Source: a virus (taxonomy: Duplodnaviria > Heunggongvirae > Uroviricota > Caudoviricetes). Taken from it: DNA of 64,000 nucleotides. The notes under the pieces were generated by a model, which ran no database searches, was not told where the DNA came from, and was given only the letters and a program-made list of their open reading frames with translations. Shown here one piece after another: positions 1-64,000 of the stretch; position 1 is the first letter of the stretch, and each line of letters opens with the position of its first letter. A program made the position numbers and the translations under genes. The DNA lies in the IMG/VR virus record IMGVR_UViG_3300013126_000015, positions 22,818 through 86,817 of that record; one strand, given 5' to 3'.

Positions 1-22
1 TATTCTAGTATTAAATTTATCA

Positions 23-241
23 ATGAAACCAACTTATAAAGATTTAACAACACCGAGTAGATACAGAACAAAATTAGTAGACAAAGCTAAACACGTATTA
101 TGGGAATCTGATAACGACGTTTTTGAATTATCAGTAAAAATCTGGGATGCTATTCATGAATATGAAACCAGACAAACAATGCATGGATTAGGTGGATGTG
201 TTAAAAAAACATTTAAAGAATTGATTGACAATACAAAATAA
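23..241 (+). CDS. hypothetical early protein (72 aa)
   Basis: ATG ORF at window start; followed by consensus early promoter for next gene. Confidence 0.45.
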   Translation: MKPTYKDLTTPSRYRTKLVDKAKHVLWESDNDVFELSVKIWDAIHEYETRQTMHGLGGCVKKTFKELIDNTK

Positions 242-252
242 TCCTGTATACT
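225..252 (+). promoter_or_regulatory. sigma70-type early promoter (TTGACA 225-230, 16-nt spacer, TATACT 247-252)
   Basis: read directly; SD AGGAGA and ATG 282 downstream. Confidence 0.6.
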
Positions 253-281
253 ATCCCCATAATCAAATATAGGAGAACATT

Positions 282-524
282 ATGAAAGTTTCACAAAAAA
301 ATCTTAACGCATTAAGACAATTTCAAATGTATGATAATGTCTTATTGACATCCGAAGAATCTGAAGAATGTGGTTATATTAGCAACATTCTCATGAATAC
401 ACATGATGAAATCGTGTTTGAAGTAACAGTTCCTGTTTATTCCATAATAGTAGGTGAAAGTATTACAATAAAAAGAAAAGTTCATCCATATAGCAAATCG
501 TGTGAAATGACTAGATTAAGTTAG
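282..524 (+). CDS. hypothetical early protein (80 aa)
   Basis: ATG with AGGAGAA SD 8 nt upstream. Confidence 0.5.
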   Translation: MKVSQKNLNALRQFQMYDNVLLTSEESEECGYISNILMNTHDEIVFEVTVPVYSIIVGESITIKRKVHPYSKSCEMTRLS

Positions 525-533
525 GAGAACATC

Positions 534-695
534 ATGCACTTCATATTATTTTTAATCATGGTCTGGATGATCATTGATTATTGTGAAAAACATACAATTG
601 CTGATTTTGTTGGTGGTGTTTTTAAATTTATCATTTCAGCAATGGTCGGTGGTATTATGATTATATTCATATTAGCTGCATATGCCGGTCATTAA
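534..695 (+). CDS. small hydrophobic membrane peptide (53 aa, MHFILFLIMVWMII...)
   Basis: unlisted ORF; SD TTAGGAGAAC before ATG 534; stop TAA 693-695. Confidence 0.4.
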   Translation: MHFILFLIMVWMIIDYCEKHTIADFVGGVFKFIISAMVGGIMIIFILAAYAGH

Positions 696-700
696 AATAC

Positions 701-728
701 TTGACAAATCAAAATAATCCTGTATACT
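701..728 (+). promoter_or_regulatory. sigma70-type early promoter (TTGACA 701-706, TATACT 723-728)
   Basis: 16-nt spacer; shared motif atcctgTATACTat. Confidence 0.6.
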
Positions 729-759
729 ATACACCATCTTAAATCAATTGGAGAACAAC

Positions 760-1014
760 ATGAAAACCTTAACCTTCAAACAATTGATATTAATTTTGGT
801 GAATGCGTATGCCATTGAATTTGATTGTAACTTGGTATATCCATCTGTAAATGAAGATGAATCATTCGAAGTAACAATTGATGATTATGAATTGTATTTT
901 ACTGAAAATGATGTAAAATCAATTGAAGTATATGAAGCTGGTTATCGTATCAGATTCGAGGTAACATCTGGTGCAGTTTATGTTATTCAACCTTTGGATA
1001 TAATGAAATTTTAA
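760..1014 (+). CDS. hypothetical early protein (84 aa); ORF track start 748 is TTG, ATG at 760 preferred
   Basis: GGAGAA SD before ATG 760. Confidence 0.5.
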   Translation: MKTLTFKQLILILVNAYAIEFDCNLVYPSVNEDESFEVTIDDYELYFTENDVKSIEVYEAGYRIRFEVTSGAVYVIQPLDIMKF

Positions 1015-1042
1015 TTGACAAATCAAAATAAAGGTGTATACT
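1015..1042 (+). promoter_or_regulatory. sigma70-type early promoter (TTGACA 1015-1020, TATACT 1037-1042)
   Basis: 16-nt spacer, AGGAGAA SD then ATG 1076. Confidence 0.6.
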
Positions 1043-1075
1043 ATACACCATACAAAATCAATTAGGAGAACTGTC

Positions 1076-1482
1076 ATGGCATACATCAATCAAGAACAAA
1101 AAAAGTAATTGCCCCTAAAATTAAAGCATTATGCAAAGAATATGGGGTTAACGGTACATTGTCAATTGACCATCATTCCACCATTGTATTGACGATAGCA
1201 TCAGGTAAAATTGATTTTATCGGTAACTATAACAAAGTCGTTGGGGGAAAACATCATGAAAACTTTACCCCAGTAACGGATGATATGAGTATCAATCCAT
1301 ATTGGTTTCATGAACATTTCGACGGTGCTGCAAAAGAATTTCTAACCAAAGCAATTAAAGAATTAAAAGGTGAAGGATGGTTCGATAACTCTGACATCAT
1401 GACCGATTATTTCCATGTTAAACATTATGTTAATGTTAAAGTAGGTAAATGGAATCGTCCTTACGTCTTGACAAATAATTAA
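1076..1482 (+). CDS. hypothetical protein; ATG 1076 frame stops after 10 codons, 107-aa ORF continues in -1 frame (candidate -1 frameshift at A_AAA_AAG 1099-1105, or homopolymer indel)
   Basis: ATG 1076 with SD; the -1 frame (1159..1482) has no ATG or SD of its own. Confidence 0.35.
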
Positions 1483-1495
1483 AATCCTGTATACT
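1468..1495 (+). promoter_or_regulatory. sigma70-type early promoter (TTGACA 1468-1473, TATACT 1490-1495)
   Basis: 16-nt spacer. Confidence 0.6.
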
Positions 1496-1527
1496 ATTAC
1501 CATCAAATAAACAAAGTGGTGACCGAA

Positions 1528-1722
1528 ATGTTAAATCTATTATTAGTGTACATACTTGGTTTCATTATAATGTATATCTGGGTTAGTGTATTGGATTTAG
1601 CATTACTTGCAACCTCTGAAGGAACAATGCATATCCCACAAAGTAGCAGTGTTATATATGCAATGAGATGGCCTAAAATTACATTTAGATTGTTGCAAGT
1701 GTGGTTATCAATAGAATTTTAA
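1528..1722 (+). CDS. small hydrophobic membrane protein (64 aa); track start 1516 is GTG
   Basis: ATG 1528 with GGTGA SD; strongly hydrophobic N-terminal half. Confidence 0.45.
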   Translation: MLNLLLVYILGFIIMYIWVSVLDLALLATSEGTMHIPQSSSVIYAMRWPKITFRLLQVWLSIEF

Positions 1723-1723
1723 C

Positions 1724-1751
1724 TTGACATTTTCTAAATTTGTATTATAAT
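1724..1751 (+). promoter_or_regulatory. sigma70-type early promoter (TTGACA 1724-1729, TATAAT 1746-1751)
   Basis: 16-nt spacer. Confidence 0.55.
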
Positions 1752-1783
1752 AAACTCACTTTCAAACACACAGGACAAAAATC

Positions 1784-2032
1784 ATGAGAACCATAACCTT
1801 CGAAGAATTTGCAAAATTGGTTGATGATGCAACCGCTGTAATTATCGATCATAATGCAGTAGTTTATCCAGTCGTTGAAGATGATGAAGTAATCGTCGAA
1901 GATGATAACTTCTCAGTCACATTCGATGAAGATGCTGGATCATTCACAATTCTGGATGATGGCAGTATTGAAATTGTAATGGTTGATGAAACATTCAACA
2001 TTCAAGTTTTACAAGTTAAAGTATTAGAATAA
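1784..2032 (+). CDS. hypothetical acidic protein (82 aa)
   Basis: ATG ORF after promoter. Confidence 0.5.
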   Translation: MRTITFEEFAKLVDDATAVIIDHNAVVYPVVEDDEVIVEDDNFSVTFDEDAGSFTILDDGSIEIVMVDETFNIQVLQVKVLE

Positions 2033-2077
2033 ACTGAATTCCCCTATAATAAATATTATTTTATGGGGGAAATAAAA

Positions 2078-2230
2078 ATGCTAACAATATGGTCTCTAAT
2101 AACAATCGCAACAATTCTGTTTATTGTCCTTGGACATAAATTACATATGCAAGGATTTGTAACAATTGGATCAGTAATGATGCTGGTAGGATGTTTACAA
2201 ATAATAGCAGAATTTGCCGCACTACTATAA
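2078..2230 (+). CDS. small hydrophobic membrane peptide (50 aa)
   Basis: unlisted ORF MLTIWSLITIATILFIVLG...; GGGGGA SD. Confidence 0.35.
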   Translation: MLTIWSLITIATILFIVLGHKLHMQGFVTIGSVMMLVGCLQIIAEFAALL

Positions 2231-2241
2231 GGAATACAGTC

Positions 2242-2466
2242 ATGTTAAAAGATAAAAGAGTCACCATCCTGTACCAAGGTCATTATGCCACAGGTACAGT
2301 AGTGAAGTCAATTCATACTGAAACAATCGGTATTGAAGAAGATGTCGAAAAGGTTATTCTGCATAAAGTAAAACTTGACAAACCATTGCAAGTAATCTGG
2401 GATGATGTTCAAAAATTTGTAACCAGTGTTCTGGTTGATCATTCAAGAGTTGAAGTAATTTCTTGA
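2242..2466 (+). CDS. hypothetical protein (74 aa); track ORF 2191 trimmed to ATG 2242
   Basis: AAGGA SD before ATG 2242. Confidence 0.45.
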   Translation: MLKDKRVTILYQGHYATGTVVKSIHTETIGIEEDVEKVILHKVKLDKPLQVIWDDVQKFVTSVLVDHSRVEVIS

Positions 2467-2491
2467 CAAACTATCGGGGATAGGTTATACT
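2463..2491 (+). promoter_or_regulatory. sigma70-type early promoter (TTGACA 2463-2468, TATACT 2486-2491) with inverted repeat GGGGATAG/CTATCCCC flanking the -10
   Basis: 17-nt spacer; palindrome 2476-2498. Confidence 0.6.
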
Positions 2492-2515
2492 ATCCCCATA
2501 CTTTAGGAGAACATC

Positions 2516-2683
2516 ATGAAAACATTTGAAGTAAAAATGACAATAGTTCTAACAGATGATGCTAAACATCCAAGAACATGGTTTGCAGACGTTGTTAACG
2601 CAAATCTGTTTGATAAAGAAGGTGAACATATATTGGATTATGATGTTAACGAGGTAGAAAATAAAGTTGATGATACAAACTAG
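2516..2683 (+). CDS. hypothetical small protein (55 aa)
   Basis: unlisted ORF; TTAGGAGAACATC ATG. Confidence 0.4.
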   Translation: MKTFEVKMTIVLTDDAKHPRTWFADVVNANLFDKEGEHILDYDVNEVENKVDDTN

Positions 2684-2880
2684 GAGAATATCAATATAAT
2701 ATCAATGCCTGAATTTCTGGAGCAATACCAAAATGTTAAGTAATTATAATAAAATGGTATTAAGGTGTCAATATGAACCATTACCAAACATTCGTATAAA
2801 ATCATCCTATCCACATTACAGAATGATGGACAAAGGATACAAATCTAAAAAACATTCTAAACTAATAGTAAGGTACTAAT

Positions 2881-3147
2881 ATGAAATCGATTGATGTTGT
2901 AAATGCTATCCTGAACAATGGTTATTCAAATGATGAATTGAATAATATCGCAATGGCAATAAAACATGCCCGACACAATCAAGCCATTGTTAATAAGTTT
3001 ACTCTTAAAGTCGGTCAAAATGTACAATTCAATCATGCCGGTATTACCCGTCACGGTACAATCAAAAAAATCAATCGAACCACAATGACTGTTTCAACTG
3101 ATGCCGGATTGTGGAAAGTCCCAGCTAACATGCTAACATTGGTATAA
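2881..3147 (+). CDS. hypothetical protein (88 aa)
   Basis: ATG ORF with AAGG SD. Confidence 0.5.
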   Translation: MKSIDVVNAILNNGYSNDELNNIAMAIKHARHNQAIVNKFTLKVGQNVQFNHAGITRHGTIKKINRTTMTVSTDAGLWKVPANMLTLV

Positions 3148-3150
3148 ATC

Positions 3151-3555
3151 ATGTCTCCAATTCAAACAGCTCAAAATATCGCAATCAGATTGTTTTTTTC
3201 CAATGTAAATGGCGATGAAAATGATGCTTATAATCATTTATATGAATGTGATAATCCTTACACCACTTACATCGATGATCATTTCGTTGGTAAACCATTT
3301 CAACCTTGGCAACCATTCGAATTTCGTACCGTAGCCGATATTCAAGAATATGTCGAAAATCTGGTCAATGACATTTTCAGATCAACCAATGAACCAGATG
3401 ATGGTGAAGAAGTCGGTGAAAATGCCCCAGAATCATCCACCAGTGATGCGGTTGAATGTCCTGAATGTCATAGCACCACTATAACAAAGAAAGGTCGTGA
3501 TGGCAATCGTCAACGGTTTAAATGTAAAGATTGTGGAAAACATTTCTATCAATAA
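3151..3555 (+). CDS. hypothetical protein with C-terminal transposase-like zinc-ribbon (CPECHS...CKDCGKHF)
   Basis: C4 zinc-ribbon motif resembling IS1/IS1595 transposase N-terminal DNA-binding domains. Confidence 0.45.
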   Translation: MSPIQTAQNIAIRLFFSNVNGDENDAYNHLYECDNPYTTYIDDHFVGKPFQPWQPFEFRTVADIQEYVENLVNDIFRSTNEPDDGEEVGENAPESSTSDAVECPECHSTTITKKGRDGNRQRFKCKDCGKHFYQ

Positions 3556-3559
3556 TCTC

Positions 3560-3587
3560 TTGACATTCTGAAATAATCCTGTATCAT
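3560..3587 (+). promoter_or_regulatory. sigma70-type early promoter (TTGACA 3560-3565, TATCAT 3582-3587)
   Basis: 16-nt spacer. Confidence 0.5.
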
Positions 3588-3620
3588 ATAACCATCTTCA
3601 AACGATACAGGATTCAAATC

Positions 3621-3812
3621 ATGAACACCAAACAGGCATACACATTCATTGTATTCATTATCAATAATGGATACGTTCAATATCGAACTGATACCAATGC
3701 TACCGGTTCATCACCAACAACACATCATAACAAAACATCACAACAAGTGATCGATGAATATCTCGAATCATTTAGAAAATATTATCATGATGTAGAATAC
3801 GAAATCATATAG
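3621..3812 (+). CDS. hypothetical protein (63 aa)
   Basis: ATG ORF. Confidence 0.45.
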   Translation: MNTKQAYTFIVFIINNGYVQYRTDTNATGSSPTTHHNKTSQQVIDEYLESFRKYYHDVEYEII

Positions 3813-3942
3813 GGTTCCCGCTGCGCTATCTCTATATGATACCTGTATGGTCGAGGGTTCCCGCTGCGCTATCTAGCGATGCTCAATTGTGGTAGGTTCC
3901 CGCTGCGCTATCTAGCGATGCTCAATTGTGGTAGGTTCCCGC
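3811..3942. repeat. GC-rich tandem direct repeat: GGTTCCCGCTGCGCTATCT x3 plus partial 4th; two exact 39/40-bp units 3855-3894 and 3895-3933
   Basis: read directly; lies between stop of gene 3621..3812 and promoter at 3952. Confidence 0.8.
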
Positions 3943-3951
3943 AAATATCTC

Positions 3952-3979
3952 TTGACATTCTCAAATTTTCAGGTATCAT
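3952..3979 (+). promoter_or_regulatory. sigma70-type early promoter (TTGACA 3952-3957, TATCAT 3974-3979)
   Basis: 16-nt spacer. Confidence 0.5.
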
Positions 3980-4011
3980 ATACACATATTCAAATCAGAT
4001 GAGATTAGATC

Positions 4012-4269
4012 ATGTCTACTAAAAAATATATCGACCTAGCCGATCAAATCAAAAATCAACTCAACATTGCATTCAAACGTAGAGATGCTCCAATGTTCAT
4101 CTACTATCAACAAATGCAAAATGATCCTAATATCATTGCCTTCGCATCATATGAAACATTCAAGGGTTCATGGGCATATCAAGAATGGTATAAAAAGAAT
4201 AGACCAGCTATCGATGAATTTGTAAAGAATAATTATAACCGTTATCAAATTATATGGAGCGCAACATAA
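4012..4269 (+). CDS. hypothetical protein (85 aa)
   Basis: ATG ORF. Confidence 0.5.
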   Translation: MSTKKYIDLADQIKNQLNIAFKRRDAPMFIYYQQMQNDPNIIAFASYETFKGSWAYQEWYKKNRPAIDEFVKNNYNRYQIIWSAT

Positions 4270-4577
4270 TGAACTCTGTTAAACAATCTGATAATATTTG
4301 CACCGTTGGATATAGAAATATCTGGGGAAACTTTACACAATCTGAAATCAATCTATTGTGTAATGCGGTCAAAGAAGGTAGATTATGTTCAACTCAATAT
4401 ACAGAACGTTGGGATATAAATCACCCTGAACGTTTAGACAAATATATTCAATATCGCAAACGTCATAATCTATATGTAATGGACTTGTGGGGTTTCTATT
4501 TCGATTATCCCGCACATCTTAATGATAGAGTTTGGCAAATCATTAACACATGGATGCCCCTACTATCTAATCAATAG
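4269..4577 (+). CDS. hypothetical protein (102 aa), TAATG overlap with upstream gene
   Basis: ATG 4269 overlaps stop 4267-4269, in frame with track ORF 4254. Confidence 0.45.
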   Translation: MNSVKQSDNICTVGYRNIWGNFTQSEINLLCNAVKEGRLCSTQYTERWDINHPERLDKYIQYRKRHNLYVMDLWGFYFDYPAHLNDRVWQIINTWMPLLSNQ

Positions 4578-4688
4578 TTTCACATGATGTTTCACATGAT
4601 GAGCGCACCGCGCCATCACCGATCACATTATTAAAATTCTATCATATCATCTTATCAAAAATCTGCTGAATAGTTCACAATTTTAAAC

Positions 4689-4716
4689 TTGACATTCTAC
4701 CGGATTATGGTATCTT
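4689..4716 (+). promoter_or_regulatory. candidate early promoter (TTGACA 4689-4694, TATCTT 4711-4716); second TTGACA at 4744-4749
   Basis: read directly; weaker -10. Confidence 0.35.
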
Positions 4717-4805
4717 ATATCCAACGATTTAGGAAATGATTGCTTGACAATCTTTCTAAAATCTGAAATAATATACTCACTTTCAAAACATATAGGAAAA
4801 AAGCC

Positions 4806-5300
4806 ATGACTACCGAATCCAGAACCACTCTTCGCGATGTTGTTGATAGTCCATTGTTCGACGCTATTTTGGGGCGTAAAAAAGGACAATTCGCTACCGT
4901 ATCAACTGAACGTGAATGCAAAGTCAGAAAAGGTAAAGATCCGATTCAAAAACACTCTACCTTTACAATTCGGGTCGGTGTCAATTATGATAACCAAGCC
5001 GCAGTCGTCGAAAAAAGTGAAAACGGTGATTTGCCTAGTGAAAACAATGGTTTACCATGGGGCGAATGGGTCGATGGATATTTTCCATACTTGATCGAAC
5101 ATAAAGGATTATACTACGTCAGACTGACTCCAGTCTACGGAAACGATAACAACAAACAAACAGCATCATACTATCGCAATGGTGTGGAAATTTCACGCGA
5201 TGAAGCGCAAGCCGATTGTTTGGCAAGTGAATTTCCAAAAGAAAAAACAGAACATAATGCTATGACTGTCAAATTTGATAGCATTGTCACAGTAAAATAA
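4806..5300 (+). CDS. hypothetical protein (164 aa)
   Basis: ATG ORF. Confidence 0.5.
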   Translation: MTTESRTTLRDVVDSPLFDAILGRKKGQFATVSTERECKVRKGKDPIQKHSTFTIRVGVNYDNQAAVVEKSENGDLPSENNGLPWGEWVDGYFPYLIEHKGLYYVRLTPVYGNDNNKQTASYYRNGVEISRDEAQADCLASEFPKEKTEHNAMTVKFDSIVTVK

Positions 5301-5311
5301 CTTGACATTAT

Positions 5312-5337
5312 ACTGGGGTTATGAAACAATAACCCCA
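5312..5337. other. 9-bp inverted repeat CTGGGGTTA...TAACCCCAG (hairpin) right after gene stop and after a TTGACA (5302-5307)
   Basis: read directly. Confidence 0.5.
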
Positions 5338-5368
5338 GTCAATTAAACATCATATGAGGGTTGCCGCC

Positions 5369-5548
5369 ATGTTCACACAATCAATAGCAATACCAGTTGA
5401 CAATATCCACGTCAAATATATTGAATCAGATGATATTGAACGTTTGAAATCAATGGTAAAAGAAAGCGCTGTAATGATGATGTCAACCATTCTCAACGTC
5501 GATTTTGAATCAGCCGAACGATTCTATACTCTGATTTTTAAAAAATAA
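5369..5548 (+). CDS. hypothetical protein (59 aa)
   Basis: ATG 5369 with GAGGG SD; track start 5354. Confidence 0.4.
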   Translation: MFTQSIAIPVDNIHVKYIESDDIERLKSMVKESAVMMMSTILNVDFESAERFYTLIFKK

Positions 5549-5554
5549 AAGTAT

Positions 5555-5588
5555 GCGGATAATGTGAACAAAATCTCACATTATCCGC
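5555..5588 (+). terminator. 13-bp perfect inverted repeat GCGGATAATGTGA-N8-TCACATTATCCGC hairpin
   Basis: read directly, 3' of gene 5369..5548; followed by TTGACTTT. Confidence 0.45.
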
Positions 5589-5663
5589 TTGACTTTCCAT
5601 CCAAAGTTTGAAATAATATACGCACGTTCTGGATGAACAGAAGCCGCTATAAGCGGTGGCCCT

Positions 5664-6332
5664 TTAAAGGCTAGACCAGCTCGATCTTAAAAAAATAATA
5701 TGATTGTATAATGGATGATTAACTGATTCAGGTAATAACTTATCTGATTTTAATATATTATCTAATTTCCATAATGGTCTTAAATTAGAATAATGATTTA
5801 ATAATAGCAATTCATCATAATTATTGGCAAAAGATAATGGCACTATATGATCTATATCCCATAAGTTTCTATTATCCCATGTCATATTATATAAAAACAA
5901 TGATTCGATATGAAGTTTAAACGTATTATAGTCACACCCTAATATATTAGTGGTTAATGATAATTTAGTATAACCTGAACGCTTAATAGCTTTTTTAATC
6001 ATTCCTCTAATACTGGATTTTAATTTTAATAATGTTTCATCCTTTTTCTGTGTTGGTTTTTTATATTTAATACTGATACATTGTTTGCACCATGATTTAT
6101 ATCCTGTCTTAGTTGAGTTATCAGGATGAAAATCCTCAACAGAACGTACCACGTTGCATTTTGAGCATTGTTTGTGTGATATGGCATCATGTATAAGGGA
6201 TTGTCTAAAATCTTTGTCATACGCTTTACAGCATGCCTTACATGATGATTTATACCCGTCTTTAGTTTCTTTGCTTCGATAGTAGTCTGATAATGATTTA
6301 TCAATCAAACATTTTTTACATTGCTTTATCAT
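5664..6332 (-). CDS. HNH homing endonuclease (Mob-like) with two N-terminal CxxC...CxxC zinc-finger modules
   Basis: DIDHIVP HNH motif; GGAG SD; opposite orientation within early + strand cluster. Confidence 0.7.
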   Translation of the reverse strand: MIKQCKKCLIDKSLSDYYRSKETKDGYKSSCKACCKAYDKDFRQSLIHDAISHKQCSKCNVVRSVEDFHPDNSTKTGYKSWCKQCISIKYKKPTQKKDETLLKLKSSIRGMIKKAIKRSGYTKLSLTTNILGCDYNTFKLHIESLFLYNMTWDNRNLWDIDHIVPLSFANNYDELLLLNHYSNLRPLWKLDNILKSDKLLPESVNHPLYNHIIFLRSSWSSL

Positions 6333-6437
6333 AATAACTCCATGGTGTCAATAACTATTTATCTTTCCAAGGTAGGCTGTCTATAATTTATAAACGGTAC
6401 TAGTTCACAATTTTTTACATAATGATGAAAATAATTA

Positions 6438-6465
6438 TTGACAATCTAAAAAAAACAAGTAGAAT
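6438..6465 (+). promoter_or_regulatory. sigma70-type promoter (TTGACA 6438-6443, TAGAAT 6460-6465)
   Basis: 16-nt spacer. Confidence 0.45.
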
Positions 6466-6474
6466 AATATCCAT

Positions 6475-6516
6475 GTTCTGGAAGCGATAGTCGCATCCAG
6501 AACGGGCATTAAGCCC
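6475..6516 (+). other. two stem-loops in 5' leader of gene 6551 (GTTCTGGA...TCCAGAAC with inner GCGA/TCGC; GGGC-ATTAA-GCCC)
   Basis: read directly. Confidence 0.5.
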
Positions 6517-6550
6517 ACCCCAGCAATGGGAATAATTTTAGGTAATTATC

Positions 6551-7306
6551 ATGTTCGTATCAAAATTGTTAATCAGTGTTGGCGCAACAGCGGCATATTT
6601 CACATTGCGTGAAACATTTTTAGGACATAATGATCGGGTAATGTCGTTCCATCATTTTAACCTTAGTCAAGACGCAGATGTTGCATTCGAAAAAGCATTA
6701 GCATACAGCCATAACAATGGCATAGAGTTGGTAACTGACCGGGAAACAATGATAACTGAAATGCGTGAAATTCAACGGTCTAGTGCTGAACAATTAGCCG
6801 AACGTAAAGCCAAAATTGAAAGTGCTGATGCAGAACATCAAGCATACTTGAAAAAAGCGCATGATGAAAAAATAGAATTGATCGAGCAAGGTTTATATCC
6901 TTTTGGTCAATATTATAATAAACCTTTTGCTAGTGCTGCGGTGTCATACCTGCAATGGTTAATCAACACCGATTTTACTGATTGCAATGATGTTATCAAA
7001 TTATTGCAAATTAAAGTAACAGAGCAATGCAAACACCTTTTGCCGAATCCTGATGCTACTATTGGTACAGTTGGCAAACGTGAAACATTCAACGTTAAAA
7101 TTACCCGTTTAATACGGTGTGAAGGTTTCTATGGTGTATCCTATATCTGCACCATGGTAACACCTGACAATGTTGTCATGGTATCTAAAGGTGCGTTTGC
7201 TGCCGATGTTGGTGATACCCTTACCATCAAAGCAACTGTTAAGGAATATAGTCGATACAATGGTCAAATGCAAACCGTTATCCAACGTGTTGCAATAGTG
7301 AAATAA
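6551..7306 (+). CDS. hypothetical protein (251 aa)
   Basis: ATG with AGGT SD. Confidence 0.5.
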   Translation: MFVSKLLISVGATAAYFTLRETFLGHNDRVMSFHHFNLSQDADVAFEKALAYSHNNGIELVTDRETMITEMREIQRSSAEQLAERKAKIESADAEHQAYLKKAHDEKIELIEQGLYPFGQYYNKPFASAAVSYLQWLINTDFTDCNDVIKLLQIKVTEQCKHLLPNPDATIGTVGKRETFNVKITRLIRCEGFYGVSYICTMVTPDNVVMVSKGAFAADVGDTLTIKATVKEYSRYNGQMQTVIQRVAIVK

Positions 7307-7527
7307 GACAATCTGAAGCGATTGTAGCCTATCCTGTATCATGACTGCTATACTGGTGCAGGATAATGAATGGTCAGCCTTAAATCGAATTGTAGGGGGT
7401 TTTATGTTAAGCATCATACTAATGACAATTGTGATCATTGTCGCAATAACAATAAACATTATGGTTGACAAGTTAGCATAATCGTTTATAATATTATCTG
7501 TAATTTAACCAACACGGGAATAAGATC

Positions 7528-7704
7528 ATGACCACTCAATATAATACAATGTCAGATGATGAACTGGACACCATGGGCAATGGTAATGATAATCATATCA
7601 TTGACCTTGGGGATGATGATGACGATAATGATTACTATTCAGATGATAGTGATAGTGACATTGTATTCGCGAATGATTACTTCGAATGTGATAACGATTT
7701 CTAA
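7528..7704 (+). CDS. small highly acidic protein (58 aa, D-rich)
   Basis: unlisted ORF; followed by hairpin terminator. Confidence 0.35.
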   Translation: MTTQYNTMSDDELDTMGNGNDNHIIDLGDDDDDNDYYSDDSDSDIVFANDYFECDNDF

Positions 7705-7713
7705 GTAGCATAG

Positions 7714-7749
7714 ATCATGCCATGTTATGATGTATAGCATGGCATGATT
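7714..7749 (+). terminator. rho-independent terminator-like hairpin: 11-bp inverted repeat ATCATGCCATG-N14-CATGGCATGAT followed by T-rich tract
   Basis: read directly. Confidence 0.5.
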
Positions 7750-8030
7750 ATTATAAAATAATTTTAGATGCTTGGTATTATACTTGCATAAAATTATTTT
7801 TTTATTTTTTGAGAGCTTGGTGTATTATATTTAAAATAATACTTGCAAATTTTCAAACTACTTGCAAATTTTTCAAATAATTCTTTCCAAAAATAAATTC
7901 CAAAAATAAATTCTAAAATAACCCCCAAAATAAAACTTACCCCTGCCAGAAATGTCCTATACCAGAAAAATACCCCCCACCCTCAAAAATTGTCGAAGTA
8001 TATTTTTTGTATACATGCGGAAATTTAGTT
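7750..8030. repeat. non-coding AT-rich region with direct repeats (GCTTGGT..TATTATA x2; TACTTGCA(A/T)A x3; CCAAAAATAAATT x2) and C-rich G-poor tract
   Basis: read directly; lies between convergent genes. Confidence 0.6.
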
Positions 8031-8414
8031 TTATGTAAATGCCACTTTAAATATATTTTCAGCTAGTATAGATTTGATTATTTGATTAAAATTTTGTTCA
8101 GAGAAAGTAAAATCAAAGGTACGATTATTAAATGTTGCGTTTATTCTAGGATGATTATTAATAAAATAAATTTGCCAGCGAATATAAAATGAATATCTTT
8201 TTCCCATACTAGATGGATTAGAATAGAACTCATAGTTATGACTAATGCTACCATGTTCTGCATTGCAGGCAAATAGTACTAAATTATTACTTGATAATAA
8301 ATTATTCATATTGGCTAGTAATTCATCCATTTTATTATCGATTAGTAATTGAATGTTGGTAGAGTCTTTATTGGCTTTAGAAATTAAATATTCATTCATT
8401 GAGTTGGTTAGCAT
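8031..8414 (-). CDS. hypothetical protein (127 aa)
   Basis: ATG ORF; extended -10 TGCTATAAT at 8450-8458 upstream. Confidence 0.45.
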   Translation of the reverse strand: MLTNSMNEYLISKANKDSTNIQLLIDNKMDELLANMNNLLSSNNLVLFACNAEHGSISHNYEFYSNPSSMGKRYSFYIRWQIYFINNHPRINATFNNRTFDFTFSEQNFNQIIKSILAENIFKVAFT

Positions 8415-8449
8415 ATTGAATTACTCCGTTTTGTTTAAGGTATGATGTT

Positions 8450-8458
8450 ATTATAGCA
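8450..8458 (-). promoter_or_regulatory. extended -10 element TGCTATAAT for gene 8031..8414
   Basis: read directly on minus strand. Confidence 0.4.
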
Positions 8459-8574
8459 AGGTATCAGTCTAATGACAAGTAGTAAAATCATCCTGGAAAA
8501 TAGAAAAGGTAAAAAAGTATAAGTACCCGATAAAAAAATTATCGAGCTATATTTTTTGTATACATACGGAAAAT

Positions 8575-9159
8575 TTATTTATAGGTAAACAAACTACTGA
8601 AATAATTATCTTCTTTTTGTGGTGTTGAGAATGAGTAATCATACTCTAATCCATCTGCACAAACGATATTAATAAATTTAGTAGTATTTGATTTTAATTT
8701 GAACATTGCGATCAACCCTTTTTTGGAACGATGTGATCTTGAAAGTTCCATGATACCAAAATCTTTATTGCCGCTTTTTTTATAGATAATGATATCATCA
8801 TCATTAACCATATATAATCGTTTAATGGTTTCGATACAGTTATCGAACATTAGGTCAACGCCATAAATGGTTGATAGTGCGGTTTCATAATCTATCCCAT
8901 TTTCCATTTTCTTTATTAATATTTCAGATAGGAATTGACCATCACCGCATGTTGGATCGAGGAATGTTTTTTTAGGATTGGTGAATAGTTCAAGAGGTAA
9001 TTGATTTAGCATTTCTTGAACTAATTTAGTAGGGGTAAAAACTTCACCGGTAGATTTTATTCTAGTTTTTTCACGTTCGACACCTGACATATAATCACGA
9101 TTTCTAGCATGGTCTATGATATTGTTTAACATTGTCTTATCCATGTTTATTGAGTTCAT
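8575..9159 (-). CDS. N6-adenine methyltransferase-like protein, short paralog (motif X FTP + motif I DPTCGDGQFL, no NPPY)
   Basis: SAM-binding motif I; N-terminus paralogous to 9196..10377. Confidence 0.5.
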   Translation of the reverse strand: MNSINMDKTMLNNIIDHARNRDYMSGVEREKTRIKSTGEVFTPTKLVQEMLNQLPLELFTNPKKTFLDPTCGDGQFLSEILIKKMENGIDYETALSTIYGVDLMFDNCIETIKRLYMVNDDDIIIYKKSGNKDFGIMELSRSHRSKKGLIAMFKLKSNTTKFINIVCADGLEYDYSFSTPQKEDNYFSSLFTYK

Positions 9160-9165
9160 GATTAA

Positions 9166-9194
9166 AGTATATCAGGTATTTTATTGATTGTCAA
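9166..9194 (-). promoter_or_regulatory. sigma70-type promoter (minus strand TTGACA 9194-9189, TATACT 9171-9166)
   Basis: 17-nt spacer. Confidence 0.5.
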
Positions 9195-9195
9195 T

Positions 9196-10377
9196 TTATT
9201 TTACAGTTGATTCGATATAATCAATTTCTTTTTGTGTTAAGTTAAAGTGTTGGTAAAGTTCTTCATCAGTCCATGATTTTGTTAAATCAATATCAGGAAT
9301 TTGTTCAAATAATGATTTTGAGTTCGGGGTATTTGTTTTAACCGATTTAATCAATGTTTTAATGGTATTGGTTTCCAGATATTGTTTTAAATTTATAGAT
9401 TCAATTTCAGATGATGTTGTTAAGAACACTACAGAATACCCACCAACATGATTAACATCGGCAACCTTAACGGCACCAATATTATTAAATGCCCCCATGT
9501 TTGGCAACACCACTTTAAATAATCCCTTTCCAGTTATTTCATTACCAACTGTAATAATACTAGTATTATATTTTTCACCTTGTTTACCAACTCCTGTTAT
9601 AAAAACATCCCCAGTTGTTTGTTCATTAACTTTATTAAGGTTTAATTTGCCGCGCAACCATCTAGTACCTAAATTTTTTGTGGTGTCAAATTTTGTAATA
9701 AATTTAGTTTGAGTATTATTTTCAGATAATATCATTGAATCTGTTAAATTAAATAGTTCTGTGTTGTGGTTAATATCGGTGACCTTGCAATCATCATTGT
9801 CATTTTTTGTCAACAAAAAATGACAAGTTCTCATATTTACGTTGAACCACTTATCACCATGAAAGACTAAATTATTTAATTTAGCGTCATATAAAAATTT
9901 TTTCAATTTTGAAGGTGATGGTCCAGTCCATGCAGATGGTATGACCAATGAAACGATGTTATTAGATAGTTCTACTGATTTATATACAAATTCTGCGGCT
10001 AAATCAATGCTATTAGTTGAATTTCCTTCTTTTCCTTGATAAGGTGGGTTACCTAATACGACATCGAATTTCATGTTAATATCTCCTAAATCTTTAATTA
10101 CGTTCAACCCAATTTTATGAGCGACTACATCTTTAGCAAGGTTGTCTACATATATATGTATTCTGCTTGCTGGTATATTATAATTATACACCAAACTAAT
10201 GGCAAATTCAAGATTAAATAACACTAAAATTGAATTTTTATTTGGAAGGGATGGGATTTGCTCAATCATTTCATTGACTAATTCCAATGGTGTAAAGATT
10301 TCATGAGAACCGGCAAACATGCCTGCTTCTAATTGGATCTTATAACCACGAAACATATCTTCAACTCTAGTGCTCAT
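9196..10377 (-). CDS. gamma-class N6-adenine DNA methyltransferase-like (DVVLGNPPYQ motif IV, FTP motif X)
   Basis: NPPY catalytic motif; motif I degenerate (no glycines). Confidence 0.6.
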   Translation of the reverse strand: MSTRVEDMFRGYKIQLEAGMFAGSHEIFTPLELVNEMIEQIPSLPNKNSILVLFNLEFAISLVYNYNIPASRIHIYVDNLAKDVVAHKIGLNVIKDLGDINMKFDVVLGNPPYQGKEGNSTNSIDLAAEFVYKSVELSNNIVSLVIPSAWTGPSPSKLKKFLYDAKLNNLVFHGDKWFNVNMRTCHFLLTKNDNDDCKVTDINHNTELFNLTDSMILSENNTQTKFITKFDTTKNLGTRWLRGKLNLNKVNEQTTGDVFITGVGKQGEKYNTSIITVGNEITGKGLFKVVLPNMGAFNNIGAVKVADVNHVGGYSVVFLTTSSEIESINLKQYLETNTIKTLIKSVKTNTPNSKSLFEQIPDIDLTKSWTDEELYQHFNLTQKEIDYIESTVK

Positions 10378-10406
10378 ATTGTTCTCCTTATTTAAAGTAT
10401 AATTAA

Positions 10407-10435
10407 ATTATACCTCAATTATAGTAGATTGGCAA
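10407..10435 (-). promoter_or_regulatory. sigma70-type promoter (TTGCCA 10435-10430, TATAAT 10412-10407)
   Basis: 17-nt spacer, AAGGAG SD before ATG 10377. Confidence 0.5.
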
Positions 10436-10992
10436 GTTAATTCTTTTAAAAATAATTCCCAAAATGGTATATTCATATCCACTAGCTGTGCTAGTTGAGC
10501 ATATCCCAATACTTGTATTTTATTATGATACATATCATTTAATATATCTTGACGTAATTCTAATGCTGTGGTAAACAAAGTCATATTTACTGGTTGCATA
10601 TAATACATACACATTGACTTTGCGACAAAGTTACTGATATGATCTTCGTTGGCTGTCAATTGATACTTAACATCATTTCGGAATTTTATTTGCACAGTAT
10701 GATTGGTACTGTCGTGGCTTTTGCCAACACCATCAACCCCCATATCAGGACCATCAACTAAAGAATCCCATGGACAGTAATCGATGATATTGATACGTTT
10801 ATCGATTGGACTGCAGTTGATCAATACTTCAACCAATGCTTCAAATCCATCACCACGATATGTTTCTGGTTCCCACATATCTGGTTGTTGTAAACTTTGG
10901 GTTGTTATACGTTTCATGAAAGTACTTAATTTTGTACAACCATTTAACAATGCAACAGGATCATAACAGGTATTTTTGAATCTATGTTTCAT
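10408..10992 (-). CDS. Mrr-like restriction endonuclease domain protein (FEALV...GVDGVG...VQIK)
   Basis: Mrr_cat-like PD-(D/E)xK pattern. Confidence 0.4.
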   Translation of the reverse strand: MKHRFKNTCYDPVALLNGCTKLSTFMKRITTQSLQQPDMWEPETYRGDGFEALVEVLINCSPIDKRINIIDYCPWDSLVDGPDMGVDGVGKSHDSTNHTVQIKFRNDVKYQLTANEDHISNFVAKSMCMYYMQPVNMTLFTTALELRQDILNDMYHNKIQVLGYAQLAQLVDMNIPFWELFLKELTCQSTIIEV

Positions 10993-11016
10993 TATTATCT
11001 CCTAAAGTATAATTTT

Positions 11017-11044
11017 ATTATACCAGATAATTAAAACATGTCAA
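11017..11044 (-). promoter_or_regulatory. sigma70-type promoter (TTGACA 11044-11039, TATAAT 11022-11017)
   Basis: 16-nt spacer. Confidence 0.5.
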
Positions 11045-12566
11045 GAAAATTATCAAACGATGGTGTTATTGGATTTGTTGGTTCTGGTGCAATTTCATCG
11101 AATAGTGACAGAAACATATTAAATGCTTGAGTTTTTTTATGTGATGATAATTGTGCCATATCGTCAAAGAAATCATTTGTTTCAATTTCATGAAATATAT
11201 CTTGCAACCACCATAAACTTCTATTATCAGTATCGGTATGATATGCATCTTCGATTTGGTTTTGATCTTTGGCATGTAAAGATTTCCAATTGGTTTCTTT
11301 TACATTTTCGATATTGATAGGATACCCAGCTTTACGAATAGCATGTACATATTCCCGAACAATTTCACGACCATCAGTATCACCGTTGACAACTGATACT
11401 GATATCCATGCTTGTTTTTTCTTTGATGGGTCTGGTTTATATACCCGAACAGCTCTACCAATTGTTTGTATCATCTTAGCTAATCCCATATTACGTAGGA
11501 TGCAAACACCGGTAATACCATCAACGTCGATTCCTTCACTCAAAATATCATAGTGAAAGATTAAACAGTTACGACCATCAATTTTAATTTGATTCAAGAA
11601 ATCAGTTCTTGATCTGCATTGTACTCCATTGATACATTCTCCATGTTTACTAGTCACCGTACATATATCATGGTCAGGTAATATATCATGGATTTTATCA
11701 ATATTATCCATTACAGTTTTTACATCATTAGTACCATTCAATGCAAATAATATTTTGCTAAAACCTAATTCTGGCGCAGTTAATTTATGTTGTTCTGATG
11801 CGAGTGCTATTACTTTACTGACGATGGTTTGTTGTTCAACATCATCCCGTTCTTTACCTCGAACATCAGTAGTGTTCGGAATATCACTATACATGATATG
11901 TAATCTCGGAGCAACTATTATTCCACGGTCGATCAATACTGCCGGTTCAATCTCGTATATCCGTTCACCATAAACATTGGTATTATTAAGACCCCTACCG
12001 GTTTCACTTGCTGTAAATTTTTCAGTTGCAGTAAAGAATAATTTAACTCTACCATTCAATTCCACAATACTTTTGTGGAATTCTTCAGCTACACAATATT
12101 GACTTTCATCTGCAATGATAGTATCAAAATCAATACCTTTTAATTTATAACTGCTATGGTACGTGCTAAAGATAACCAAATCTTTACCCATGCGACTAGC
12201 ACGGGCAATTTCATCAATGACTACTTGTTCGCTAGTTGTTGATTTTTCACTCCATTTAACCTTAGTGTAATCTGGTTCATGTTTACCACTATGGAAAGCT
12301 AATCCAAGATATTCTCGTGATGTAATAAAACCACGAATATCTTTAGCTAATTGATTACTTAACATGATTCTAGGCGATATTACTAAAGTAACGCCATGTT
12401 TGCGATTTTTATTCATCTGATGTTCAATAATCATTGCTTCTATCAATGTTTTGCCACCACCAGTAGGGATAACGATGCGTCCAGTTGTTAATCCATGATT
12501 GCGCTTAATCGAAGATACCGTTGCATTGTATGCTTCTTGTTGATGCTGTCTAGGTATGATTTTCAT
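11031..12566 (-). CDS. SF2 DNA helicase, ResIII/restriction Res-subunit-like (PTGGGKT, DESQ, TAT, QTIGRAVR motifs)
   Basis: helicase motifs I, II, III, VI read from translation. Confidence 0.7.
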   Translation of the reverse strand: MKIIPRQHQQEAYNATVSSIKRNHGLTTGRIVIPTGGGKTLIEAMIIEHQMNKNRKHGVTLVISPRIMLSNQLAKDIRGFITSREYLGLAFHSGKHEPDYTKVKWSEKSTTSEQVVIDEIARASRMGKDLVIFSTYHSSYKLKGIDFDTIIADESQYCVAEEFHKSIVELNGRVKLFFTATEKFTASETGRGLNNTNVYGERIYEIEPAVLIDRGIIVAPRLHIMYSDIPNTTDVRGKERDDVEQQTIVSKVIALASEQHKLTAPELGFSKILFALNGTNDVKTVMDNIDKIHDILPDHDICTVTSKHGECINGVQCRSRTDFLNQIKIDGRNCLIFHYDILSEGIDVDGITGVCILRNMGLAKMIQTIGRAVRVYKPDPSKKKQAWISVSVVNGDTDGREIVREYVHAIRKAGYPINIENVKETNWKSLHAKDQNQIEDAYHTDTDNRSLWWLQDIFHEIETNDFFDDMAQLSSHKKTQAFNMFLSLFDEIAPEPTNPITPSFDNFLDMF

Positions 12567-12606
12567 ACTTGCTCCAATGGATTTATAGTATTTAAGATAT
12601 AATTAT

Positions 12607-12635
12607 AATATACCAAAACTTCATAACCATGTCAA
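12607..12635 (-). promoter_or_regulatory. sigma70-type promoter (TTGACA 12635-12630, TATATT 12612-12607)
   Basis: 17-nt spacer. Confidence 0.55.
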
Positions 12636-12718
12636 GAAGAAAATTCACTATAAAATAGAAAAGAATAATTTCATGGGTCCCATCCCCTAAAAAAAATTTC
12701 GCCGCCGATTTTTTTGTG

Positions 12719-13102
12719 TTATATAGGGGAAAAATTTTTAACTAATTTATTTGGATAGAAAGAAACGATATCTGCAGTATATATTGGAATATTATTTATG
12801 GTGAAGGTAGGTTGAGTATAAGGGTTATAGTAAATGATATTGTTGGAATTAATATTGATGAAAGAGAACAGGTAACCTTGAACACCTGCATGGACATTTT
12901 TTTTATTTTCTTTGATTACTCTTTGTCTACCTTTTTCGGATACTTTGAAAGTACAATTGGAAAGGGTTAGGTTTTGAGTATGGGCGATTACTTTATTTTT
13001 ATGTTTTATAGACCAGCAAGATTTGTGTATATTCCAGTATACGAATACTTTGGTACCATATAGAGAAGGAGGGATAGTATTATAGAAAGGGATGTTATTC
13101 AT
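12719..13102 (-). CDS. hypothetical protein (127 aa)
   Basis: ORF; ATGA overlap with next gene. Confidence 0.4.
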   Translation of the reverse strand: MNNIPFYNTIPPSLYGTKVFVYWNIHKSCWSIKHKNKVIAHTQNLTLSNCTFKVSEKGRQRVIKENKKNVHAGVQGYLFSFININSNNIIYYNPYTQPTFTINNIPIYTADIVSFYPNKLVKNFSPI

Positions 13103-13305
13103 AATGTTAAAAGGAACATGGTGATATGGTGTTCATCGCCTTCTAATACTCCCCAATATCCACTATCATGTTGAGTTTTGCATTCTGAATAAGACAGGTG
13201 GTATTGTTGCTGGATAATATTGTTCCACTCATGCAATCGTCGTTTACTATGACCTAACTTTTTCAATAATATATTCCATTGGTCTGATGATAGGTAATAT
13301 TTCAT
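13099..13305 (-). CDS. tandem paralog family I small protein (MKYYLS...EGDEHHITMFLLTL)
   Basis: conserved N- and C-terminal motifs shared with neighbours. Confidence 0.55.
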   Translation of the reverse strand: MKYYLSSDQWNILLKKLGHSKRRLHEWNNIIQQQYHLSYSECKTQHDSGYWGVLEGDEHHITMFLLTL

Positions 13306-13535
13306 AATTGTAGTAGGAACATAGTGATATGGTGTTCATCACCTTCTATTATGCTATAGTATCCTGAATCTGATTCATGATATGATAGTTTTGTGTGATA
13401 ATAATTAGAGTTCCAGTATTTTAATCTATCCTGGTATGATAGAGCTTGATAATATGCAGAATCCTGATCCCATTTATCAAGATCGGTGTTATCCCATAAT
13501 TTATTATATTGTTCATTAGACAGGTAATATTTCAT
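13302..13535 (-). CDS. tandem paralog family I small protein
   Basis: MKYYLSNEQYNKLW...EGDEHHITMFLLQL. Confidence 0.55.
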   Translation of the reverse strand: MKYYLSNEQYNKLWDNTDLDKWDQDSAYYQALSYQDRLKYWNSNYYHTKLSYHESDSGYYSIIEGDEHHITMFLLQL

Positions 13536-13550
13536 AAAAATATTTATTGA

Positions 13551-14096
13551 TTATGCAGTAGTCAAGTTATGTTTATGAATCCAGAATTGTAGTTTATCTA
13601 ATTCTATGTCATTGATCCAAAATTCTTCATATTCAATATTGCCATTATCGAAATATCTGGTTACTGCAGGGCCATTATCGTTATGTCTGTTGCCATTGAT
13701 CCAAAATCCTTCTTCAATGATATTGCCATTTTCGGAATAATAGATTGATGCAGGTCCATTCTCATTGTGTGTTTTGCCATTAATGGAATATCGTTCATAC
13801 CTGATATTACCATTTGGATGAAATTCAACAATTGCAGGACCATATTCGTTATGGTATCTACCGAGTATGAGGTATTGTTTAGATTCAATATTACCATTCT
13901 CCCAATAAGAAATATATGCAGGCTCGTTGATATTATGTCGTTGGCCATTCTCCCAATATTCTGTTGATGCTATAGTACCATTATCGTAATAAGTAATGAT
14001 TGGATTCGGCATAATATTGTGATTTATTTTATTAAGTGTAGATATATTATACCATGATATTGAGTGGATGTCAAGTGATAGATCATAATTCTGCAA
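13551..14096 (-). CDS. MORN-repeat protein (>=6 repeats YxENGxxxxxxYWxNG)
   Basis: repeat pattern in translation. Confidence 0.55.
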   Translation of the reverse strand: MQNYDLSLDIHSISWYNISTLNKINHNIMPNPIITYYDNGTIASTEYWENGQRHNINEPAYISYWENGNIESKQYLILGRYHNEYGPAIVEFHPNGNIRYERYSINGKTHNENGPASIYYSENGNIIEEGFWINGNRHNDNGPAVTRYFDNGNIEYEEFWINDIELDKLQFWIHKHNLTTA

Positions 14097-14361
14097 GGAT
14101 AAAGATTGTTATATGATTTTCATCACCAATTAATCTACCCCAGAATCCTGGATAGTCAGTAAGTTTGATAGATGGTGGGTGATCTTCTGATTCTATATAA
14201 TCTATGTTAAATTGATTTCTAAAAGTTTTTTTCCAATAATCATTTCTTTGTTTGACGGTAAGGACTTCATCATATTTTGGTTGATCACTATACTGATTCC
14301 ACCAGATTAAGTTCCATTGTTTGCGAGTTAGATCATATTTCATAATTGTAATAAGAACCAA
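14083..14361 (-). CDS. tandem paralog family I small protein
   Basis: ...GFWGRLIGDENHITIFILAEL. Confidence 0.5.
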   Translation of the reverse strand: MVLITIMKYDLTRKQWNLIWWNQYSDQPKYDEVLTVKQRNDYWKKTFRNQFNIDYIESEDHPPSIKLTDYPGFWGRLIGDENHITIFILAEL

Positions 14362-14567
14362 ATAATTTGTTTTTCTTCACCTTCTAACCATCCCCAGAAT
14401 CCTGGTTCTGATGGTGAATATGATAAGATTTCATCATATGATAAGTTAGTTGATGATTCCATATTATCTAACCAGTATCCAATTCGTCTTTCTATTTGTG
14501 TTATATCATATAGTCCTTTATCCCACCATATGCGTTTAAATTCATTTTCAGATAGGTAATATTTCAT
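14340..14567 (-). CDS. tandem paralog family I small protein
   Basis: MKYYLSENEFKRIW...EGEEKQIIWFLLQL. Confidence 0.55.
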   Translation of the reverse strand: MKYYLSENEFKRIWWDKGLYDITQIERRIGYWLDNMESSTNLSYDEILSYSPSEPGFWGWLEGEEKQIIWFLLQL

Positions 14568-14806
14568 AGTTGTAATAGAAGTATATTAATATATTTTTCA
14601 TCACCGTTGATAATAGCAACATGATCATTACATGAAGTATTGTATGTTTCCATATATGTAATATTTGGATATGTTTCATCCCAAAGTATATATCTACTCA
14701 TTTTACATTTGTATTCACCATCTAGTGGTTCAGTGATCCATTGAGATGGTTCAAATAGACAATACCATATAGTATTCCATTGATTATATGTAATATAATG
14801 AATCAT
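14564..14806 (-). CDS. tandem paralog family I small protein
   Basis: ...NGDEKYINILLLQL. Confidence 0.5.
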   Translation of the reverse strand: MIHYITYNQWNTIWYCLFEPSQWITEPLDGEYKCKMSRYILWDETYPNITYMETYNTSCNDHVAIINGDEKYINILLLQL

Positions 14807-15120
14807 ATATACTGGTGATCTTTACAAAATAATTTAATTGATTTTTCTAATTGTGATTTATCAATTAAATTATAACGTCTTCTTAATGTAGAGAGTGACA
14901 CAGATTTATTATTTTTTGCCCAAGAGCCATATAGTGGTATAGAATGCAAAGTAGTTGACCATGGGTATACATATGTCTCTATTTGATAAGTATATTCACC
15001 GACTATATCTTTTAAAATCAAGTTGATTCTTAGATAAGTTGATGGTTCTGAATAATAATGATTGGTGAATATAAATCCATATTTCAGGATTGACATTGTT
15101 TCGGTATTAGTTAAGTTCAT
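14803..15120 (-). CDS. hypothetical protein (105 aa)
   Basis: ORF in array, overlapping stop/start. Confidence 0.4.
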   Translation of the reverse strand: MNLTNTETMSILKYGFIFTNHYYSEPSTYLRINLILKDIVGEYTYQIETYVYPWSTTLHSIPLYGSWAKNNKSVSLSTLRRRYNLIDKSQLEKSIKLFCKDHQYI

Positions 15121-15180
15121 TGTTATGATATACCACGGTTATGTTAATAGTAGTATATCATAATTTTTGTATTATGTCAA

Positions 15181-16332
15181 CTATTGCCAATTGTATAGAT
15201 CGTCAAGATGTTTTTGCCATGCATGGATGGTGGGGTATTTTTGGAGGAATTGACCCTTTAATGGATTGTGACCCATATTTTTTAATCCAGCCTGATATGA
15301 TGTTTGTACCATTAATTTTTCCAATTCATCCATTGATTGTGTTGTTTTAAGTGCAGTTACCAAATGAGATTGATCATATGTTCTATTGTTGGCATATGTT
15401 TTTAATAATTCTTGTTTAGCTGGAGTATTTTTCATACGTTGAACCCAACCTGCAACTCTATACTCATCTAATGCAGAACCAATTTGTTGATTTTCATTAT
15501 CTGATAATTGAATTAATAGTTTAGATAATTGTTCTAGTGTTTTTGCAGAATTCAGTTGATGCAATGTCTCTTTCATGAATCTACCATGTTGTTGCATATC
15601 TTTTACACTATCTGGGGAATATTTGTTATTATAACGTTTTATATTAGTAATCGCATCTTTTGAGAAGAATACTGCCTGATTTCTTTCTGATGTATGTATG
15701 ATACCGATACCTGGATCATAAGCTCCATCGATGCCAATATATCTAAACAAATGATTCCACACAATATGAGTATTAGTACCTTGATCATTTGAGCGGGAAG
15801 TAGAAAGTTCTTGTGCTACTTTCATTGTCACGTACCATAATCTACCACCGGCATAACTATCGAATTTAGCTTTTCTATCTGATTGATTGATATAATGTTC
15901 AACTATATCAACTGCATCTTTCCATGGCATATTGGCATTTTTGGTAAAGTAGTCAGCGATTTTTTGGTAATATACTACTAAGTCTTGATTAGACAGGGTT
16001 TTAAGATTAATAATATTACCGTTAGCTTGGAATATATTAACAAATGCTTGATCGCCTGCAAATGGTAGATAATCCATTGCAGTATCAGTATTAGTTTGGT
16101 TAATAACGAATGATGCTGGGTAAGCATAGATACCGATTGGGGTATCCCATTCAGATTTAGGATTTATGCCTAATTTATCGACTGAAGTAAATGATACAAA
16201 GCAATTTACTTCATCTAAATTATCTAATGATGGTGCATTATGAAATGCATTAATAATAATATCATTAATGGATGTCTTAGGATTTTGTTTAGGATTTTTT
16301 CTTTTTTCAGTAATAAATTCATTTGCTCTCAT
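15181..16332 (-). CDS. putative packaged internal protein with T4-type capsid targeting sequence (MRANEFITE)
   Basis: N-terminus matches T4 IP CTS pattern xEF(I/L)xE; shared with 20245 and 20877 genes. Confidence 0.45.
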   Translation of the reverse strand: MRANEFITEKRKNPKQNPKTSINDIIINAFHNAPSLDNLDEVNCFVSFTSVDKLGINPKSEWDTPIGIYAYPASFVINQTNTDTAMDYLPFAGDQAFVNIFQANGNIINLKTLSNQDLVVYYQKIADYFTKNANMPWKDAVDIVEHYINQSDRKAKFDSYAGGRLWYVTMKVAQELSTSRSNDQGTNTHIVWNHLFRYIGIDGAYDPGIGIIHTSERNQAVFFSKDAITNIKRYNNKYSPDSVKDMQQHGRFMKETLHQLNSAKTLEQLSKLLIQLSDNENQQIGSALDEYRVAGWVQRMKNTPAKQELLKTYANNRTYDQSHLVTALKTTQSMDELEKLMVQTSYQAGLKNMGHNPLKGQFLQKYPTIHAWQKHLDDLYNWQ

Positions 16333-16381
16333 AGTAAGTATTTATCACTATAGATGCAATATAAACCAGTTAATTGATATC

Positions 16382-16669
16382 TCATATATTTAAAAGGAAC
16401 CAGTTAATTGATTTTTTAGATCCTGTTAGTATACCCCAGTATCCATCAAAATCATTATCATTATCTATAATAAGACCATAATGGTCTACCTGTGCTGGTA
16501 ACTCATTATAAGATAATTTATATTTATGTTTAAAATTATTCTTCCATATGGATTTTCTAACAAGAATAGCTTCGTAACAATTGGAGTTTGCATCAGATGT
16601 AACCTCGTTAACCCAATCAGTCCATATGGTCCAATATTGGTTTTCAGTTAGATAGTGTTTATATCTCAT
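16382..16669 (-). CDS. tandem paralog family I small protein
   Basis: ...GYWGILTGSKKSINWFLLNI. Confidence 0.5.
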   Translation of the reverse strand: MRYKHYLTENQYWTIWTDWVNEVTSDANSNCYEAILVRKSIWKNNFKHKYKLSYNELPAQVDHYGLIIDNDNDFDGYWGILTGSKKSINWFLLNI

Positions 16670-16905
16670 AATTGTAAAATAAAGAAGTTGATGTGTTTTT
16701 CATTGCCAAATATAATCCCATACCATCCATATGGTGTATCATCGTCGTCACTTATGTCGTTATTTTCGTAGTATCGTAATTTATACTTAGATTTAACATA
16801 CTGATTCCATTTAGATAATCTAATTGGGTAATATTCAACTGTGGGGGAAACATTATATTCCCCCCACAATCTACTATATTGTTCACCGGATAATTCGTAT
16901 CTCAT
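16666..16905 (-). CDS. tandem paralog family I small protein
   Basis: ...GIIFGNEKHINFFILQL. Confidence 0.5.
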   Translation of the reverse strand: MRYELSGEQYSRLWGEYNVSPTVEYYPIRLSKWNQYVKSKYKLRYYENNDISDDDDTPYGWYGIIFGNEKHINFFILQL

Positions 16906-17165
16906 AATTTAAGAAGCAGCATTATTATTCTATTTTTAGTACCATATAGAGAACCATAGTAAATATCTGATGATTCATCTTCTGAAGTATTATATCTTAT
17001 TTTATATTTTTGTTTAATAAATGGAATCCAATTAAATGGGTCTGTATGAGATAACCTATTGGATTTTTGGTGATCGTTGTATTCTGGATCATTACAAATT
17101 AAAGCATGTAGCGATTCAAATTGGGTGTCATTTAGTATAATGTTCATAGTTGTAATAATATCCAA
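16902..17165 (-). CDS. tandem paralog family I small protein
   Basis: ...GSLYGTKNRIIMLLLKL. Confidence 0.45.
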   Translation of the reverse strand: MDIITTMNIILNDTQFESLHALICNDPEYNDHQKSNRLSHTDPFNWIPFIKQKYKIRYNTSEDESSDIYYGSLYGTKNRIIMLLLKL

Positions 17166-17407
17166 TTAATATTACGTTCATCGCCTTCTAATACTCCCCA
17201 ATATCCTTCTGGTAAATCAATATCGTAGATATGGAGTTCTTCATAATATTTTACATTGGTGGCTGGGTATCTTTCCGTAAAAATACGGGCACGTTTATCA
17301 GCCGCAATAATAGATGATAGCCCAAAAAAATCAGACATATAGTTATCCCACAACTTATAAAATTGTTCGCTAGAAAGATAATATCTCATAGTTGTAATAA
17401 TAACCAA
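17144..17407 (-). CDS. tandem paralog family I small protein
   Basis: MRYYLSSEQFYKLW...GYWGVLEGDERNINWILLQL. Confidence 0.55.
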   Translation of the reverse strand: MVIITTMRYYLSSEQFYKLWDNYMSDFFGLSSIIAADKRARIFTERYPATNVKYYEELHIYDIDLPEGYWGVLEGDERNINWILLQL

Positions 17408-17601
17408 TTAATGTTTTTTTCACTGCCAGTTAACATCCCCCAGAATCCTGGTTCTGATAATCGCTCAGAATAGAGAACGTTATTTTTACTTAACCATTCT
17501 TTAACCTCCAGATCAGTAGGTTCATGATACCACAAATCATTATACTGTTCTTCTGATAGAAAATATGTTATATCATCATTCATATTTGTAATAATAACCA
17601 A
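17386..17601 (-). CDS. tandem paralog family I small protein
   Basis: ...GFWGMLTGSEKNINWLLLQL. Confidence 0.55.
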   Translation of the reverse strand: MVIITNMNDDITYFLSEEQYNDLWYHEPTDLEVKEWLSKNNVLYSERLSEPGFWGMLTGSEKNINWLLLQL

Positions 17602-17840
17602 TTGATATATTTTTCATCCCCTGATAATACTCCATAATATCCCTCTCCATAATATCCCTCTTCATATTCGTCACTATTTTCATAATAAATTATATTCAAA
17701 TGTGCATAACGAGTAGTCCACAATGATTTTCTATTTTCATATTCGATAGACATATCATACTGTGGATCTGCCCATTGTTCATCATTTATAACGGTGTACC
17801 ACAGGTTTGTCCATTGATTTGATGATAGATAGTATTTCAT
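17580..17840 (-). CDS. tandem paralog family I small protein
   Basis: MKYYLSSNQWTNLW...SGDEKYINWLLLQI. Confidence 0.55.
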   Translation of the reverse strand: MKYYLSSNQWTNLWYTVINDEQWADPQYDMSIEYENRKSLWTTRYAHLNIIYYENSDEYEEGYYGEGYYGVLSGDEKYINWLLLQI

Positions 17841-17848
17841 AATTTATC

Positions 17849-18127
17849 TTATCTACTCAATAAAAACATTATATAATGATGACCATCTTGTTTAATAAAT
17901 TGCTTAAATTTTTCAACATCAGCTTCATTATACAAAATTAAAGTCATCTCAAATCTATCTAGAATCTGCGCAAATGTGCCTGTAGTATGATATTTTGATT
18001 TATGTTGTAATGTTGCATTAAAGATGTCTTTACAAAACTTGGTCAATGGTATGTTAGTATCATAATAATCACGGCATTTCACCAATGTTTCATATTTGTC
18101 TTTATTAATTTTAATTTTGATGCTCAT
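17849..18127 (-). CDS. small protein with family II-like C-terminus (...HHYIMFLLSR)
   Basis: C-terminal motif. Confidence 0.45.
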   Translation of the reverse strand: MSIKIKINKDKYETLVKCRDYYDTNIPLTKFCKDIFNATLQHKSKYHTTGTFAQILDRFEMTLILYNEADVEKFKQFIKQDGHHYIMFLLSR

Positions 18128-18396
18128 GAGTATCTTAGTACAAACATGTTATAATCAGACAATGATTCAAATGTTATGATATCTTCATCAACTGTTTCTG
18201 GATTTGTGGCGCGATTTGCGCGAAATGTAATCATAAGGAATTTTTGTAATTCTTCTTCAATATATTGCACACTATCGTCATCATCTGAAAGATCGTCAAG
18301 ATATTGATTATAGTTATGTTGTAAATATAAGTCAAACTTATCTATAATGTCATCTACCGACGATGGTGGCAATTGTGTAAAATAAATGGTATACAT
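18124..18396 (-). CDS. small protein with family II-like C-terminus (...DYNMFVLRYS)
   Basis: C-terminal motif. Confidence 0.45.
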   Translation of the reverse strand: MYTIYFTQLPPSSVDDIIDKFDLYLQHNYNQYLDDLSDDDDSVQYIEEELQKFLMITFRANRATNPETVDEDIITFESLSDYNMFVLRYS

Positions 18397-18402
18397 ATTA
18401 AA

Positions 18403-18618
18403 CTATTCCAGTGTTAATAAGAACATGTTATAATGTCCTTCTGATTTGAATTGCAGATAATTAATACATGTTGGGTACTCAGTATAACTAACCTGAATAT
18501 CATATGATGATACATAACTTATCAATTTTTCTGGATCATCGATGTTATATACTAGTTTTTGCCACCATGATGGACATTGTTCAAGCGATGGTTGAAGAAG
18601 AACTCTATGTACACTCAT
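18403..18618 (-). CDS. small protein with family II-like C-terminus (...HYNMFLLTLE)
   Basis: C-terminal motif. Confidence 0.45.
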   Translation of the reverse strand: MSVHRVLLQPSLEQCPSWWQKLVYNIDDPEKLISYVSSYDIQVSYTEYPTCINYLQFKSEGHYNMFLLTLE

Positions 18619-18842
18619 AAATTTTTTAATATGAACAAATTAACGTGATTATCATCACCTGATATCATGCCATTATACTGATTATCATTTGCATCGTTTT
18701 CATAATATGAAATATGATATAATGGATAGACGTGTTCATTCCAGTAATTCATCCTTTCTACTGATGAGATAGATTTTGTACCGATTGTTCTGTTCCAAAA
18801 ACAATAATGTTGATTTTTTGACAATGTATAATTTTTAATCAT
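18615..18842 (-). CDS. first gene of tandem array, family I-like (...GDDNHVNLFILKNL)
   Basis: consensus promoter 8 nt upstream of ATG. Confidence 0.5.
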   Translation of the reverse strand: MIKNYTLSKNQHYCFWNRTIGTKSISSVERMNYWNEHVYPLYHISYYENDANDNQYNGMISGDDNHVNLFILKNL

Positions 18843-18848
18843 ATATAA

Positions 18849-18877
18849 ATTATACAGAATTTTTTTGATGATGTCAA
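18849..18877 (-). promoter_or_regulatory. consensus sigma70 promoter (TTGACA 18877-18872, 17-nt spacer, TATAAT 18854-18849) driving the 5.7-kb tandem array; ATG only 8 nt after -10
   Basis: read directly. Confidence 0.6.
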
Positions 18878-18882
18878 TAAAA

Positions 18883-18900
18883 AAGGTCCTTTCGGACCTT
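18883..18900 (-). terminator. rho-independent terminator hairpin AAGGTCC-TTTC-GGACCTT with U-run on minus strand
   Basis: perfect 7-bp GC-containing stem, A/T runs on both sides. Confidence 0.6.
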
Positions 18901-18911
18901 TAATGATGTTG

Positions 18912-20168
18912 TTAGCCTGGGATATGGTAGAATGTTTTATACTTTCCGCCAGGAATATGACCCTTTTTGTACCCTTGTGGTTTCAGTTCAGTATAGATGA
19001 TGGACAATAATTGTGAACATATTGGTCTACCTGGAAACAGTTCATTAGCCATTTCTTCCAGTACAACGAATCCATTTTTCATTCGATGCTCATCCGCAAG
19101 TTGACGTATTTTTTCTTTATTTCGTTCAGTTTTTAATGAACTGAGTGGTGGCAATTTTGTAGCAGAGGATGGCACCGGTTCTGCAGGCGTTAGAAATGTG
19201 ACCATGGGTTTATTAGGTGTTGTGTATTGTTGATACGGTTTCGATTCTATTCTACCATTAACCTTATAATGGCCAACATTTTTACTATCAACACATATAA
19301 TCGGTGCACTGATTATTTCGATAAGAGTAGGAATTAATGAATCATCATTAACATGAATGTAGGTATTATTAAAATGAGTCTCTATTTTGGTCAGTTGGGT
19401 CAGTAAATGATCACCATCTTTTGGTACTGCGATATAATAACAACCAATTTCAGCAGCAATATCCGAGAACAATTGTTTATTTTCAGATGGTAAGATGATC
19501 CCATGGCCGTTTAACAATGCTTTACCAACCTCAACATCCGTGAATGTGGATGTTATTTCATCTACTTCAGTTGGTTGTTCTTGTGGCGTTTGTTGAGATT
19601 GTTGAGATTGCTGTGCTGCTTTGGTATTAACCGATGCCATATTCAGTGTATTTTCTACAGATTGTTCAAATAGCGGAAATACTGTATTAATTCTTTCAAA
19701 TGATTTACTGAGTTTTGATAATTTAGCAACATGTGACTTTTTGCTGATAAATTCTACAGGTACCAGATGTATATGACTCATACGAACAAAGTACCCTAAC
19801 TCTGGAGTATAATGTGCTTTATATTGGCTTTTATATTTTTTAACTAATGGGTCATCAGTTAAAAATATCAGAATATCGCTATAAGCTCGTTCATTATCTA
19901 ATGCGTATTCCACTGGTGCTACATATTTACCAATATCCGCATCATAGTAACTACCTCTACTGACATGGTATTTACCAAGATCACAATGTTCACTTATAGA
20001 AGAATCGAGCAGATAATATTTTGGATTAGGTCCATATTGGATGTCAGCATATGGTAAGAATTGTGTGTTTGTGTTTAATGGGATAACAGGGTACTTATGT
20101 GTTGTCCCGGATTTTTTTGAAGTTGATTTTGTAGTTGATTTTGTAGTTGATTTTGTAGTTGTAGCCAT
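18912..20168 (-). CDS. hypothetical protein (418 aa) with N-terminal TTKS x3 repeat (12-bp DNA tandem repeat 20123-20166) and QQSQQS low-complexity linker
   Basis: ORF; repeats read directly. Confidence 0.5.
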   Translation of the reverse strand: MATTTKSTTKSTTKSTSKKSGTTHKYPVIPLNTNTQFLPYADIQYGPNPKYYLLDSSISEHCDLGKYHVSRGSYYDADIGKYVAPVEYALDNERAYSDILIFLTDDPLVKKYKSQYKAHYTPELGYFVRMSHIHLVPVEFISKKSHVAKLSKLSKSFERINTVFPLFEQSVENTLNMASVNTKAAQQSQQSQQTPQEQPTEVDEITSTFTDVEVGKALLNGHGIILPSENKQLFSDIAAEIGCYYIAVPKDGDHLLTQLTKIETHFNNTYIHVNDDSLIPTLIEIISAPIICVDSKNVGHYKVNGRIESKPYQQYTTPNKPMVTFLTPAEPVPSSATKLPPLSSLKTERNKEKIRQLADEHRMKNGFVVLEEMANELFPGRPICSQLLSIIYTELKPQGYKKGHIPGGKYKTFYHIPG

Positions 20169-20244
20169 GATTACTCTTCGTTGATGTTGAAAGGAAACGT
20201 GCTAAGTTATGCACCATCTATTATAGCAACTTGCGTTGATTATG

Positions 20245-20880
20245 TCAATAAATTAATGAATCAATTCTTTTGAATTTTATGTTAAATGCATGACAAACCA
20301 ATTCAATTTCTCGAAGACATTGATCACGACCACCACCCATCATATAAAATGGCTGAAGAGAATGAAGCAAGTGAATTGGCACCCAATCTTGAACGAATAT
20401 AGAATCACTATTATTTTCTAATACTTCTTGCGCATCATCTGATAATAATTCTGGATTAAGATCCCTGGAATCATTCTGTTTTTGATTGTACATTGCTCTG
20501 ATGATTTCAATTATGATATGGTTATCAACCCCAGAGTCCATGTAACCTCTCAAAAATCCAAATTCTTTCTGAATGAATTGTGCATTTTGTAATTTTTGTT
20601 CCAATGGTGTTTGTTCTGCTGGTATATAATCATCTTCCTCGTCATCATAAACATATCCATCATATTCTTCATCATGTCCTGCAAGATAATTCAGTACTTG
20701 GTCCGGTGTATCACCCCCACCAAAATCATTATATACTATTACAATTTTTCCATTTGCTTTTTGAATCATTTGTTGAACACCTGGAAGAATATTATTGGCA
20801 TAATTTTGATATTCAGGTTGAACATCAATAATTAATAAATTGGTATTGGATGATTCTGTTAAAAATTCTTTTGCTCTCAT
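20245..20880 (-). CDS. CTS-bearing (MRAKEFLTE) isochorismatase-family hydrolase-like protein (possible nicotinamidase)
   Basis: LLIIDVQPEY and GGGRDQCL resemble isochorismatase/PncA motifs; CTS-like N-terminus. Confidence 0.35.
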   Translation of the reverse strand: MRAKEFLTESSNTNLLIIDVQPEYQNYANNILPGVQQMIQKANGKIVIVYNDFGGGDTPDQVLNYLAGHDEEYDGYVYDDEEDDYIPAEQTPLEQKLQNAQFIQKEFGFLRGYMDSGVDNHIIIEIIRAMYNQKQNDSRDLNPELLSDDAQEVLENNSDSIFVQDWVPIHLLHSLQPFYMMGGGRDQCLREIELVCHAFNIKFKRIDSLIY

Positions 20881-22325
20881 AATGCTTCCTGTTCCTTATT
20901 TTTTATAACCAGTGCAATGGTGTTTAATGATATTTCTGGTGTCATTAATGCGTCATATGCCATTTTTCGTTTTTCAACAGGAACTTCGGTATCTATTGAA
21001 AAATACATATCAACTAATATTTTTCTAATTTCTTGTTCTGATAGACCATTAGTATTGATATTTTTAGATTGTAATAGATCCAATGCCCCTTTATTCTCAA
21101 ATTTAAATTTGATGGTATTAGTCATATATTTTAGATTTCTATGATCTTTTTCATATGCTATATTACAGATTTCTTCTGTTCTAAATTCAGTAGGAATTAA
21201 TCCCAAGAATTCTGTTGGCGATTTAATATTTGTTGCAAATTGAAGATATAGGTTATAATCTTTTAATTCGTCTGGAATATAATGTAATGGATTATTTTCT
21301 CTATATACTATCACAAATGGTTTTGTTAAATGTTCTAGCCATTTTCTATATTTAAGTCTGTTTATATCAGGCGTAATTTCAGATTGAGGTATATATTCCC
21401 ATACATCTGGGTTATTATGGGAAATGTCTTTATAAAAATCCAATGACTTTCCATGTATGGCTTTTAACGCTGGTGCAAAATTTTTCACTCCTATTCTTAA
21501 TATAGGATCAGGAATATCATTGATAACATCAGGGTTATATCTGAATAAGCTCATTATATATATTGCACAATATCCATTTTCTTTCGTTAGCATTAATGCT
21601 TTTTCAATTTGTCTATCACGATTTTTTATATTGTTATGCATATTAGCATTATCTAAAAAACTCATTGCACTTTTATACTTTTCTTTTGAGCTGCTAATAT
21701 CTGTTAAGTGTTTATTAATGATAGTTTGCTTAATTTGTTGAGCAGATAGTTTAGTAGCAGCAGTGAATTGTTGCTCTGACATTGAGTTATCTTGTTGATC
21801 AAATATTTCAATTTGTTCAATATCCTGATGAATGGCTAATGCCCACATAGTAGAAGATGGCCACGTAGTAGAAGATGCCATATCATTAGTGGGCTTTTTC
21901 TGTAAGCAGTATACCAATATTACACTTCTATCATAAAAGTATTCTTCAAAATAACTTTGTGTTGGTTTTGTTGTACACCAGCTTGACTCTTTACCATGAA
22001 AACATGATGCATCTTTATCTAATGGTATTACTATCAACCATTCATCATTTTCTTCTAAAGTAATGGATTGTCCTTTAGCTTTCTTACGTTTTATGTTTGT
22101 TTTGGTTTGTCCAGGATCAAATTCATCGACAAATGATTTAAATTCATCAAATGGCTGTTTACCCCAATAATCAATATTTTTTTGATTAATATCGGTTATT
22201 TGTTTTTTATCTACTAACTGTTTAAATTTGTTAATATACTGAGTAACTATAGTTTCATCATTTTTTTGTGAAAACTTTGATTTTACTTCTTTATATCCTT
22301 CTAATATAAATTCTTTTGCTCTCAT
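20877..22325 (-). CDS. putative internal protein with CTS (MRAKEFILE), 482 aa
   Basis: N-terminal 9 aa and upstream DNA conserved with 20245 and 15181 genes. Confidence 0.45.
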   Translation of the reverse strand: MRAKEFILEGYKEVKSKFSQKNDETIVTQYINKFKQLVDKKQITDINQKNIDYWGKQPFDEFKSFVDEFDPGQTKTNIKRKKAKGQSITLEENDEWLIVIPLDKDASCFHGKESSWCTTKPTQSYFEEYFYDRSVILVYCLQKKPTNDMASSTTWPSSTMWALAIHQDIEQIEIFDQQDNSMSEQQFTAATKLSAQQIKQTIINKHLTDISSSKEKYKSAMSFLDNANMHNNIKNRDRQIEKALMLTKENGYCAIYIMSLFRYNPDVINDIPDPILRIGVKNFAPALKAIHGKSLDFYKDISHNNPDVWEYIPQSEITPDINRLKYRKWLEHLTKPFVIVYRENNPLHYIPDELKDYNLYLQFATNIKSPTEFLGLIPTEFRTEEICNIAYEKDHRNLKYMTNTIKFKFENKGALDLLQSKNINTNGLSEQEIRKILVDMYFSIDTEVPVEKRKMAYDALMTPEISLNTIALVIKNKEQEAL

Positions 22326-23020
22326 TATTTTTCAAACCTTGTGGTAATTGGGTCAATTAATACTGCTTGCCCATTTTTTCTTCTCATGATATTATTAAAG
22401 TGCATATCAGGTTCAAATTGATTATTTCTGAATAATGGCTCTAATATTCTTAATGCTTGGGAAAATTGTTTATTTGTAGTTGAATGTCGAATTTTATTTC
22501 TGGTATTATCATCAAAAAATGCTTTCGAAAATTTAACATGGGCTGGGAATTTTCCACTAGGATCAGTCGAGTTGACAATATCCATTATTCCTAGATTATT
22601 ACACAATAATTCTACACCATTATTTGGATAGTCAAATAATCGTTCCATTACAATTAATAATTGATATTTTGCCTTTGATTGTTCTGGTTCCAAAAAGAAA
22701 TCATGTTGTTGTTCAAACCATTCCATATCATCATATGAAAATTTACTTATATCATATAATTTGAATTTAAGGATTTTTGGAAAGAATTGGTTTTCTGGAT
22801 GATTATGGCATACTCTTAAAAATTGATATGCTGGATCTGATGGACCACTTATTGCAACAAATTTAAGGATGATATTCGGGTTATTTTGAACAGCATATGC
22901 TATAGCTTGAATTCCATTTCCAAGATATGATAATTGTGGTTTATTAATTACACCAGATAATGGTTTTTTTGATGTGGGTATTTCTATTTTCTTTTCTAAG
23001 ATGAGTTCATGAATTTTCAT
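22325..23020 (-). CDS. kinase-like paralog with CTS-like N-terminus (MKIHELILE); degenerate catalytic motif
   Basis: C-terminus ...NGQAVLIDP paralogous to 23024 gene. Confidence 0.4.
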   Translation of the reverse strand: MKIHELILEKKIEIPTSKKPLSGVINKPQLSYLGNGIQAIAYAVQNNPNIILKFVAISGPSDPAYQFLRVCHNHPENQFFPKILKFKLYDISKFSYDDMEWFEQQHDFFLEPEQSKAKYQLLIVMERLFDYPNNGVELLCNNLGIMDIVNSTDPSGKFPAHVKFSKAFFDDNTRNKIRHSTTNKQFSQALRILEPLFRNNQFEPDMHFNNIMRRKNGQAVLIDPITTRFEK

Positions 23021-23023
23021 ATA

Positions 23024-23650
23024 TTAAACCATTGGGTCGATAACAACAAGGTCGCCATTTTCACGTTGCATAATGTTTCCGCGATGTAGGTCTAACACAT
23101 GGGATGGATATGTATTCATCAAGTCAACCATTAATTCAAATATTTTTGGATAATCATGGCGTAATGTTTGGATTCTGGACGGATCATTGTTCATAAACCA
23201 TTCTATATCACTTTTATCACCTATCGATGATATGATGCCAACTAACGAATTGTATTGGTCATTGCGCGAAATTCTATGTAATTTTTCAATTCTAACAACA
23301 AAAGTATTGTCGTTGATTTTAATGATATTGCCCTTAAACTTTGGAATTAAAGGATTATTTTGATGTTGTCTTGCATATTGTATGTAATCAAAATACGCTT
23401 TATCATGTGTGAATATTTTGAACACCCATGGGTAGTTAGGATGTTCAAATGCTGTTCCACCTTGCCCCGGTGAACCAACAGCATTAAATCCATTATCTAC
23501 CATATACTTTTGAAATTGTATTAATCGAGATATTCTATTATTAACCCCAGACAAATCCCCATGGAAAATTTCTTGGGATTTTTTGTAATGGTCGTTTTGT
23601 TTGTATCCAGTAAGTTCACGAATATGCATCTTGTATTTATGCTTATTCAT
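23024..23650 (-). CDS. protein kinase-like fold protein (APH/ChoK-like HxDLHRGNI ... VVIDP)
   Basis: catalytic-loop-like DLHRGNIM and IDP motif. Confidence 0.4.
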   Translation of the reverse strand: MNKHKYKMHIRELTGYKQNDHYKKSQEIFHGDLSGVNNRISRLIQFQKYMVDNGFNAVGSPGQGGTAFEHPNYPWVFKIFTHDKAYFDYIQYARQHQNNPLIPKFKGNIIKINDNTFVVRIEKLHRISRNDQYNSLVGIISSIGDKSDIEWFMNNDPSRIQTLRHDYPKIFELMVDLMNTYPSHVLDLHRGNIMQRENGDLVVIDPMV

Positions 23651-23658
23651 GCATTATA

Positions 23659-23877
23659 TTACTTAACTCTGATTGCCTTTTTTTTCACCCACTTAAATTC
23701 TTCTTCATCAAATTTATTATCGAATAGGTTCTTTACTATTTTCGCAGATTGTTTATATTCTTGCCAAACTTTATCAGAATCGTCAATTAAGTTTCTATTT
23801 TTACTTTTGGTATAAACAAATACTTTTTTATATTTTTTAAATGAGTTTGAATTGGGTGCTAATTGATAATATAGCAT
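23659..23877 (-). CDS. hypothetical protein (72 aa)
   Basis: ORF. Confidence 0.35.
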   Translation of the reverse strand: MLYYQLAPNSNSFKKYKKVFVYTKSKNRNLIDDSDKVWQEYKQSAKIVKNLFDNKFDEEEFKWVKKKAIRVK

Positions 23878-23878
23878 T

Positions 23879-24187
23879 CTACCCTTTGAATATTTTTTTT
23901 AATATCTTACGGTTGTTTGTGACATTGTGTTGACCAATATCAACGGCTCTCAATTTAATCCACCTGAATTCTTTAATATCTTCATCAGATATTTTACCAG
24001 TTTCTCCGGTTCGATTTTTAATAAGAAATACTTCTCCAGAAATATTGTTTTCTGCCCACACACGGTCACTTGATAATATTACTTTATACATTACCTTTTC
24101 CAATCGTACTACTGGTGGGTAATCCGATATATACGGATTAATTACAGCATAAATGGTCCAGTTGTTATCTAGTAAATTAATGTCCAT
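23879..24187 (-). CDS. hypothetical protein (102 aa)
   Basis: ORF. Confidence 0.4.
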   Translation of the reverse strand: MDINLLDNNWTIYAVINPYISDYPPVVRLEKVMYKVILSSDRVWAENNISGEVFLIKNRTGETGKISDEDIKEFRWIKLRAVDIGQHNVTNNRKILKKIFKG

Positions 24188-25064
24188 ATTTTTCTATTAT
24201 AGATTTGATGTCATTAATAATATTTTGATTTACATCAATTGAAATGGCGCTAGAAATAGAACCATAGTGCATTTCCAATGATTCAAATAATAATTTCTTA
24301 ATTGTATTTTCGTCTGGCGCATACCGCAAGGTTGATTCATGATACAATTTATCTAAATATTTTTCTTTTTCTGCAAACCATTCTTCATTTTTTTCAATTG
24401 GCCATTCACCATTTCTTACTGAACGTAGTAATGGTCCGTTGCATTCAAGATCTAAATCATGATGCTCCAATATCTGTTCACACTCAAGTCCAAGACGTAA
24501 AATATGATATAAAAACTTCGTATCATACCCAACTCTATCTATTGTTTCTTGCCGTTTTTTATTTGATCTATTAGCTCCATTTTTAAATTTAGATATTTGT
24601 GAAAACATGTATCCACGGAATTTATGGAATGAACCTTTATGTAGGAATAGTTTTCTATTTGTTCTAATATGCTCGTATATTCCAGTAGAATGTAGTACAC
24701 ATCGTCTAGGCAAAAACAGAACGTCAACCATATTTGGATTATTTTCCATTGCCAATTGAAAGAATTTAACAATATTATAGATTGTTAAATCTATTTCTTT
24801 ACGATGCTCTTTTAGTTCAATATGGTGTTGTTGAAATACATCAAATCGTTGTTGCTGAGAACCAAATCCTAAAATTTCACCGGCAAGATGCGGGAAAATA
24901 ATTTCTTTTGGTGGAATACAGAATCCTACAATATCCATATCAGATGCATCATCAGATGCTGCATATGCAATAGAGCCTGTCATCCCTTCAAACATGGTGT
25001 TATCAGGTAACCATTTTGGTGGAGTAATTAGATTTTTTTGTGAAAGAATTTTTGAATATTGCAT
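24177..25064 (-). CDS. Pol-beta superfamily nucleotidyltransferase (GS-x10-DMD motif) with C-terminal helical domain
   Basis: MTGSIAYAASDDASDMDIVGF and downstream VDVLF carboxylate. Confidence 0.45.
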   Translation of the reverse strand: MQYSKILSQKNLITPPKWLPDNTMFEGMTGSIAYAASDDASDMDIVGFCIPPKEIIFPHLAGEILGFGSQQQRFDVFQQHHIELKEHRKEIDLTIYNIVKFFQLAMENNPNMVDVLFLPRRCVLHSTGIYEHIRTNRKLFLHKGSFHKFRGYMFSQISKFKNGANRSNKKRQETIDRVGYDTKFLYHILRLGLECEQILEHHDLDLECNGPLLRSVRNGEWPIEKNEEWFAEKEKYLDKLYHESTLRYAPDENTIKKLLFESLEMHYGSISSAISIDVNQNIINDIKSIIEKYGH

Positions 25065-25121
25065 TAGGATTCTCCGTGACTGATATATTATTATATCATA
25101 TCACGGAGACAATGCAACTAA

Positions 25122-27626
25122 TTATTTACCGTTATCAACGATAATACTTGTTGAATATGTGATACCACCTAAAACATAACCTTTAGTTGAATCAGCATCA
25201 AAACCAATTCCGAAAGATTTAGCGGTACCTTTCCAAGATATTTTAGCACAATCAAGGACGGTTACCTGTTTAGTACCAATTGTAACAACATTACCATTTA
25301 CCGCAGTGATCTTAGCATGAATATCACTTGCTGATTTAGCACCAGCTGGTGTTACACAACTTCCAGCAGGAACTGGGGTTGGTGCTAATGTAGGCACTGG
25401 GGTGCTAGTTGGTGCAGCAGTTGGGACCGGTGTAGCAGTAGGTGCAACTGTTGGTACAGGTGTTGAAGTAGGAATTGCTGTTGGCACTGGAGTGCTAGTA
25501 GGCAATGGGGTACTTGTAGGTACAGCTGTAGGCACCGGTGTAGCTGTAGGAGCAACAGTTGGAACCGGAGTAGCAGTTGCAACGACTGGAGCTGGATCTA
25601 ACGTAATAGTAGTGGCTTCACAGAATACACCAGTTTGATCTTTAACACCAGCATATGTTGCTAATGATCCAGCAGCAAACGTACCTGTCCCGCCAACTAC
25701 GACACCAGTATAATGGACCATTGCGTTTGCCGTAGTAAATGCAGGGTTTGCACCTCTTAATTGAGTGAAACCGGTAATCGGTTCTTGAACACCAGAACAC
25801 GCAGGAGTATTAATAGTCAAATCCAATGTTTCAGATGCAGCAGTTCCAGCAGAATCGGTCAAATCAAATTGAATCGGATAAACACCACTGGTTCCTTGTG
25901 TACCATTAGTATTATCTGGAGCGGCTGGTGTGCCGTACAATTGAATACCATCAAATAACAAACCATTTGGAAGTGGTAAACTAACTGCATTAATAGCAAT
26001 GGTATAAGGAGCGATGCCACCAGTTACACTAATCGGTGTATTAGGCATTGCAACACCTTCAGTCAACACTGGAAGACCTAGAGTAGTAAATGCTAATGCT
26101 GGAACAGGAACAACTACTGGAGCTGGTTGACCATTAGCTAACAATACTTGAACTGTATAAGCTTTAGTAGAAACATTACCATCAGTATCAGTTACATTGA
26201 TAGAAAAGTCATATTTACCAGGAACAGTTGGAGTACCTTCAACAATACCACTATCCAACCCAACAGTCAACCCATCAGGAACTTGACCAGTTGTAGTGAT
26301 TTTATATGGAGAATTACCACCATAAACTGTAGATAATGGAGCCATTTTAGTGTTAACTTTAATATCAGCAATTGCTTCAGCTTGAGTCAATGGCATAACG
26401 TCATTGAAACCAACCATGTTTTCAGAGATAAAGTCACCTACAACAACTACAGCAGAACAATCATAAGAATAACTATCACCTTGCGTATCAGTAATAGTTA
26501 CTGCATTTAATGATGCCGCACCATGTTTACCATCTGGACCAACAGTATCACACATTTGTTCATGTGTTTCACCATCAAATGACCCAGTTGTAGCTGAACC
26601 AGTTGCAGCATTTACGCCAGATGTTAGAGCAGGATCACCATTACCAAATCTGAAGTAGGTATATTTGCGAGTAATAACTTCATCATTAGCTACTTTTTCA
26701 GCAGCACCTACATGTTCTTCTTTAGGTTGTGGTTTACAGACTTTTGGATCTGGATCAACGCAAGCTTTAGCTTTAGGTGGCTTTTGAATCAAATACCATT
26801 CAGATTCAACTTGATTAGGTTCACCATTTTGCCAATCAGGAAGACCATCACCATTTTTATCTTCATTAACTAATGCTTTAACCAATTGGTCAGCACCACC
26901 AGCAACTTTTTTACCATGTACTGACGTTTTTTCAACTCTCAACCAAACAGGTTCACCCCATTGAGCAGGAGCTGGTTCAACTTTTTCTTTAGGAGCTTGC
27001 TGAACAGGGACTACGTTAACTACCGCAGGTTGAAGAGGAATCGGTTGAGCTGGGGCTGGTTGTACTGGAGGTGGAGCTACGAACGTTGGAATTGCCATAG
27101 TAACACCAGGAGCAGATCCACCCAAACTAGCACCACGAACAAGACCAGAGCCTTGTTGATTCAACCAATAAAATCCAACGGATTTAGGAGTACCCATTGC
27201 ACCAGTTGCGAAATGTTCACATCCTGTATCAGCAGCAGATACACAAGAATGTCCACCGGTTGACCATGTTGAAGTGTCTGCAGCAATCGTACCACGAGGA
27301 CGAACACCATTTGCATCAGGTTTCAACTCGTAATGTACGATAGCATGAATTACACCAGCAGCATCAGTATATTCACCCACAGTTGGTGCACCATAACGTG
27401 CTGAATACCATGTATAGCCAATTTGAGCAGAATGCAAACCTTCAAAGTCTTGCTCAAAACCGTATGCCATTTGACCTGTATCATTCGCGACATCAAAGTT
27501 ACCAACAGATACGGCTTGTGCACCAATACCTACACCACATTTACCAAATCCATCACATATAGTGAATGCTTCTGCAGTCGTAATAAAAAATCCCAATAAT
27601 GCCGGGATGTACTTAATATATTTCAT
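25122..27626 (-). CDS. secreted protein with signal peptide, Ig-like (He_PIG-type) domains and ~70-aa Pro/Thr-rich linker; track start 27638, ATG 27626 preferred
   Basis: MKYIKYIPALLGFFITTAEA signal; TPVPT repeats; GGAGA SD before ATG 27626; GC-richer codon usage. Confidence 0.55.
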   Translation of the reverse strand: MKYIKYIPALLGFFITTAEAFTICDGFGKCGVGIGAQAVSVGNFDVANDTGQMAYGFEQDFEGLHSAQIGYTWYSARYGAPTVGEYTDAAGVIHAIVHYELKPDANGVRPRGTIAADTSTWSTGGHSCVSAADTGCEHFATGAMGTPKSVGFYWLNQQGSGLVRGASLGGSAPGVTMAIPTFVAPPPVQPAPAQPIPLQPAVVNVVPVQQAPKEKVEPAPAQWGEPVWLRVEKTSVHGKKVAGGADQLVKALVNEDKNGDGLPDWQNGEPNQVESEWYLIQKPPKAKACVDPDPKVCKPQPKEEHVGAAEKVANDEVITRKYTYFRFGNGDPALTSGVNAATGSATTGSFDGETHEQMCDTVGPDGKHGAASLNAVTITDTQGDSYSYDCSAVVVVGDFISENMVGFNDVMPLTQAEAIADIKVNTKMAPLSTVYGGNSPYKITTTGQVPDGLTVGLDSGIVEGTPTVPGKYDFSINVTDTDGNVSTKAYTVQVLLANGQPAPVVVPVPALAFTTLGLPVLTEGVAMPNTPISVTGGIAPYTIAINAVSLPLPNGLLFDGIQLYGTPAAPDNTNGTQGTSGVYPIQFDLTDSAGTAASETLDLTINTPACSGVQEPITGFTQLRGANPAFTTANAMVHYTGVVVGGTGTFAAGSLATYAGVKDQTGVFCEATTITLDPAPVVATATPVPTVAPTATPVPTAVPTSTPLPTSTPVPTAIPTSTPVPTVAPTATPVPTAAPTSTPVPTLAPTPVPAGSCVTPAGAKSASDIHAKITAVNGNVVTIGTKQVTVLDCAKISWKGTAKSFGIGFDADSTKGYVLGGITYSTSIIVDNGK

Positions 27627-27736
27627 TAATTTCTCCATAAAAATTTAAATTGTCAGCGTCAATATTATCAGACACTAATATATATTTATGGTAATGCTAC
27701 CATAAATTCTGTGTGTTATATCAAAGATTTATAATT

Positions 27737-28015
27737 TTAATGTTGATCTAATAATTTATTAATATCTTGAAATAAAGTATCAGGTAACAGGTTGAAATCT
27801 TGTTCTTCGATGAGAAAGCATCGCCATTGATCATTATAATGGATTGATAGTATCAATGCTCCATCTGGGTCGAATGTGAAATTGCATCTATATTCATCAG
27901 TATTATATCTGACAGAAAATAGATGCAATAACGCATATAGGTTTTGAAAGGTAGGGAAAGTCAAATTATCTGCAGGAGAACAGGTAGTATGACCATGTGC
28001 AAATGGTCCTGGCAT
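27737..28015 (-). CDS. hypothetical protein (92 aa)
   Basis: ORF. Confidence 0.4.
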   Translation of the reverse strand: MPGPFAHGHTTCSPADNLTFPTFQNLYALLHLFSVRYNTDEYRCNFTFDPDGALILSIHYNDQWRCFLIEEQDFNLLPDTLFQDINKLLDQH

Positions 28016-28023
28016 GATTAGTC

Positions 28024-28162
28024 CTTATCTGTTTACTATCCAGTTAAAAAGTTGAATAACACCAACAACAATCAGCATACCACCTATTCCCATTATAATT
28101 TCAATAAATTGTTTAATGTTAGCTGAATTTTCAGTAATGATCTGATTGAAAATATTTAACAT
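28024..28162 (-). CDS. small membrane peptide (45 aa) overlapping upstream stop (ATGTTAA)
   Basis: unlisted ORF MLNIFNQIITENSANIKQFIEIIMGIGGMLIVVGVIQLF... Confidence 0.3.
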
Positions 28163-28407
28163 GATTTTACTCCAAATTTTTCTCTAATTTCAAAACAAAA
28201 TTGATGTGGTGGGGACATTTCAGACAAACCATTTTCTGTTTGTATTTTAGATGTTTCCACGATGGTTTTAATACATTCTTCAATGATCATTGAAGAAAAT
28301 ATATTTAAAAATTGAGTATCATCATCTAATGCACCCCATATAGGATCACCGTATCCATCGAAATTAAGTCCGGCAGTTTTAGCAATTTCTTTAATTTTCT
28401 CGTTCAT
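28156..28407 (-). CDS. hypothetical protein (83 aa)
   Basis: ORF. Confidence 0.45.
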   Translation of the reverse strand: MNEKIKEIAKTAGLNFDGYGDPIWGALDDDTQFLNIFSSMIIEECIKTIVETSKIQTENGLSEMSPPHQFCFEIREKFGVKSC

Positions 28408-28687
28408 TTATGTTACACAATTGGTTGAAAGTTGGAATACATTTTTTACACTGCACCCCAACTTGTAATATTTCTCTTATTTGTTCAATTGGGGTGCCAG
28501 TTATCAATAATTTTATTATATCACGATCTGATACCTTTTTGCAAACACAAATTATCATTTTTTCAACTTATTGATCGCTTCAATGATATAAATGCCAGTG
28601 AAAGATATGTATCCTGCGACATAATATAGTACATCATTCGTAAAAAATAGATTAATAATAGCAATAGCAGTTAAGAAGTATAACATA

Positions 28688-29761
28688 TTAGGTACCAGCT
28701 CTTGTACGATTCAATTTACCAATAGTAAATCCTAAATTAATATAATAATGTAATTTAATATCATCATTGTATGAAATTCTTTTTTCTGAAATACCATCTG
28801 TCAAATATATTTTTTTAATTCTACCTTTCACCCAACCGCTGGATTCATATTTTTCCAGATCATCTATTGAAATTCGTTTTTCTGTGTGTTCATTGTATAC
28901 ATATATTTTACCAGATGTTGGATTACCACGAGTCCATCCATCATTAATATATGCATTTACTTCTTCAAGTGGAACCCGTTTATATGAATTTTCACGTTTT
29001 ATATAAATCAAATCAGCTACAGTACTCGACAATTCATACCCACAATCCAAATACTCAGCAAGTTTAATAGATGGAACTTTTTTTAGTTTACCGTCCTTTT
29101 TAATAACTTTATAATCTTGCTGATTATGGTGGTATTCCCATCCATCAGAGATGTATTGTTCCAGCAGGGATTTTTTTATATATGATAGTTTACCATTTTT
29201 CTTTACAAAAATACAATCTTTAGCTGAAGAATTTCCTAGTATCCATCCACTAGCTAAATAAGAATCTACGTGATCTGGAAGAACCATTTTATTTTGGATG
29301 CCATCTGTAATATATACTCTCTTAATTCCTTTTTGTTGCCATCCTTGCTCAAGATAATAATCTACCATTTTAGGATTCACCATTTTAAATGTATGACCCT
29401 TGGATATTATAATATACCCACTTACGTCTGGAACATGTCCGCAGTTGCAATTCAAACACAAAGGAGCGTCAAAAACCTTTTTTATTTGTAATATATTTTT
29501 TTCGATTTGTATAGCAGATTCTGCATCACTTAAATAAAATAAAACTGATCTCTGATATGGAGTCCCACATTCTTTTAATTTAAGAGCTAGTTTACCAGAA
29601 CAAAAATATCGATCATTATCTAAGCATGAAGTTGAATGTTTTCCGATATAATAGTGACCTGAATCAAATTCAATATAGTACACAGTATGGTACCTTCCAT
29701 CTGTTCCAACTGTTTGGTTCGTTTGAACATTTTTAAATTTGTTAATTATATAATTTTTCAT
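28688..29761 (-). CDS. GIY-YIG homing endonuclease (Seg-like) with six C-terminal ~30-aa repeats (I(Y/F)V..DG..KRI....L..Y..SGW..G)
   Basis: YYIEF...GHYYIGK GIY-YIG motif; tandem repeats visible in translation. Confidence 0.65.
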   Translation of the reverse strand: MKNYIINKFKNVQTNQTVGTDGRYHTVYYIEFDSGHYYIGKHSTSCLDNDRYFCSGKLALKLKECGTPYQRSVLFYLSDAESAIQIEKNILQIKKVFDAPLCLNCNCGHVPDVSGYIIISKGHTFKMVNPKMVDYYLEQGWQQKGIKRVYITDGIQNKMVLPDHVDSYLASGWILGNSSAKDCIFVKKNGKLSYIKKSLLEQYISDGWEYHHNQQDYKVIKKDGKLKKVPSIKLAEYLDCGYELSSTVADLIYIKRENSYKRVPLEEVNAYINDGWTRGNPTSGKIYVYNEHTEKRISIDDLEKYESSGWVKGRIKKIYLTDGISEKRISYNDDIKLHYYINLGFTIGKLNRTRAGT

Positions 29762-29821
29762 AAGTCTCCATAATTATCACGATAAAATATTTATCAAAAT
29801 TATGGAGACATTGACGTTTAA

Positions 29822-31282
29822 CTATGCTCTAGCTCGTGATTTTACTTCGTCCCACGACTGCCGGTATTCTCTAAACCCGTCTTTGTACCACAATCTCCAT
29901 CCAGCCGCTGGAGTCAAAAAATTAAAGATATTTCCTTCTGATATAGCGTCATATACTTCAATGTCACCATTTTCATTCTCTCTGCAGCGAACTAATCCTT
30001 TTAATGATTTTTTTCCAGAATCAGTAATAGGATCTTTAATAGTAGCAACCCATTTTCCATATCTAAAATTTGCAGTTGATTTGAAACTGAAACCAAAATC
30101 ATCACGCGAACCAAAATGGGTGATACCTGCTCCAGAACCTAAGCAAAAGTTGTCCATAGCAAAGCCAGCATCAACCCACCCTTGACAAATTTCTCGAACT
30201 GTATTTACTTTTACACCATCTCCCTGTATTACACCAGTTGATGGGTGTAATACCTTGTACCCTTTATTATTAATAGTTACCCCAAAGGTAGCTTCCCAAT
30301 CTTTGCCTACTAATCCTGGTTCGATTGTCATATCTCCGGTATCTGGTCTAGCAATCATGCGCCCACCAGATGCCAAAATTCTATCTTTTAATCTAGTACC
30401 AAGATATTCTCTCACAAATCTTCTTGAATCATATGTATCAATCACTGCTGACATAAATGGTAAACCAATGCCGCGTTTATGTCTTTCCACTGCCTCAAAT
30501 AATCTATCTACTACCATAACAGCTGCACCGAAATCATCTTTATTTTCCGCATCTGAATGAGCACATGATACACTATGTTCACTCGCTTCAATAGATGAAG
30601 TTGATGGTTTATATGTTCCATACAAGCGTTTAATATACCCATTTGCTCTAATACAGTCTGACCCATCAAATAGTGCGGCATGTGCAATACCAGAGATTAC
30701 TGCTGCTTCATCTGGACTATCAGCACTTCTGTCGCCAAACTCATGCATCATGTAGTTAACATTGGTGGTGTCAGTTCCGGTAAGTTCACAGAATTCTATA
30801 AGAGTCAACCTCATTGCTCTGCAAACAGATGCAACAGTAGACATTTTCCAAATCAATGCTTGTGAAAATGTTTCAAAATAGGTTACTAACCACGCAAAAT
30901 TAGACACAGTATTAATAATACCAACTATTGGCGTTTGTGGTGCAACTATTCGGCCTTCTTCTACTCCATAAATTGCTAATGGTATTTTTCCATCAAGTTC
31001 TCGTACAATACGTTCCCATCCTTCTCTATTGAAGTGGTATCCTTGTTCAGTAACTTCAACTTCTGCTTCATCAATCATTTCCATTGTGATTCTAGTAGCT
31101 GCAAAAATTGAAGATAATAGGGTAATACCCATTGAAACAATATGGGTAGAATATGAACTTGACTTTCGTGGAACCATATTTGCATAACCATATTCGTCGC
31201 CAGTAGGTGCTTCTAGCCAGTGATTAATTTTATACCCATCTGCACACAAAATTATATTAAATGGTTTTAAATGTTCTAACAT
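29822..31282 (-). CDS. nadV: nicotinamide phosphoribosyltransferase
   Basis: full-length NAMPT-like translation; GAGGA SD. Confidence 0.75.
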   Translation of the reverse strand: MLEHLKPFNIILCADGYKINHWLEAPTGDEYGYANMVPRKSSSYSTHIVSMGITLLSSIFAATRITMEMIDEAEVEVTEQGYHFNREGWERIVRELDGKIPLAIYGVEEGRIVAPQTPIVGIINTVSNFAWLVTYFETFSQALIWKMSTVASVCRAMRLTLIEFCELTGTDTTNVNYMMHEFGDRSADSPDEAAVISGIAHAALFDGSDCIRANGYIKRLYGTYKPSTSSIEASEHSVSCAHSDAENKDDFGAAVMVVDRLFEAVERHKRGIGLPFMSAVIDTYDSRRFVREYLGTRLKDRILASGGRMIARPDTGDMTIEPGLVGKDWEATFGVTINNKGYKVLHPSTGVIQGDGVKVNTVREICQGWVDAGFAMDNFCLGSGAGITHFGSRDDFGFSFKSTANFRYGKWVATIKDPITDSGKKSLKGLVRCRENENGDIEVYDAISEGNIFNFLTPAAGWRLWYKDGFREYRQSWDEVKSRARA

Positions 31283-31376
31283 AATGAAATCCTCATTGTT
31301 TTTATAAAAATTGGTGGAAGGTCTATCCCTCCACCATAAAATTATATTATATCATAATAATATAATTAGTCAACTA

Positions 31377-32618
31377 TTATTTACCTTTTAGTGCACTTGC
31401 CAATTGACCGAACCAATCTGAAATCTTATCAGATGAAATCATCCATTGTGGGAGTGCTGGCAGTTTACCATCCCATTTTTTATACGGTTCCGCTTGTGCT
31501 ACCATGATAGAGGTTTCAGCTTCATAGCGATCAGCTTTTAATGTTTCTAATCGGTTGACAGAAGAATCTCTTGCATATTGGCTTACTACTAAATCGGTAA
31601 TACTCTTTTGTAAAGATGGGTCCAGTCTCATATCAGATGAAATCCCAATATACTCAATGGTGATTCCCATTTTTTTGTATTCGGTGATCATTTGTTTTTC
31701 AACTGACTGCAAAATTTCACTTTTCTTTGCCAGCATTTCCTTGAATGGGAACTTAGCAAATTCAGAAAAATAGGCAGACTTGATTCGAGCATGTACCCTA
31801 GTGTTCATTACATTATTGAGTGATTTGCCTTGCAAAACAGATGGGAAATTTCGTTCATCGTCCGTCCCACCGGTTGCTGCTTCAACACCAAACCAATAAA
31901 GGTATTTTGCTGCATCTTCTTCTAGAACATTTGCACCAATTGATACATCAAAGCATGCTGAAATAGAATCTTCTGATTCAACACACACTTCTTGGTTAGT
32001 AGGTGATTCTGGTGTATTGGTTTTAGTCCAGTTAACAACATATGGAGTCCGATCTAGTAATACTAAAATTGCACCCGGAACATAATAATCAATTGCACCT
32101 GAGTTTTTCAAAACAACGTGTGGAATTTGGATACGTTTTGCACCAACTTTTTTGTCATTCAAAAATGCTTCTGATTCAAATTGTTTCTGGCTATCTTTTG
32201 TTTCACCGGTTGCTGGGATCAAGAATGCAGAATGGTTAGGGAGAACGTTTACATTTTCAGCCCAATCTTGTCTTGAATAATATGCGTTAGCATCTTTGAC
32301 TACAAAATTGGTCACCAAGACCATCATTCCTAGTACAACCAATGTTTTGGATGATTTATCAAATAATGATTTAATATTGTTCCACCATAGCCCAATTATG
32401 GCAAGCAATAGCACCCCAGATGATAGACCACCGGACATGCTTTTAAAAAATTCCATTCCGGTCATGCTTTTTGCATAACTAGCGATGCTATCATCAAATT
32501 GACTTACCGCAATAGCACCAGCTTCTGCAGTACCAACCGCAGCAGTATAGATACCCAAATACTTCCATCCAGTAATGGCAAGTAGTGTCAAACAAAGTTT
32601 AAAAATTATAGTCTTCAT
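31377..32618 (-). CDS. SPFH/band-7 (prohibitin-like) membrane protein
   Basis: N-terminal TM segments; C-terminal A/E-rich SPFH-like region. Confidence 0.4.
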   Translation of the reverse strand: MKTIIFKLCLTLLAITGWKYLGIYTAAVGTAEAGAIAVSQFDDSIASYAKSMTGMEFFKSMSGGLSSGVLLLAIIGLWWNNIKSLFDKSSKTLVVLGMMVLVTNFVVKDANAYYSRQDWAENVNVLPNHSAFLIPATGETKDSQKQFESEAFLNDKKVGAKRIQIPHVVLKNSGAIDYYVPGAILVLLDRTPYVVNWTKTNTPESPTNQEVCVESEDSISACFDVSIGANVLEEDAAKYLYWFGVEAATGGTDDERNFPSVLQGKSLNNVMNTRVHARIKSAYFSEFAKFPFKEMLAKKSEILQSVEKQMITEYKKMGITIEYIGISSDMRLDPSLQKSITDLVVSQYARDSSVNRLETLKADRYEAETSIMVAQAEPYKKWDGKLPALPQWMISSDKISDWFGQLASALKGK

Positions 32619-32684
32619 TGTTTACCTTATGTTATATTAAAAAATTGTGTTACACCGTAAGTATAGCATGTTTATAAAAAAGTG

Positions 32685-33050
32685 TCAATAGTCTCTATCA
32701 AAATAGTGTTTAAAACATGCTTCATCTTTATAATGTTCCTTTACATAATCGATGTACTCCGGTGGTGGTTTTATGATACCTATTTTACCATTTGCAGGAT
32801 CATATACAACCCATCGTTCTCCAGTTTTTAATGGGTACGGTTGTTTATTCAAGAATAATAGGAATGCCTTGTGTTTTGCGAATTCTTCTAATTCTTGATA
32901 TATAGTTGGATGATTTGCATAGTTTTTTGGATTTTTTTGAATCCAATTTATACAGTTTACTAAATGTCCAATAGCCATATCTTTTATCAATGTTGCTCTA
33001 CCGTCTGCTGAACCCCATTGTATATTACCTATTTCTTCAATACTTTTCAT
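32685..33050 (-). CDS. hypothetical protein (121 aa); start trimmed to ATG 33050 (GGTGA SD)
   Basis: ORF between nadV and natV. Confidence 0.4.
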   Translation of the reverse strand: MKSIEEIGNIQWGSADGRATLIKDMAIGHLVNCINWIQKNPKNYANHPTIYQELEEFAKHKAFLLFLNKQPYPLKTGERWVVYDPANGKIGIIKPPPEYIDYVKEHYKDEACFKHYFDRDY

Positions 33051-33054
33051 TTTA

Positions 33055-34089
33055 TCACCTGCATATTGAAACACCCCAAGTAATTATCGAAAGATGGTCC
33101 TCGAACAAATATTCCTCCATATCTAATACATCATCAATTGGAAACCACTTGGCAAATCTAGCATCATCAGATCCTTTAACTTTAGACAACGGTCCAGATG
33201 GTAATTCTATTGCATAAGCATGTGTGATAGTTCGTCCTCGCAATGATCGTGACGGTTTATCGAACACCTGCGTTCCTTTTATAGAACCTCTTAATACTGG
33301 CTCTGGTATTTTGATTTTAGTTTCTTCCCTTAACTCTCTTATAACACCATCAATCAAATATTCGGACTGGTTTACAAATCCCCCAGGAAGTGCCCATAAT
33401 CCTTTTCCAGGACTCGCTTTACGTTGCACCAATAGGACATGACCTGATTGAATCACAACAGCGTCAGTGGTCACAAAAGTGGGTGGGTATGGAGCATTGT
33501 CCCAGGATTTTTTATAACCTTGAATATGATTAAACTCATCAACCAGATTTTTATAATCATCACTTTTTGTCCACTCTCTTAAATCGTTCTGCAGTTGGGA
33601 ATCAATTAACGGTCTATCTTTCCAATTAAATATTGCTCCAGTAAATAATTGTTCCCGGACAGTGGTTGCATCAATATCAATGATATGATCGGTATTAATA
33701 AAATCCCATTGTGGGAAATAATCAATATAATAGGAAGTAGAATCTTTTTTGCAGCCCACGATACCAATTTTTGGATCGGTAATGCCACATGTTTCTTTTT
33801 TGACTATTCGTTGAACTTGTTGAATCCACTCTTGATCAACTCGGAAATCACGGATACCATGACAACTAATTCTGGATGAATCTTGTTTTGGTAGTTGATT
33901 CAGTAACATTGCAGCACGTTCATACCACTTCCACGGGTTTTTAATCGTTCGTGGTTGAAAGCTGGAGCCGAATAATACTATTACTTTATTTGAACGTTCT
34001 AATGCTGTAGTTACATTATGAACATGTGCGTGAGTTGGTGGTTGCATTCTGCCAATGTATACAATGGCATCATATTTTTGTTTTGTCAT
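33055..34089 (-). CDS. natV: bifunctional NMN adenylyltransferase / Nudix ADP-ribose pyrophosphatase
   Basis: N-terminal HxxH nucleotidyltransferase motif (PPTHAHVH) plus Nudix box (GGFVNQSEYLIDGVIRELREETK). Confidence 0.7.
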   Translation of the reverse strand: MTKQKYDAIVYIGRMQPPTHAHVHNVTTALERSNKVIVLFGSSFQPRTIKNPWKWYERAAMLLNQLPKQDSSRISCHGIRDFRVDQEWIQQVQRIVKKETCGITDPKIGIVGCKKDSTSYYIDYFPQWDFINTDHIIDIDATTVREQLFTGAIFNWKDRPLIDSQLQNDLREWTKSDDYKNLVDEFNHIQGYKKSWDNAPYPPTFVTTDAVVIQSGHVLLVQRKASPGKGLWALPGGFVNQSEYLIDGVIRELREETKIKIPEPVLRGSIKGTQVFDKPSRSLRGRTITHAYAIELPSGPLSKVKGSDDARFAKWFPIDDVLDMEEYLFEDHLSIITWGVSICR

Positions 34090-34139
34090 AAGGAATCCCC
34101 TTAAAGTTAAAAGTCGCTGTCTATCAGCTGTAAGTATTT

Positions 34140-34168
34140 ATTATATTATCAAATTAACCTAATGTCAA
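34140..34168 (-). promoter_or_regulatory. consensus sigma70 promoter for natV (TTGACA 34168-34163, 17 nt, TATAAT 34145-34140)
   Basis: read directly. Confidence 0.6.
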
Positions 34169-34410
34169 GAATATTTTAATACAAACGCATTAAAATATTT
34201 TTCAGAATCAAATGTAATTCCAGTTTCGTTGTTGTATGTCCATAATACTGCATGGCAATTGTATAGGTAAAACATTGAGTTTATAAAATTTATACGAATA
34301 GATTCTGGCATATCATAATAAAATTCGTATTCATCCCTAAATTGGTTAAAAAAGTTATTATACCCAATGTCATAATGTGATTTTAAAATATGTGTATATT
34401 TCATGCCCAT
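34165..34410 (-). CDS. tandem paralog family II small protein (...YFNAFVLKYS)
   Basis: C-terminal motif. Confidence 0.5.
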   Translation of the reverse strand: MGMKYTHILKSHYDIGYNNFFNQFRDEYEFYYDMPESIRINFINSMFYLYNCHAVLWTYNNETGITFDSEKYFNAFVLKYS

Positions 34411-34727
34411 TTCAACAAGAATAATGTTCTATCTTTTTCATATTTAAAATAAAAATAATTATTTATTACAGTATATCTATCACTACAGTGCTTCCGTAAA
34501 TAATCATGAAAATTAAATATTGCATGAACATCAAACTCATGGGCATCCACTATAAACTGATCATGTGCTTCATGACATGTGAATTTAGGTTTTTTAAATG
34601 CAGCATCTCCTGCTAGGACCCAATTAGTGCCATCAAACTTCATCATAGTATTCGTTTGGGTGTTATAATAAACTGTACCAACCGCTGGAGCAGCCGTTGT
34701 GTAAGTAAATGCTATATTATGAACCAT
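34401..34727 (-). CDS. family II small protein (...DRTLFLLKWA)
   Basis: C-terminal motif. Confidence 0.5.
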   Translation of the reverse strand: MVHNIAFTYTTAAPAVGTVYYNTQTNTMMKFDGTNWVLAGDAAFKKPKFTCHEAHDQFIVDAHEFDVHAIFNFHDYLRKHCSDRYTVINNYFYFKYEKDRTLFLLKWA

Positions 34728-34986
34728 ATTTTAATAAAAACATTGTAAATTTTGCTTCATCATGGACTATTATATCATCTAGTATCGCTCCATCAATATA
34801 TACCATTTCGATCTTATACTCTTTTTTCATAGTATTCACCATCTGGGTTTCCGTAATAGGATAATCGCCGCTATTCCACCAATTATTTATTGCTGTTTTT
34901 GCTCTATTAATTCTTTCCCGTTTATCAGTTAGAGATTGTGCATACTTTCTAGTATGTTCGGCTACAGTGGTAATATTTTGTTTCAT
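34717..34986 (-). CDS. family II small protein (...KFTMFLLKYGS)
   Basis: C-terminal motif. Confidence 0.5.
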   Translation of the reverse strand: MKQNITTVAEHTRKYAQSLTDKRERINRAKTAINNWWNSGDYPITETQMVNTMKKEYKIEMVYIDGAILDDIIVHDEAKFTMFLLKYGS

Positions 34987-35216
34987 GATAAATACATTAT
35001 GTCTAGAATAAATCCACCGGCAGGTTATGCAAATTGGAATACATACATTGAAGCAATGGCTGATGCTAGTTCTGATCAGAGCATCACTAATCGTCGTAAG
35101 ATAAAACGTGATATTAAATTAGGAATGATCGCTGCAATTGAACGTTCCACCAATAGAATTAATCATACCTATAATAGTCCAGGAACAGTTGCACCAGCTC
35201 CACATCATCCGTGGGA

Positions 35217-35738
35217 TTAAGCCCACCAACTATCATGGTCATGATTGGAATCATATATAATTAATTCTGGTCTGTATTCACCATTATATTGTTTTACATC
35301 TTCTGCAACAATTGCCAATAATGTTGAAATCGCTCCTGTATAATATCTACGATTAATGAAACTTTTATCACTAACTTTTGGATTAAAACTCCATACCCAG
35401 TAGTTATCAGGGGACAATTTGAAAGGATAACTTGTTTCTGCATGGATTTCTAAATAATTTCCAGATGGGATTATCGCTGGAAAGTTTGATTCTTGTTCAA
35501 TTTTGACACGTATAATTTCATAATCCTTTAATGGTAAAAACATTACCTGAGAAAGAATCATTTCAATAAATGATAAATGATTATCGATCATAAAATGTTT
35601 TGTTAACATTTTATCAGTTTGCCATCTACCATTATTGTACAACTTTATTGTAGTTTGCTTCCATCCTTTTGGTGTTATTTCAGGAAAGTTTGTTACTGTC
35701 ACATGAACATGTAAATGTGTTTTATTTGTTGATTTCAT
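35217..35738 (-). CDS. hypothetical protein (173 aa)
   Basis: ORF. Confidence 0.45.
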   Translation of the reverse strand: MKSTNKTHLHVHVTVTNFPEITPKGWKQTTIKLYNNGRWQTDKMLTKHFMIDNHLSFIEMILSQVMFLPLKDYEIIRVKIEQESNFPAIIPSGNYLEIHAETSYPFKLSPDNYWVWSFNPKVSDKSFINRRYYTGAISTLLAIVAEDVKQYNGEYRPELIIYDSNHDHDSWWA

Positions 35739-35750
35739 AAAGATACCAGA

Positions 35751-35990
35751 TTATGTATGTAGTATAAAGTACATCATATCACGTTCTGACTTGAATGTCA
35801 ACTCATAAACCGGGGAGTATTTAGCTTTTTCACATGAGCAATTGAAATGTGATATGAATTCTTCATGTATACCACCAGTTGGCTTATCATATTTTGTTCT
35901 TATAAATTTAGCGGAATTTATTAATGCTGTTCCATTTATTTTAACATAAACTGATAATCCATCATACTTCAAATTTTCTACCATGTTCAT
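35751..35990 (-). CDS. family II-like small protein (...RDMMYFILHT)
   Basis: C-terminal motif. Confidence 0.45.
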   Translation of the reverse strand: MNMVENLKYDGLSVYVKINGTALINSAKFIRTKYDKPTGGIHEEFISHFNCSCEKAKYSPVYELTFKSERDMMYFILHT

Positions 35991-36444
35991 CGATATATTT
36001 TTTTGCAGATATTAATGAGTCTGGAACATACCCAGGATTATATGATATTCTAGTATCATTTTGTTTAAAAAATCTATAAACCAATAACTCATCAACTGCT
36101 GAAAACCAGTGAATGACATTTGGTTCGAGTTTTATTAGTTCCAATTCTTTACAATCGACAATATATAAGAAATCATCACTGTATATGTAAAAAGTGGCAG
36201 TACCTTTCATAATAAATCGCAATTCTTCCCCATCATGGTAATGGATATCTGAATCTACTACTCCAGAGCGATTAAAAAATGTGTCGAATTTTGTATAACC
36301 ATACTTGATAACATCCAAATCTGATTTATCAACTTTCTCATATGGAGTTATGGAAAAAACACCATATAAATCGAATTGTTCACTAGTGCGTAAAACTTGA
36401 TCTATTTTTAATTCAATTGGGTTTATTTTATAAATGATAGCCAT
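35962..36444 (-). CDS. hypothetical protein (160 aa)
   Basis: ORF. Confidence 0.45.
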   Translation of the reverse strand: MAIIYKINPIELKIDQVLRTSEQFDLYGVFSITPYEKVDKSDLDVIKYGYTKFDTFFNRSGVVDSDIHYHDGEELRFIMKGTATFYIYSDDFLYIVDCKELELIKLEPNVIHWFSAVDELLVYRFFKQNDTRISYNPGYVPDSLISAKKYIDEHGRKFEV

Positions 36445-36472
36445 TATTATTCTCCGAATGTACTATTTACTA

Positions 36473-36718
36473 TTATAACCATTTTAATATGAATAATGTT
36501 CTATCAGCTTCATTACGAAAAGAAAATATATCATTGTTTGGCCAACTTCTTGAATACCGTCGCCATCTTTCATCATTATTACCAAAACTAAATTCACACC
36601 ATATTGTCATTTCTTTTAATGCATATTCATTATAGCCGAGATCATGTTTTTCAATAATCTCGGTCATTGATTGCCAATCCAATTCAACAGTGTATTCAGT
36701 ATATACTTTCATGACCAT
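36473..36718 (-). CDS. family II small protein (...ADRTLFILKWL)
   Basis: C-terminal motif. Confidence 0.5.
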   Translation of the reverse strand: MVMKVYTEYTVELDWQSMTEIIEKHDLGYNEYALKEMTIWCEFSFGNNDERWRRYSRSWPNNDIFSFRNEADRTLFILKWL

Positions 36719-36951
36719 TTTATAAAAAATAAGGTTTTGTATTTTTCATTATCAAATATTAATTTAAAATAAGTAATTTCATCAGTAATATATATTGCTT
36801 TATATGGTCTTAACTCAATATCAAGATAATATCTATATGAATTATATTCTTTAAGTTTATCTGGATATGTTTCATACAAATGTGAAATAAAATTATCCCA
36901 TACCGGTATTCTGTTACCATTTCGTCCAACATCAACTGTTACATAAGTCAT
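36709..36951 (-). CDS. family II small protein (...KYKTLFFIKWS)
   Basis: C-terminal motif. Confidence 0.5.
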   Translation of the reverse strand: MTYVTVDVGRNGNRIPVWDNFISHLYETYPDKLKEYNSYRYYLDIELRPYKAIYITDEITYFKLIFDNEKYKTLFFIKWS

Positions 36952-37157
36952 AAGAATTTTAATAAAAATATGGTGTAATGTTTTTCAGAATCAAACGTGA
37001 CAGTGTTATCTCTTCGATTGTATGTAGCATTACACAGTTTTATGAATTCTTCGAACACATTAATACTTTTTCCACTGTTTAAATCAACCAAATTTATAAT
37101 CTTAATTCTAGCATTTTCTGGAATGTCAGCCCAATAAATGGTGTAACTCATCCCCAT
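36948..37157 (-). CDS. family II small protein (...KHYTIFLLKFL)
   Basis: C-terminal motif. Confidence 0.5.
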   Translation of the reverse strand: MGMSYTIYWADIPENARIKIINLVDLNSGKSINVFEEFIKLCNATYNRRDNTVTFDSEKHYTIFLLKFL

Positions 37158-37387
37158 TTCAATACAAATAAATTATAACATGCTTCTGACTGAAATGCAA
37201 TAGCATCCCATTGTCCTTGATCATCTAAAATCATCCACATATTATGCTCTTTCATTTTTCCAAGTAGAAGGTTATCGAAATTAACACTAGCAGAAGGACT
37301 AGCTAAATCGTGGGCATTAAATATAAATCTTTTCCACCATGATGGTATTTCCTCAAAAGACTTATGAGCGAGTTCAACAATATACAT
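37148..37387 (-). CDS. family II small protein (...ACYNLFVLKWG)
   Basis: C-terminal motif. Confidence 0.5.
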   Translation of the reverse strand: MYIVELAHKSFEEIPSWWKRFIFNAHDLASPSASVNFDNLLLGKMKEHNMWMILDDQGQWDAIAFQSEACYNLFVLKWG

Positions 37388-37961
37388 ATTTTAATTGGTC
37401 CAACCGGTGTATCGTTTTCCAAACATCAGTATGATGAACTCCTATACCACCTGCTTCAACCCATTCTCTAATGTTTTCTGAATGATCATCAATTAAAATA
37501 TCATCAGGACTATAAACATATTTGTGTTTTAAGTGTCTACCTAATGTACAATGGACTGGATAATTTGAACCCAATTTGTCTCTAACCCATCTTTCTTTAT
37601 CGATGGCAGAGGATAACAAATATCCAGTTGGGTCTGGGATCGCTGTTAAAAAGAAGATATCATGCGTTTCTTCAAAATGTTTTATTTCATCAAGTAAATA
37701 ATTAACATTTGGTAATACTTCAAACTGATAAAAAATATTTGGTATCTCTTTTGTCAAATGTTTCCAAACATAATCACCACCTAATTCTCGATATGGTTGC
37801 CCAAAATGCTCGATTATGAATTTCTCACAATTTGCCACAACCCCATCACAATCAATCGCCAATCGTGGTCTAATATTATTTTCCATATTGTAATAAAAAT
37901 AGTAGTTTGTCAGATTCTTTTTCAAAAAGAATGCGTTTGAGACCATAGAATACTCTGACAT
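37374..37961 (-). CDS. HAD-family 5'(3')-deoxyribonucleotidase (LAIDCDGVVAN); start uncertain
   Basis: DxDGV HAD motif I. Confidence 0.5.
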   Translation of the reverse strand: MSEYSMVSNAFFLKKNLTNYYFYYNMENNIRPRLAIDCDGVVANCEKFIIEHFGQPYRELGGDYVWKHLTKEIPNIFYQFEVLPNVNYLLDEIKHFEETHDIFFLTAIPDPTGYLLSSAIDKERWVRDKLGSNYPVHCTLGRHLKHKYVYSPDDILIDDHSENIREWVEAGGIGVHHTDVWKTIHRLDQLKYVYC

Positions 37962-38169
37962 ATCCTTTGTGATCTTTCATTGCATACCTCATTAATAATT
38001 TTGTATCATAATCCTCTGATAATTCAAGAGAATACAATTCTGGAAATCTTTCTAGAATCATATTATAGAATGTATCAATAGTTATAAAAGATGCTTCATG
38101 ACTTTCAAATAATGCAGCTTCTATGTTTTTAACAGTGTTATGGTAATCTACCATCGTAAAATAAACCAA
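37876..38169 (-). CDS. family II small protein (...DKLLFLLQYGK)
   Basis: C-terminal motif. Confidence 0.45.
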   Translation of the reverse strand: MVYFTMVDYHNTVKNIEAALFESHEASFITIDTFYNMILERFPELYSLELSEDYDTKLLMRYAMKDHKGYVRVFYGLKRILFEKESDKLLFLLQYGK

Positions 38170-38495
38170 TTATAATCATTGTCATCTCTAAATAAAAACG
38201 TTGAATTTATTTTTTTCCATTCATTTTTTGCATAGTTACTACACCATTCTATACCTTCATCAATTTGGTCTCGTCGCAATGTATGACATTTCCAACCAGA
38301 TTGAACATAAAGTGATACAATTATTTCATTGTCTATTTCTTCCTGCATAGACTTTATAATTTCTTGTTCAATTGAATCATTCAATTCTGGTTCCAAATTT
38401 TTCCAAGTAGTAGACAACATTGTCTGATTCGTAGCGTGGATAGGTTGGTGAACCGGTGTCTTTGAACAATGGGTCTCGTTTGTTGATTCGTCCAT
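38148..38495 (-). CDS. family II small protein (...DYNWFILRW); true start probably internal ATG (38420 or 38348)
   Basis: overlaps next ORF; C-terminal motif. Confidence 0.4.
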   Translation of the reverse strand: MDESTNETHCSKTPVHQPIHATNQTMLSTTWKNLEPELNDSIEQEIIKSMQEEIDNEIIVSLYVQSGWKCHTLRRDQIDEGIEWCSNYAKNEWKKINSTFLFRDDNDYNWFILRW

Positions 38496-38673
38496 GTAGT
38501 AAATACCCTGATTTGAAAGTATGATGATAATTTCTTGCTAATTCTGGATCTTTATAAGTATATTCACCTGATCCATATGATAACCATTTTTTTAATGATT
38601 TTTCACTGGTGAATTTTTTAATGATGGTGTTTTTGCATCGCATGTCAGTGCTTTGTGAGATTCCGTAATACAT
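38377..38673 (-). CDS. hypothetical protein (98 aa) with GGAGA SD
   Basis: ATG 38673, SD 7 nt upstream. Confidence 0.45.
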   Translation of the reverse strand: MYYGISQSTDMRCKNTIIKKFTSEKSLKKWLSYGSGEYTYKDPELARNYHHTFKSGYLLHGRINKRDPLFKDTGSPTYPRYESDNVVYYLEKFGTRIE

Positions 38674-38960
38674 AGTTTGTTCTCCGGCAATGTTTGTATT
38701 TTATATAATAGTTCAACAACTTCTTCTGTAGTTAAATACCCGATAACATCATCTGTTATCGGGGTAGAATAATCTATCTCATAATTGAATTCATCATTCC
38801 AACGTAATACTGCAACTTCATATAATCCTACTGGACCACCATATGTATATTGTCCCTTTATTACGGATGCACCGTACTCATTTTGAAATTTAAATACTAC
38901 CCTGGTTCCTAGACTATCTGTGTGCACTGAATGTCTATATTTTTTTAATATAGTAATCAT
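38592..38960 (-). CDS. hypothetical protein (122 aa); 82-nt out-of-frame overlap with 38377..38673
   Basis: ATGA overlap with upstream gene at 38957-38960. Confidence 0.4.
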   Translation of the reverse strand: MITILKKYRHSVHTDSLGTRVVFKFQNEYGASVIKGQYTYGGPVGLYEVAVLRWNDEFNYEIDYSTPITDDVIGYLTTEEVVELLYKIQTLPENKLCITESHKALTCDAKTPSLKNSPVKNH

Positions 38961-39700
38961 TTTAAGTCCATGAATGCCAATAATCCCAATGCTTTTATTT
39001 CTTCATTGGTTAATTTTGCCATAGCAGATTCAATCAGATTCTTTGAATCACTAGGCAATTCTTTTATCATTTTTTTAGCATTGCTTTTAGTGATAGTTTT
39101 TATATTTACTACAGGAATAGGATTAGGCGTTTTATCATTCATGTAAATATAACAATAATAAACCTTCTTACCATATTTAACTGATTCTTCTATATCCATA
39201 ATACGTTCAAATGGATTCTGTTTATAGAATGATAACGCTTTATTTTTTGACCTGAAACTAACACGATAACCAAAATCAGTGCGTTCGAAACAATCAAACG
39301 GTTCCACCTTTATGTCATTCTTTATCATTGCATCTTTCAGATTGAATAATCCTATATCATATAATTCATCTGTCGTATCAGATACAGAAAAAGTTACCGG
39401 TTGATAAGGTTTATTACTCTCTGTAATAAACAGTGCATATGTTACGTCATCATTATTAAAAGTCAATCCATTATAATATCTAGTCTTCCATGACCAAGAT
39501 GTACCAAACTCCCCTTGCAACTTATATTTTTTTAATATAGATTCTATCTTATCAACATTTTCACGTAAAATGGTTCTATCAGAATCAAAATAAATTCTAA
39601 TCCAAGATGCGTCTTTATAATAATCTATTTTCCAACCATTACGTTGATTCCAGTTATAAGTATTGGTCAATTCAATTGCAAAGTCAGTTACATTAGTCAC
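38957..39700 (-). CDS. hypothetical protein (247 aa)
   Basis: ORF. Confidence 0.5.
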   Translation of the reverse strand: MTNVTDFAIELTNTYNWNQRNGWKIDYYKDASWIRIYFDSDRTILRENVDKIESILKKYKLQGEFGTSWSWKTRYYNGLTFNNDDVTYALFITESNKPYQPVTFSVSDTTDELYDIGLFNLKDAMIKNDIKVEPFDCFERTDFGYRVSFRSKNKALSFYKQNPFERIMDIEESVKYGKKVYYCYIYMNDKTPNPIPVVNIKTITKSNAKKMIKELPSDSKNLIESAMAKLTNEEIKALGLLAFMDLK

Positions 39701-39920
39701 GTGTTATCGTTTCCAAGAAGTTTACATCATCAGTTGCGAATCGTACTGCTTTATGTGGTATAGGTGACCCATATGCAGTAGTTGGATCATCGGTCATTTT
39801 AACAAGCACGGTTCGTTCTGTTAATTCAACAATAGTTACTGCACAAACCTCATCGCGCCCAGGAAGTAATGCATAATATGTAGATCCGACAGTTTTTAAA
39901 ATATTATCTCGTCTGGCCAT
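39693..39920 (-). CDS. hypothetical protein (75 aa)
   Basis: ORF. Confidence 0.4.
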   Translation of the reverse strand: MARRDNILKTVGSTYYALLPGRDEVCAVTIVELTERTVLVKMTDDPTTAYGSPIPHKAVRFATDDVNFLETITRD

Positions 39921-40092
39921 CGTCTTCTACCCATTTAATTGATACATCAAATGTTCCTTTTTGAAATCCATGTCGATCTTGGGGAATTTTGTCGATCAGA
40001 TTGTTGTATCGTGAATCAATCGCTTCTGCAACATCCCGGTATATATCCACGATTGATTCGCCATCATATGTTTTATCAAATAAGGTTAACAT
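39904..40092 (-). CDS. hypothetical protein (62 aa)
   Basis: ORF. Confidence 0.35.
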   Translation of the reverse strand: MLTLFDKTYDGESIVDIYRDVAEAIDSRYNNLIDKIPQDRHGFQKGTFDVSIKWVEDDGQTR

Positions 40093-40409
40093 ACATCATC
40101 CTCGTTATCATTCATATCAAAGTCAACTTCACCGTCTTCTGGATCATAGTAGTCTAATGGATTATATCCAGAAATGGTACCATCACCAAAAACTTCGATA
40201 CATTTTGCAATGAAGTATTGATCTTCGGATTTGATTGTTAAATCACTGTCTTCTAATACACCGTATATTTCAGAATGTTTTCCTAAAATTTCACCAAAGT
40301 AAATCTTTTTCCCGATTACTTTTGCAACGTTTTCTTTGTCAGCGATGAAAACACCGTATACATCGCCCATTCTTTTACAGTCCCAGTGGAACTCATATAT
40401 TGCTTTCAT
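40086..40409 (-). CDS. hypothetical acidic protein (107 aa)
   Basis: ORF. Confidence 0.45.
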   Translation of the reverse strand: MKAIYEFHWDCKRMGDVYGVFIADKENVAKVIGKKIYFGEILGKHSEIYGVLEDSDLTIKSEDQYFIAKCIEVFGDGTISGYNPLDYYDPEDGEVDFDMNDNEDDVC

Positions 40410-40600
40410 GGCCAGTCCTCGTAATGCTCTCGTATGATTTTCATAAGATTTTTTAAATCTTTCCTATATTGATGTATGATTGGATATGGTGAGGTCAAGC
40501 AATGTAAATTATGAGAATTACTAAATTCTTTTACACGCTGTTGTTCGGCATCTAACAAATCGTACAACTGTTTTGCTTCTTCTACATTAAATGATTTCAT
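40406..40600 (-). CDS. hypothetical protein (64 aa)
   Basis: ORF. Confidence 0.4.
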   Translation of the reverse strand: MKSFNVEEAKQLYDLLDAEQQRVKEFSNSHNLHCLTSPYPIIHQYRKDLKNLMKIIREHYEDWP

Positions 40601-40662
40601 CTTTAGTCACTCTCTTTAATTTAAATTCGTTACTTATAACATACCATAATAATATCATATTG

Positions 40663-40929
40663 TCAATCTTTATTTGCAAACCATTCATCTACTGTAAAAA
40701 TATCAGGTGCTAGAAATTTTTTTCCAGAAAAGAAATCACTAGCTTCCCATTGATTACCACCTAGCTCAAAAAATGCAAAATTAGGCCATTTATTTTCGAT
40801 CAAGGCTTTTTTTGCAGCACTTTCGAAATCTACTAAAAAAGCTTCAGGAGATTCATAAACCACCGGATATGATTCTGTATAACTATAAGTACAATCATCT
40901 GTGCAATGAATATTAACTATAAGTCTCAA
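40663..40929 (-). CDS. hypothetical protein (88 aa)
   Basis: ORF. Confidence 0.45.
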   Translation of the reverse strand: MRLIVNIHCTDDCTYSYTESYPVVYESPEAFLVDFESAAKKALIENKWPNFAFFELGGNQWEASDFFSGKKFLAPDIFTVDEWFANKD

Positions 40930-40930
40930 A

Positions 40931-41140
40931 TTATCCCCATCTTAATAAAAATAAATTCGCATGAGCATCGTCTTTAAAATAAAATTCATCGAGTATATTA
41001 TGATTGGAGTCATATGACCAAATTGAGTAATCATCACCAAACGTCCGTTTACACCATTGCCATATCTTTTTTCTATCATTGGTAGGATACACTGAAATAT
41101 CAATCCTAATTACGTATGGTAATCTATAATCTACGTTCAT
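40931..41140 (-). CDS. family II small protein (...HANLFLLRWG)
   Basis: C-terminal motif. Confidence 0.5.
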   Translation of the reverse strand: MNVDYRLPYVIRIDISVYPTNDRKKIWQWCKRTFGDDYSIWSYDSNHNILDEFYFKDDAHANLFLLRWG

Positions 41141-41146
41141 CGCGTG

Positions 41147-41425
41147 TTACCAACGAATGTTCTTCCAGTTCAATTTATTACTTGGAGTATTAAATGCCAT
41201 TATTGCTTTAGACACCCATTCTACTCTAAATATTGCGGCAAATATTACCAATGGTAAAAATAATAACATTGACCACCAAACTCTATTTTCTCCATACCAT
41301 GGTTTTTCAAACACAAAATATGGGTGTATCGCCAAAATACAATCTAATACTACCAAAGCAGTTATAATATATTCATTCATACTATTTTCCTTTCTAATCA
41401 ACGTTTCCACTTTAATAGAAACCAA
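41147..41425 (-). CDS. small membrane protein (92 aa, 2 TM)
   Basis: hydrophobic segments. Confidence 0.45.
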   Translation of the reverse strand: MVSIKVETLIRKENSMNEYIITALVVLDCILAIHPYFVFEKPWYGENRVWWSMLLFLPLVIFAAIFRVEWVSKAIMAFNTPSNKLNWKNIRW

Positions 41426-41592
41426 TTATAATCTTTTTCATCGGTGAACTCGAACCATGAATGTCCAAATAATGAACTAAATCCCCACTTTTCATTTATA
41501 GGACCATAGGTATCTGTACACCACTTTATTATATCATGTTGAACATGATAATAATCTCTATTTAACATGATTTCTAACTTCATGTCGCCCAT
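41398..41592 (-). CDS. family II small protein (...DYNWFLLKWKR)
   Basis: C-terminal motif. Confidence 0.5.
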   Translation of the reverse strand: MGDMKLEIMLNRDYYHVQHDIIKWCTDTYGPINEKWGFSSLFGHSWFEFTDEKDYNWFLLKWKR

Positions 41593-41837
41593 TTTAATAA
41601 AAATAAATTCAACATTTTTTCATTATCACTCCAAACATATATTCCTGGGCACATGACATGTGGAATAGGCACATATGTTATTGGGTGTATTACTGGGTGT
41701 ATTGGGTGGTACCAAATGGTGGAGTCATTGGTTTGGCCACTACACCATTCTTCCATATCCTGTATATCCTGTGGTGTCGCAGTTGGTAATGAATAATGCA
41801 TTCGGTCCATCCCATGAATCATCCATTTGAATAGCAT
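41580..41837 (-). CDS. family II small protein (...MLNLFLLKWAT)
   Basis: C-terminal motif. Confidence 0.5.
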   Translation of the reverse strand: MLFKWMIHGMDRMHYSLPTATPQDIQDMEEWCSGQTNDSTIWYHPIHPVIHPITYVPIPHVMCPGIYVWSDNEKMLNLFLLKWAT

Positions 41838-41840
41838 ACA

Positions 41841-42209
41841 TTATCTATAATGTGTAAATGCATGAACAGAGCAAACAATATTTTCAAAACCCAAAAATTC
41901 TTTTATTTTGTCAGACACATATGATTCTGTTTTAATATCTGTACTTCGGTAATCATTTAGAGAACCATAATTTTTACTTTTTTGTAACACATATCCAACA
42001 TATACATATTCACCATTATACCCATCACTTAAAATACATAAATCATTATGGTGATGAATCCCGTCAAATGCACTATCATGACATTTTCCCTCAAACTCTT
42101 CATATATGTCATCTGGTTCAATATTATGCAACGATGATAATTTCTCATAAAAATCGTCATAGTCAAATTTATGGCCGATCATTACGTAATGATTTTCTTG
42201 TACGCTCAT
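41841..42209 (-). CDS. hypothetical protein (122 aa)
   Basis: ORF. Confidence 0.45.
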   Translation of the reverse strand: MSVQENHYVMIGHKFDYDDFYEKLSSLHNIEPDDIYEEFEGKCHDSAFDGIHHHNDLCILSDGYNGEYVYVGYVLQKSKNYGSLNDYRSTDIKTESYVSDKIKEFLGFENIVCSVHAFTHYR

Positions 42210-42223
42210 GTGTTTGTCCTATA

Positions 42224-42751
42224 TTACCAATTAACTATTACTGGTTTTTTACAGTTTTTAAATGCCCAATTAACCCAGAATTCTAACCATAATAATCTGG
42301 CATAATTTGCATCATATTTGTCTTCATCTGGGGTAATATAATTACCAATTAATGGATCAAATATTGGGAACCCGTCGAATCCTGGTTGGCGAACTGTATT
42401 TTTTTTGTATTTGGTTACTGCATTATTAATTGCATCTACAACATCTTGTGTGATATCAAAATACCCAGGATGGCCACCACGCACGTACTTACCATCATAG
42501 AATACATCAATTATTCCAGTACTATCACAAAATCCAGACCATGCACTATATGATGGATGTCTCGCATTACTCTGGCCTGTTAATCCATCATTTGGGAATA
42601 TAGGTGCTTCATCTAATACCACCGAGTCCGTATCATATGATTCGTATTCTTCAACCTCGGTTACACCTGTTTCATCATCGGTATATTCTTCCCGGAGTTT
42701 CTCTACTTTTAAATTTCCAATCTTAAATGTGTATCCCATATTAAAATGCAC
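42224..42751 (-). CDS. hypothetical protein (175 aa)
   Basis: ORF. Confidence 0.45.
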   Translation of the reverse strand: MHFNMGYTFKIGNLKVEKLREEYTDDETGVTEVEEYESYDTDSVVLDEAPIFPNDGLTGQSNARHPSYSAWSGFCDSTGIIDVFYDGKYVRGGHPGYFDITQDVVDAINNAVTKYKKNTVRQPGFDGFPIFDPLIGNYITPDEDKYDANYARLLWLEFWVNWAFKNCKKPVIVNW

Positions 42752-43805
42752 CCCAATAATTGTAAGTTTTTTCTCTTTTTCTTACTAATGTCAATTTATG
42801 ATTCGAATCATTAACAAATACAAACTTATCTTCACCTGGATTCAGTTCTTTTAAATCATTTGGAGAGTAAGTCGTTTCAATCCACTCACTGTCTTCGTCA
42901 CCTGGATTTTCCATTAGATAATCAATACTAAGATGCCCAGTTAATGGATTACCATGCCAAATGTCAGGTGAAGCATTATCACCTTTGTAAGTTGTACCAT
43001 TAACCGTTAATTCAACGGTATATTGACTTCTGTTGTCAAATTCAGGTTTTGCGTTTAACAATTCAAGTGCTTCTTGCGGAGTTTCATCATATCTATTCAT
43101 TTCTTCAACGATTGCTTTTAACATATCAAAATTGAATTCTACAAACAATGAAGATAATTTTTTCAACGTTTGAATATGTTCTTTATTTTTCAGATTGTCA
43201 TCACAATACTCTTCGATAAATTCTGGTGAAATACCGTTGAATTCGATCATGTAATAAATTCTTCCTGGACGATTTTTCATATGGCTGTCAATACGAAATT
43301 TGTCATTACAGGTAAGAATGAATAATTTTTTTGTTGGGTAAACCCCATCAAGCAAGGTTAGTACGGCTGATTGTTCCTGACTGTTGTATACTTTTTCGAA
43401 TTCATCAAAAATGATGATACATTCCTGCTCAATCATTTGAATAAATTGATTAAAGTCTTCACCACACCATGCCTCATTGACCACAATAGTTGGGATATTA
43501 TTTTCATATCCTTTGATAGATAGACTTTTTGCAAGCAGACTCTTTCCTGAACCTTTTTCACCAGCAAATAAAGCACCAGTTGAAACAGTTCGTGATAAAA
43601 ATGTTGAGAAAATTCGGTCAGTATTGCGGATATTATCCCCATAGCGTTTTCCAGGGAATGAAAAATCATCAATAGTTTCCAGGTAAAAATTACCAAACAT
43701 ATCTTTTTTTACAGTATATGTTCCAACTGGTAAAGTATAATGAAGGTCTACTGCAGCTTCAGCCGATGGTTTATATGTATTACCGGATTTTAAAAAATAT
43801 GTCAT
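42741..43805 (-). CDS. AAA+ family ATPase (Walker A GEKGSGKS, Walker B IIIFDEFE)
   Basis: motifs in translation. Confidence 0.55.
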   Translation of the reverse strand: MTYFLKSGNTYKPSAEAAVDLHYTLPVGTYTVKKDMFGNFYLETIDDFSFPGKRYGDNIRNTDRIFSTFLSRTVSTGALFAGEKGSGKSLLAKSLSIKGYENNIPTIVVNEAWCGEDFNQFIQMIEQECIIIFDEFEKVYNSQEQSAVLTLLDGVYPTKKLFILTCNDKFRIDSHMKNRPGRIYYMIEFNGISPEFIEEYCDDNLKNKEHIQTLKKLSSLFVEFNFDMLKAIVEEMNRYDETPQEALELLNAKPEFDNRSQYTVELTVNGTTYKGDNASPDIWHGNPLTGHLSIDYLMENPGDEDSEWIETTYSPNDLKELNPGEDKFVFVNDSNHKLTLVRKREKTYNYWGAF

Positions 43806-43836
43806 TGTTAGTTCTCAAAAGAATAGTGTAGATTTA

Positions 43837-43865
43837 ATAATACCATAGTCTAGCAACGATGTCAA
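43837..43865 (-). promoter_or_regulatory. sigma70 promoter (TTGACA 43865-43860, 17 nt, TATTAT 43842-43837)
   Basis: read directly. Confidence 0.5.
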
Positions 43866-44783
43866 CTATTCATCTTCATCCCATCGTTTTCGTTCATTCG
43901 CGAGTGCGTCAGTCATTGCAGAAATAAGGACATTATATCCATCATGATCTTGTGATTGACTACCTTGATGTGCCCCTGGTAACCAAGATTTCCTGGTGCT
44001 ATCCATAAAACATGCTACATATCTTGCTTTTAAATGATCTTCTATGATTTTAGTGGCATACTCTATATCATCTTGAATTACTGCTTCATATATTAATCGT
44101 TCGATATAGACCAATCTGCTGAATCGATGGCTGTCACCTTGTATATATTTTGAAACTTTATTTTCATCATCCCAGCCAAAGATAGATGAAAAACTATCAA
44201 AAAATTCAATCTTTACAACGACATCAGATTCTTTTTTATGATAGGCTTGTATTCTTGAAATAAATGTTGGTATATCACCTAAAATGTCAGAAAATTTATA
44301 TTTAATATATGAATTATCATATCCACTGGTTCCTTTTTCGCTGCCAACATAATCAGATTGAACCCAATTTTCAATAATGTGGTCGATGATATCTTTTCTC
44401 ATCATTACCATATTAATGTTGGTATTACCATAATATCCTTTAACAAACAATCTATTTTCATGAATTGATTCAAAAAACAATTCTTCATTAAAGTCTTCAC
44501 GTGTCACTGCAATATCATGATATTGGTTGTCGCCAACTTCTAACTCCACCAAGCTTTTCTTAATAATATCCATTATAAGTGGCAATGCTACACCAGTACA
44601 ATCATAACCAGCACCATAGTCATTATACTTTGCATAGAATGGTAACATTAATGGTTTATAAAATGCAGTAGAGTAACATAAACTGTCAGGGTTTTTTACT
44701 TTTTCCAAGACAAAAACATATACTTCATCATTTTCTTTAATGTGTAGATTTGATATTCCGCAAGTGGCATTCCAACATCCCAT
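43866..44783 (-). CDS. hypothetical protein (305 aa), N-terminal MGCWNATCG
   Basis: ORF. Confidence 0.45.
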   Translation of the reverse strand: MGCWNATCGISNLHIKENDEVYVFVLEKVKNPDSLCYSTAFYKPLMLPFYAKYNDYGAGYDCTGVALPLIMDIIKKSLVELEVGDNQYHDIAVTREDFNEELFFESIHENRLFVKGYYGNTNINMVMMRKDIIDHIIENWVQSDYVGSEKGTSGYDNSYIKYKFSDILGDIPTFISRIQAYHKKESDVVVKIEFFDSFSSIFGWDDENKVSKYIQGDSHRFSRLVYIERLIYEAVIQDDIEYATKIIEDHLKARYVACFMDSTRKSWLPGAHQGSQSQDHDGYNVLISAMTDALANERKRWDEDE

Positions 44784-44801
44784 TATATTTTCCTCGTTTG
44801 T

Positions 44802-45464
44802 TTAGTTTTGTGTGATTGGATTATTTTTGATAAATTCCAGCATTTCTAAATCACGTTGTGCAGTATTTTCATCATACCACATAAAAGTATGATCCATTTT
44901 AAATTTGGTGGATTTCAATAGTTCAAATGTTTGTTTCTGTTCAACCATTTTAGCAATTAATGGCCAATCATCAATATAAAATCTATAATCCCACGAATAA
45001 ATAACAGGTTCATTGAATGGTTGATTATTTTTGTTACGTTTTCTAGCACCATAATATGTGTAGTATTCTTTTGCAATATGACTCCATGGTCCACCCTCTG
45101 TGGCTCCACCACTTCCAGTATGTCCCAAATATTTTTCTATCCCTTCCGAACCCCACATATCTAAGTGTTTTTCATATCTAACCCAAATTCTACCTGAAAA
45201 TCCTGGGTATCCACGTGGTTTGTCATTTTCACATTGCCAGTTGGTTACTCCTGATAATGGGCAATTATGGGTGTTGGACACATTATGATTGTATGAAACT
45301 TGCCACCTGAGTCCAACAACATTGAGTCCATGGTAGATTTTCCTATCGAATCGTGATGAGAACGTGTTAGTGTTTAAGAACTTGATCAACGAGTTGCCGA
45401 GTTCATCTAATGTTGCAGGTTCACTTCCAATCACATCTAGGATTTTTTGTTTTGTTGGGTGCAT
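44802..45464 (-). CDS. hypothetical protein (220 aa)
   Basis: ORF with consensus promoter upstream. Confidence 0.45.
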   Translation of the reverse strand: MHPTKQKILDVIGSEPATLDELGNSLIKFLNTNTFSSRFDRKIYHGLNVVGLRWQVSYNHNVSNTHNCPLSGVTNWQCENDKPRGYPGFSGRIWVRYEKHLDMWGSEGIEKYLGHTGSGGATEGGPWSHIAKEYYTYYGARKRNKNNQPFNEPVIYSWDYRFYIDDWPLIAKMVEQKQTFELLKSTKFKMDHTFMWYDENTAQRDLEMLEFIKNNPITQN

Positions 45465-45495
45465 TACTATGATCCATGTTATCTAAATTATCTCT

Positions 45496-45524
45496 AGTAT
45501 ATCATGGATTTGGTGTTATGTCAA
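45496..45524 (-). promoter_or_regulatory. consensus sigma70 promoter (TTGACA 45524-45519, 17 nt, TATACT 45501-45496)
   Basis: read directly. Confidence 0.55.
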
Positions 45525-45527
45525 CTA

Positions 45528-45968
45528 CTATTCTATGGTAACAGCAGATGAACCAGCTTTTTTTAGATTTTCTAATTCCATTTTAAGACGTTCGATTTCT
45601 AAACTATACAACGATGTACAATCCAATCTATCAGGTTCTTCACCCAATGGGACAACAATTCTAGCATAAACACCAATGTCTCCACCTGTACCAGAATTGG
45701 TGGAGTTTTGCTGTGTCCCATTATAATAATTATTGACTATGTTTGGTTGGGAACTATTCATACTATTAGTATTTTGTGTCCCAGTAACCCCAAAATCTAA
45801 AGTTGGACCTAAGTGTGTTCCTTGAGTACATGTAGTACCATCACGCGCACGTACAGAATCTCCACCAATGGAGTTTTGCGGAGTGGTCGGTAACACCATT
45901 ATTGCTGATACCGACTGGCAATATAGCAATAATATTATTGAGTAACTTTTGTGGTTATTGAAGAACAT
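45528..45968 (-). CDS. secreted protein with signal peptide (146 aa), Gly/Thr/Asn-rich
   Basis: hydrophobic N-terminus; GC-richer codons. Confidence 0.4.
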   Translation of the reverse strand: MFFNNHKSYSIILLLYCQSVSAIMVLPTTPQNSIGGDSVRARDGTTCTQGTHLGPTLDFGVTGTQNTNSMNSSQPNIVNNYYNGTQQNSTNSGTGGDIGVYARIVVPLGEEPDRLDCTSLYSLEIERLKMELENLKKAGSSAVTIE

Positions 45969-46318
45969 GTACGTAATCTCATTGATTGGGAATCTTTAAG
46001 TACTGCACATATATAATAATGGGCATCTTCCTTGACTACAATATCAACTGGAATTATTCGTTCTTGTTCTTTGCCAAGTGCAAATTCGGTAATAATTTTA
46101 TCTTCATTTTTTTGAAGATCTATAGCTTTTACAAATTCTATATTAGCATTTTCAAAATGCCCATATATTTTAAATTGTATAGCTGATTTTGTACCTACTG
46201 CACCAGCTGCAGTTACTTTATTAGGAAATATGCTGACTGCATTGGCAGATGACATGGAGAATAATAATGCGATTATAATAGATATTTTTTTCATAGTGGT
46301 CCTTATTGAGGGGTCCAA
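45935..46318 (-). CDS. secreted periplasmic protein (signal MKKISIIIALLFSMSSANA), possible pilus-chaperone-like N-domain
   Basis: signal peptide; beta-rich. Confidence 0.35.
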   Translation of the reverse strand: MDPSIRTTMKKISIIIALLFSMSSANAVSIFPNKVTAAGAVGTKSAIQFKIYGHFENANIEFVKAIDLQKNEDKIITEFALGKEQERIIPVDIVVKEDAHYYICAVLKDSQSMRLRTCSSITTKVTQ

Positions 46319-46383
46319 ATAAGTGAGAGAAATACTGGACCAATATTGTTCGGGCTGCAGACCCTATCTCTCACTAAACTAAA

Positions 46384-46908
46384 TTACAGTGTGCAGCTTA
46401 CTGGAATATGTAATGTATATGCGCCAGCAGGGAATGCTGAACCATCTGCACGAGTTACTGCTGCATTAACAGAGAAATTATATGAACCACCATTGAAATA
46501 GAAAGTATTATTAGCAGCACTTGGACCAAATTGGCTTACTGCAACACCTAATAAATCGGTACCGTTACCAACGGCATCAGTTGAAACAACAGCATCGGTT
46601 AAGATACCATTAGGACCAACGATTTGCGCAGCACCTAATGGCAATGTATAACCATCAATGTTAGCTCTTAAATCGACGGATGCTGGTGATCCACCTGCAT
46701 TTAAAGATGATAATTGAGTTTGATCACCATTAGCGGTAATTGTACCATCAATAAAATTGCCCAAGTTACAACTTGGTAAGACTGTACCATTGAATTTCAA
46801 TTCACCGGAAGTTACACCACCAGTTAATGGTGCGAAGATAGCAGCATAAGATGCTGATGTTAACACTGTAAACAACAATGTACTTGCAAAAAAAGATTTA
46901 TTAAACAT
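46384..46908 (-). CDS. secreted SCPU (spore coat U / Csu-type pilin)-like protein
   Basis: signal peptide, Cys near N-term (PSCNLG) and C-terminal Cys (PVSCTL), Gly/Ala/Thr-rich beta pattern; GGAGAA SD. Confidence 0.4.
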   Translation of the reverse strand: MFNKSFFASTLLFTVLTSASYAAIFAPLTGGVTSGELKFNGTVLPSCNLGNFIDGTITANGDQTQLSSLNAGGSPASVDLRANIDGYTLPLGAAQIVGPNGILTDAVVSTDAVGNGTDLLGVAVSQFGPSAANNTFYFNGGSYNFSVNAAVTRADGSAFPAGAYTLHIPVSCTL

Positions 46909-46934
46909 TTATTATTCTCCTGAAAAATGCAAAG

Positions 46935-46950
46935 TGTGATTCATATCACA
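46935..46950. promoter_or_regulatory. palindromic CRP/FNR-like site TGTGA-N6-TCACA
   Basis: exact TGTGAttcataTCACA, 27-42 nt upstream of ATG 46908. Confidence 0.4.
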
Positions 46951-46976
46951 TTAGTATTTATTACAAATTGCAAAAA

Positions 46977-47004
46977 AATAGAAAAATACTAGGTTTTTTC
47001 TATT
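46977..47004 (-). terminator. hairpin AATAGAAAAA-N8-TTTTTCTATT with U-run on minus strand
   Basis: 10-bp perfect inverted repeat. Confidence 0.45.
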
Positions 47005-47076
47005 TTGAAAATGGAAAAAATGGAAGATAATATGTGTTAGATTTATGTAGCGGTTATTGGTGTGTTGGTTGCTATA

Positions 47077-47265
47077 TCATGCCCTTCGTAATGATGGTTT
47101 ATATGGCTTAGGATTATCTGCATCATCATCTGTTATTATGATAACTCCATCATCTTCTGATATACTAATCTCTTTGATGTGAAATCTATTAAACCCAGCT
47201 TGAATGTATACATCATCATTTAAATCATAATTACGTAAATGTTCTATTAATTTTGAAATTTTCAT
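47077..47265 (-). CDS. hypothetical small protein (62 aa)
   Basis: ORF. Confidence 0.3.
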   Translation of the reverse strand: MKISKLIEHLRNYDLNDDVYIQAGFNRFHIKEISISEDDGVIIITDDDADNPKPYKPSLRRA

Positions 47266-47335
47266 TGCAGTACCAAATATGTTTGACGTTTTTCACTTCG
47301 TTTTTTATAACAGTTCCCACCAGAACGGTATCGTG

Positions 47336-47551
47336 TTACAATGCCTTTTTTATAAGATATTTTAAATCTGGATCTTTATCATTCATTCTACCAACACCAT
47401 TAATTGGAATTCTATTCCAGGGTTGTTCAGTAGTTTTTAAATATTCCAGCAATAAATCTCTACGGAATTTTCCATATGGTATATGCATTATATGATGAAG
47501 TGTTAATGTCATGGCAGCCCCCGTTAAGTCATGTGCCGTGTATGATAGCAT
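47336..47551 (-). CDS. hypothetical small protein (71 aa)
   Basis: ORF. Confidence 0.3.
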   Translation of the reverse strand: MLSYTAHDLTGAAMTLTLHHIMHIPYGKFRRDLLLEYLKTTEQPWNRIPINGVGRMNDKDPDLKYLIKKAL

Positions 47552-47563
47552 GCTAGTGAAAAA

Positions 47564-47592
47564 TTGCCAAACGTGATAAATACACGTAGTAA
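47564..47592 (+). promoter_or_regulatory. sigma70-type promoter (TTGCCA 47564-47569, 17 nt, TAGTAA 47587-47592)
   Basis: read directly. Confidence 0.4.
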
Positions 47593-47608
47593 ATTAAGGA
47601 ATCTTATT

Positions 47609-48040
47609 ATGCTTCGTAATAATTGGGATGGTATAGACAGACGTAATCAATGGGATGGTAGTGATCGTAGACGGGCTAATCGATATGATGAACTGGATTC
47701 ACCTGTTATTGAACGTGAACGTATTATCGAAGTGGCACAGTCTCAATCGCAATCACCACAATCGTCGCAACCTAAATGGTTATCGCCAGGGATAACAATG
47801 CCTATCATATTTTCATTACTAATGTCAATCGGTGGTTTTGTATTTACATTGTATAATAAAGTGGCATCGTTAGAATACAAACAATCGACCATATTTGAAA
47901 AAATGGATGATTTAAAACAGACAGATCTTGAACTAAAAGGAATGTTCAAAGATCAAGAAATAGTTAAACAAAAACTATTGGATAGAATTTCTAGCATTGA
48001 AGAAACTGTAATGGAGTCATTAAGACATAAGCAACAATGA
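47609..48040 (+). CDS. membrane-anchored coiled-coil protein with WDG(I/S)DRR repeats (143 aa); track start 47564 is TTG
   Basis: AAGGA SD before ATG 47609; one TM segment. Confidence 0.45.
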   Translation: MLRNNWDGIDRRNQWDGSDRRRANRYDELDSPVIERERIIEVAQSQSQSPQSSQPKWLSPGITMPIIFSLLMSIGGFVFTLYNKVASLEYKQSTIFEKMDDLKQTDLELKGMFKDQEIVKQKLLDRISSIEETVMESLRHKQQ

Positions 48041-48477
48041 AAATTTTAATGTCATATATTTTCGTAATAGTGACGTTTATTTCCACTAAGATTTCTGCAG
48101 AACCAACCACAGTTGTATCACATCCATGGGTCTATGAAACTAATTTATCAAGATATGATTTAGTTCGGATATTTACTAGGAAAGATAATAGATGGAAAGA
48201 CGGTCATAAAATAACGGTGTTTATCAAGGGACAGGATTCACTTGAACATCGCATTTTTGTTATGGATATATTACAGTTAACCCCTTATAAATACCATTCT
48301 ATAGTTGATAGTGTAGTATATTCTGGTGAAACAACACCACCGATAGAAGTAGCAACCGATAGCGAGATGATCGATACTCTATCAAAAACTCCATATTCAA
48401 TTGGATATCTAAATTATACCGTACTAATCAGTGATGACAAAAAAATATCAAAAATTACTATTCTAAATTATGATTAA
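48037..48477 (+). CDS. secreted protein with signal peptide (146 aa)
   Basis: hydrophobic N-terminus, ATGA overlap. Confidence 0.45.
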   Translation: MKILMSYIFVIVTFISTKISAEPTTVVSHPWVYETNLSRYDLVRIFTRKDNRWKDGHKITVFIKGQDSLEHRIFVMDILQLTPYKYHSIVDSVVYSGETTPPIEVATDSEMIDTLSKTPYSIGYLNYTVLISDDKKISKITILNYD

Positions 48478-49576
48478 AATATTATCAGTTATATTGTGCA
48501 TTATATCGTATAATGCACTTGCAGTTATGACCGAATTTGCTGGGATGAAATTATACACAAACGGGTATGTTGGTTATAAATATGTTACCTCATCAGTCAA
48601 AAATACTACAATTCCAAGTGCACCAGAATTAGGATTAGAGTTATCACTTGATATCAACGAACATTGGTCAGCTTACACACAATTCGCATATGATTCAAAT
48701 GCATATAATTCTCTTGTGTATAGTTTTCTGTCATATGAACATGTATTATATGACGATCTTACAGTGAGAATAAATGCCGGAAAATTGCGACATAATACTG
48801 GGTTATATAATAATACTCGTATAAATCCACGGGCTAGACCAGGAGTGATAGTACCACAGTCAATATACTGGGATTCACTTAGCCATATCCTCACTAGCGG
48901 AGAAGGTGTTAATTTAACATTAAAATACAAGAATTTGGAACTTGGATATACAATAGATAATCCGGTGGTGACCGATCCAGTAACCGAAGCTACTATATGG
49001 ACTGGTCCATTACTTCGGTCAATTAATGCATCATTTGGTTCTCACCAAATGGCAACAATTAAGTACTCATTTGATTCTATACCACTAGAGTTAAAATCAT
49101 CATGGACGAAAATAGATTTAGGGAATGACAATTCACCTATGCTTGCATACATATTACCATCATATGCCAATAGTAATCAAGGGGTACAATTCATCACTAC
49201 TGGTGGAATTTATACCCATAAGGACTGGACGTTTTCTGCAGAACATCTATATTTAAAACCATTTTATACTAATTGGTTTACTGACTATAATTCACAGGGG
49301 TTATCATTTACTATTAGGAAAGAAATAACAGAACATGTCTCATTGTATACAAATTATAACCAATATACCACGAAACCACTAGTTTCAACTCCATATCATG
49401 AATATTCAAAAGATATTAATATTGGAGTAAATTATCATCAAAAGAATTGGATGATTGGGGCAGAAGTTCATCACATAAATGGTAGCAGATGGATGAATCC
49501 TGCTGATTATGTTAATAATAATTCTGATTACAAAGAATGGTGGATGGTTGGGTTAAACGCCGTTTATTTCTTTTAG
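48470..49576 (+). CDS. outer-membrane beta-barrel-like protein (signal peptide; C-terminal ...NAVYFF)
   Basis: alternating amphipathic pattern, aromatic girdle, terminal Phe. Confidence 0.45.
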   Translation: MIKILSVILCIISYNALAVMTEFAGMKLYTNGYVGYKYVTSSVKNTTIPSAPELGLELSLDINEHWSAYTQFAYDSNAYNSLVYSFLSYEHVLYDDLTVRINAGKLRHNTGLYNNTRINPRARPGVIVPQSIYWDSLSHILTSGEGVNLTLKYKNLELGYTIDNPVVTDPVTEATIWTGPLLRSINASFGSHQMATIKYSFDSIPLELKSSWTKIDLGNDNSPMLAYILPSYANSNQGVQFITTGGIYTHKDWTFSAEHLYLKPFYTNWFTDYNSQGLSFTIRKEITEHVSLYTNYNQYTTKPLVSTPYHEYSKDINIGVNYHQKNWMIGAEVHHINGSRWMNPADYVNNNSDYKEWWMVGLNAVYFF

Positions 49577-49860
49577 TTATTGCATATATATTGTATATGA
49601 TCAATTTCAGCTGAATATTCCGAATTCAATGTATCTAGTATTGTTCTTTTATCTAGTCCAAAAAATCTAAATAATTCATGATTCATTGCCATATTACATA
49701 TTCGGTAAGAAATGTCATTTCTTCCCCATAATACTTTATGAACTGAAAGCTCAGATTCTAGTTGACTAAATGCCTCCAATATAATTTCATGTATAACAAT
49801 ATCATCTAAGTATAATGATTGTGCGGCTGATTTGGGAGTAATATTTGACATGTTGATCAT
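49573..49860 (-). CDS. hypothetical protein (95 aa)
   Basis: ORF. Confidence 0.4.
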   Translation of the reverse strand: MINMSNITPKSAAQSLYLDDIVIHEIILEAFSQLESELSVHKVLWGRNDISYRICNMAMNHELFRFFGLDKRTILDTLNSEYSAEIDHIQYICNN

Positions 49861-49876
49861 TTAAAAATAGTATTTA

Positions 49877-50083
49877 TCAATCCATCCAGTCTTTTCTGGA
49901 TCTTTTATTCCAATCTGAAACTGCTTCTTCAGCGGTTCCACCAAGAACAGCAGCAGTACAGATCACACAACCACATTGCCATACAGTTCGTTCACGATTG
50001 ATAGGATAGATTGCATCATCCAAATCATTTGCTGTGAATTTATGTTCACAAAATGGACAATCCTTTAATTCTACAGTAGACAT
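49877..50083 (-). CDS. Lar-family restriction-alleviation-like zinc-ribbon protein
   Basis: CPFC...C.C four-Cys pattern, ~68 aa. Confidence 0.4.
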   Translation of the reverse strand: MSTVELKDCPFCEHKFTANDLDDAIYPINRERTVWQCGCVICTAAVLGGTAEEAVSDWNKRSRKDWMD

Positions 50084-50319
50084 TATTTATATTTTAAATC
50101 ATAGTAATATTCAGTCGGAAACTCACCTTTTCTAATAGATCCACCATTTTTGTCCCATTTCATAATATGCTCAAATATAATACCATTTTGCAACGTCACA
50201 TATACTGTGCCATTTATATATGGTGATGAGTTATCCCATGAATGTAATTTCACAGGATACCCACACCTTGTTGTAAAAGTTGCGCTATGAAAATCAAATT
50301 CTGTTATTAATTTATTCAT
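50083..50319 (-). CDS. hypothetical protein (78 aa)
   Basis: ORF. Confidence 0.4.
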   Translation of the reverse strand: MNKLITEFDFHSATFTTRCGYPVKLHSWDNSSPYINGTVYVTLQNGIIFEHIMKWDKNGGSIRKGEFPTEYYYDLKYK

Positions 50320-50857
50320 GATGTGTTTTTTCCGGTAATGGTATATTTAACATTTCCATAATTAACGCATCCAAATTATAAACTCTACAGTTGTTAGTAT
50401 CCATTCCAACATCTTTGATTCTACCAGTTGTGTTCGTTTTGTTGCCATGCATATGCCCGTGCAGGTGCAATGACCCATGATGCTTACCATTCCAATATTC
50501 TATCGGATAATGAAACAGTACAATTTTATGTCCATGCATTTTCAGCTCTTTGTAATCATGTATCGACTCGAAACATTCTCTGAATGCTCTTTTTTCTAAT
50601 GGCGAATCATCATGATTTCCAACTATTAGGATTTTTCTGCCATTCAATCGATGCAAAAAATCAATGGTTGGGTTGATTTTACCAAAAGTAATATCACCTA
50701 GAATATAGGTTAAATCATTTGGACCTACATCTTGATTCCAATTTGTTTCGATTGTATTATTCATTTCATCCACATCTGCAAATGGTCTGCTTGTTGAGCA
50801 GAATTGCATGATTTTTTTGTGGTATATGTGGATATCCGATGTGATAAATGTGTTCAT
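50312..50857 (-). CDS. calcineurin-like metallophosphoesterase (GDxxxG, GNHD, GHxH motifs)
   Basis: ILGDITFG, IVGNHDD, GHMHG. Confidence 0.6.
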   Translation of the reverse strand: MNTFITSDIHIYHKKIMQFCSTSRPFADVDEMNNTIETNWNQDVGPNDLTYILGDITFGKINPTIDFLHRLNGRKILIVGNHDDSPLEKRAFRECFESIHDYKELKMHGHKIVLFHYPIEYWNGKHHGSLHLHGHMHGNKTNTTGRIKDVGMDTNNCRVYNLDALIMEMLNIPLPEKTHHE

Positions 50858-50858
50858 A

Positions 50859-51719
50859 TTAAGTGTCTAAAAAGTCTTGGACTATTTCCAGTCGATCTTG
50901 TTCAGAAGTTTCTAAAAATTGCTCTTTAGTAAAGTTCAAATGAATGAACTCTATCAACTCATGAAAATCTTCGTCAAATTTTTGTTTATAATTAGTTGAA
51001 AAAATTTCTTCCATTTTTTTGGTACGTGCTAAAAACTTACTTACCAAATAATAAGGTGATTTCATTTTCAACACTGTTGGTGATTCTAAATCATAAACTA
51101 ACCATCCTTCATGGTTGCATTTTTTAGTTTCTTCTACTAAATCACTGAAACGTATTTCTTTATGTTCAGGACGTTTTACATCCCACAATTTTGCCACAGA
51201 ATCCAAAAAAAGTTCAGGGTATAACTCTGAATTTAAATATTTAGTACGTGCACCAATTAAATATGCACCGAATTCTTCTGTGATTATATGTGGATCACGC
51301 TCGTCACATATTTCAAACATAAAAGTACTATTATGGTACTGCTTCAATAATGAACTCATTTTATCCAATGGTAAATTGTCTTTGGCCATTTGAACGAAAT
51401 CACTATCTAATGATCCAGTGGTAGATACCAATATTTCACCATTATACCATGATACTGCTGCAAAAAATCCATTTATTTTTCGAACAGCACGAACCATGTG
51501 GTTTCGATTAATGACTGTTCCATTTTCATGGAAATTGAATATTTTGGTGAAACCATATTGAACCACATTACCTGCAGCATCGTACACTGTTCCACGAGCA
51601 TTAACCAAGTTTGGATCTTCATCCCAACGATTGTTGTAAAAAACTTTGCGATGGTATTTATGGATTTCTAAACCATTGTCATATTTTTTTACTTTTACTA
51701 ATTCGTCATACTTGCTCAC
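50859..51719 (-). CDS. RNA ligase-family nucleotidyltransferase (Rnl2-like; KINGF motif I, FEICDE motif III, EGWLV motif IV, LKMKSP motif V)
   Basis: motifs in translation. Confidence 0.5.
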   Translation of the reverse strand: MSKYDELVKVKKYDNGLEIHKYHRKVFYNNRWDEDPNLVNARGTVYDAAGNVVQYGFTKIFNFHENGTVINRNHMVRAVRKINGFFAAVSWYNGEILVSTTGSLDSDFVQMAKDNLPLDKMSSLLKQYHNSTFMFEICDERDPHIITEEFGAYLIGARTKYLNSELYPELFLDSVAKLWDVKRPEHKEIRFSDLVEETKKCNHEGWLVYDLESPTVLKMKSPYYLVSKFLARTKKMEEIFSTNYKQKFDEDFHELIEFIHLNFTKEQFLETSEQDRLEIVQDFLDT

Positions 51720-51731
51720 GGTGTTCTCCTA

Positions 51732-51968
51732 TTAGAATAGTTTAAGTTTACACCATTTTAAGAGTCGTGTCAACCAATTTTCATTATTTAATTTTTTCCA
51801 ATTAGTTATCCTAATATCACACTGATACTCGGTTTCCATTATAGATATTTCTGCTTGAATTCCGTTAACTGTATCCATGTCATTAGGTGTTTTTCTAATA
51901 ACCCAAGAAAAATAACTAGTAGTCAATTTTGCAAAATGTTTTTCAAATACAATATAATAGGTATTCAT
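51732..51968 (-). CDS. hypothetical protein (78 aa)
   Basis: ORF. Confidence 0.4.
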   Translation of the reverse strand: MNTYYIVFEKHFAKLTTSYFSWVIRKTPNDMDTVNGIQAEISIMETEYQCDIRITNWKKLNNENWLTRLLKWCKLKLF

Positions 51969-52024
51969 GTTGTTCTCAATGCTGTCAATATATAATTATA
52001 TATTACACTATATAATCAGTGATG

Positions 52025-52231
52025 TCAACTTATTTGCTGTCGTAACAGTTGTATGTGTTCCGGTACTTCAGCATATCTATATGCTTTCTGCCGCTGTTCC
52101 AGTTTAAAGTCATTATCCCATTGTATTATTTTATATCCTTTAATATACTCTATACCAAAATATTCATGGTATTCTACCAGATATTCTTTGGATTCAGATG
52201 GTTTATTATTAATTGATATCCAGTTTATCAT
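52025..52231 (-). CDS. hypothetical protein (68 aa)
   Basis: ORF. Confidence 0.35.
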   Translation of the reverse strand: MINWISINNKPSESKEYLVEYHEYFGIEYIKGYKIIQWDNDFKLEQRQKAYRYAEVPEHIQLLRQQIS

Positions 52232-52533
52232 ATCGATAATCCGGTAATAATGTTATAATTATCAATTGCAGCTAGTGCTTTATCTGCACATAGTTTTTCA
52301 GATGCGTTTAATTGTTTATGGATAATATCATCAAATCTAATATCTGTCCAATATTTTACGTTACACCATGAATTACTATAAAGTGACTCTGTGAAATTGC
52401 TGTCACGCTTGTCAAAATAAAAATATTTAATTTCATTATAATCATCACCAAATGATATATCCTTGAATCCAAGATACCATCCAGATTCATCGGGTAATTT
52501 TTCACTAATATGAAACCACGTAGTAAATATCAT
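52228..52533 (-). CDS. hypothetical protein (101 aa)
   Basis: ORF. Confidence 0.4.
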   Translation of the reverse strand: MIFTTWFHISEKLPDESGWYLGFKDISFGDDYNEIKYFYFDKRDSNFTESLYSNSWCNVKYWTDIRFDDIIHKQLNASEKLCADKALAAIDNYNIITGLSI

Positions 52534-52982
52534 TAAGATTTCTCAATATATTGATTTTCTGACAAAATTATACCTTTATCACATGCCCATTTAAAATAGT
52601 CTGGATAATTGGTGAAAATAGTTTTTAATAGTAACCCTCTATACCTTCCAATATGCATTGATTGTAACAAGTATTCATGTTTATATTCAAATCTTTTTTC
52701 TGCTTTTGTTTTTCCGTAGGTGTGATGTTTTGGGATATCTCCCCTAATAAACTCATACAATGGTTCTTTAGGGAAGTCTTTCACTTGTTTGTTGAACCAT
52801 ACAGAACCAAACACCTGATACACACGTACCCATTTTGCATTATTCTCTGGTGATCCTGAATAACAACTCTCAAAACTATAATAATCACTATGGCCACCAT
52901 TCATAGACACGATCTGTAACGGTCTACACCAATCGGTGAGAAATACAACATCTGTATCTTCTAATATATCAATAGTCTTCAT
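52533..52982 (-). CDS. hypothetical protein (149 aa)
   Basis: ORF. Confidence 0.45.
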   Translation of the reverse strand: MKTIDILEDTDVVFLTDWCRPLQIVSMNGGHSDYYSFESCYSGSPENNAKWVRVYQVFGSVWFNKQVKDFPKEPLYEFIRGDIPKHHTYGKTKAEKRFEYKHEYLLQSMHIGRYRGLLLKTIFTNYPDYFKWACDKGIILSENQYIEKS

Positions 52983-53236
52983 GAGTATTTTATTTTCCAG
53001 AGTAATTCTTTATGTTCGTTGTTGAATACGATATTAATATCATTGTTAACAAGTATTAAGGTATAGTCACCTGGACATTTCTGTTGCATAATATTATACA
53101 CGGTATCTAACATATTGTCATCAAGTAATGCTCTGGCGAGGATTACATGAGATCTTAATGTTTGTTCCCATTTTGGTAGTTTATGAAACCTATCAAATAC
53201 ATCGAATGGATTCATAGGAAGTTTATAATCAATCAT
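52979..53236 (-). CDS. hypothetical protein (85 aa)
   Basis: ORF. Confidence 0.4.
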   Translation of the reverse strand: MIDYKLPMNPFDVFDRFHKLPKWEQTLRSHVILARALLDDNMLDTVYNIMQQKCPGDYTLILVNNDINIVFNNEHKELLWKIKYS

Positions 53237-53480
53237 ATTTTAGATGCCACCAATTCGCATATTTTTCATTTTCAAAGAATGGGTGTAATTCCATTGTCCA
53301 TGTTTGAGTATTAACTTTCCAATCTAATCTATAATTACCAGGATATATTTTTTGAAAATCTTCAGTGATTTTCATTATTTTAAGTTCTGTACTTTCTGCA
53401 GAACTGAATATTCTGTTGATTTCATAACAATGACGTAATGTATTAAGATATTGTTTCCATGGACTCATTATATCCCCCAT
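53229..53480 (-). CDS. family II-like small protein (...ANWWHLKYD)
   Basis: C-terminal motif. Confidence 0.4.
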   Translation of the reverse strand: MGDIMSPWKQYLNTLRHCYEINRIFSSAESTELKIMKITEDFQKIYPGNYRLDWKVNTQTWTMELHPFFENEKYANWWHLKYD

Positions 53481-53651
53481 TTTAATATGAACATTGTATA
53501 ATATCGTTCGTCATAGAATTGTATTTTTGCTAATTGTCGTAATCGCCACGTTGAGTCAGTTGATGGACCAAAAGTTTTATTACAATAAGCCAGCATTTCA
53601 AAACATTTGTGTCGATCTTTTCTATATTCAAGTTCTATTATCATTATTTAA

Positions 53652-54068
53652 TTATGGTATTATGTTGTGTGATAATATAAACCAATTATAATCTTTTTCA
53701 TTGACAAATGCGAACACCATAAAATCTATGCCTGTTAATGCATTTATTTCATCATATACGTCAACCACAGAAGAACCAGTATCACCCCATGAACGAAATG
53801 ACCGATGCCAATCAGTTCTCCATCTATTTTTACAATGTAGTTTACACCAATCACCTAATTGATCCACTGATAGATTATAATTTTTTGACATGTACACAAT
53901 TGCAATATATGGATAACCATGATAAAATTCCTTAATGGTATTAGACCTACGATTTATAAGTGGATCAACTGTTCTGTTATAATCATTGATTGTATTATAA
54001 CAGAATTTTTTTAATATTCGAAAAACTTTCCATTTATCAATTAATTTTTTTACGTATGATATTACCAT
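53652..54068 (-). CDS. family II-like protein (...DYNWFILSHNIIP)
   Basis: C-terminal motif. Confidence 0.45.
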   Translation of the reverse strand: MVISYVKKLIDKWKVFRILKKFCYNTINDYNRTVDPLINRRSNTIKEFYHGYPYIAIVYMSKNYNLSVDQLGDWCKLHCKNRWRTDWHRSFRSWGDTGSSVVDVYDEINALTGIDFMVFAFVNEKDYNWFILSHNIIP

Positions 54069-54325
54069 GGATCATCTTTATATCTTTCTAAGTGGTTGAA
54101 TGGGTTTGCTATTACATCAAATGATGTACCATATTGTATTTTATCAATAACAGGGTTTCCGGTATGGGTAAAATTAAAAACAACCCGGATATTTCTTTTG
54201 TAGATCCATTTCATCCATATAGTTTTTCCTGATATCGTTGTTCTAGGGAATATTGTGAAATGATTCCGCCAATTATAACAACGAGGGGAATCTAAACATA
54301 TGAATCTAATATCTTTAATTTTCAT
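54062..54325 (-). CDS. hypothetical protein (87 aa)
   Basis: ORF. Confidence 0.4.
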   Translation of the reverse strand: MKIKDIRFICLDSPRCYNWRNHFTIFPRTTISGKTIWMKWIYKRNIRVVFNFTHTGNPVIDKIQYGTSFDVIANPFNHLERYKDDPW

Positions 54326-54552
54326 TGAATAAGTGCCTCTATTGGGAATATTGCATCATCTGGATTGCATATGACATGAAAAATATCACCACGCTCTATT
54401 TCACTAAAAAACCCAGCCGAGTCAACACCGACAATTGCCCTATAAAAATAAGTATCAAACCATATCCATCTACCACTAGCTAATTTTCGTGGGATAATAG
54501 CATACGATTCTCGCCATCCAGTTGACGTTACCACTAATTTATAATCAGCCAT
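54322..54552 (-). CDS. hypothetical protein (76 aa)
   Basis: ORF. Confidence 0.4.
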   Translation of the reverse strand: MADYKLVVTSTGWRESYAIIPRKLASGRWIWFDTYFYRAIVGVDSAGFFSEIERGDIFHVICNPDDAIFPIEALIQ

Positions 54553-54554
54553 TA

Positions 54555-54791
54555 TTAAAATCTATTTGGATGGTGTTTTAACAGTTTGGTTTCAATCTTA
54601 TGCCATTTTCCAACAACATATGAATGTGACCCAAGGTAGTGCAATTTTGCAAAAATTCTATCGATTATGTTTGGGATATTACGTCGAACATTAAAGTTAT
54701 AATCATAGTTAGCAGTCCCGCGTAATCTGTCGCGGATTTTATATTTTAACGGATATACTACCGGTGCAAATTGTTTCATGGTCAACACCAT
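54555..54791 (-). CDS. hypothetical protein (78 aa)
   Basis: ORF. Confidence 0.4.
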   Translation of the reverse strand: MVLTMKQFAPVVYPLKYKIRDRLRGTANYDYNFNVRRNIPNIIDRIFAKLHYLGSHSYVVGKWHKIETKLLKHHPNRF

Positions 54792-54970
54792 CTTAAAATA
54801 AAGTAAGTGTAATCTCGCTGGTTATCAAATTGTATCACATCTTTTAGAATTTTGCAATGGAATTCTTTTTCGAATTCTTTAGTAGATGGTTCGGTGCCAT
54901 GTGTATTTTCATACCATTCATAGGCACTGAACACTTCATTACTTCTGAATAGTAACTCATGTTTTTTCAT
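54782..54970 (-). CDS. family II small protein (...DYTYFILRWC)
   Basis: C-terminal motif. Confidence 0.45.
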   Translation of the reverse strand: MKKHELLFRSNEVFSAYEWYENTHGTEPSTKEFEKEFHCKILKDVIQFDNQRDYTYFILRWC

Positions 54971-55266
54971 TATTCACCAAATTTTAACACAAATAATGTT
55001 CTATCCTGTTCTTTTTTAAAGTAAAAACGAAAATATCCATCCTCATCAATGCCATGATAGAATCTATCTTTAAATGATTCTTCGCACCATAAGATTGATT
55101 CTACCAATTGATCATGTGAGTCATGCATACTTGTAAAATTTGATCTTACGTAATAAATGAATGCTGTTTCGTGAGTGTTATCTAGTTGGCCAACTGATTT
55201 CACTATTACCGGAGTCCAGTCATATCTATTTCTCATTGAAAAAATCGATGCTGATGGGATTGACAT
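54970..55266 (-). CDS. family II small protein (...DRTLFVLKFGE); track ORF trimmed to internal ATG 55266
   Basis: AT-rich low-complexity N-terminal extension in track ORF is implausible. Confidence 0.4.
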   Translation of the reverse strand: MSIPSASIFSMRNRYDWTPVIVKSVGQLDNTHETAFIYYVRSNFTSMHDSHDQLVESILWCEESFKDRFYHGIDEDGYFRFYFKKEQDRTLFVLKFGE

Positions 55267-55330
55267 AGGTTGTACACCCACGATGTCATTGGCAATTGAT
55301 TGTGGTATTATCTTTCTTAATAATGGTATA

Positions 55331-55516
55331 TTAATCTCTGTCACGGTGCTCATGATGGTGATGTCGGTTATGATGCTGATTATGATGGTATTGGTATTGT
55401 GGATAATACCTTGGGTAATATACAGGTTGAACTGGGTAATAATAGCTGTCGTATCCACGGTAATTGTGGGCACATCCAACTAAAAATAATAACGATAATA
55501 CTAATAATTTATTCAT
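55331..55516 (-). CDS. His/Tyr/Pro-rich lipoprotein (61 aa; lipobox LVGC)
   Basis: MNKLLVLSLLFLVGCA then YYYPVQPVYYPRYYP...HHNRHHHHEH. Confidence 0.5.
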   Translation of the reverse strand: MNKLLVLSLLFLVGCAHNYRGYDSYYYPVQPVYYPRYYPQYQYHHNQHHNRHHHHEHRDRD

Positions 55517-56459
55517 AAATTGTAACACAGTTTTTTCCATTGTTTTTGGCTTTATACAAAGCAATATCAGATCGTTTATAAGTATCGATCCATGATGAAT
55601 CGGTGTATTTATCACACATTGCCGCGCCTATACTTATAGTAATTGGTTGTTCTAACTTTAACATAGGTTGGCTATTCTGTACTATTACTCTAATTTTTTC
55701 ACACAATGATGGTAATTTGTGAGGTTTAGTATCACTGCAGATGATGACGAATTCTTCTCCACCAAATCTGCAAACTACATCCGTAATTCTTACGGCATTT
55801 TTGATAACATTAGCGACATGTTTTAATACTATATCACCTACATCATGCCCAAAAGTATCATTAATTATTTTAAAATCATCTAAATCAATGCTTATGATAG
55901 AGAATGGTATTGATGATCTATATGAGTTATTCCATAACCGTACCAATTTGTCTTCTGCATAACGTCTATTATATAACCCAGTAAGTACATCTGTTATTAA
56001 TTGGTGATATAAATTGTTAGCATGCTCTTCCAAATATACATTATGTTTAGACAAATTATCATTTTCTAATTTGATTGAATATATCTGATTAACAATATAC
56101 ATGGCATTTATTAATCTACCATGAAGTTCAGTAGTGTTTATTGGTTTTTTTATAAAATCATTTGCACCAGCTTTGAATGCTAATTGTAATACGGACATAT
56201 CTGTTTCGACTGTCATCATAATTATATAATACCATTTATGATGTTGTCTAAGTATTTTACATAATTCAATACCATCGATTGAATTTAAATGACAGTCGGC
56301 AATTATTACATCGGGGTTATGTAATGGGATATTTAATATGGCAGATTCTATTGAGTGTTCACAATATACATTAAACTGCATTGATGACAAATAAGAACTC
56401 AATATAATAAGATTGATTTCATCATCATCAATCAATAATATATTAAATCCTCTATTCAT
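55509..56459 (-). CDS. response-regulator receiver + GGDEF diguanylate cyclase (GGEEF active site)
   Basis: N-terminal REC (LLIDDDE...D), C-terminal RFGGEEF. Confidence 0.7.
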   Translation of the reverse strand: MNRGFNILLIDDDEINLIILSSYLSSMQFNVYCEHSIESAILNIPLHNPDVIIADCHLNSIDGIELCKILRQHHKWYYIIMMTVETDMSVLQLAFKAGANDFIKKPINTTELHGRLINAMYIVNQIYSIKLENDNLSKHNVYLEEHANNLYHQLITDVLTGLYNRRYAEDKLVRLWNNSYRSSIPFSIISIDLDDFKIINDTFGHDVGDIVLKHVANVIKNAVRITDVVCRFGGEEFVIICSDTKPHKLPSLCEKIRVIVQNSQPMLKLEQPITISIGAAMCDKYTDSSWIDTYKRSDIALYKAKNNGKNCVTIYE

Positions 56460-56467
56460 GGATCACT

Positions 56468-56740
56468 TTATTTTTTGTTAGGGGTGAATTTAGTGAATTT
56501 ACCTTTATCACCTCTAATAGACGGTCCTATTAGGTTTTTACCTTGTGATCTTTGCGTTGCATTTATATTGCATCCGTTTTTAAATGACTGACTACTACCA
56601 TTACATTGGCTTGCATTTTTGTTATGCTTCCTAGCCCAATACCATCCAGCACGATGTCCGGCACAGTTTTTTGTGCACTGGCTTCCATGGAATGTCAATT
56701 CATTGATGATTTCATAAACTTTCATAAATTTATTTATCAT
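56468..56740 (-). CDS. Cys-rich small protein (90 aa)
   Basis: ORF; late-promoter-like TATAAATG upstream. Confidence 0.4.
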   Translation of the reverse strand: MINKFMKVYEIINELTFHGSQCTKNCAGHRAGWYWARKHNKNASQCNGSSQSFKNGCNINATQRSQGKNLIGPSIRGDKGKFTKFTPNKK

Positions 56741-56772
56741 TTATAAATATAATATAGTCATGGAGAATTACT

Positions 56773-56880
56773 ATGCTTGCTAATATGAGTACGATGAAAT
56801 TCTTTTTCCTTATTTCAGCATTATTATCAATACCATTAGTTATGTATGCTGTTGTTATATATTGGTGTTTTTATTAGATG
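56773..56880 (+). CDS. small hydrophobic peptide (35 aa) on + strand
   Basis: GGAGAA SD 7 nt before ATG 56773. Confidence 0.3.
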
Positions 56881-57109
56881 CCCACCCTGATAACCATTTT
56901 ATTTTTTTATCAGTATCTCTATAGACCAGGATAGGATAATTCCACATTAAGCAAAACAGTATTGCTAACACCCACCACGGAATTTGTGTAAAAAATTCTG
57001 GTACATCATCTCTATATACTAGAACACTAGCGATAAAACCAACTATTCCTTCAAATTCAGTAACCCTAGAAATGGTCGTCGTCGCTTTCAATGATGTCAT
57101 ATTTTCCAA
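56855..57109 (-). CDS. small membrane protein (84 aa)
   Basis: TM segment WWVLAILFCLMW. Confidence 0.4.
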   Translation of the reverse strand: MENMTSLKATTTISRVTEFEGIVGFIASVLVYRDDVPEFFTQIPWWVLAILFCLMWNYPILVYRDTDKKIKWLSGWASNKNTNI

Positions 57110-58544
57110 CTGTTGCCGCCTTTACTGCCGGTTGTTCAGTATTATTTCTTGAAAATGTCATTTGTCTAAGTTTAGCGGTGTTCATTTCAACTTTAGATGG
57201 TTTTATAAATGTTTGTTCTTCGACATTTGGTGTCACTTCTGATGATTTGGTAAGATTGTTTAAGTATAGTTGCGACGTTGAAATAACTGGTGCATCATCA
57301 TCGTCATCATCAGAATCATCATCTGTTATTCTCATTGTACTAACATCATACTTCAATGTCAAGTTTTTTCCGACACCGCTTGAATTTCTGGTTTTTAACA
57401 ACTGTAATTGATACTTACCATGATCTTTTAATGCATGTGATGAATTAATGGCGAACACGTTGTCAGCAGTTTGTATCTTTGATATACCACCGGAAATGTG
57501 AGCATGATTAAACACTACTTCATCAATTGAACTTCTGTTTAACTGGGATGCAGTGATTACCACACATTTCTTTTCTGCCGCTAATACACGTAATTCTTCA
57601 CTTACGTATTTGTCTTTAATAAATAAATTTTCTGCAGATATTTTTGCACGTACTGGATGTAACAAATCTAAGTAATCTACTGCCAAGATGTCTACTTTTT
57701 TCCCATACCTAACTTCATATTCTTTTAAATATGATCGCAAATCATTACATGTTTTTCCACTAGGAATGTACTTTATCTGTAAAGACCCATTTTTTTTACC
57801 ATGCATGACAACTTGTAACTCAACATCATCTATATTTTTAAATATGTTTTTGGTTTCTACTCCGGTTATCATGGCATCCATTCTCATTGCTACCAAATCT
57901 TCGGCTAGTTCCAATGAAACATAGACAACATTTAATCCTTGAAATGACCAATTTAATGCCAAGTTAGCTAGAAATAAAGATTTACCACCACCAGATTGTG
58001 CACAGAATATAGATAACTCACCACGATTCATGCCACCATATAAATATTTGTCAAGTTTTGTCCATCCAGTTGACATCTGACCATTAGTATCTCTAATTCG
58101 CATCAACCGTGTACGCGGATCTTGATAATAATTTAGTCCTAAGTCTCTATTTAACCCTATTTGAACTGCAGTTTTAATTTTATCTTCAACTAATCCATAC
58201 TCACCAGACTCCAGTAATTCAGCAGATTCAATAATTGCTTTTTCTAATGATTTATGTCTAGTAAATATTTCGAATTGTTCTATCACCCAATCAAAATATG
58301 CTTGTTTAATATCAGATAATGGTTCTAGGTTAGAACCTGTCGCTGCATTAACTATTTCAAACGTTGGAATAGTTGAATGGTCATTTACAAAATTATAAAT
58401 GAACTCTGCCGGAGCTTGTAATTTTTTATCAAATAACGTGTGATCAAATATTGATTGGCATATAACGAATGTTTCTGCATCAGATAAAAACAATTCCAAG
58501 TATATTTGCTGTACTTCTAATCCATATGTTGCTGGTAATGTCAT
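57066..58544 (-). CDS. 41: DnaB-family replicative DNA helicase (T4 gp41-like)
   Basis: Walker A CAQSGGGKS, RecA-like C-terminal domain, adjacent primase. Confidence 0.75.
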   Translation of the reverse strand: MTLPATYGLEVQQIYLELFLSDAETFVICQSIFDHTLFDKKLQAPAEFIYNFVNDHSTIPTFEIVNAATGSNLEPLSDIKQAYFDWVIEQFEIFTRHKSLEKAIIESAELLESGEYGLVEDKIKTAVQIGLNRDLGLNYYQDPRTRLMRIRDTNGQMSTGWTKLDKYLYGGMNRGELSIFCAQSGGGKSLFLANLALNWSFQGLNVVYVSLELAEDLVAMRMDAMITGVETKNIFKNIDDVELQVVMHGKKNGSLQIKYIPSGKTCNDLRSYLKEYEVRYGKKVDILAVDYLDLLHPVRAKISAENLFIKDKYVSEELRVLAAEKKCVVITASQLNRSSIDEVVFNHAHISGGISKIQTADNVFAINSSHALKDHGKYQLQLLKTRNSSGVGKNLTLKYDVSTMRITDDDSDDDDDDAPVISTSQLYLNNLTKSSEVTPNVEEQTFIKPSKVEMNTAKLRQMTFSRNNTEQPAVKAATVGKYDIIESDDDHF

Positions 58545-59533
58545 ATATTAAACCATAATGTTTGTTTTACTCGTATCAAAGTAGATGATGATACTCTATT
58601 TTTTATAATACTATATAATGTATATAATCTACCATATCGTTTTACTGCATCATTTACGTCTTTAATGTCATTGTCCCAATCTGGAAAACTAACACTCCAA
58701 TTATATTCAATTGCTGCATCTATTAATTTACTTCCAGCCTCATCCCTGTCAGGGACAATAATAACCTCTTTTTCTAAATTATTAATTATTGCATGTTGAA
58801 CGTTACTAATTTTACTTCCGAGAACCGATACGGCATCAATACACACAGCGTCAATTGGTCCTTCTACAATAATAACGAACTTTCTGTCATCAAGTTGGTT
58901 GTCTATATTAAATACATATCCAACAGGTTGTTCACTAAGATATCGATACTTAGTATCTTCTTTAATAGTTCGACATGTGTATCCTACTATAGTATTTCTA
59001 AACTTAAATGGTATTATAAATTTATCATTATATTTAGAATCTGCTGTCCAGTACCATTCACAATCGTCGATATATAATCCTCTGTTATGCATGTATGACA
59101 AAACATTTACTAATTCGGTAGGTATATTTGATTTATTGATCCATTCTTTTATAGGTTTTGCATCTTCTGGTAAATTAATTGGTGCAAATGATGGTATAAT
59201 CGTATTAGTAGGTGATGAAATATCATCAGTTCGGTGTTGTAATCCTTCTCTGATGCATACTAATATAGCGTCATTAGGTACATTTAGCCACCCAAGAAGT
59301 TTTTTGAATTTATTACTAAGTGGTTTACCGTTAGCCCAACTTGCTTTAAACCCACAATTGAAACACGAGTATGAAATACTATCAGTACTAACGTGAACTC
59401 CTGCACGTTTCCTGGTGTCTGGACTTGTTCCGATGTGTCTACATGCGACACAATCAAACGAAATCCATCCACTTGGTGTTTTCTTTTGTTTGAATGGTAA
59501 GTGTGCCAATACGGTATCAATAATGATACTCAT
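58541..59533 (-). CDS. 61: DNA primase (T4 gp61-like; N-terminal zinc ribbon + Toprim)
   Basis: CVACRH...CFNCGF zinc motif; ATGA overlap with helicase. Confidence 0.7.
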   Translation of the reverse strand: MSIIIDTVLAHLPFKQKKTPSGWISFDCVACRHIGTSPDTRKRAGVHVSTDSISYSCFNCGFKASWANGKPLSNKFKKLLGWLNVPNDAILVCIREGLQHRTDDISSPTNTIIPSFAPINLPEDAKPIKEWINKSNIPTELVNVLSYMHNRGLYIDDCEWYWTADSKYNDKFIIPFKFRNTIVGYTCRTIKEDTKYRYLSEQPVGYVFNIDNQLDDRKFVIIVEGPIDAVCIDAVSVLGSKISNVQHAIINNLEKEVIIVPDRDEAGSKLIDAAIEYNWSVSFPDWDNDIKDVNDAVKRYGRLYTLYSIIKNRVSSSTLIRVKQTLWFNI

Positions 59534-59542
59534 ATAAGAATT

Positions 59543-60358
59543 TTATAATTTGATTGATACTTGTTTAATTTTTCCAACGTTGCCATTACGTGGAGTATAT
59601 TTAACTCGCATCCAACCGACATTATTTGAATAATCAATAATTTCATTATATTGTTTTAATACTATAGTGGTTGAAGGAGATATAGAAAAAGTTTCAATAG
59701 TTGTCCAAGCTGTTGCAGTACTTACGACAGCATAATTTGTTATTTGTATGGAAACATCTGCATCCAAATTTTCGGCAATGAACTCTAAGTTTATATATGG
59801 CTTAGTAATAGCATCATTTGGTGGATTAATTTCCACAGCTTCGCTGAAATAATTATATGTCATTGTCGGAAAAGCAGTATCATCTGGTAGAAATGTAAAT
59901 GTGTTTATGATGATTGGTGGCAATTCTTCTGGAACTACCCCATCCCATAAACGTAATTTTCCACCCATACCATATTGCACATCACCATAAATTGGTGACT
60001 TTGTTCCATTACTATTTAAAACATACAATGAATACTTCAATAATTGAGGCTTTATTGATGATAGCGAAGATGATGGGATTGTGCAACTTGCAAGACCTTT
60101 AGTATTTGGTACAGGGATAACGGCAACGGTGCATAATTCTTGGTTTAATTCATCCAGTATAACCATTTTCATAGTTAAACCTGATACATCTAATCGGCGT
60201 TGATCACCATTTTTTATATCAAACTCAATGGTGTTTTCAATGCCTTGGTATATGTTGATTGTTCGTTGAAACACTATTCTCCACTCCGTTGGCAAATATC
60301 CAGCATCACTTACAATCTGGATTCTATTCTTATAAATGTAACTTGATATTTTTTGCAT
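59543..60358 (-). CDS. hypothetical protein (271 aa); track ORF trimmed to ATG 60358
   Basis: N-terminal 49 aa of track ORF are low-complexity AT translation. Confidence 0.4.
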   Translation of the reverse strand: MQKISSYIYKNRIQIVSDAGYLPTEWRIVFQRTINIYQGIENTIEFDIKNGDQRRLDVSGLTMKMVILDELNQELCTVAVIPVPNTKGLASCTIPSSSLSSIKPQLLKYSLYVLNSNGTKSPIYGDVQYGMGGKLRLWDGVVPEELPPIIINTFTFLPDDTAFPTMTYNYFSEAVEINPPNDAITKPYINLEFIAENLDADVSIQITNYAVVSTATAWTTIETFSISPSTTIVLKQYNEIIDYSNNVGWMRVKYTPRNGNVGKIKQVSIKL

Positions 60359-60409
60359 TACAGTATTTATCTCAAAACATAAATATCTTATATTTATTTT
60401 GGACACATC

Positions 60410-60787
60410 ATGATCAATTTGAGAGACACTATTGCAGACAAGTTCCCGTTTATTTCCGTAATTCAATATGGTAGTAATGAATATGTTGGTATAATAATAA
60501 ACCAAGATTCATTTGTAACTAGTTTTTACGATCTTAACTTAGTAAAATATCAGAATCAATTACCAGAGATTTTAGAATTAGGAGATATATGGTGGTGGGA
60601 ATCAAATCATAAAATACCAATTAATATATTTTTACGAAATGAAATGAATGCATTTAAATACTCTATAAAAACATTTACCAATAAAGATATACAGGTGTTA
60701 ATGGGACCAATAGTAAATATGTCACAACTAGCAGTAAAGAGACAAAAAACAAAATCAGTTCAACTTATTAGAATACCTAAAAATTAA
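60410..60787 (+). CDS. hypothetical protein (125 aa) on + strand
   Basis: ORF between minus-strand genes; no clear SD. Confidence 0.3.
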   Translation: MINLRDTIADKFPFISVIQYGSNEYVGIIINQDSFVTSFYDLNLVKYQNQLPEILELGDIWWWESNHKIPINIFLRNEMNAFKYSIKTFTNKDIQVLMGPIVNMSQLAVKRQKTKSVQLIRIPKN

Positions 60788-61328
60788 GATTTAACTGTAC
60801 AATTATTAACATTGCGTAGGAAAAACTATGGCTTTTTTTAAAGGTGTATCCATCATCACTTTTTAACCAAACTTCTTCCATTATTTCATCCCATGATTTA
60901 TTAATCAGGTGTTTTTTTCCTGGTCTAATAATTGCCAATACCGCTGCCAACTGTTCAATCGAACGTGGTTTTAATTTGACTAGCGTTTCAAAATGATTTG
61001 ACACTTGAAATAATTTTCCAACAACATCCAAATCTAATAATAGATCCCAATCTGGTTCCTTATTACATAGTTCTAATAAATGCTGCTCAGATGTAACGCC
61101 ATTGTATGCAGACACATTTAAAAAATCCATCTTAAAATACCCACGATTCTCTGCTTCTTTATAATCAACAGTTGCCATACCAGTGAATGGATTATGTGGG
61201 ATATTATGAAAATACACCCCAGTATTATGGGGAGCGAATCCATCATCTGTTTTTCTAACTGCTTTTACATGCGGCAACACATCAAGCGCATCCAACCGAT
61301 TTATAAAATCAATAACAATATCAGGCAT
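60777..61328 (-). CDS. hypothetical protein (183 aa)
   Basis: ORF. Confidence 0.45.
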   Translation of the reverse strand: MPDIVIDFINRLDALDVLPHVKAVRKTDDGFAPHNTGVYFHNIPHNPFTGMATVDYKEAENRGYFKMDFLNVSAYNGVTSEQHLLELCNKEPDWDLLLDLDVVGKLFQVSNHFETLVKLKPRSIEQLAAVLAIIRPGKKHLINKSWDEIMEEVWLKSDDGYTFKKSHSFSYAMLIIVQLNLNF

Positions 61329-61558
61329 TACTGGACTATCTCTGTTTTATATAACAACAGTGGAAGATATGTAGCTAAAAATTCAGAATAATCAATTACA
61401 TCATCAAAATCACCAAATCCTGACATTTTTATATGGACAGAATGATCATCTTCTATGGCAGCAATTTCTATTTTTACATTAGTAGACAATGGGGCTAAAT
61501 TAGTATACCCTGGTTTGGTATATTTTATTTTATGTTTTTTATGCTTCTTTTTACTCAT
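61328..61558 (-). CDS. hypothetical protein (76 aa)
   Basis: ORF. Confidence 0.4.
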   Translation of the reverse strand: MSKKKHKKHKIKYTKPGYTNLAPLSTNVKIEIAAIEDDHSVHIKMSGFGDFDDVIDYSEFLATYLPLLLYKTEIVQ

Positions 61559-62229
61559 AAGTTTGCAGCCTCAACTATATTATTAACAAATTCAACATCA
61601 TCAGGTTTGCTATTAAATATATTAACCCATTTATCAGCATCCAATACCGTGTTAATAGTATTTAATTGATCGTCACGAAACCTTGATAACAATCGCATAC
61701 CACCTGCTGCATTTATGAGCAACCATGGACTAATTTTTCCATCTTTTATATGATAATAAGCCACGTTTAAATTAACATCATCGAAATATTTATTCCACTC
61801 AGATCCATTTTCATCGGCCCATTTTTGCATAGTCATTACACTACGCTCAAGGGCAGTTTGAACAGATTCAGTATAAATTAAAGAAATTACATACTTATCA
61901 TACACCGAATCTTTACACCATTTATCTAAATGTATAGAATTCTTAATTAAATAATCAATATATTTTTCTGGGTACAATGGTTTGATGTTATTGACAAAAC
62001 TACCAAATTTTATAAACCCATTATAATATGGACTTTTAACAAAATCATCAAATGTTTTTTTACCGGATGACAATGGTGAACTTAATTCATAAAATTTTAC
62101 AAATGCATTCAATGCAATAACACTATGTTTTTCATTTCTTGCATTATGTCTTCGTTTTTGTTCGCAAACATGTGATGACAGTGTGCTATCACGTAAGAAC
62201 TCTTTATTGCAAAATTTACAAATGCCCAT
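61555..62229 (-). CDS. hypothetical protein with N-terminal C2H2-like zinc finger (CKFCNKEF...HVCEQK)
   Basis: motif in translation. Confidence 0.45.
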   Translation of the reverse strand: MGICKFCNKEFLRDSTLSSHVCEQKRRHNARNEKHSVIALNAFVKFYELSSPLSSGKKTFDDFVKSPYYNGFIKFGSFVNNIKPLYPEKYIDYLIKNSIHLDKWCKDSVYDKYVISLIYTESVQTALERSVMTMQKWADENGSEWNKYFDDVNLNVAYYHIKDGKISPWLLINAAGGMRLLSRFRDDQLNTINTVLDADKWVNIFNSKPDDVEFVNNIVEAANL

Positions 62230-62699
62230 TACTTAAATATTGCCTTTATTTGTTTATTGGTATACCCATGATGTGCTGCCAATGTTTTCAGCTCATCTAC
62301 TGGGGTTATTTTAGCCAATAGTGTTAATTCATCGCTCTTCATCAGTGGATACATTTCTTCTAAGAATTTTACTACAGGATTCTTCTTTGTTCGTTTGTAA
62401 CCAATCCATTCATGAAATAATGTATTGTTAACAGGGGAGCATATGCATAATAGTCTCCATAACAGACCAGGATGCGATTGTAGCGCATTCCAGTGTTTAT
62501 TGTAGTACTCGTTCACCGTTCTCACTAGATGCGCCTGTAGCTCATTGTCGTTGGTTTTTATGCTACTTATGTATCTGTTCAGCGTATAAAATGTTTTCTT
62601 TAATTCTTTTTGTTGGTTTTCATCTAATGATTCCCATATATTTAATTCATGACGATCAATGAGTTTTAATACTTCTGCCAATTCTAGTGGGTCGCTCAT
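62229..62699 (-). CDS. hypothetical protein (156 aa)
   Basis: ORF. Confidence 0.45.
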   Translation of the reverse strand: MSDPLELAEVLKLIDRHELNIWESLDENQQKELKKTFYTLNRYISSIKTNDNELQAHLVRTVNEYYNKHWNALQSHPGLLWRLLCICSPVNNTLFHEWIGYKRTKKNPVVKFLEEMYPLMKSDELTLLAKITPVDELKTLAAHHGYTNKQIKAIFK

Positions 62700-63202
62700 A
62701 ACAGTTTATGTAAATCAATAATTTCATTTTGTCGAGAAAAATCTTTAATAATAAAAACACACAATGATTCATCATTAGTGGTTATTGGGTATGCTAATAA
62801 ATTATTTTGTTTCAGGTGTGGGAAGTACCACTTTACATCATTATAAAAATTTGTTATGGTTACTGGTTTATATTCTACCCTGAAGCTAGTCAATGGATTA
62901 TAGCAGAATGCTTCGAATCCTCTATCATTCAGAGATGTTAACGGTATTATTTCCACATCACTACCAGATAAACTATCACCAACGGCAAGACTCCAATCGA
63001 CTGGTACCGTGATTTCATGTTCACCTATCTTCAACACTATGGCTGGACTATTAAATATATCTATGATCACCAATGGATGGAAGAAAAAATCAGGTGAACT
63101 AGGCACACTATTGTTTAGTATAGCATATCTTATGTCTTCATCCAATTCATCCGGTAAATGCGTTAAATCGTAAATTTTATTTTCGACTGTCAAAATTCTC
63201 AT
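62696..63202 (-). CDS. hypothetical protein (168 aa)
   Basis: ORF. Confidence 0.45.
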   Translation of the reverse strand: MRILTVENKIYDLTHLPDELDEDIRYAILNNSVPSSPDFFFHPLVIIDIFNSPAIVLKIGEHEITVPVDWSLAVGDSLSGSDVEIIPLTSLNDRGFEAFCYNPLTSFRVEYKPVTITNFYNDVKWYFPHLKQNNLLAYPITTNDESLCVFIIKDFSRQNEIIDLHKLL

Positions 63203-63203
63203 A

Positions 63204-64000
63204 TCAATTCCATTCTATTTTTTTAACGGTATAATTATACAAAGCATCTTTGTAATATCGTTTTCGTTCAGTTAAGTGCCGTTTAGCAAATTTACAGGTT
63301 GATGTGATGTCCCAAATGTCTACATGTTCTTTGCCAAATCCTTTGCGTAACCCTCTACCAATAGACTGTATCACTCTCACAAATGATTTTCCAGGTTCTA
63401 TCATGACTAAATTATATAAAGACACAATGTTAATTCCAACTGCCGCAACTCCTGCAGTTGCTATTAGTATTTTACTATTTTCAGTCTTAAATGTGTCGTA
63501 TTCATCCTTGCGATCTTTAGTTTTTACTGCACCTGATACGAATACTGATCCCGGAATCAATGATTGTAGCATTTCTCCTGTATCAATGCGAGTCACCAGT
63601 ACTAAGGTATTTCCAGATTCAGCAATGGATGTAATCATTTTTGCCATAAATTCAACTCTTTTTTTGTCGGTAACCAAATATTTTACTTCATCTGGGTATT
63701 TTTTAAATCCCATGAAATCAATTAATTGCATAATATGAATGTGACAGGTTGATAATATTCCCTGCTCTTGCAATTCTGATGCTTTCACTTCATTGACTAC
63801 TGGGCCTAAACTGGTTAGCAATGACTGATAATTAAAATCTTCTTTTGGTATTGTTCCGGTTAGTCCCCACCTGATGGGGACATCTCTTAAATTCTGTGTT
63901 AATAATTGCCGCAGGACATTTGCTTTTGCTTGGTGTACTTCATCAACTATTACTGCATTAACTCCATCCAAAAATTTTTCTAAAGTAAGGGAATCATTAT
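63204..64000 (-). CDS. uvsW: UvsW-like SF2 DNA helicase, C-terminal part (DEVH box); N-terminus beyond window
   Basis: VDEVHQAK motif II, TGT motif III, QSIGRGLR motif VI; reading frame open to window edge. Confidence 0.65.
   Translation of the reverse strand, partial: NDSLTLEKFLDGVNAVIVDEVHQAKANVLRQLLTQNLRDVPIRWGLTGTIPKEDFNYQSLLTSLGPVVNEVKASELQEQGILSTCHIHIMQLIDFMGFKKYPDEVKYLVTDKKRVEFMAKMITSIAESGNTLVLVTRIDTGEMLQSLIPGSVFVSGAVKTKDRKDEYDTFKTENSKILIATAGVAAVGINIVSLYNLVMIEPGKSFVRVIQSIGRGLRKGFGKEHVDIWDITSTCKFAKRHLTERKRYYKDALYNYTVKKIEWN

Follow-up and report, generated by a model that had tools for sequence, protein, structure and literature searches.

A one-base contraction of a lysine-codon A tract as the probable origin of a split LPD29-like early gene in an uncultivated phage

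The heptamer A_AAA_AAG is the most shift-prone motif known in Escherichia coli, as AAA and AAG are decoded there by the same tRNA-Lys (PMC5009743). In the established case of E. coli dnaX, the heptamer lies close to a zero-frame stop, with an SD-like stimulator on its 5′ side and a strong stem-loop on its 3′ side; each of the two products has a function, and related bacteria retain the site (PMC5009743). Bare heptamers raise frameshifting only 2–10-fold over a background of ~0.055%, as measured in one E. coli reporter system (PMC4066793). ‘Compensatory' frameshifting of indels is a recognized class (PMC5009743), exemplified by herpesvirus TK G-run mutants and pDEST17 one-base-deletion constructs, in which an indel lies in or beside a homopolymer and the shift-prone run at the lesion lets some ribosomes remake the exact original protein (PMC5009743; PMC1851650). 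In an over-expressed mRNA, one-base-deletion constructs were rescued to levels of 25–60% at a C_AAA_AAA located some 20 codons after the start; RNA polymerase slippage was excluded, and there was no convincing stimulator (PMC1851650). In transcriptional slippage, which occurs on runs of A or T and is described for Thermus dnaX, Shigella spa13 and endosymbiont poly(A) tracts, an A tract is located at the break and the insertion of one A into the mRNA restores the frame; efficient slippage by bacterial RNA polymerase occurs at runs of about nine or more (PMC5009743).

The locus described here occupies positions 1076–1482 (+ strand) of the window, the whole 64,000-nucleotide stretch of DNA that was analysed. 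The window derives from an uncultivated phage of 32.6% GC, encoding helicases, a methyltransferase and NAMPT, which has no close cultured relative; no tRNA gene was detected anywhere in its 64 kb. A near-consensus sigma-70-type promoter (TTGACA, 16 nt, TATACT; 1015–1042, + strand, 11/12 matches) precedes a Shine-Dalgarno (SD) sequence, AGGAGA (1064–1069), which is separated by the 6-nt spacer actgtc from an ATG at 1076. The reading frame then runs ATG GCA TAC ATC AAT CAA GAA CAA AAA AAG TAA, such that the zero-frame product (1076–1108, stop at 1106–1108) consists of the ten residues MAYINQEQKK with a mass of 1.25 kDa. An A7 homopolymer at 1098–1104, in the setting CATCAATCAAGAAC-A(n)-GTAATTGCCCC, contributes to the heptamer A_AAA_AAG at 1099–1105, which is in slippery phase with the ATG. 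The heptamer is identical to that of dnaX, has the same phase and, as in dnaX, a zero-frame stop nearby. The preliminary description of this DNA, which noted the good SD, the ATG, the short peptide ending at TAA, the A7 run, the heptamer with its adjoining stop and the likeness to dnaX, is borne out by the sequence in all of these respects. It was also right that the −1 frame ends at 1482 (TAA at 1480–1482) and that the first start-type codon found in this frame is the TTG at 1159–1161, although the frame does not open at 1063, as positions 1063–1065 are a TAG, but at 1066. A −1 slip that re-reads G1105 joins the ten codons not to the 107-aa ORF called from TTG 1159, with a product of ~14.8 kDa, as had been proposed, but to 125 codons of the −1 frame (1105–1482, reading VIAPKIKALCKEYG...VLTNN before the TAA). 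The fused protein, MAYINQEQKK-VIAPKIKALCKEYG..., therefore comprises 135 aa (15.47 kDa), and its junction-spanning peptides read MAYINQEQKKVIAP.... Addition of an eighth A to the tract in silico gives a 135-aa protein identical to the −1 product.

Profile comparison aligned residues 1–135 of the fused protein with positions 1–128 of the 129 in PHROG 10415 (E = 1.6e-35), and about 90 homologues of 111–149 aa in a large protein database cover the query from residue 1. The nearest homologue, P0002, displays 67% identity and starts MAYINQEQKKVIAPKV, its residues 1–10 corresponding to the window's 10-codon ORF. Across the family M1, A2 and K9 are nearly invariant, as is K17. The match between the 10-codon ORF and the first ten residues of P0002, combined with the full-length alignment to PHROG 10415, indicates that the split of the gene between two frames is certainly more than chance; judged by the same homology, the 10-codon ORF encodes the genuine N-terminus that the gene had in its ancestral form. 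Two distant homologues, P0088 and P0091 (E about 1e-21), pass the gathering cut-off of Pfam LPD29 (PF18847, 27 bits) at residues 5–82, with scores of 41 and 39 bits, respectively, while the window protein had no Pfam match at E ≤ 10 and did not reach the PF18847 gathering score. The definition of LPD29 comes from polyvalent proteins that phages and conjugative elements encode, and the domain also occurs in solo forms (PMC5512222); an anti-defence role of the domain is a prediction only (bioRxiv 10.64898/2026.07.27.740549). The window gene resembles LPD29/PHROG 10415 solo proteins in its location in an early or leading-type region (solo LPDs, PMC5512222), but differs from them in that its protein lies below every Pfam threshold and the gene is frame-broken in this lineage. 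Sequence comparison thus identifies the locus as an orthologue of a small phage early gene of the LPD29-like/PHROG 10415 type, the function of which is possibly anti-defence. No paralogue was found elsewhere in the 64-kb window. The AlphaFold model of P0002 is of high confidence (pLDDT 93.6, pTM 0.85) and displays a helix (residues 6–22), two strands (25–32 and 36–44) and two further helices (48–59 and 85–99). A Foldseek search of this model against the PDB gave no match (best E = 0.28, TM < 0.3), consistent with the view that the LPD29-like/PHROG 10415 family may have a fold that is so far without structural characterization.

The conservation of the frame break was assessed in the DNA of relatives taken from IMG/VR, JGI metagenomes and the contig index, which together provided 38 distinct N-terminal sequences. 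In all 38 the gene is in a single frame, and the break is likewise absent from three checked cultured-phage records and from the about 90 database homologues. The cultured phages Melnitz-3 and vB_Kpn_K54_rec4, for each of which two features are listed, appeared to contain split genes, but each has one intact CDS and the second feature reflects overlapping neighbour annotations. The relatives use the two lysine codons interchangeably at this site (AAG AAA, AAA AAG, AAG AAG and AAA AAA), and neither the break nor the heptamer is phylogenetically conserved in this set of 38. Two of the relatives, L016 and L017, have a gene order in common with the window, which identifies their loci as orthologous. 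The SD arrangement of the window gene is also found in its orthologues, L016 having caGGAGAataca ATG. At the site of the break L016, the closest syntenic orthologue, reads CAA AAA AAA GTA ATC GCC, and thus contains an in-frame A8, the ancestral-type state. Deletion of one A from L016 in silico produces CAA AAA AAG TAA TC. The heptamer, its phase and the adjoining stop are thus automatic, because the loss of one A from CAA AAA AAA GTA A yields all three. On this comparison the A_AAA_AAG heptamer is a by-product of the deletion and not an independent design feature. The alternative offered in the preliminary description, that an indel underlies the break, is supported by these data, as the A8 of L016 lies exactly at the window's A7 and restoring the base yields the full conserved protein of 135 aa.

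The word AAAAAAG is present in 39 copies in the window compared with about 24 expected; it is common in this genome and the heptamer is not special in itself. Within ORFs of at least 80 aa there are 29 copies, with only two in slippery phase (4878, + strand; 29483, − strand) and 17 and 10 in the other phases. The rarity of A_AAA_AAG in slippery phase may reflect AAA/AAG codon preference or the avoidance of shift-prone sites.

Stimulators of frameshifting were sought as a stem-loop or pseudoknot 5–9 nt 3′ of the site, and as an SD-like sequence 10–14 nt 5′ of it. No SD-like motif is present between the ATG and the heptamer (1076–1099). The look for a downstream stem-loop, which had been suggested at the outset, revealed no significant structure, the minimum free energy fold of the 92 nt from the heptamer onwards (1099–1190) being no better than those of shuffled sequences (z = +0.36). 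The only suitably placed stem, GCCCC (1111–1115) paired with GGGGU (1144–1148), has 5 bp enclosing a loop of 28 nt (−6.9 kcal/mol). L016, in which the gene is in frame, contains this stem as well, and conserved Ala-Pro and Gly-Val codons determine four of the five pairs. The GCACC/GGUGU version in L017 seemed compensatory, but the one free pair of the stem displays no covariation in 15 relatives (6 paired versus 4.6 expected, P = 0.26), and on this result and the codon constraint the stem was rejected as a stimulator. The locus differs from dnaX, which has both an upstream and a downstream stimulator where the window site has neither, and in which two functional proteins are made from a conserved site, whereas in the window the site is unconserved and the zero-frame product is simply the 10-residue N-terminus of the same protein. 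From its sequence, no plausible separate role for the 10-residue peptide is apparent. The site thus displays the slippery heptamer, of the form X_XXY_YYZ, in zero-frame phase, but it lacks the conservation, the stimulatory element and the meaningful products that define a programmed site, and it qualifies as a homopolymer indel allele.

The most probable explanation is that an accessory early gene has undergone a homopolymer indel specific to this lineage, accompanied at most by leaky slippage that is not under selection. In this model a 5′ A8 tract, coding for the conserved Gln-Lys-Lys, would have contracted to A7 in this lineage, most likely through a real and recent mutation in the phage population. 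The loss of a single base would move codon 11 and all that follow out of frame and, at the same time, create the in-phase A_AAA_AAG directly before the TAA. The A7 allele would be expected to stop nearly all ribosomes after ten codons, resulting in a knocked-down or inactive allele of what would be a dispensable accessory gene. The full-length 135-aa protein, if made, would arise through non-programmed −1 slippage of both tRNA-Lys on A_AAA_AAG, which would restore exactly the ancestral sequence without the site being a selected recoding signal. Slippage of RNA polymerase on A7 would be a less likely route to the 135-aa product. The window is similar to the known transcriptional systems in having an A tract at the break, where one A inserted into the mRNA would restore the frame, but efficient runs contain about nine residues, and a run of seven would thus be a poor substrate for the polymerase. 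By analogy, the closest known behaviour is the compensatory frameshifting of an indel, a known and ordinary phenomenon. In the window, as in the herpesvirus TK and pDEST17 examples, the indel is in a homopolymer, and the sequence likewise offers a shift-prone run at the lesion through which the exact original protein could be remade; those cases, however, have a measured product, whereas slippage in the window is a prediction from its sequence, and there is no sign of an advantage to the allele. If leaky slippage occurs here at all, unselected ‘compensatory' expression of the 135-aa protein is plausible, in an amount that would depend on the host and its tRNA-Lys set.

One of the two alternatives in the preliminary description was a programmed −1 frameshift; if selected, A_AAA_AAG and the TAA would be kept so that the LPD29-like protein is maintained at a low, regulated level. 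This reading draws on a perfect, in-phase heptamer with the zero-frame stop directly 3′, on a motif that is the most shift-prone in E. coli (PMC5009743), on a −1 product that is a conserved protein, and on expression signals that remain intact, as the promoter, SD, ATG and whole downstream frame are all undamaged in the A7 allele. It does not survive comparison with the 38 relatives and ~90 homologues, in which the break is absent, nor the observation that each of the ‘designed-looking' features follows from a single deletion in an A8 tract. The fold statistics (z = +0.36), the lack of an internal SD in 1076–1099 and the lack of covariation provide no stimulator, the zero-frame product is a 10-residue peptide, and the break is known in one lineage only, the sequences of which are 99.9% identical and have thus had no evolutionary time to show retention. 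A programmed site is accordingly very unlikely. It is also highly improbable that, together with leaky −1 slippage, the A7/A8 tract at codons 8–10 provides a reversible contingency switch in which A7 is kept for a low-dosage advantage in some hosts; if this were true, phage subpopulations would toggle an LPD29-like, putatively anti-defence, early gene between full and trace expression. A further possibility is that the downstream part is expressed alone as a functional truncated protein, either from TTG 1159 (107 aa) or by termination-reinitiation at a near-cognate codon such as the ATT at 1108–1110. Gene callers in two pipelines selected this TTG, and the TAA overlaps the ATT in the −1 frame, but the TTG lacks a real SD, being preceded only by GGGG 12–15 nt upstream. 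Moreover, TTG 1159 encodes residue 29 of the fused protein, within the first β-strand of the fold, and the 107-aa form would lose the predicted helix 6–22, part of strand 25–32, K9 and K17. No homologue begins near residue 29, and even the shortest (111–117 aa) cover 91–99% of the query. As both fold elements and near-invariant lysines are missing, the model suggests that the 107-aa product of TTG 1159 would probably lack function, and independent expression of the downstream part is, overall, hard to credit.

Returning to the indel, the nature of the deletion is informed by a second assembly. The window's own gene call, P0001 (107 aa), is located on a 102,445-bp JGI contig; the only other member of its cluster, P0093, is encoded on a Logan contig from SRR11049220. 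The Logan contig, L015, is 99.92% identical to window positions 1–3885 (3,885 bp, no gaps), differing by three SNPs at 886, 1248 and 3154, and contains the same A7 and TAA, although the two assemblies possibly share reads. Exact look-up of P0001 and of neighbouring genes retrieved only this one Logan contig; no relative above ~57% identity was found in the IMG/VR and JGI metagenome collection, and megablast against cultured phages gave no match to the window. Inside ORFs of at least 80 aa, 50 other runs of A≥7 are intact, and ORFs of up to 838 aa are open. A scan for homopolymers in which a ±1 indel lengthens ORFs returned 16 candidates. When the ORFs at the five most plausible of these 16 sites were compared with PHROG profiles, the results were near-complete single-gene matches or unrelated neighbours and no split genes, leading to the rejection of an error-prone assembly. 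The ~50 unbroken A≥7 runs and the candidate pairs that are not split genes show that the homopolymer error rate of the assembly is low.

If the A7 is an artefact, the true sequence contains A8 within a plain 135-aa ORF, one A having gone missing during base-calling or in the consensus. This is consistent with the A8 version being translated to exactly the expected protein, with the A8 of the nearest orthologue and with the perfectly intact downstream frame; in addition, the two assemblies may share reads, a further independent copy was not found in the searches, and a systematic homopolymer miscall could lie behind the A7 in both. Conversely, two different assemblers generated consensus sequences that are three SNPs apart and both contain A7; the other A≥7 runs in ORFs are unbroken, and none of the candidate pairs proved to be a split gene. 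The lack of secondary damage in the downstream frame fits a very recent mutation, but it would equally fit an artefact or an allele that is tolerated and expressed. Because A7 recurs in a second assembly and no other gene of the contig is broken, we infer that the deletion is better explained by a real mutation than by a read artefact, and that an artefactual A7 is unlikely. Thus, of the sequencing indel envisaged in the preliminary description, the indel is upheld, while its attribution to error is less likely than a real mutation.

The main significance of the locus concerns its annotation. There is little doubt that the 107-aa TTG-start call (P0001/P0093) is wrong, and the proper annotation would be a frameshifted 135-aa LPD29-like gene, or the corrected gene if A8 is the true sequence. 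In an AT-rich genome the loss of one base from a Lys-Lys A-run that precedes a G generates a textbook A_AAA_AAG. As one deletion can often mimic such a site, a frame break with a textbook heptamer does little to demonstrate programmed recoding unless the heptamer is conserved. A real and leaky allele would provide one more example of compensatory slippage and leave current understanding unchanged.

The gene sits in a + strand block of small ORFs, each behind a near-consensus sigma-70-type promoter. Within positions 1–4200, eight such promoters (TTGACA, 16–17 nt, TATACT/TATAAT/TATCAT; 11–12 of 12 matches) start at 225, 701, 1015, 1468, 1724, 2463, 3560 and 3952 on the + strand, and these sequences suggest that 225–3979 is an early region transcribed by host RNAP, in which each gene has its own promoter. 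The promoter of the frameshifted gene is overlapped at its −10 hexamer by a perfect palindrome, GGTGTATA-C-TATACACC, at 1033–1049. This element was scored in the scan as a minus-strand terminator-like hairpin and, on its sequence, it could be an operator or an opposite-strand terminator. A similar hairpin at 2475–2498 overlaps the promoter at 2463. There is also a short tandem duplication (~3854–4022), in which the ORF 3879–4022 reads MLNCGRFPLRYLA-MLNCGRFPQ...; L015 ends inside this repeat, and its last 75 nt (L015 3916–3990) are only 83% identical to the window.

Elsewhere in the window, a 169-aa TTG-start ORF at 54970–55479 (− strand) matches no more than a small internal part (positions 34–105 of 444) of the major-head-protein family PHROG 138, and lies just downstream of a 316-aa ORF that matches the C-terminal ends of several PHROGs of unknown function. 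Judged by these matches, the 169-aa ORF may encode either a domain-sharing protein or a fragment. Homopolymers are distributed asymmetrically on the + strand, with 135 runs of T6–T8 versus 57 of A6–A8, an asymmetry that matches the switch in gene orientation from the + strand (1 to ~5.3 kb) to mostly the − strand beyond ~5.6 kb.

Follow-up and report, generated by a model that had tools for sequence, protein, structure and literature searches.

Phased direct repeats serve as binding arrays in the iterons of plasmids and phages, in parC/ParR operators and in the O-protein sites of phage lambda; iteron spacing is typically about 22 bp. The lambda nut site, which is made up of boxA and the boxB hairpin in the early transcript, lies right after a stop codon and is found once or twice per genome. 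ToxI and pseudo-ToxI consist of tandem units of about 36–39 nt in a transcribed phage region, and pseudo-ToxI expands by recombination between units. In T4-type phages, promoter-early stem-loops (PeSLs) are described as forming a series in every genome (PMC4122927), and the phage Cracr arrays may contain short spacer-like stretches of 21–24 nt (bioRxiv 10.1101/2024.10.29.618823).

Almost all small genes and control sites in the early regions of large uncultured phages are of unknown function. The early locus described here, which lies in a window of 64 kb (the whole stretch of phage DNA that was analysed), contains a compact and easily searchable cis-element, the R module: two direct copies of AGAGTKCCCRYTGY (14 nt) placed 43 nt apart, usually with a palindrome, and an early promoter. 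The module has been kept across at least eight lineages while the surrounding genes are exchanged, and it provides a handle for finding its reader protein, the step of early infection that is controlled and the swapping of gene cassettes.

The R module resembles each of the described systems in part. Like the PeSLs it combines, in seven relatives, an intergenic stem-loop with a following early sigma-70-type promoter amid small, rapidly exchanged early genes, and relatives differ beside the element by the insertion, deletion and replacement of genes (PMC2839356, PMC4122927). PeSLs, however, are defined by the stem-loop and promoter, whereas the R module is defined by two oriented 14-nt motifs 43 nt apart, occurs once in the 64 kb and can dispense with its stem-loop, which is lost in the window and in the lineage L013. 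With iteron and operator arrays it shares direct repeats that point the same way and face one side of the helix, confinement to one locus in the available stretches, a nearby promoter, an adjacent small protein gene with a nucleic-acid-binding-type motif and a variable copy number, here 2–4. Unlike those arrays it mostly has two copies, spaced by 43 nt and not by about 11 or 22 nt, with an intervening palindrome and with no AT-rich unwinding element or DnaA boxes at the module. The likeness to lambda nut lies in a linear motif and a hairpin straight after a stop codon in the early region; there is no sequence similarity, the linear motif is present twice, flanking the hairpin, no N-like gene was identified and there are few downstream terminators to overcome. 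The 39-nt unit size of the window array recalls ToxI and pseudo-ToxI, but the tandem array is present in one lineage only, has no antitoxin-family match and no toxin partner, and conservation lies in the pair of 14-nt motifs and not in the 39-nt unit. Racr (PMC10651486) and Cracr (bioRxiv 10.1101/2024.10.29.618823) are likewise short repeat/'spacer' arrays in early-expressed, non-coding phage DNA. Their repeats reproduce a host CRISPR repeat in full, Cas-binding structure included, and the Cracr spacers match host promoters, whereas the repeat of the R module is 14 nt long and unstructured and its intervals are identical or palindromic.

The features of the locus, in coordinates of the window, are as follows.

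3151–3555, plus strand: gene A (134 amino acids), a conserved N-terminal domain with a C-terminal InsA-type zinc ribbon
3621–3812, plus strand: gene D (63 amino acids), early, with a TAG stop codon (3810–3812) that overlaps the first two bases of R1
3804–3840, unstranded: perfect 9-bp inverted repeat ATCATATAG / CTATATGAT, which encloses R1 and is specific to the window
3811–3831, plus strand: R1, AGGGTTCCCGCTGC with a GCTATCT extension; core GTTCCCGCTGC at 3814–3824
3825–3853, plus strand: R1–R2 spacer, 29 nt, a decayed homologue of the palindrome of relatives
3854–3874, plus strand: R2, AGGGTTCCCGCTGC with GCTATCT, beginning 43 nt after R1
3856–3894, plus strand: first copy of the 39-nt unit, R2 and a 20-nt tail
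3895–3933, plus strand: second copy of the 39-nt unit, a lineage-specific tandem duplicate whose junction is supported by a Logan assembly loop
3934–3942, plus strand: truncated third motif copy, GGTTCCCGC, 9 nt ahead of the −35 element
3952–3979, plus strand: early sigma-70-type promoter, TTGACA, 16 nt, TATCAT, 11 of 12 matches, which drives genes E and C
3970–3988, unstranded: 19-nt inverted-repeat arm, partner at 3827–3845, 89% complementary
4012–4577, plus strand: downstream operon of gene E (85 amino acids, 4012–4269) and gene C (107 amino acids, 4254–4577)

The GC-rich tandem repeat is real and lies far above chance. The 19-mer GGTTCCCGCTGCGCTATCT has exactly three occurrences in the 64-kb window, starting at 3813, 3856 and 3895, and none elsewhere in it even when three mismatches were allowed; any match was found in 0 of 100 shuffles. 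With the 9-mer GGTTCCCGC, of which there are four in the window, the fourth being 3934–3942, this bears out the island of three copies and a truncated fourth that a sequence-only reading of the window had described. Tandem Repeats Finder reported a period of 39, 2.2 copies, 100% identity and a score of 174 for 3856–3942. The units, first given as exact duplicates of 39/40 bp, are indeed identical (3856–3894 and 3895–3933) but are 39 nt long, as position 3855 is G and the equivalent position 3894 is A, and the tail of the first copy measures 24 nt (3832–3855), not 23 nt. The island also stands out in composition as had been noted, at a lower value than the proposed 60% or so: 54.5% GC for 3811–3942, compared with a mean of 32.6% for the window, with one 60-nt segment of the island reaching 62%, the highest in the 64 kb. 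The small CGCT-ATCT-AGCG hairpin that had been assigned to every unit is present in units 2 and 3; its 4-bp CGCT/AGCG stem is missing from unit 1 and from all relatives. The promoter at 3952 was recovered as predicted, with TTGACA at 3952–3957, a 16-nt spacer and TATCAT ending at 3979.

The same phage is represented in the Logan assembly of SRR11049220, where a contig breaks exactly at the repeat: one contig ends ...GGTTCCCGCTGCGCTATCTAGCGATGCTCA and the next begins TAGCGATGCTCAATTGTGGTAGGTTCCCGC-A. In a de Bruijn graph with k=31 these ends correspond to the two 30-mer nodes at which a loop branches, so the tandem junction is present in the reads. The copy number of the 39-nt unit is at least 2 by the k=31 assembly, short k-mers and short-read assembly giving a lower bound only.

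The conserved repeat is 14 nt long and extends to 21 nt in the window phage. Besides the window, the motif pair was found in seven syntenic lineages (L011/L012, L018, L029, L030, L031, L032 and L033), and also in L013, which has no proteins in common with the window. The start-to-start spacing is 43 nt in eight of the ten pairs and 42 or 44 nt in the other two, and the motif is 79–100% identical between lineages compared with 24–66% for the 29-nt spacer. The conservation of the spacing may in part reflect the rarity of indels rather than selection. The orientation of the module relative to the TTGACA promoter is constant, and the promoter lies 5–33 nt downstream of the last copy, L013 included. 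There are 2–4 oriented motif copies per module, mostly two, spaced by 43 or 39 nt. L033 has a third copy 39 nt after R2, which matches the arrangement in the window, where the second copy of the 39-nt unit adds an extra motif, R2′ (core 3896–3906), 39 nt after R2. In view of the full third copy (R3) of L033 at this distance, the truncated copy at 3934–3942 is probably the remnant of an ancestral R3. A covariance model gave one full-length match in the 64 kb (3806–3872, 66 bits), and the module is found once in the window and once per 5–8 kb early region in relatives. The tandem 39-mer is restricted to the window and missing from all relatives. A simple variable-number array in relatives, which the sequence-only reading took as a sign of a neutral repeat, was not seen; the relatives keep the two-copy module and have no variable tandem array. 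A concerted change of R1 and R2, as expected for co-evolving specificity, was considered and dropped, as the two copies differ in L029, L030 and L031.

The gene order at the locus is B A [D/H/F/none] module [E/F/D/I] C; the module lies one gene upstream of C and the genes on either side of it are swapped among relatives. Gene A, whose homologues are 43–80% identical, is the constant upstream neighbour, 0 or 1 gene from the module in all eight syntenic lineages, and gene C is present in every lineage whose contig extends that far. Gene A matches the Pfam family Zn_ribbon_InsA with 28.0 bits (cut-off 26.1). In L031, gene A has no zinc ribbon and the module is intact, which makes the ribbon unlikely as the binding domain. 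An autoregulatory role of gene E was discarded, since the lineages do not share the gene that follows the module. The other flanking proteins had no match in Pfam, and no toxin-like gene is adjacent. The predicted structures of genes A and E were of low confidence (pTM 0.31 and 0.60, respectively; mean pLDDT about 64–66) and too poor for fold searches, and a search of PDB sequences with the gene A profile returned weak zinc-ribbon matches only. Three matches to gene A in IMG/VR (L003–L005) were confined to the zinc ribbon and had no module, nor was a module found at the distant zinc-ribbon loci L035–L037.

Neither megablast with positions 3000–5000 nor tblastn with gene A gave a match among 50,697 phage records, and in IMG/VR there was no exact copy of GGTTCCCGCTGCGCTATCT, no paired-motif pattern and no match to gene E, a 251-residue ORF or a 164-residue ORF. 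Sixteen metagenome matches to the paired pattern were obtained, of which only L013 and L018 are relevant; the others, among them L026, the one that was inspected, and L024, were dismissed as unrelated tandem or direct repeats, mostly on high-GC contigs. A scan of 185,579 species genomes with the 19-mer gave five single hits, roughly what chance predicts, all of them in GC-rich genomes and none repeated or arrayed; the one that was inspected lies in a high-GC, apparently coding sequence. No tRNA or tmRNA was detected in the window, and motif strings in the literature led to unrelated primer sequences only. The motif also bears some likeness to T7-type promoters (TATAGGGAGA) and to the nick regions of MOBQ oriT; neither likeness has supporting features here, the module being a single site in the window, where no gene for a single-subunit RNA polymerase or a relaxase was seen.

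Taken together, the comparison suggests, tentatively, that the island is the R module of the window phage, a conserved intergenic cis-element that has been enlarged by a recent duplication, and that its motifs are putative protein recognition sites. A recognition site for a sequence-specific protein beside an early promoter is the best reading of these data, with an RNA-level role close behind. The protein-binding reading is favoured because the motif, the 43-nt spacing, the orientation and the position ahead of the promoter are kept in eight lineages. Of the earlier suggestions, a putative iteron or protein-binding array is thus the one best backed by comparative data.

The ancestral module would have consisted of two direct copies of AGAGTKCCCRYTGY, 43 nt (about four helical turns) apart and usually bracketing a GC-clamped palindrome, and would have spanned the stretch from the stop codon of the preceding early gene to about 5–33 nt before the next near-consensus sigma-70 −35 element. 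Some lineages have a third copy 39 nt beyond the second. Slippage or unequal recombination between R2 and the truncated third copy, which are identical over 9 nt (GGTTCCCGC), may then have produced the 39-nt duplication and the apparent '3.2 copies'; recombining GGTTCCCGC at 3856 with the GGTTCCCGC of the truncated copy would yield exactly the structure seen in the window. In the window phage the central palindrome has decayed. The motif copies may be bound by a sequence-specific protein, probably phage-encoded and early, with two protomers on one face of the DNA, and the bound protein would control or insulate transcription at the boundary between the gene A unit and the X–C operon. Activation is less likely than repression or a roadblock, since the promoter next to the module is near consensus as it stands. 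Between the last motif copy and the −35 element lie 5, 13, 13, 14, 14, 18, 29 and 33 nt, with no fixed helical phase, which argues against a face-of-helix contact with RNA polymerase. The extra motif copy of the window phage would be one more site, and the gene A product is a candidate binder solely by its adjacency. The tandem repeat itself reads as a recent slippage product inside a conserved element, which is a modest message.

The main alternative is an RNA-level element in the read-through early mRNA, in which a hairpin between two single-stranded motifs would form the site of an RNA-binding protein; its role could be antitermination as at lambda nut, processing, 3′-end stabilisation or translation-coupled control. 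This is possible, though we consider it rather doubtful. The R1–R2 spacer of relatives is a palindrome, CCCCTATA..loop..TATAGGGG, which is very stable in seven lineages (z = −5.3 to −7.6), in all seven relatives placing a stem-loop directly before the early promoter. Compensatory changes alter seven of its ten pairs on both sides, a score reached by 1 of 500 shuffles, the underlying alignment having been fitted to the model and containing some partial matches and some on the opposite strand. A stable, covarying palindrome of this kind fits a transcribed hairpin as well as a DNA palindrome. The module is co-directional with early transcription at a variable distance from the promoter, and transcription from the upstream gene meets no intrinsic terminator before the module and should run through it. 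In relatives the hairpins lead into AGAGTKCCC with no T-runs, and a terminator scan of the island gave a single weak hit (3926–3944) with no real T-run. An RNA element would also accord with R1 abutting or overlapping the upstream stop codon, as it does in all eight syntenic lineages. There are also two weak hints. At the variable motif positions (3 A/G, 10 A/G and 11 C/T), G-U wobble preserves a mini-stem of 3 bp, AGU-NCCC-RYU, in the sense strand alone; three wobble-compatible changes by themselves are expected by chance in about 1 in 8 cases. Decayed spacers fold slightly better in the sense than in the antisense direction. By contrast, the promoter region that holds the module of L013 is divergent and the gene upstream is on the opposite strand, so that sense read-through is not expected there. 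Furthermore, the window and both L013 pairs keep the motif and the 43-nt-type spacing without a significant hairpin (in the window the spacer 3825–3853 has decayed to about −2.9 kcal/mol), there is no Rfam match, and the whole island folds no better than shuffled sequence on either strand (z = +0.9 and −0.3).

The register of the stop codon, TAG/AGAGT, is shared by six of the eight lineages though the upstream gene varies, and this common overlap hints at a link to translation or the mRNA.

A replication origin, or another single-site DNA transaction such as packaging, a DNA-entry stop or recombination, is an unlikely use of the module. In such a scheme an initiator or similar protein would bind the motifs as iterons, the palindrome could extrude as a hairpin, and the neighbouring promoter would supply transcriptional activation. 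This would suit an element that occurs once in the 64 kb and once per 5–8 kb early region of relatives, whose direct repeats are phased at about four helical turns in up to four copies, next to a strong promoter and a conserved gene with a nucleic-acid-binding-type zinc ribbon. The copies, however, are mostly two and the 43-nt spacing is unusual for iterons, DnaA boxes are at background density with no cluster, the flanks of the module contain no exceptional AT-rich stretch and the GC skew does not change there. No replication gene is adjacent, the helicases being 7–54 kb off. The contig from which the window comes measures 102 kb, and the nearest relatives of the helicases are in phages of 285–490 kb.

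The module might instead be a boundary or linker that has no dedicated factor, that is, a stem-loop and promoter at a cassette edge as in PeSLs, with short repeats that aid cassette exchange and a 39-nt repeat that is neutral slippage; this, too, we regard as improbable. PeSLs have been described as terminator/promoter composites that mediate shuffling in T4-type phages (PMC4122927, PMC2839356), and the R module likewise stays while the gene content on either side differs among relatives. The 39-nt duplication is lineage-specific and explained by the 9-nt microhomology, a 245-nt duplicate in L032 takes in the module, and other stem-loop and promoter junctions are present in the window, for example at 5555–5588 followed by a −35 element at 5589. 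The recombination hotspot once suggested for the island is partly supported: slippage between motif copies explains the 39-nt duplication, and gene content varies on both sides. A passive linker, however, would have no need of two identical oriented copies, and conservation of the motif far exceeds that of the sequence around it (79–100% compared with 24–66%); it forms a pair at fixed spacing once in the 64-kb window, unlike the series of PeSLs per genome.

There is also a small chance that the R module is the cis-site of an undescribed, phage-specific system in an uncultured, probably jumbo, clade, either as an RNA decoy or guide-like mimic or as a single DNA site for a dedicated early protein. 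In the RNA version, the two motifs and the hairpin would be directed at a host defence or RNA-processing protein; in the DNA version, an early protein, possibly that of gene A, would govern a genome-wide step, for example staged DNA entry, the firing of the origin or the early-to-middle switch. The tandem expansion in the window would in that case be adaptive, altering the dosage of the site.

A CRISPR-like decoy or regulatory RNA (Racr, Cracr) or a mimic of a type III antitoxin (pseudo-ToxI), sequestering or reprogramming a host defence protein, is very improbable and largely refuted, because the 'spacers' are either identical (units 2 and 3) or a conserved palindromic hairpin (R1–R2), and not target-matching sequences. 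The likeness is one of layout, repeats and 'spacers' being arranged as in Racr, Cracr and antitoxin arrays; in addition, we take the motif GAGTTCCC(G/A)C to resemble the first 10–11 nt of type I-E repeats (GAGTTCCCCGC...), and a 39-nt tandem array in the early region presumably resembles the pseudo-ToxI of phage PhiTE. The mini-CRISPR, solitary repeat or anti-CRISPR RNA put forward by the sequence-only reading does not hold, as the conserved repeat measures only 14 nt, lacks both a stable hairpin of its own and the 3′ arm of any Cas6-type hairpin, and matches no CRISPR-DR family of Rfam. The Rfam searches gave no match to CRISPR-DR or ToxI-type families at E ≤ 10 in the window and eight related loci (nine in all), even with a 161-nt input, and nothing relevant at gathering or E-value thresholds for the window, the island alone or the relatives; the 19-mer is missing from IMG/VR and not arrayed in the 185,579 genomes. 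For an antitoxin mimic, the tandem 39-mer is in no relative and no toxin-like gene is adjacent. A tempting CRISPR-like annotation of the repeat is thereby removed.

Positions 3827–3845 pair with 3970–3988, and the tail of R1 is thus an inverted copy of the −10 region of the promoter at 3952. This promoter and the one at 3560 share 81% identity over 53 nt.

The GC-rich tandem repeat island that the sequence-only reading had placed between two early genes was confirmed, with a 19-mer present three times and a unit repeated at 100% identity (Tandem Repeats Finder: period 39, 2.2 copies). The island and its neighbours are as follows.

3621-3812, plus strand: 63-aa ORF (gene D), whose TAG stop overlaps the first two bases of the array
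3811-3942: array; from the 63-aa ORF stop to the promoter of the 85-aa ORF the sequence is TAG-GGTTCCCGCTGCGCTATCT-(24 nt)-GGTTCCCGCTGCGCTATCT-AGCGATGCTCAATTGTGGTA-GGTTCCCGCTGCGCTATCT-AGCGATGCTCAATTGTGGTA-GGTTCCCGC-AAATATCTC-TTGACA
4012-4269, plus strand: 85-aa ORF (gene E), with its ATG at 4012 and its promoter following the array

The 19-mer has no other occurrence in the 64 kb, even with up to three mismatches tolerated, and a 9-mer occurs four times in the window; neither count was reproduced by any shuffle. The GC content of the island is 54.5%, and the GC-richest 60-nt window of all 64 kb falls inside it (0.62 vs a mean of 0.326). The intergenic gap holding the island (199 nt) is among the two longest between plus-strand early genes, the other early plus-strand gaps being mostly 1-65 nt, scarcely more than a promoter. 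In an independent assembly of the same phage (Logan, SRR11049220), one contig terminates in GGTTCCCGCTGCGCTATCTAGCGATGCTCA and the next opens with TAGCGATGCTCAATTGTGGTAGGTTCCCGC followed by A. These ends are exactly the 30-mers where a k=31 graph must branch given a tandem 39-nt unit, and the duplication junction is therefore present in the reads; such assemblies give the number of units only as at least two.

The two small ORFs on either side, used as protein queries, located the metagenome contigs L011 and L012, which form one diverged lineage (76-77% amino-acid identity) with the gene order of the window. Their intergenic region lacks the 39-nt tandem repeat and carries AGAGTGCCCACTGC twice, 43 nt apart, surrounding a perfect 10-bp hairpin; this pair is a diverged form of the AGGGTTCCCGCTGC pair of the window, likewise 43 nt apart. 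Scanning metagenomes for AGNGTNCCCNCTGC present twice, 39-47 nt apart, yielded two further low-GC contigs, L018 and L013, and a profile of the 134-aa gene next to the module (gene A) led to L029, L030, L031, L032 and L033. Every lineage shares the motif and its orientation, the pairing at about 43 nt and a promoter next to it. This R module, with its two direct motif copies R1 and R2, is a previously undescribed cis-element of the early region in a clade of uncultured large phages, and has the following features.

Motif consensus: AGAGT[T/G]CCC[A/G][C/T]TG[C/T]
Start-to-start spacing: 43 nt in 8 of 10 pairs; 42 nt in L031 and 44 nt in L033
Between-lineage identity: 79-100% in the motif; 24-66% in the 29-nt interval
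Third copy: in L033, 39 nt past R2, the same distance as in the window
Module start: at the stop codon of the upstream gene, with TAG and AGAGT overlapping in one register in 6 of 8 lineages
Module end: TTGACA promoter 5-33 nt beyond the last copy
Copies per sequence: one full-length covariance-model match in the 64 kb (3806-3872, 66 bits)
Copies per related early region: one

The module is single in every stretch available and is best classed, as a variant, among phased repeat/stem-loop promoter-boundary elements. Contig L013, which has no proteins in common with the window, contains two motif pairs (563-811), with 43 nt inside each pair and 69 nt separating the two. They lie in the divergent promoter region from an HD-domain gene to a very basic ORF of 48 aa, and one of them is antisense within the 5' leader of the HD gene. 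L013 may come from a more distant phage or may show the module at a second locus in a related genome. In L032 an exact 245-nt direct repeat (518-762 and 1365-1609) runs from the last part of gene A through the complete module and the promoter into the beginning of the following gene, and is either a genuine 847-nt tandem duplication or a scaffolding artefact.

Clustering of the flanking proteins gave the order B, A, then D, H, F or nothing, the module, the promoter, then E, F, D or I, and lastly C. The position of the module is constant, one gene before C (a 107-aa protein) and zero or one gene after A, with the intervening genes swapped. The N-terminal domain of gene A (134 aa) is conserved, and the protein also has an InsA-type zinc ribbon barely over the Pfam cut-off. 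In the L031 homologue (2546-3013) the N-terminal domain is kept and an unrelated acidic C-terminus replaces the zinc ribbon; the module that follows is intact.

The R1-R2 interval contains a very stable hairpin in 7 of the 8 syntenic lineages (z = -5.3 to -7.6 vs shuffles), with a CCC(C)TATA...TATAGGG(G) stem and a loop of 3-8 nt that usually includes ACC. The inner stem covaries, both sides being changed in 7 of 10 pairs and the observed score reached in 1 of 500 shuffles, in an alignment that was fitted to the model and takes in partial and opposite-strand matches. The hairpin is frequent among lineages and not universal: it is not significant in either L013 pair or in the window, which has instead a 9-bp inverted repeat enclosing R1, and also an inverted copy of the -10 region of the downstream promoter.

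The duplication in the window would have arisen by unequal exchange or slippage between GGTTCCCGC at the start of R2 and the GGTTCCCGC of the truncated third copy (R3) 39 nt downstream, the product being R2-tail-(R2'-tail)-truncated R3. L033 provides a precedent in the clade for a third copy at +39 nt. R1 and R2 are identical over 21 nt in the window vs 14-16 nt elsewhere, suggesting a recent homogenisation in which the left arm of the palindrome was overwritten too. The tandem repeat is a recent slippage product, probably near-neutral or dosage-changing.

From the sequence comparisons we tentatively favour, as a putative role for the R module, a DNA-level recognition site for a protein. Its spacing of about four helical turns is constant even without the hairpin, as are its orientation and promoter adjacency, L013 included, where sense transcription out of an upstream gene is not expected. 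Extra copies lie at +39 nt, and the single locus adjoins a gene with a nucleic-acid-binding-type motif. With 11 of 12 consensus positions matched, the adjacent promoter seems to need no activation; repression, occlusion or a read-through roadblock is more plausible. The distance to the -35, unphased at 5-33 nt, counts against a DNA site and towards a module acting in RNA, which we consider somewhat less likely than the DNA site; the hairpin covariation, the locking of R1 onto the upstream stop codon, the wobble compatibility on the sense strand of all of the few variable motif positions (chance about 1 in 8) and the slightly better folding of decayed spacers in sense than in antisense also point that way. 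A weaker possibility is an origin or some other DNA function tied to a single site; the module has no DnaA boxes, no AT-rich element, no skew change and no replication genes next to it. Also weaker is a passive recombination linker resembling the promoter-early stem-loops (PeSL) of T4-type phages (PMC2839356, PMC4122927), which the gene shuffling fits but the single copy and tight conservation of an oriented pair do not.

The sequence-only reading had also noted a superficial resemblance to a mini CRISPR-like element, an idea worth testing because the spacer-like sequences of the recently described phage Cracr arrays can be short, at 21-24 nt (bioRxiv 10.1101/2024.10.29.618823). It fails on every defining feature that is checkable, the conserved repeat being 14 nt with no Cas-binding hairpin. 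The intervals are identical to each other or a conserved palindrome. The 161-nt input gave no match to the Rfam CRISPR-DR families, even at E<=10, and no 19-mer arrays were found among 185,579 genomes. The resemblance of GAGTTCCC(G/A)C to the opening bases of type I-E repeats is a lead only. A type III antitoxin mimic can be rejected, since the tandem structure is confined to the window lineage and matches nothing known.

Other promoter-linked elements occur in the window. An HNH/endonuclease VII-like ORF (5664-6332, minus strand) is flanked by similar segments (5589-5680 and 6438-6531), in each of which a GC-rich leader starting GTTCTGGA comes after a sigma-70-type promoter. The remaining non-coding GC peaks of the window are these leaders. 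The arrangement looks like that of a homing-endonuclease gene which either inserted into a promoter-leader region or duplicated one. A perfect hairpin of 13-14 bp at 5555-5588 (GCGGATAATGTGA...TCACATTATCCGC) directly abuts the -35 of the next promoter (TTGACT, 5589), a stem-loop-plus-promoter junction of the PeSL type. Palindromes at 1033-1049, 2475-2498 and 3575-3614 overlap or include the -10 of early promoters; their hairpins would form only in transcripts reading through from upstream, or the palindromes could be operator-like sites. The next long intergenic gap (4577-4688) contains a 12-nt tandem repeat (GTTTCACATGAT, 2.1 copies) and a GC-rich stretch, with CAAAAATCTGCTGAATAGTTCACAATTTT directly 5' of TTGACA at 4689. 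CAAAAATCTGCTGAATAGTTCACAATTTT is kept in two relatives (L011 1135-1162, L032 ~1313-1340), and its core, TAGTTCACAATTTT, recurs upstream of the 6438 promoter (6401-6414).

Small plus-strand genes follow one another over the first ~8 kb of the window, each with a near-consensus promoter (TTGACA-N16/17-TATACT/TATCAT) and a strong ribosome-binding site (AGGAG). Beyond this, the minus strand encodes helicases, a methyltransferase, NAMPT, an NMNAT/Nudix protein and a clamp-loader-like ATPase. No nucleotide match to deposited phages was found; the nearest counterparts of the replicative helicase and NAMPT, at 40-50% identity, belong to 285-490 kb phages, e.g. PA5oct, Atu_ph07 and RaK2. The source contig is 102 kb, and the phage is uncultured, low-GC and probably large. 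NAMPT and the bifunctional NMNAT/Nudix-like protein (29822-31282 and 33055-34089, both minus strand) constitute a phage NAD salvage pair with best matches in jumbo phages. Coding tandem repeats occur at 25342-25596 (periods 30, 18 and 12 nt), the GC-richer part of an 838-aa ORF (25122-27638, minus strand), and at 13610-13799 (84 nt, 2.3 copies), within a 181-aa ORF (13551-14096, minus strand).

Follow-up and report, generated by a model that had tools for sequence, protein, structure and literature searches.

A gap between convergent genes of a large phage as a possible zone of transcription termination and insulation

In bacteriophage T4, a middle promoter comprises a MotA site in the -30 region and a sigma-70 -10 element, the origins oriF and oriG comprise a middle promoter and an AT-rich unwinding element, and the origin oriE contains evenly spaced 12-nt repeats for which a role as iterons in replication is not established (PMC3016281). 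Active T4 origins lie near strand-switch points, at sites of transcriptional divergence that coincide with a shift in compositional bias (PMC3016281). In the so-called hyperplastic regions of T4-type phages, PeSL cassettes are found in which repeated regulatory sequences, composed of terminators and promoters, bracket small orphan genes, in parts of the genome that vary among close relatives (PMC2839356, PMC4122927). In intrinsic terminators, which may occur in tandem, a U-rich tract comes directly after a stable stem-loop, whereas Rho-dependent terminators call for at least 70-80 nt of C-rich, G-poor RNA that is unstructured and free of ribosomes, with C residues spaced 11-13 nt apart. In the RhoTermPredict implementation, the Rho-utilization (RUT) rule asks for a 78-nt window with a C/G ratio above 1 and a C every 11-13 nt, and a second step looks at the next 150 nt for either a GG-N8-YG element or a pause hairpin that is GC-rich (PMC6407284).

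Here we describe a gap between two convergent genes of a large phage, at 7705-8030, and compare it with each of these systems. We establish the anatomy and the composition of the gap, the lack of structure in its RNA outside a single hairpin, and the variability of the locus at which it lies. The reading that we tentatively favor is that the gap constitutes a zone of transcription termination and insulation where two opposing gene blocks meet.

The gap and its genomic setting

The whole stretch of DNA that was analyzed (64 kb; hereafter the window) belongs to a large phage of the T4-superfamily or jumbo type with a GC content of 32%, the GC content along the window ranging from 29 to 39%. The DnaB-type helicase of this phage shares ~50% identity with its counterparts in jumbo phages such as Pseudomonas phage PA5oct, and 45% with the helicase of Agrobacterium phage Atu_ph07. 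Other coding content includes a UvsW-like SF2 helicase, a Toprim primase-like protein, nicotinamide phosphoribosyltransferase (NAMPT), and DNA methyltransferase-like and endonuclease VII/HNH-like proteins; no tRNA genes were found in the 64-kb window. A 75.6-kb Logan contig (run SRR11049220) carries the identical stretch, and the proteins of the window are on record in a 102-kb JGI contig. In the phage collection, by contrast, nothing similar to the window was found at the DNA level. Genes in the window are short, often overlapping and tightly packed. To the left of the gap lies a rightward block (1-7704) of small early-type genes, arranged as cassettes behind near-identical strong promoters, and to its right a long leftward block that extends from 8031 to ~47.5 kb. 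With a strong promoter defined by a score of at least 11 on a 12-plus-bonus scale, the window contains ~50 strong host-type promoters, most of which have a TTGACA element, a spacing of 16-18 nt and a TG-extended -10 element.

Several other features of the window came to light in the course of this work. In the rightward block, near-identical strong promoters (TTGACAAATCAAAATAATCCTGTATACTAT and variants of it, at 215-275, 690-750, 1004-1066, 1457-1519, 3542-3604 and 3934-3996) precede the small genes in the manner of shuffled promoter cassettes. The most repeat-dense spot in the window is a 39-bp tandem array of 3-4 copies at 3804-3963, which is GC-rich within an AT-rich genome, has the palindromic core CGCTATCTAGCG, and is situated just upstream of the promoter at 3952; this could be a protein-binding array, and it may break assemblies, because the Logan contig begins inside it. 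Two 5' leaders that follow strong promoters (5625-5663 and 6470-6500) open with the same GTTCTGGA-containing hairpin, which may be a leader element common to both, and a 46-aa ORF with a hydrophobic C-terminal half (7341-7481, + strand), which overlaps the strong promoter at 7465-7492, may specify a small membrane protein overlooked by gene callers. Further along, the ~8 small leftward genes at 13086-17842 are a tandem paralogous family, with repeats of 49-97 nt at 60-80% identity around their junctions. The NAMPT gene (29822-31282, - strand) is probably an auxiliary gene for NAD salvage, and the gene at 55509-56459 (- strand), whose product is a fusion of a response-regulator receiver domain with a GGDEF diguanylate cyclase (Pfam E 1e-43 and 4e-24), is a possible phage-carried c-di-GMP signaling gene.

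Of all true intergenic gaps in the window, this one is the largest. It had been described in an earlier note, made from the DNA letters alone, as a ~320-bp non-coding, repeat-rich region between convergent genes, a description that our analysis bears out: the gap spans 326 bases, lies between an ORF at 7528-7704 on the + strand and an ORF at 8031-8414 on the - strand, and contains no credible ORF of its own, being overlapped only by TTG-start or SD-less ORFs of 20-44 aa. A small protein encoded within the gap was considered and rejected on this ground. The immediate surroundings of the gap are as follows.

7465-7492, + strand: promoter of the gene at 7528-7704, a perfect TTGACA-16-TATAAT
7528-7704, + strand: last rightward gene, encoding a 58-aa acidic protein
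7985-8031, no strand assigned: 47-nt direct repeat, 85% identical to 8534-8580, the two copies 549 nt apart
8031-8414, - strand: orphan gene, the last of the leftward block, encoding 127 aa, with its own promoter at 8478-8450

The proteins encoded around the gap are thus the 58-aa acidic protein, the orphan, an N6-MTase-like protein and a PHROG 3628 protein of no known function; a search of 5.8 billion proteins for homologues of the orphan returned only the orphan itself. Both copies of the 47-nt repeat directly follow the stop codon of a leftward gene, and together they bracket the orphan gene and its promoter. The copy at 8534-8580 leads into a hairpin (8547-8525) that is terminator-like, whereas the copy in the gap contains a 15-nt G-rich insertion where the other has the terminator hairpin. 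In this way the 47-nt repeat ties the right end of the gap to the terminator-bearing 3' flank at 8525-8580. Such an arrangement of repeats around the orphan gene is the pattern expected of cassette gain through recombination between terminator flanks. Beyond the 47-nt repeat, the gap shows no significant similarity to any other part of the window.

The sequence of the gap is a real, non-random feature. It contains 18 repeated 9-mers, compared with 2.1 +/- 2.1 in dinucleotide-preserving shuffles (none of 1000 of which reached 18), and by its density of repeated 9-mers it ranks among the top 1.2% of windows of the same size. The segment 7822-7921 has a GC content of 16%, which is tied for the lowest in the window. 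The hairpin, the families of short direct repeats and the C-rich tract that are described below all exceed chance.

Hairpins and a C-rich tract in the gap

The elements of the gap that bear on transcription termination are the following.

7714-7748, + strand: strong hairpin with arms at 7714-7728 and 7734-7748 that are 93% complementary, followed by UUAUUAUAA
7756-7799, + strand: weak AU-rich hairpin (-8.9 kcal/mol), followed by a T7-A-T6 run (14 nt) that extends to 7813
7861-7989, + strand: RUT-like tract, untranslated and unstructured, rich in C and poor in G, with C residues 11-13 nt apart
7968-8005, - strand: weak hairpin (-6.1 kcal/mol) that ends in GGGGGGUAUUU and is followed by UUCUGGUAU

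The strong hairpin, which the earlier note had placed at 7714-7749 and called a terminator, is real; it has 15-nt arms and is terminator-like by consensus scan, folding at -23.2 kcal/mol as + strand RNA and at -16.8 kcal/mol as - strand RNA. As in intrinsic terminators, the stable stem-loop, which lies 10 nt past the stop codon, is directly followed by a U-rich tail, here a moderately U-rich one with 5 U(T) residues within 8-9 bases. This hairpin is the candidate for the intrinsic terminator of the rightward unit. What distinguishes it from a typical intrinsic terminator, and counts against termination at the gap, is that A residues interrupt its U-tail. The segment that comes next (7756-7813), which includes the first GCTTGGT box and the first copy of TACTTGCA, resembles the downstream member of a pair of tandem intrinsic terminators in that a long T run comes after its hairpin, but differs in that its stem is almost wholly A-U; it is a possible second, tandem terminator.

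On the opposite strand, the hairpin at 8005-7968, which is made in part by the G-rich insertion in the 47-nt repeat, may serve the leftward gene as a weak terminator. For the leftward unit there is no convincing terminator, which also speaks against a termination zone. Apart from the strong hairpin, the RNA of the gap shows little structure. In particular, the segment 7755-8030, from which the strong hairpin is excluded, folds with a z score of -0.69 on the + strand and of -1.97 on the - strand relative to shuffles, the latter value being marginal, and the significance of the fold of the region as a whole stems from the hairpin at 7714-7748 alone.

The C-rich, G-poor tract that the earlier note had likened to a Rho-utilization site also proved to be real. 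There are 27 C residues and 4 G residues at 7910-7989, which makes this the second most extreme 80-nt window for C over G on the + strand, and the depletion of G is such that 8 G residues occur in 156 nt. Three of the 62 runs of four or more C residues in the window fall within 57 nt at 7922-7978 (at 7922, 7940 and 7973). When the first step of RhoTermPredict was run on both strands of the window, the top match on the + strand was 7861-7951, with a C/G ratio of 15:1, and the likeness to a Rho-utilization site thus holds under the published rule. Indeed, the gap provides C-rich, G-poor RNA of the length and the C spacing of Rho-dependent terminators, and this RNA is unstructured (z -0.69) and would be free of ribosomes, there being no credible ORF. 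As with Rho-dependent terminators (PMC6407284), the tract is at least 78 nt long, untranslated and unstructured, has far more C than G, and sits where read-through would turn antisense. It differs from them in what follows: we found no GG-N8-YG element in 7950-8140, and no GC-rich pause hairpin after the tract, where the only hairpin is an AT-rich one at 7987-8026 (-5.2 kcal/mol), so that the features sought by the second RhoTermPredict step are lacking. Because the phage relies on host-type promoters in the window, its use of host termination factors is plausible, and we infer a role for Rho at the gap, provided that the host has this factor.

Short repeats, promoter-like boxes and the question of an origin

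The short repeats and boxes of the gap all lie between the strong hairpin and the 47-nt repeat.

7770-7782 and 7815-7829, + strand: two copies of a GCTTGGT(GT)ATTATA box
7809-7837, + strand: best host-type promoter-like site of the gap, TTGAGA-17-TAAAAT, matching at 10/12 positions
7840-7877, + strand: 19-nt tandem repeat, TACTTGCAAATTTT(T)CAAA(C/T), in 2 copies, with a degenerate third at 7781-7794
7885-7918, + strand: 13-nt tandem repeat, TTCCAAAAATAAA, in 2.6 copies

These features correspond closely to the repeats that had been noted earlier. The TACTTGCAAATTTT-type repeat, for which three copies had been claimed, occurs exactly at 7840 and 7859 and with one mismatch at 7781; it has 5 matches in the window compared with 1.0 expected, a number that none of 100 shuffles reached. 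What had been seen as two tandem units is a 13-nt tandem of CCAAAAATAAATT. Both GCTTGGT...ATTATA copies are present as well, although the difference between them is an indel of 2 nt (GT) and not of 1 nt as had been stated. Each copy of the 19-nt repeat contains an imperfect dyad, TTGCAAA/TTTTCAA, evident on direct reading of the sequence, and these dyad-bearing repeats look like protein-binding sites. The first GCTTGGT box can also be read, at 7773-7781, as an extended -10 element, TGGTATTAT, of the kind that is used by the phage. The TTGAGA-17-TAAAAT site is far weaker than the ~50 strong promoters of the window. We rejected the idea that the repeats are decayed copies of early promoters, since local alignments of the repeats with 11 early promoters were no better than those of shuffles, and the T4 late promoter sequence TATAAATA is not present in the gap.

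The earlier note had pointed out that GCTTGG is followed ~11 nt later by TAAAAT, and had likened this to a MotA-dependent middle promoter of T4. The motif is there, as TGCTTGG-13-TAAAAT at 7769 and AGCTTGG-11-TAAAAT at 7814, and a TAAAAT 11-13 nt after both boxes fits the geometry of a -30 box and a -10 element (PMC3016281). However, the match to the MotA box is limited to a GCTT or TGCTT core, and the second box lacks the T of TGCTT. In the window, the motif TGCTTnA-N11-13-TAnnnT occurs 7 times (5.2 +/- 2.2 expected) and GCTT-N13-15-TAnnnT is depleted (23 occurrences, 43.6 expected); the GCTTGG version is confined to the two sites in the gap, the motif class is found upstream of no gene in the window, and downstream of the boxes there is no gene for them to express. 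Using the T4 activator MotA and co-activator AsiA, both from the T4 record, as queries in tblastn and phmmer searches, we found no match in the 64-kb window (best E 0.35). In the further 10 kb of the Logan contig no relative of either protein was found; the one short match there (E 0.03) lies in the frame of the helicase gene just upstream of its start, and is therefore not an AsiA gene. Because of the motif counts, the absence of a downstream gene and the absence of a MotA or AsiA relative in ~74 kb, we do not class the boxes as MotA promoters, and we regard T4-type MotA-dependent transcription from them as very unlikely.

The same boxes, together with the neighboring AT-rich DNA, had been taken to suggest an origin of the oriF/oriG type. 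If the gap were a replication origin, its repeats would bind a protein of the phage or the host, or a transcript would give rise to a persistent RNA-DNA hybrid, beside an AT-rich unwinding element; the promoter at 8478-8450 would yield a leftward transcript with a G-rich part over 7990-7920, ahead of the 16% GC segment at 7822-7921. Like oriF, oriG and oriE of T4, the gap has promoter-like boxes beside very AT-rich DNA, near a strand switch, and like the 12-nt iterons of oriE, its short direct repeats are evenly spaced. An origin would also accommodate the excess over chance of all three repeat families, the exceptionally low GC content of 7822-7921, the clustering of G or C runs at 7922-7978 and the presence of promoters near the gap. 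Against this, the genes converge at the gap and do not diverge, GC skew shows no inflection (the cumulative skew is flat across 0-28 kb), and by nearest-neighbor stability the gap is outside the six least stable segments of the window at 60, 100 and 150 bp; that is, the weak promoter-like sites are followed by a segment of 16% GC that is itself not among the least stable. Each repeat family has only 2-3 copies (2.6 of the 13-nt unit; 2 plus 1 degenerate of the 19-nt unit), which is fewer than in the typical arrays of iteron-type origins, be they of the lambda, plasmid or oriE-like style. The flanks contain no initiator-like gene, and no Rep-like domain was found.

The gap thus differs from oriF and oriG in having no MotA or AsiA found with it in ~74 kb and no enrichment of the MotA-box class, as well as in its convergent genes, its unshifted skew and its not exceptionally unstable DNA. 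Moreover, relatives lack the gap region, and its locus is a hypervariable one; a main origin, as an essential conserved element, is less expected at such a variable locus. The resemblance to a T4 oriF/oriG-like origin is therefore one of analogy only, and that the gap might serve as a replication origin strikes us as distinctly unlikely. Two more specific candidates, a transcript-primed origin of a little-known jumbo-phage lineage (with a persistent hybrid formed at 7990-7920 by leftward transcripts of the orphan gene, and priming in the 16% GC tract) or a rightward, G-depleted and A/C-rich RNA that would act as a sponge for a host RNA-binding protein, are quite improbable as well.

A regulated promoter with a non-coding RNA would give the boxes and repeats a different use. 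In such a scheme, either the TTGAGA-17-TAAAAT site at 7809-7837 or TGGTATTAT at 7773-7781 would drive a rightward, unstructured and A/C-rich RNA of ~190 nt, which would act as an antisense RNA or would titrate a protein, and the 19-nt repeats, which would fall at about +1 to +35, would be operators. Promoter-like sites are indeed present, the 19-nt units carry an imperfect dyad and are spaced 19 nt apart, the strong depletion of G suggests selection on a transcript, and the 13-nt repeats appear, from inspection of the letters, to contain two A-rich motifs of the AAnAAnAA type. Yet the promoter-like sites in the AT-rich stretch barely exceed those in shuffles (27 compared with 20.2 +/- 4.5), the best of them is far weaker than the real promoters of the phage, there is no clear terminator at the end of the putative RNA, and RNA structure is not significant. 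Comparison with Rfam 15 detected nothing in the window at the gathering score, and the best sub-threshold matches in 7300-8500 were at chance level. On balance, we consider a regulated promoter with a non-coding RNA to be unlikely.

Variability of the locus and the preferred reading

Megablast and blastn searches of 50,697 phage records with the gap and the DNA on either side of it gave no usable match, queries of viral and metagenome collections with the two flanking proteins, with the helicase and with the MTase-like gene yielded nothing for the gap, and no DNA homologue of the gap was found in phage, viral or metagenome collections. A short match in the closest relative (contig L002, 7205-7227; E 0.018) was rejected, as it corresponds to the -35/AT-rich stretch of a promoter region and not to a homologous region. 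The contig with the closest relative of the helicase (69% identity) stops inside the MTase-like gene, short of the gap region; in relatives at 55% identity, synteny is lost after the MTase gene, and unrelated genes on the same strand follow. Homologues of the MTase-like gene with 70-72% identity are followed in one case by a Dam-like gene and in the other by an early promoter and small ORFs, and the early promoter that follows the MTase-like gene in the 70%-identical relative (contig L022, 775-805) belongs to the promoter family of the window. Other genes thus occupy this locus in relatives, which indicates that the locus is variable and that cassettes come and go.

An exact-motif scan for the paired 19-nt repeat found it absent from viral contigs, and in metagenomes returned eight unrelated matches (in high-GC soil bacteria, a contig of 37% GC and a satellite-like array); a scan of viral contigs for the early-promoter family of the window found nothing. 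In five soil-metagenome contigs of 57-61% GC (L010, L012, L015, L016 and L017), tandem TACTTGCATAA(A/T)TT repeats occur just upstream of genes. Four of the five have a TTGCAT -35-like hexamer within reach of the repeats, which overlap it, and in the three of the contigs that are identical a CATAAT -10 element lies 17 nt further on. This arrangement is suggestive of an operator or promoter in certain high-GC bacteria, the contigs being unrelated to the window. In a contig that is related to the window (L007, helicase 56% identical), we observed a tmRNA at 8114-8450 of the betaproteobacterial or permuted type (Rfam 129-132 bits; tag ANDEVYALAA), together with genes for ribosomal protein S21, HSP70 and IMPDH, which offers a clue to the hosts that the wider group may infect. 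The same contig contains a gene-free, GC-richer stretch of 316 nt after its MTase genes (13689-14005) that looks structured and has no Rfam family match.

In several respects the locus resembles the PeSL cassettes of T4-type phages: repeated regulatory sequences bracket a small orphan gene, the locus differs between relatives, 47-nt repeats lie around 8031-8414, and early promoters are repeated in 1-7704. In contrast to PeSL cassettes, the 47-nt repeat has no recognizable promoter and is a putative site of recombination, and the center of the gap (7750-7985) matches none of the repeated cassettes. This setting raises the possibility that the gap beyond the strong hairpin has no function, and that it is what remains of a decaying cassette, made up of old promoter, terminator and gene fragments and expanded by slippage. 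Consistent with such decay, the locus is hypervariable, with an orphan gene bracketed by 47-nt repeats 549 nt apart; the rightward block contains repeated promoter cassettes, as in PeSL-mediated shuffling in T4-type phages (PMC4122927); and at the right end of the gap there is a copy of a terminator flank that has visibly decayed. Decay does not sit well, however, with the lack of significant similarity between the gap and the 11 early promoters of the window, with the presence of only 8 G residues in 156 nt, which is unlike neutral decay of the coding or promoter DNA of this phage, or with the tight packing of the rest of the genome. We therefore view a non-functional remnant as somewhat unlikely, while recognizing that this explanation and that of a termination zone overlap.

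A termination and insulation zone is the most economical account of the gap; in its favor, both flanking genes end there. On this account, rightward transcripts would start at the strong promoter at 7465-7492 and would reach first the strong hairpin at 7714-7748 and then the weak AU-rich hairpin with its T7-A-T6 run at 7756-7813. Polymerases that read through would go on to make a stretch of ~130 nt of RNA (7861-7989) that is rich in C, poor in G, unstructured and untranslated, on which host Rho may load, halting transcription before it enters the leftward genes in the antisense direction. Transcripts of the leftward orphan gene (8031-8414) would meet only a degenerate copy of the terminator of the neighboring gene. 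The short repeats, for their part, would have arisen through slippage and duplication within an AT-rich spacer, at a locus that gains and loses gene cassettes. We infer, then, that termination takes place at the gap and that the repeats serve no separate purpose; the retention of three repeat families and two GCTTGG boxes in a compact genome is more than termination by itself can account for.

An origin or a regulatory RNA, if proved, would matter more, as neither has been mapped in this phage lineage, and nothing in our analysis makes either of them likely. If the termination reading is true, the gap represents routine genome punctuation, of little consequence in itself, and would provide an example of how a large phage that depends on the host polymerase keeps opposing blocks of transcription apart.
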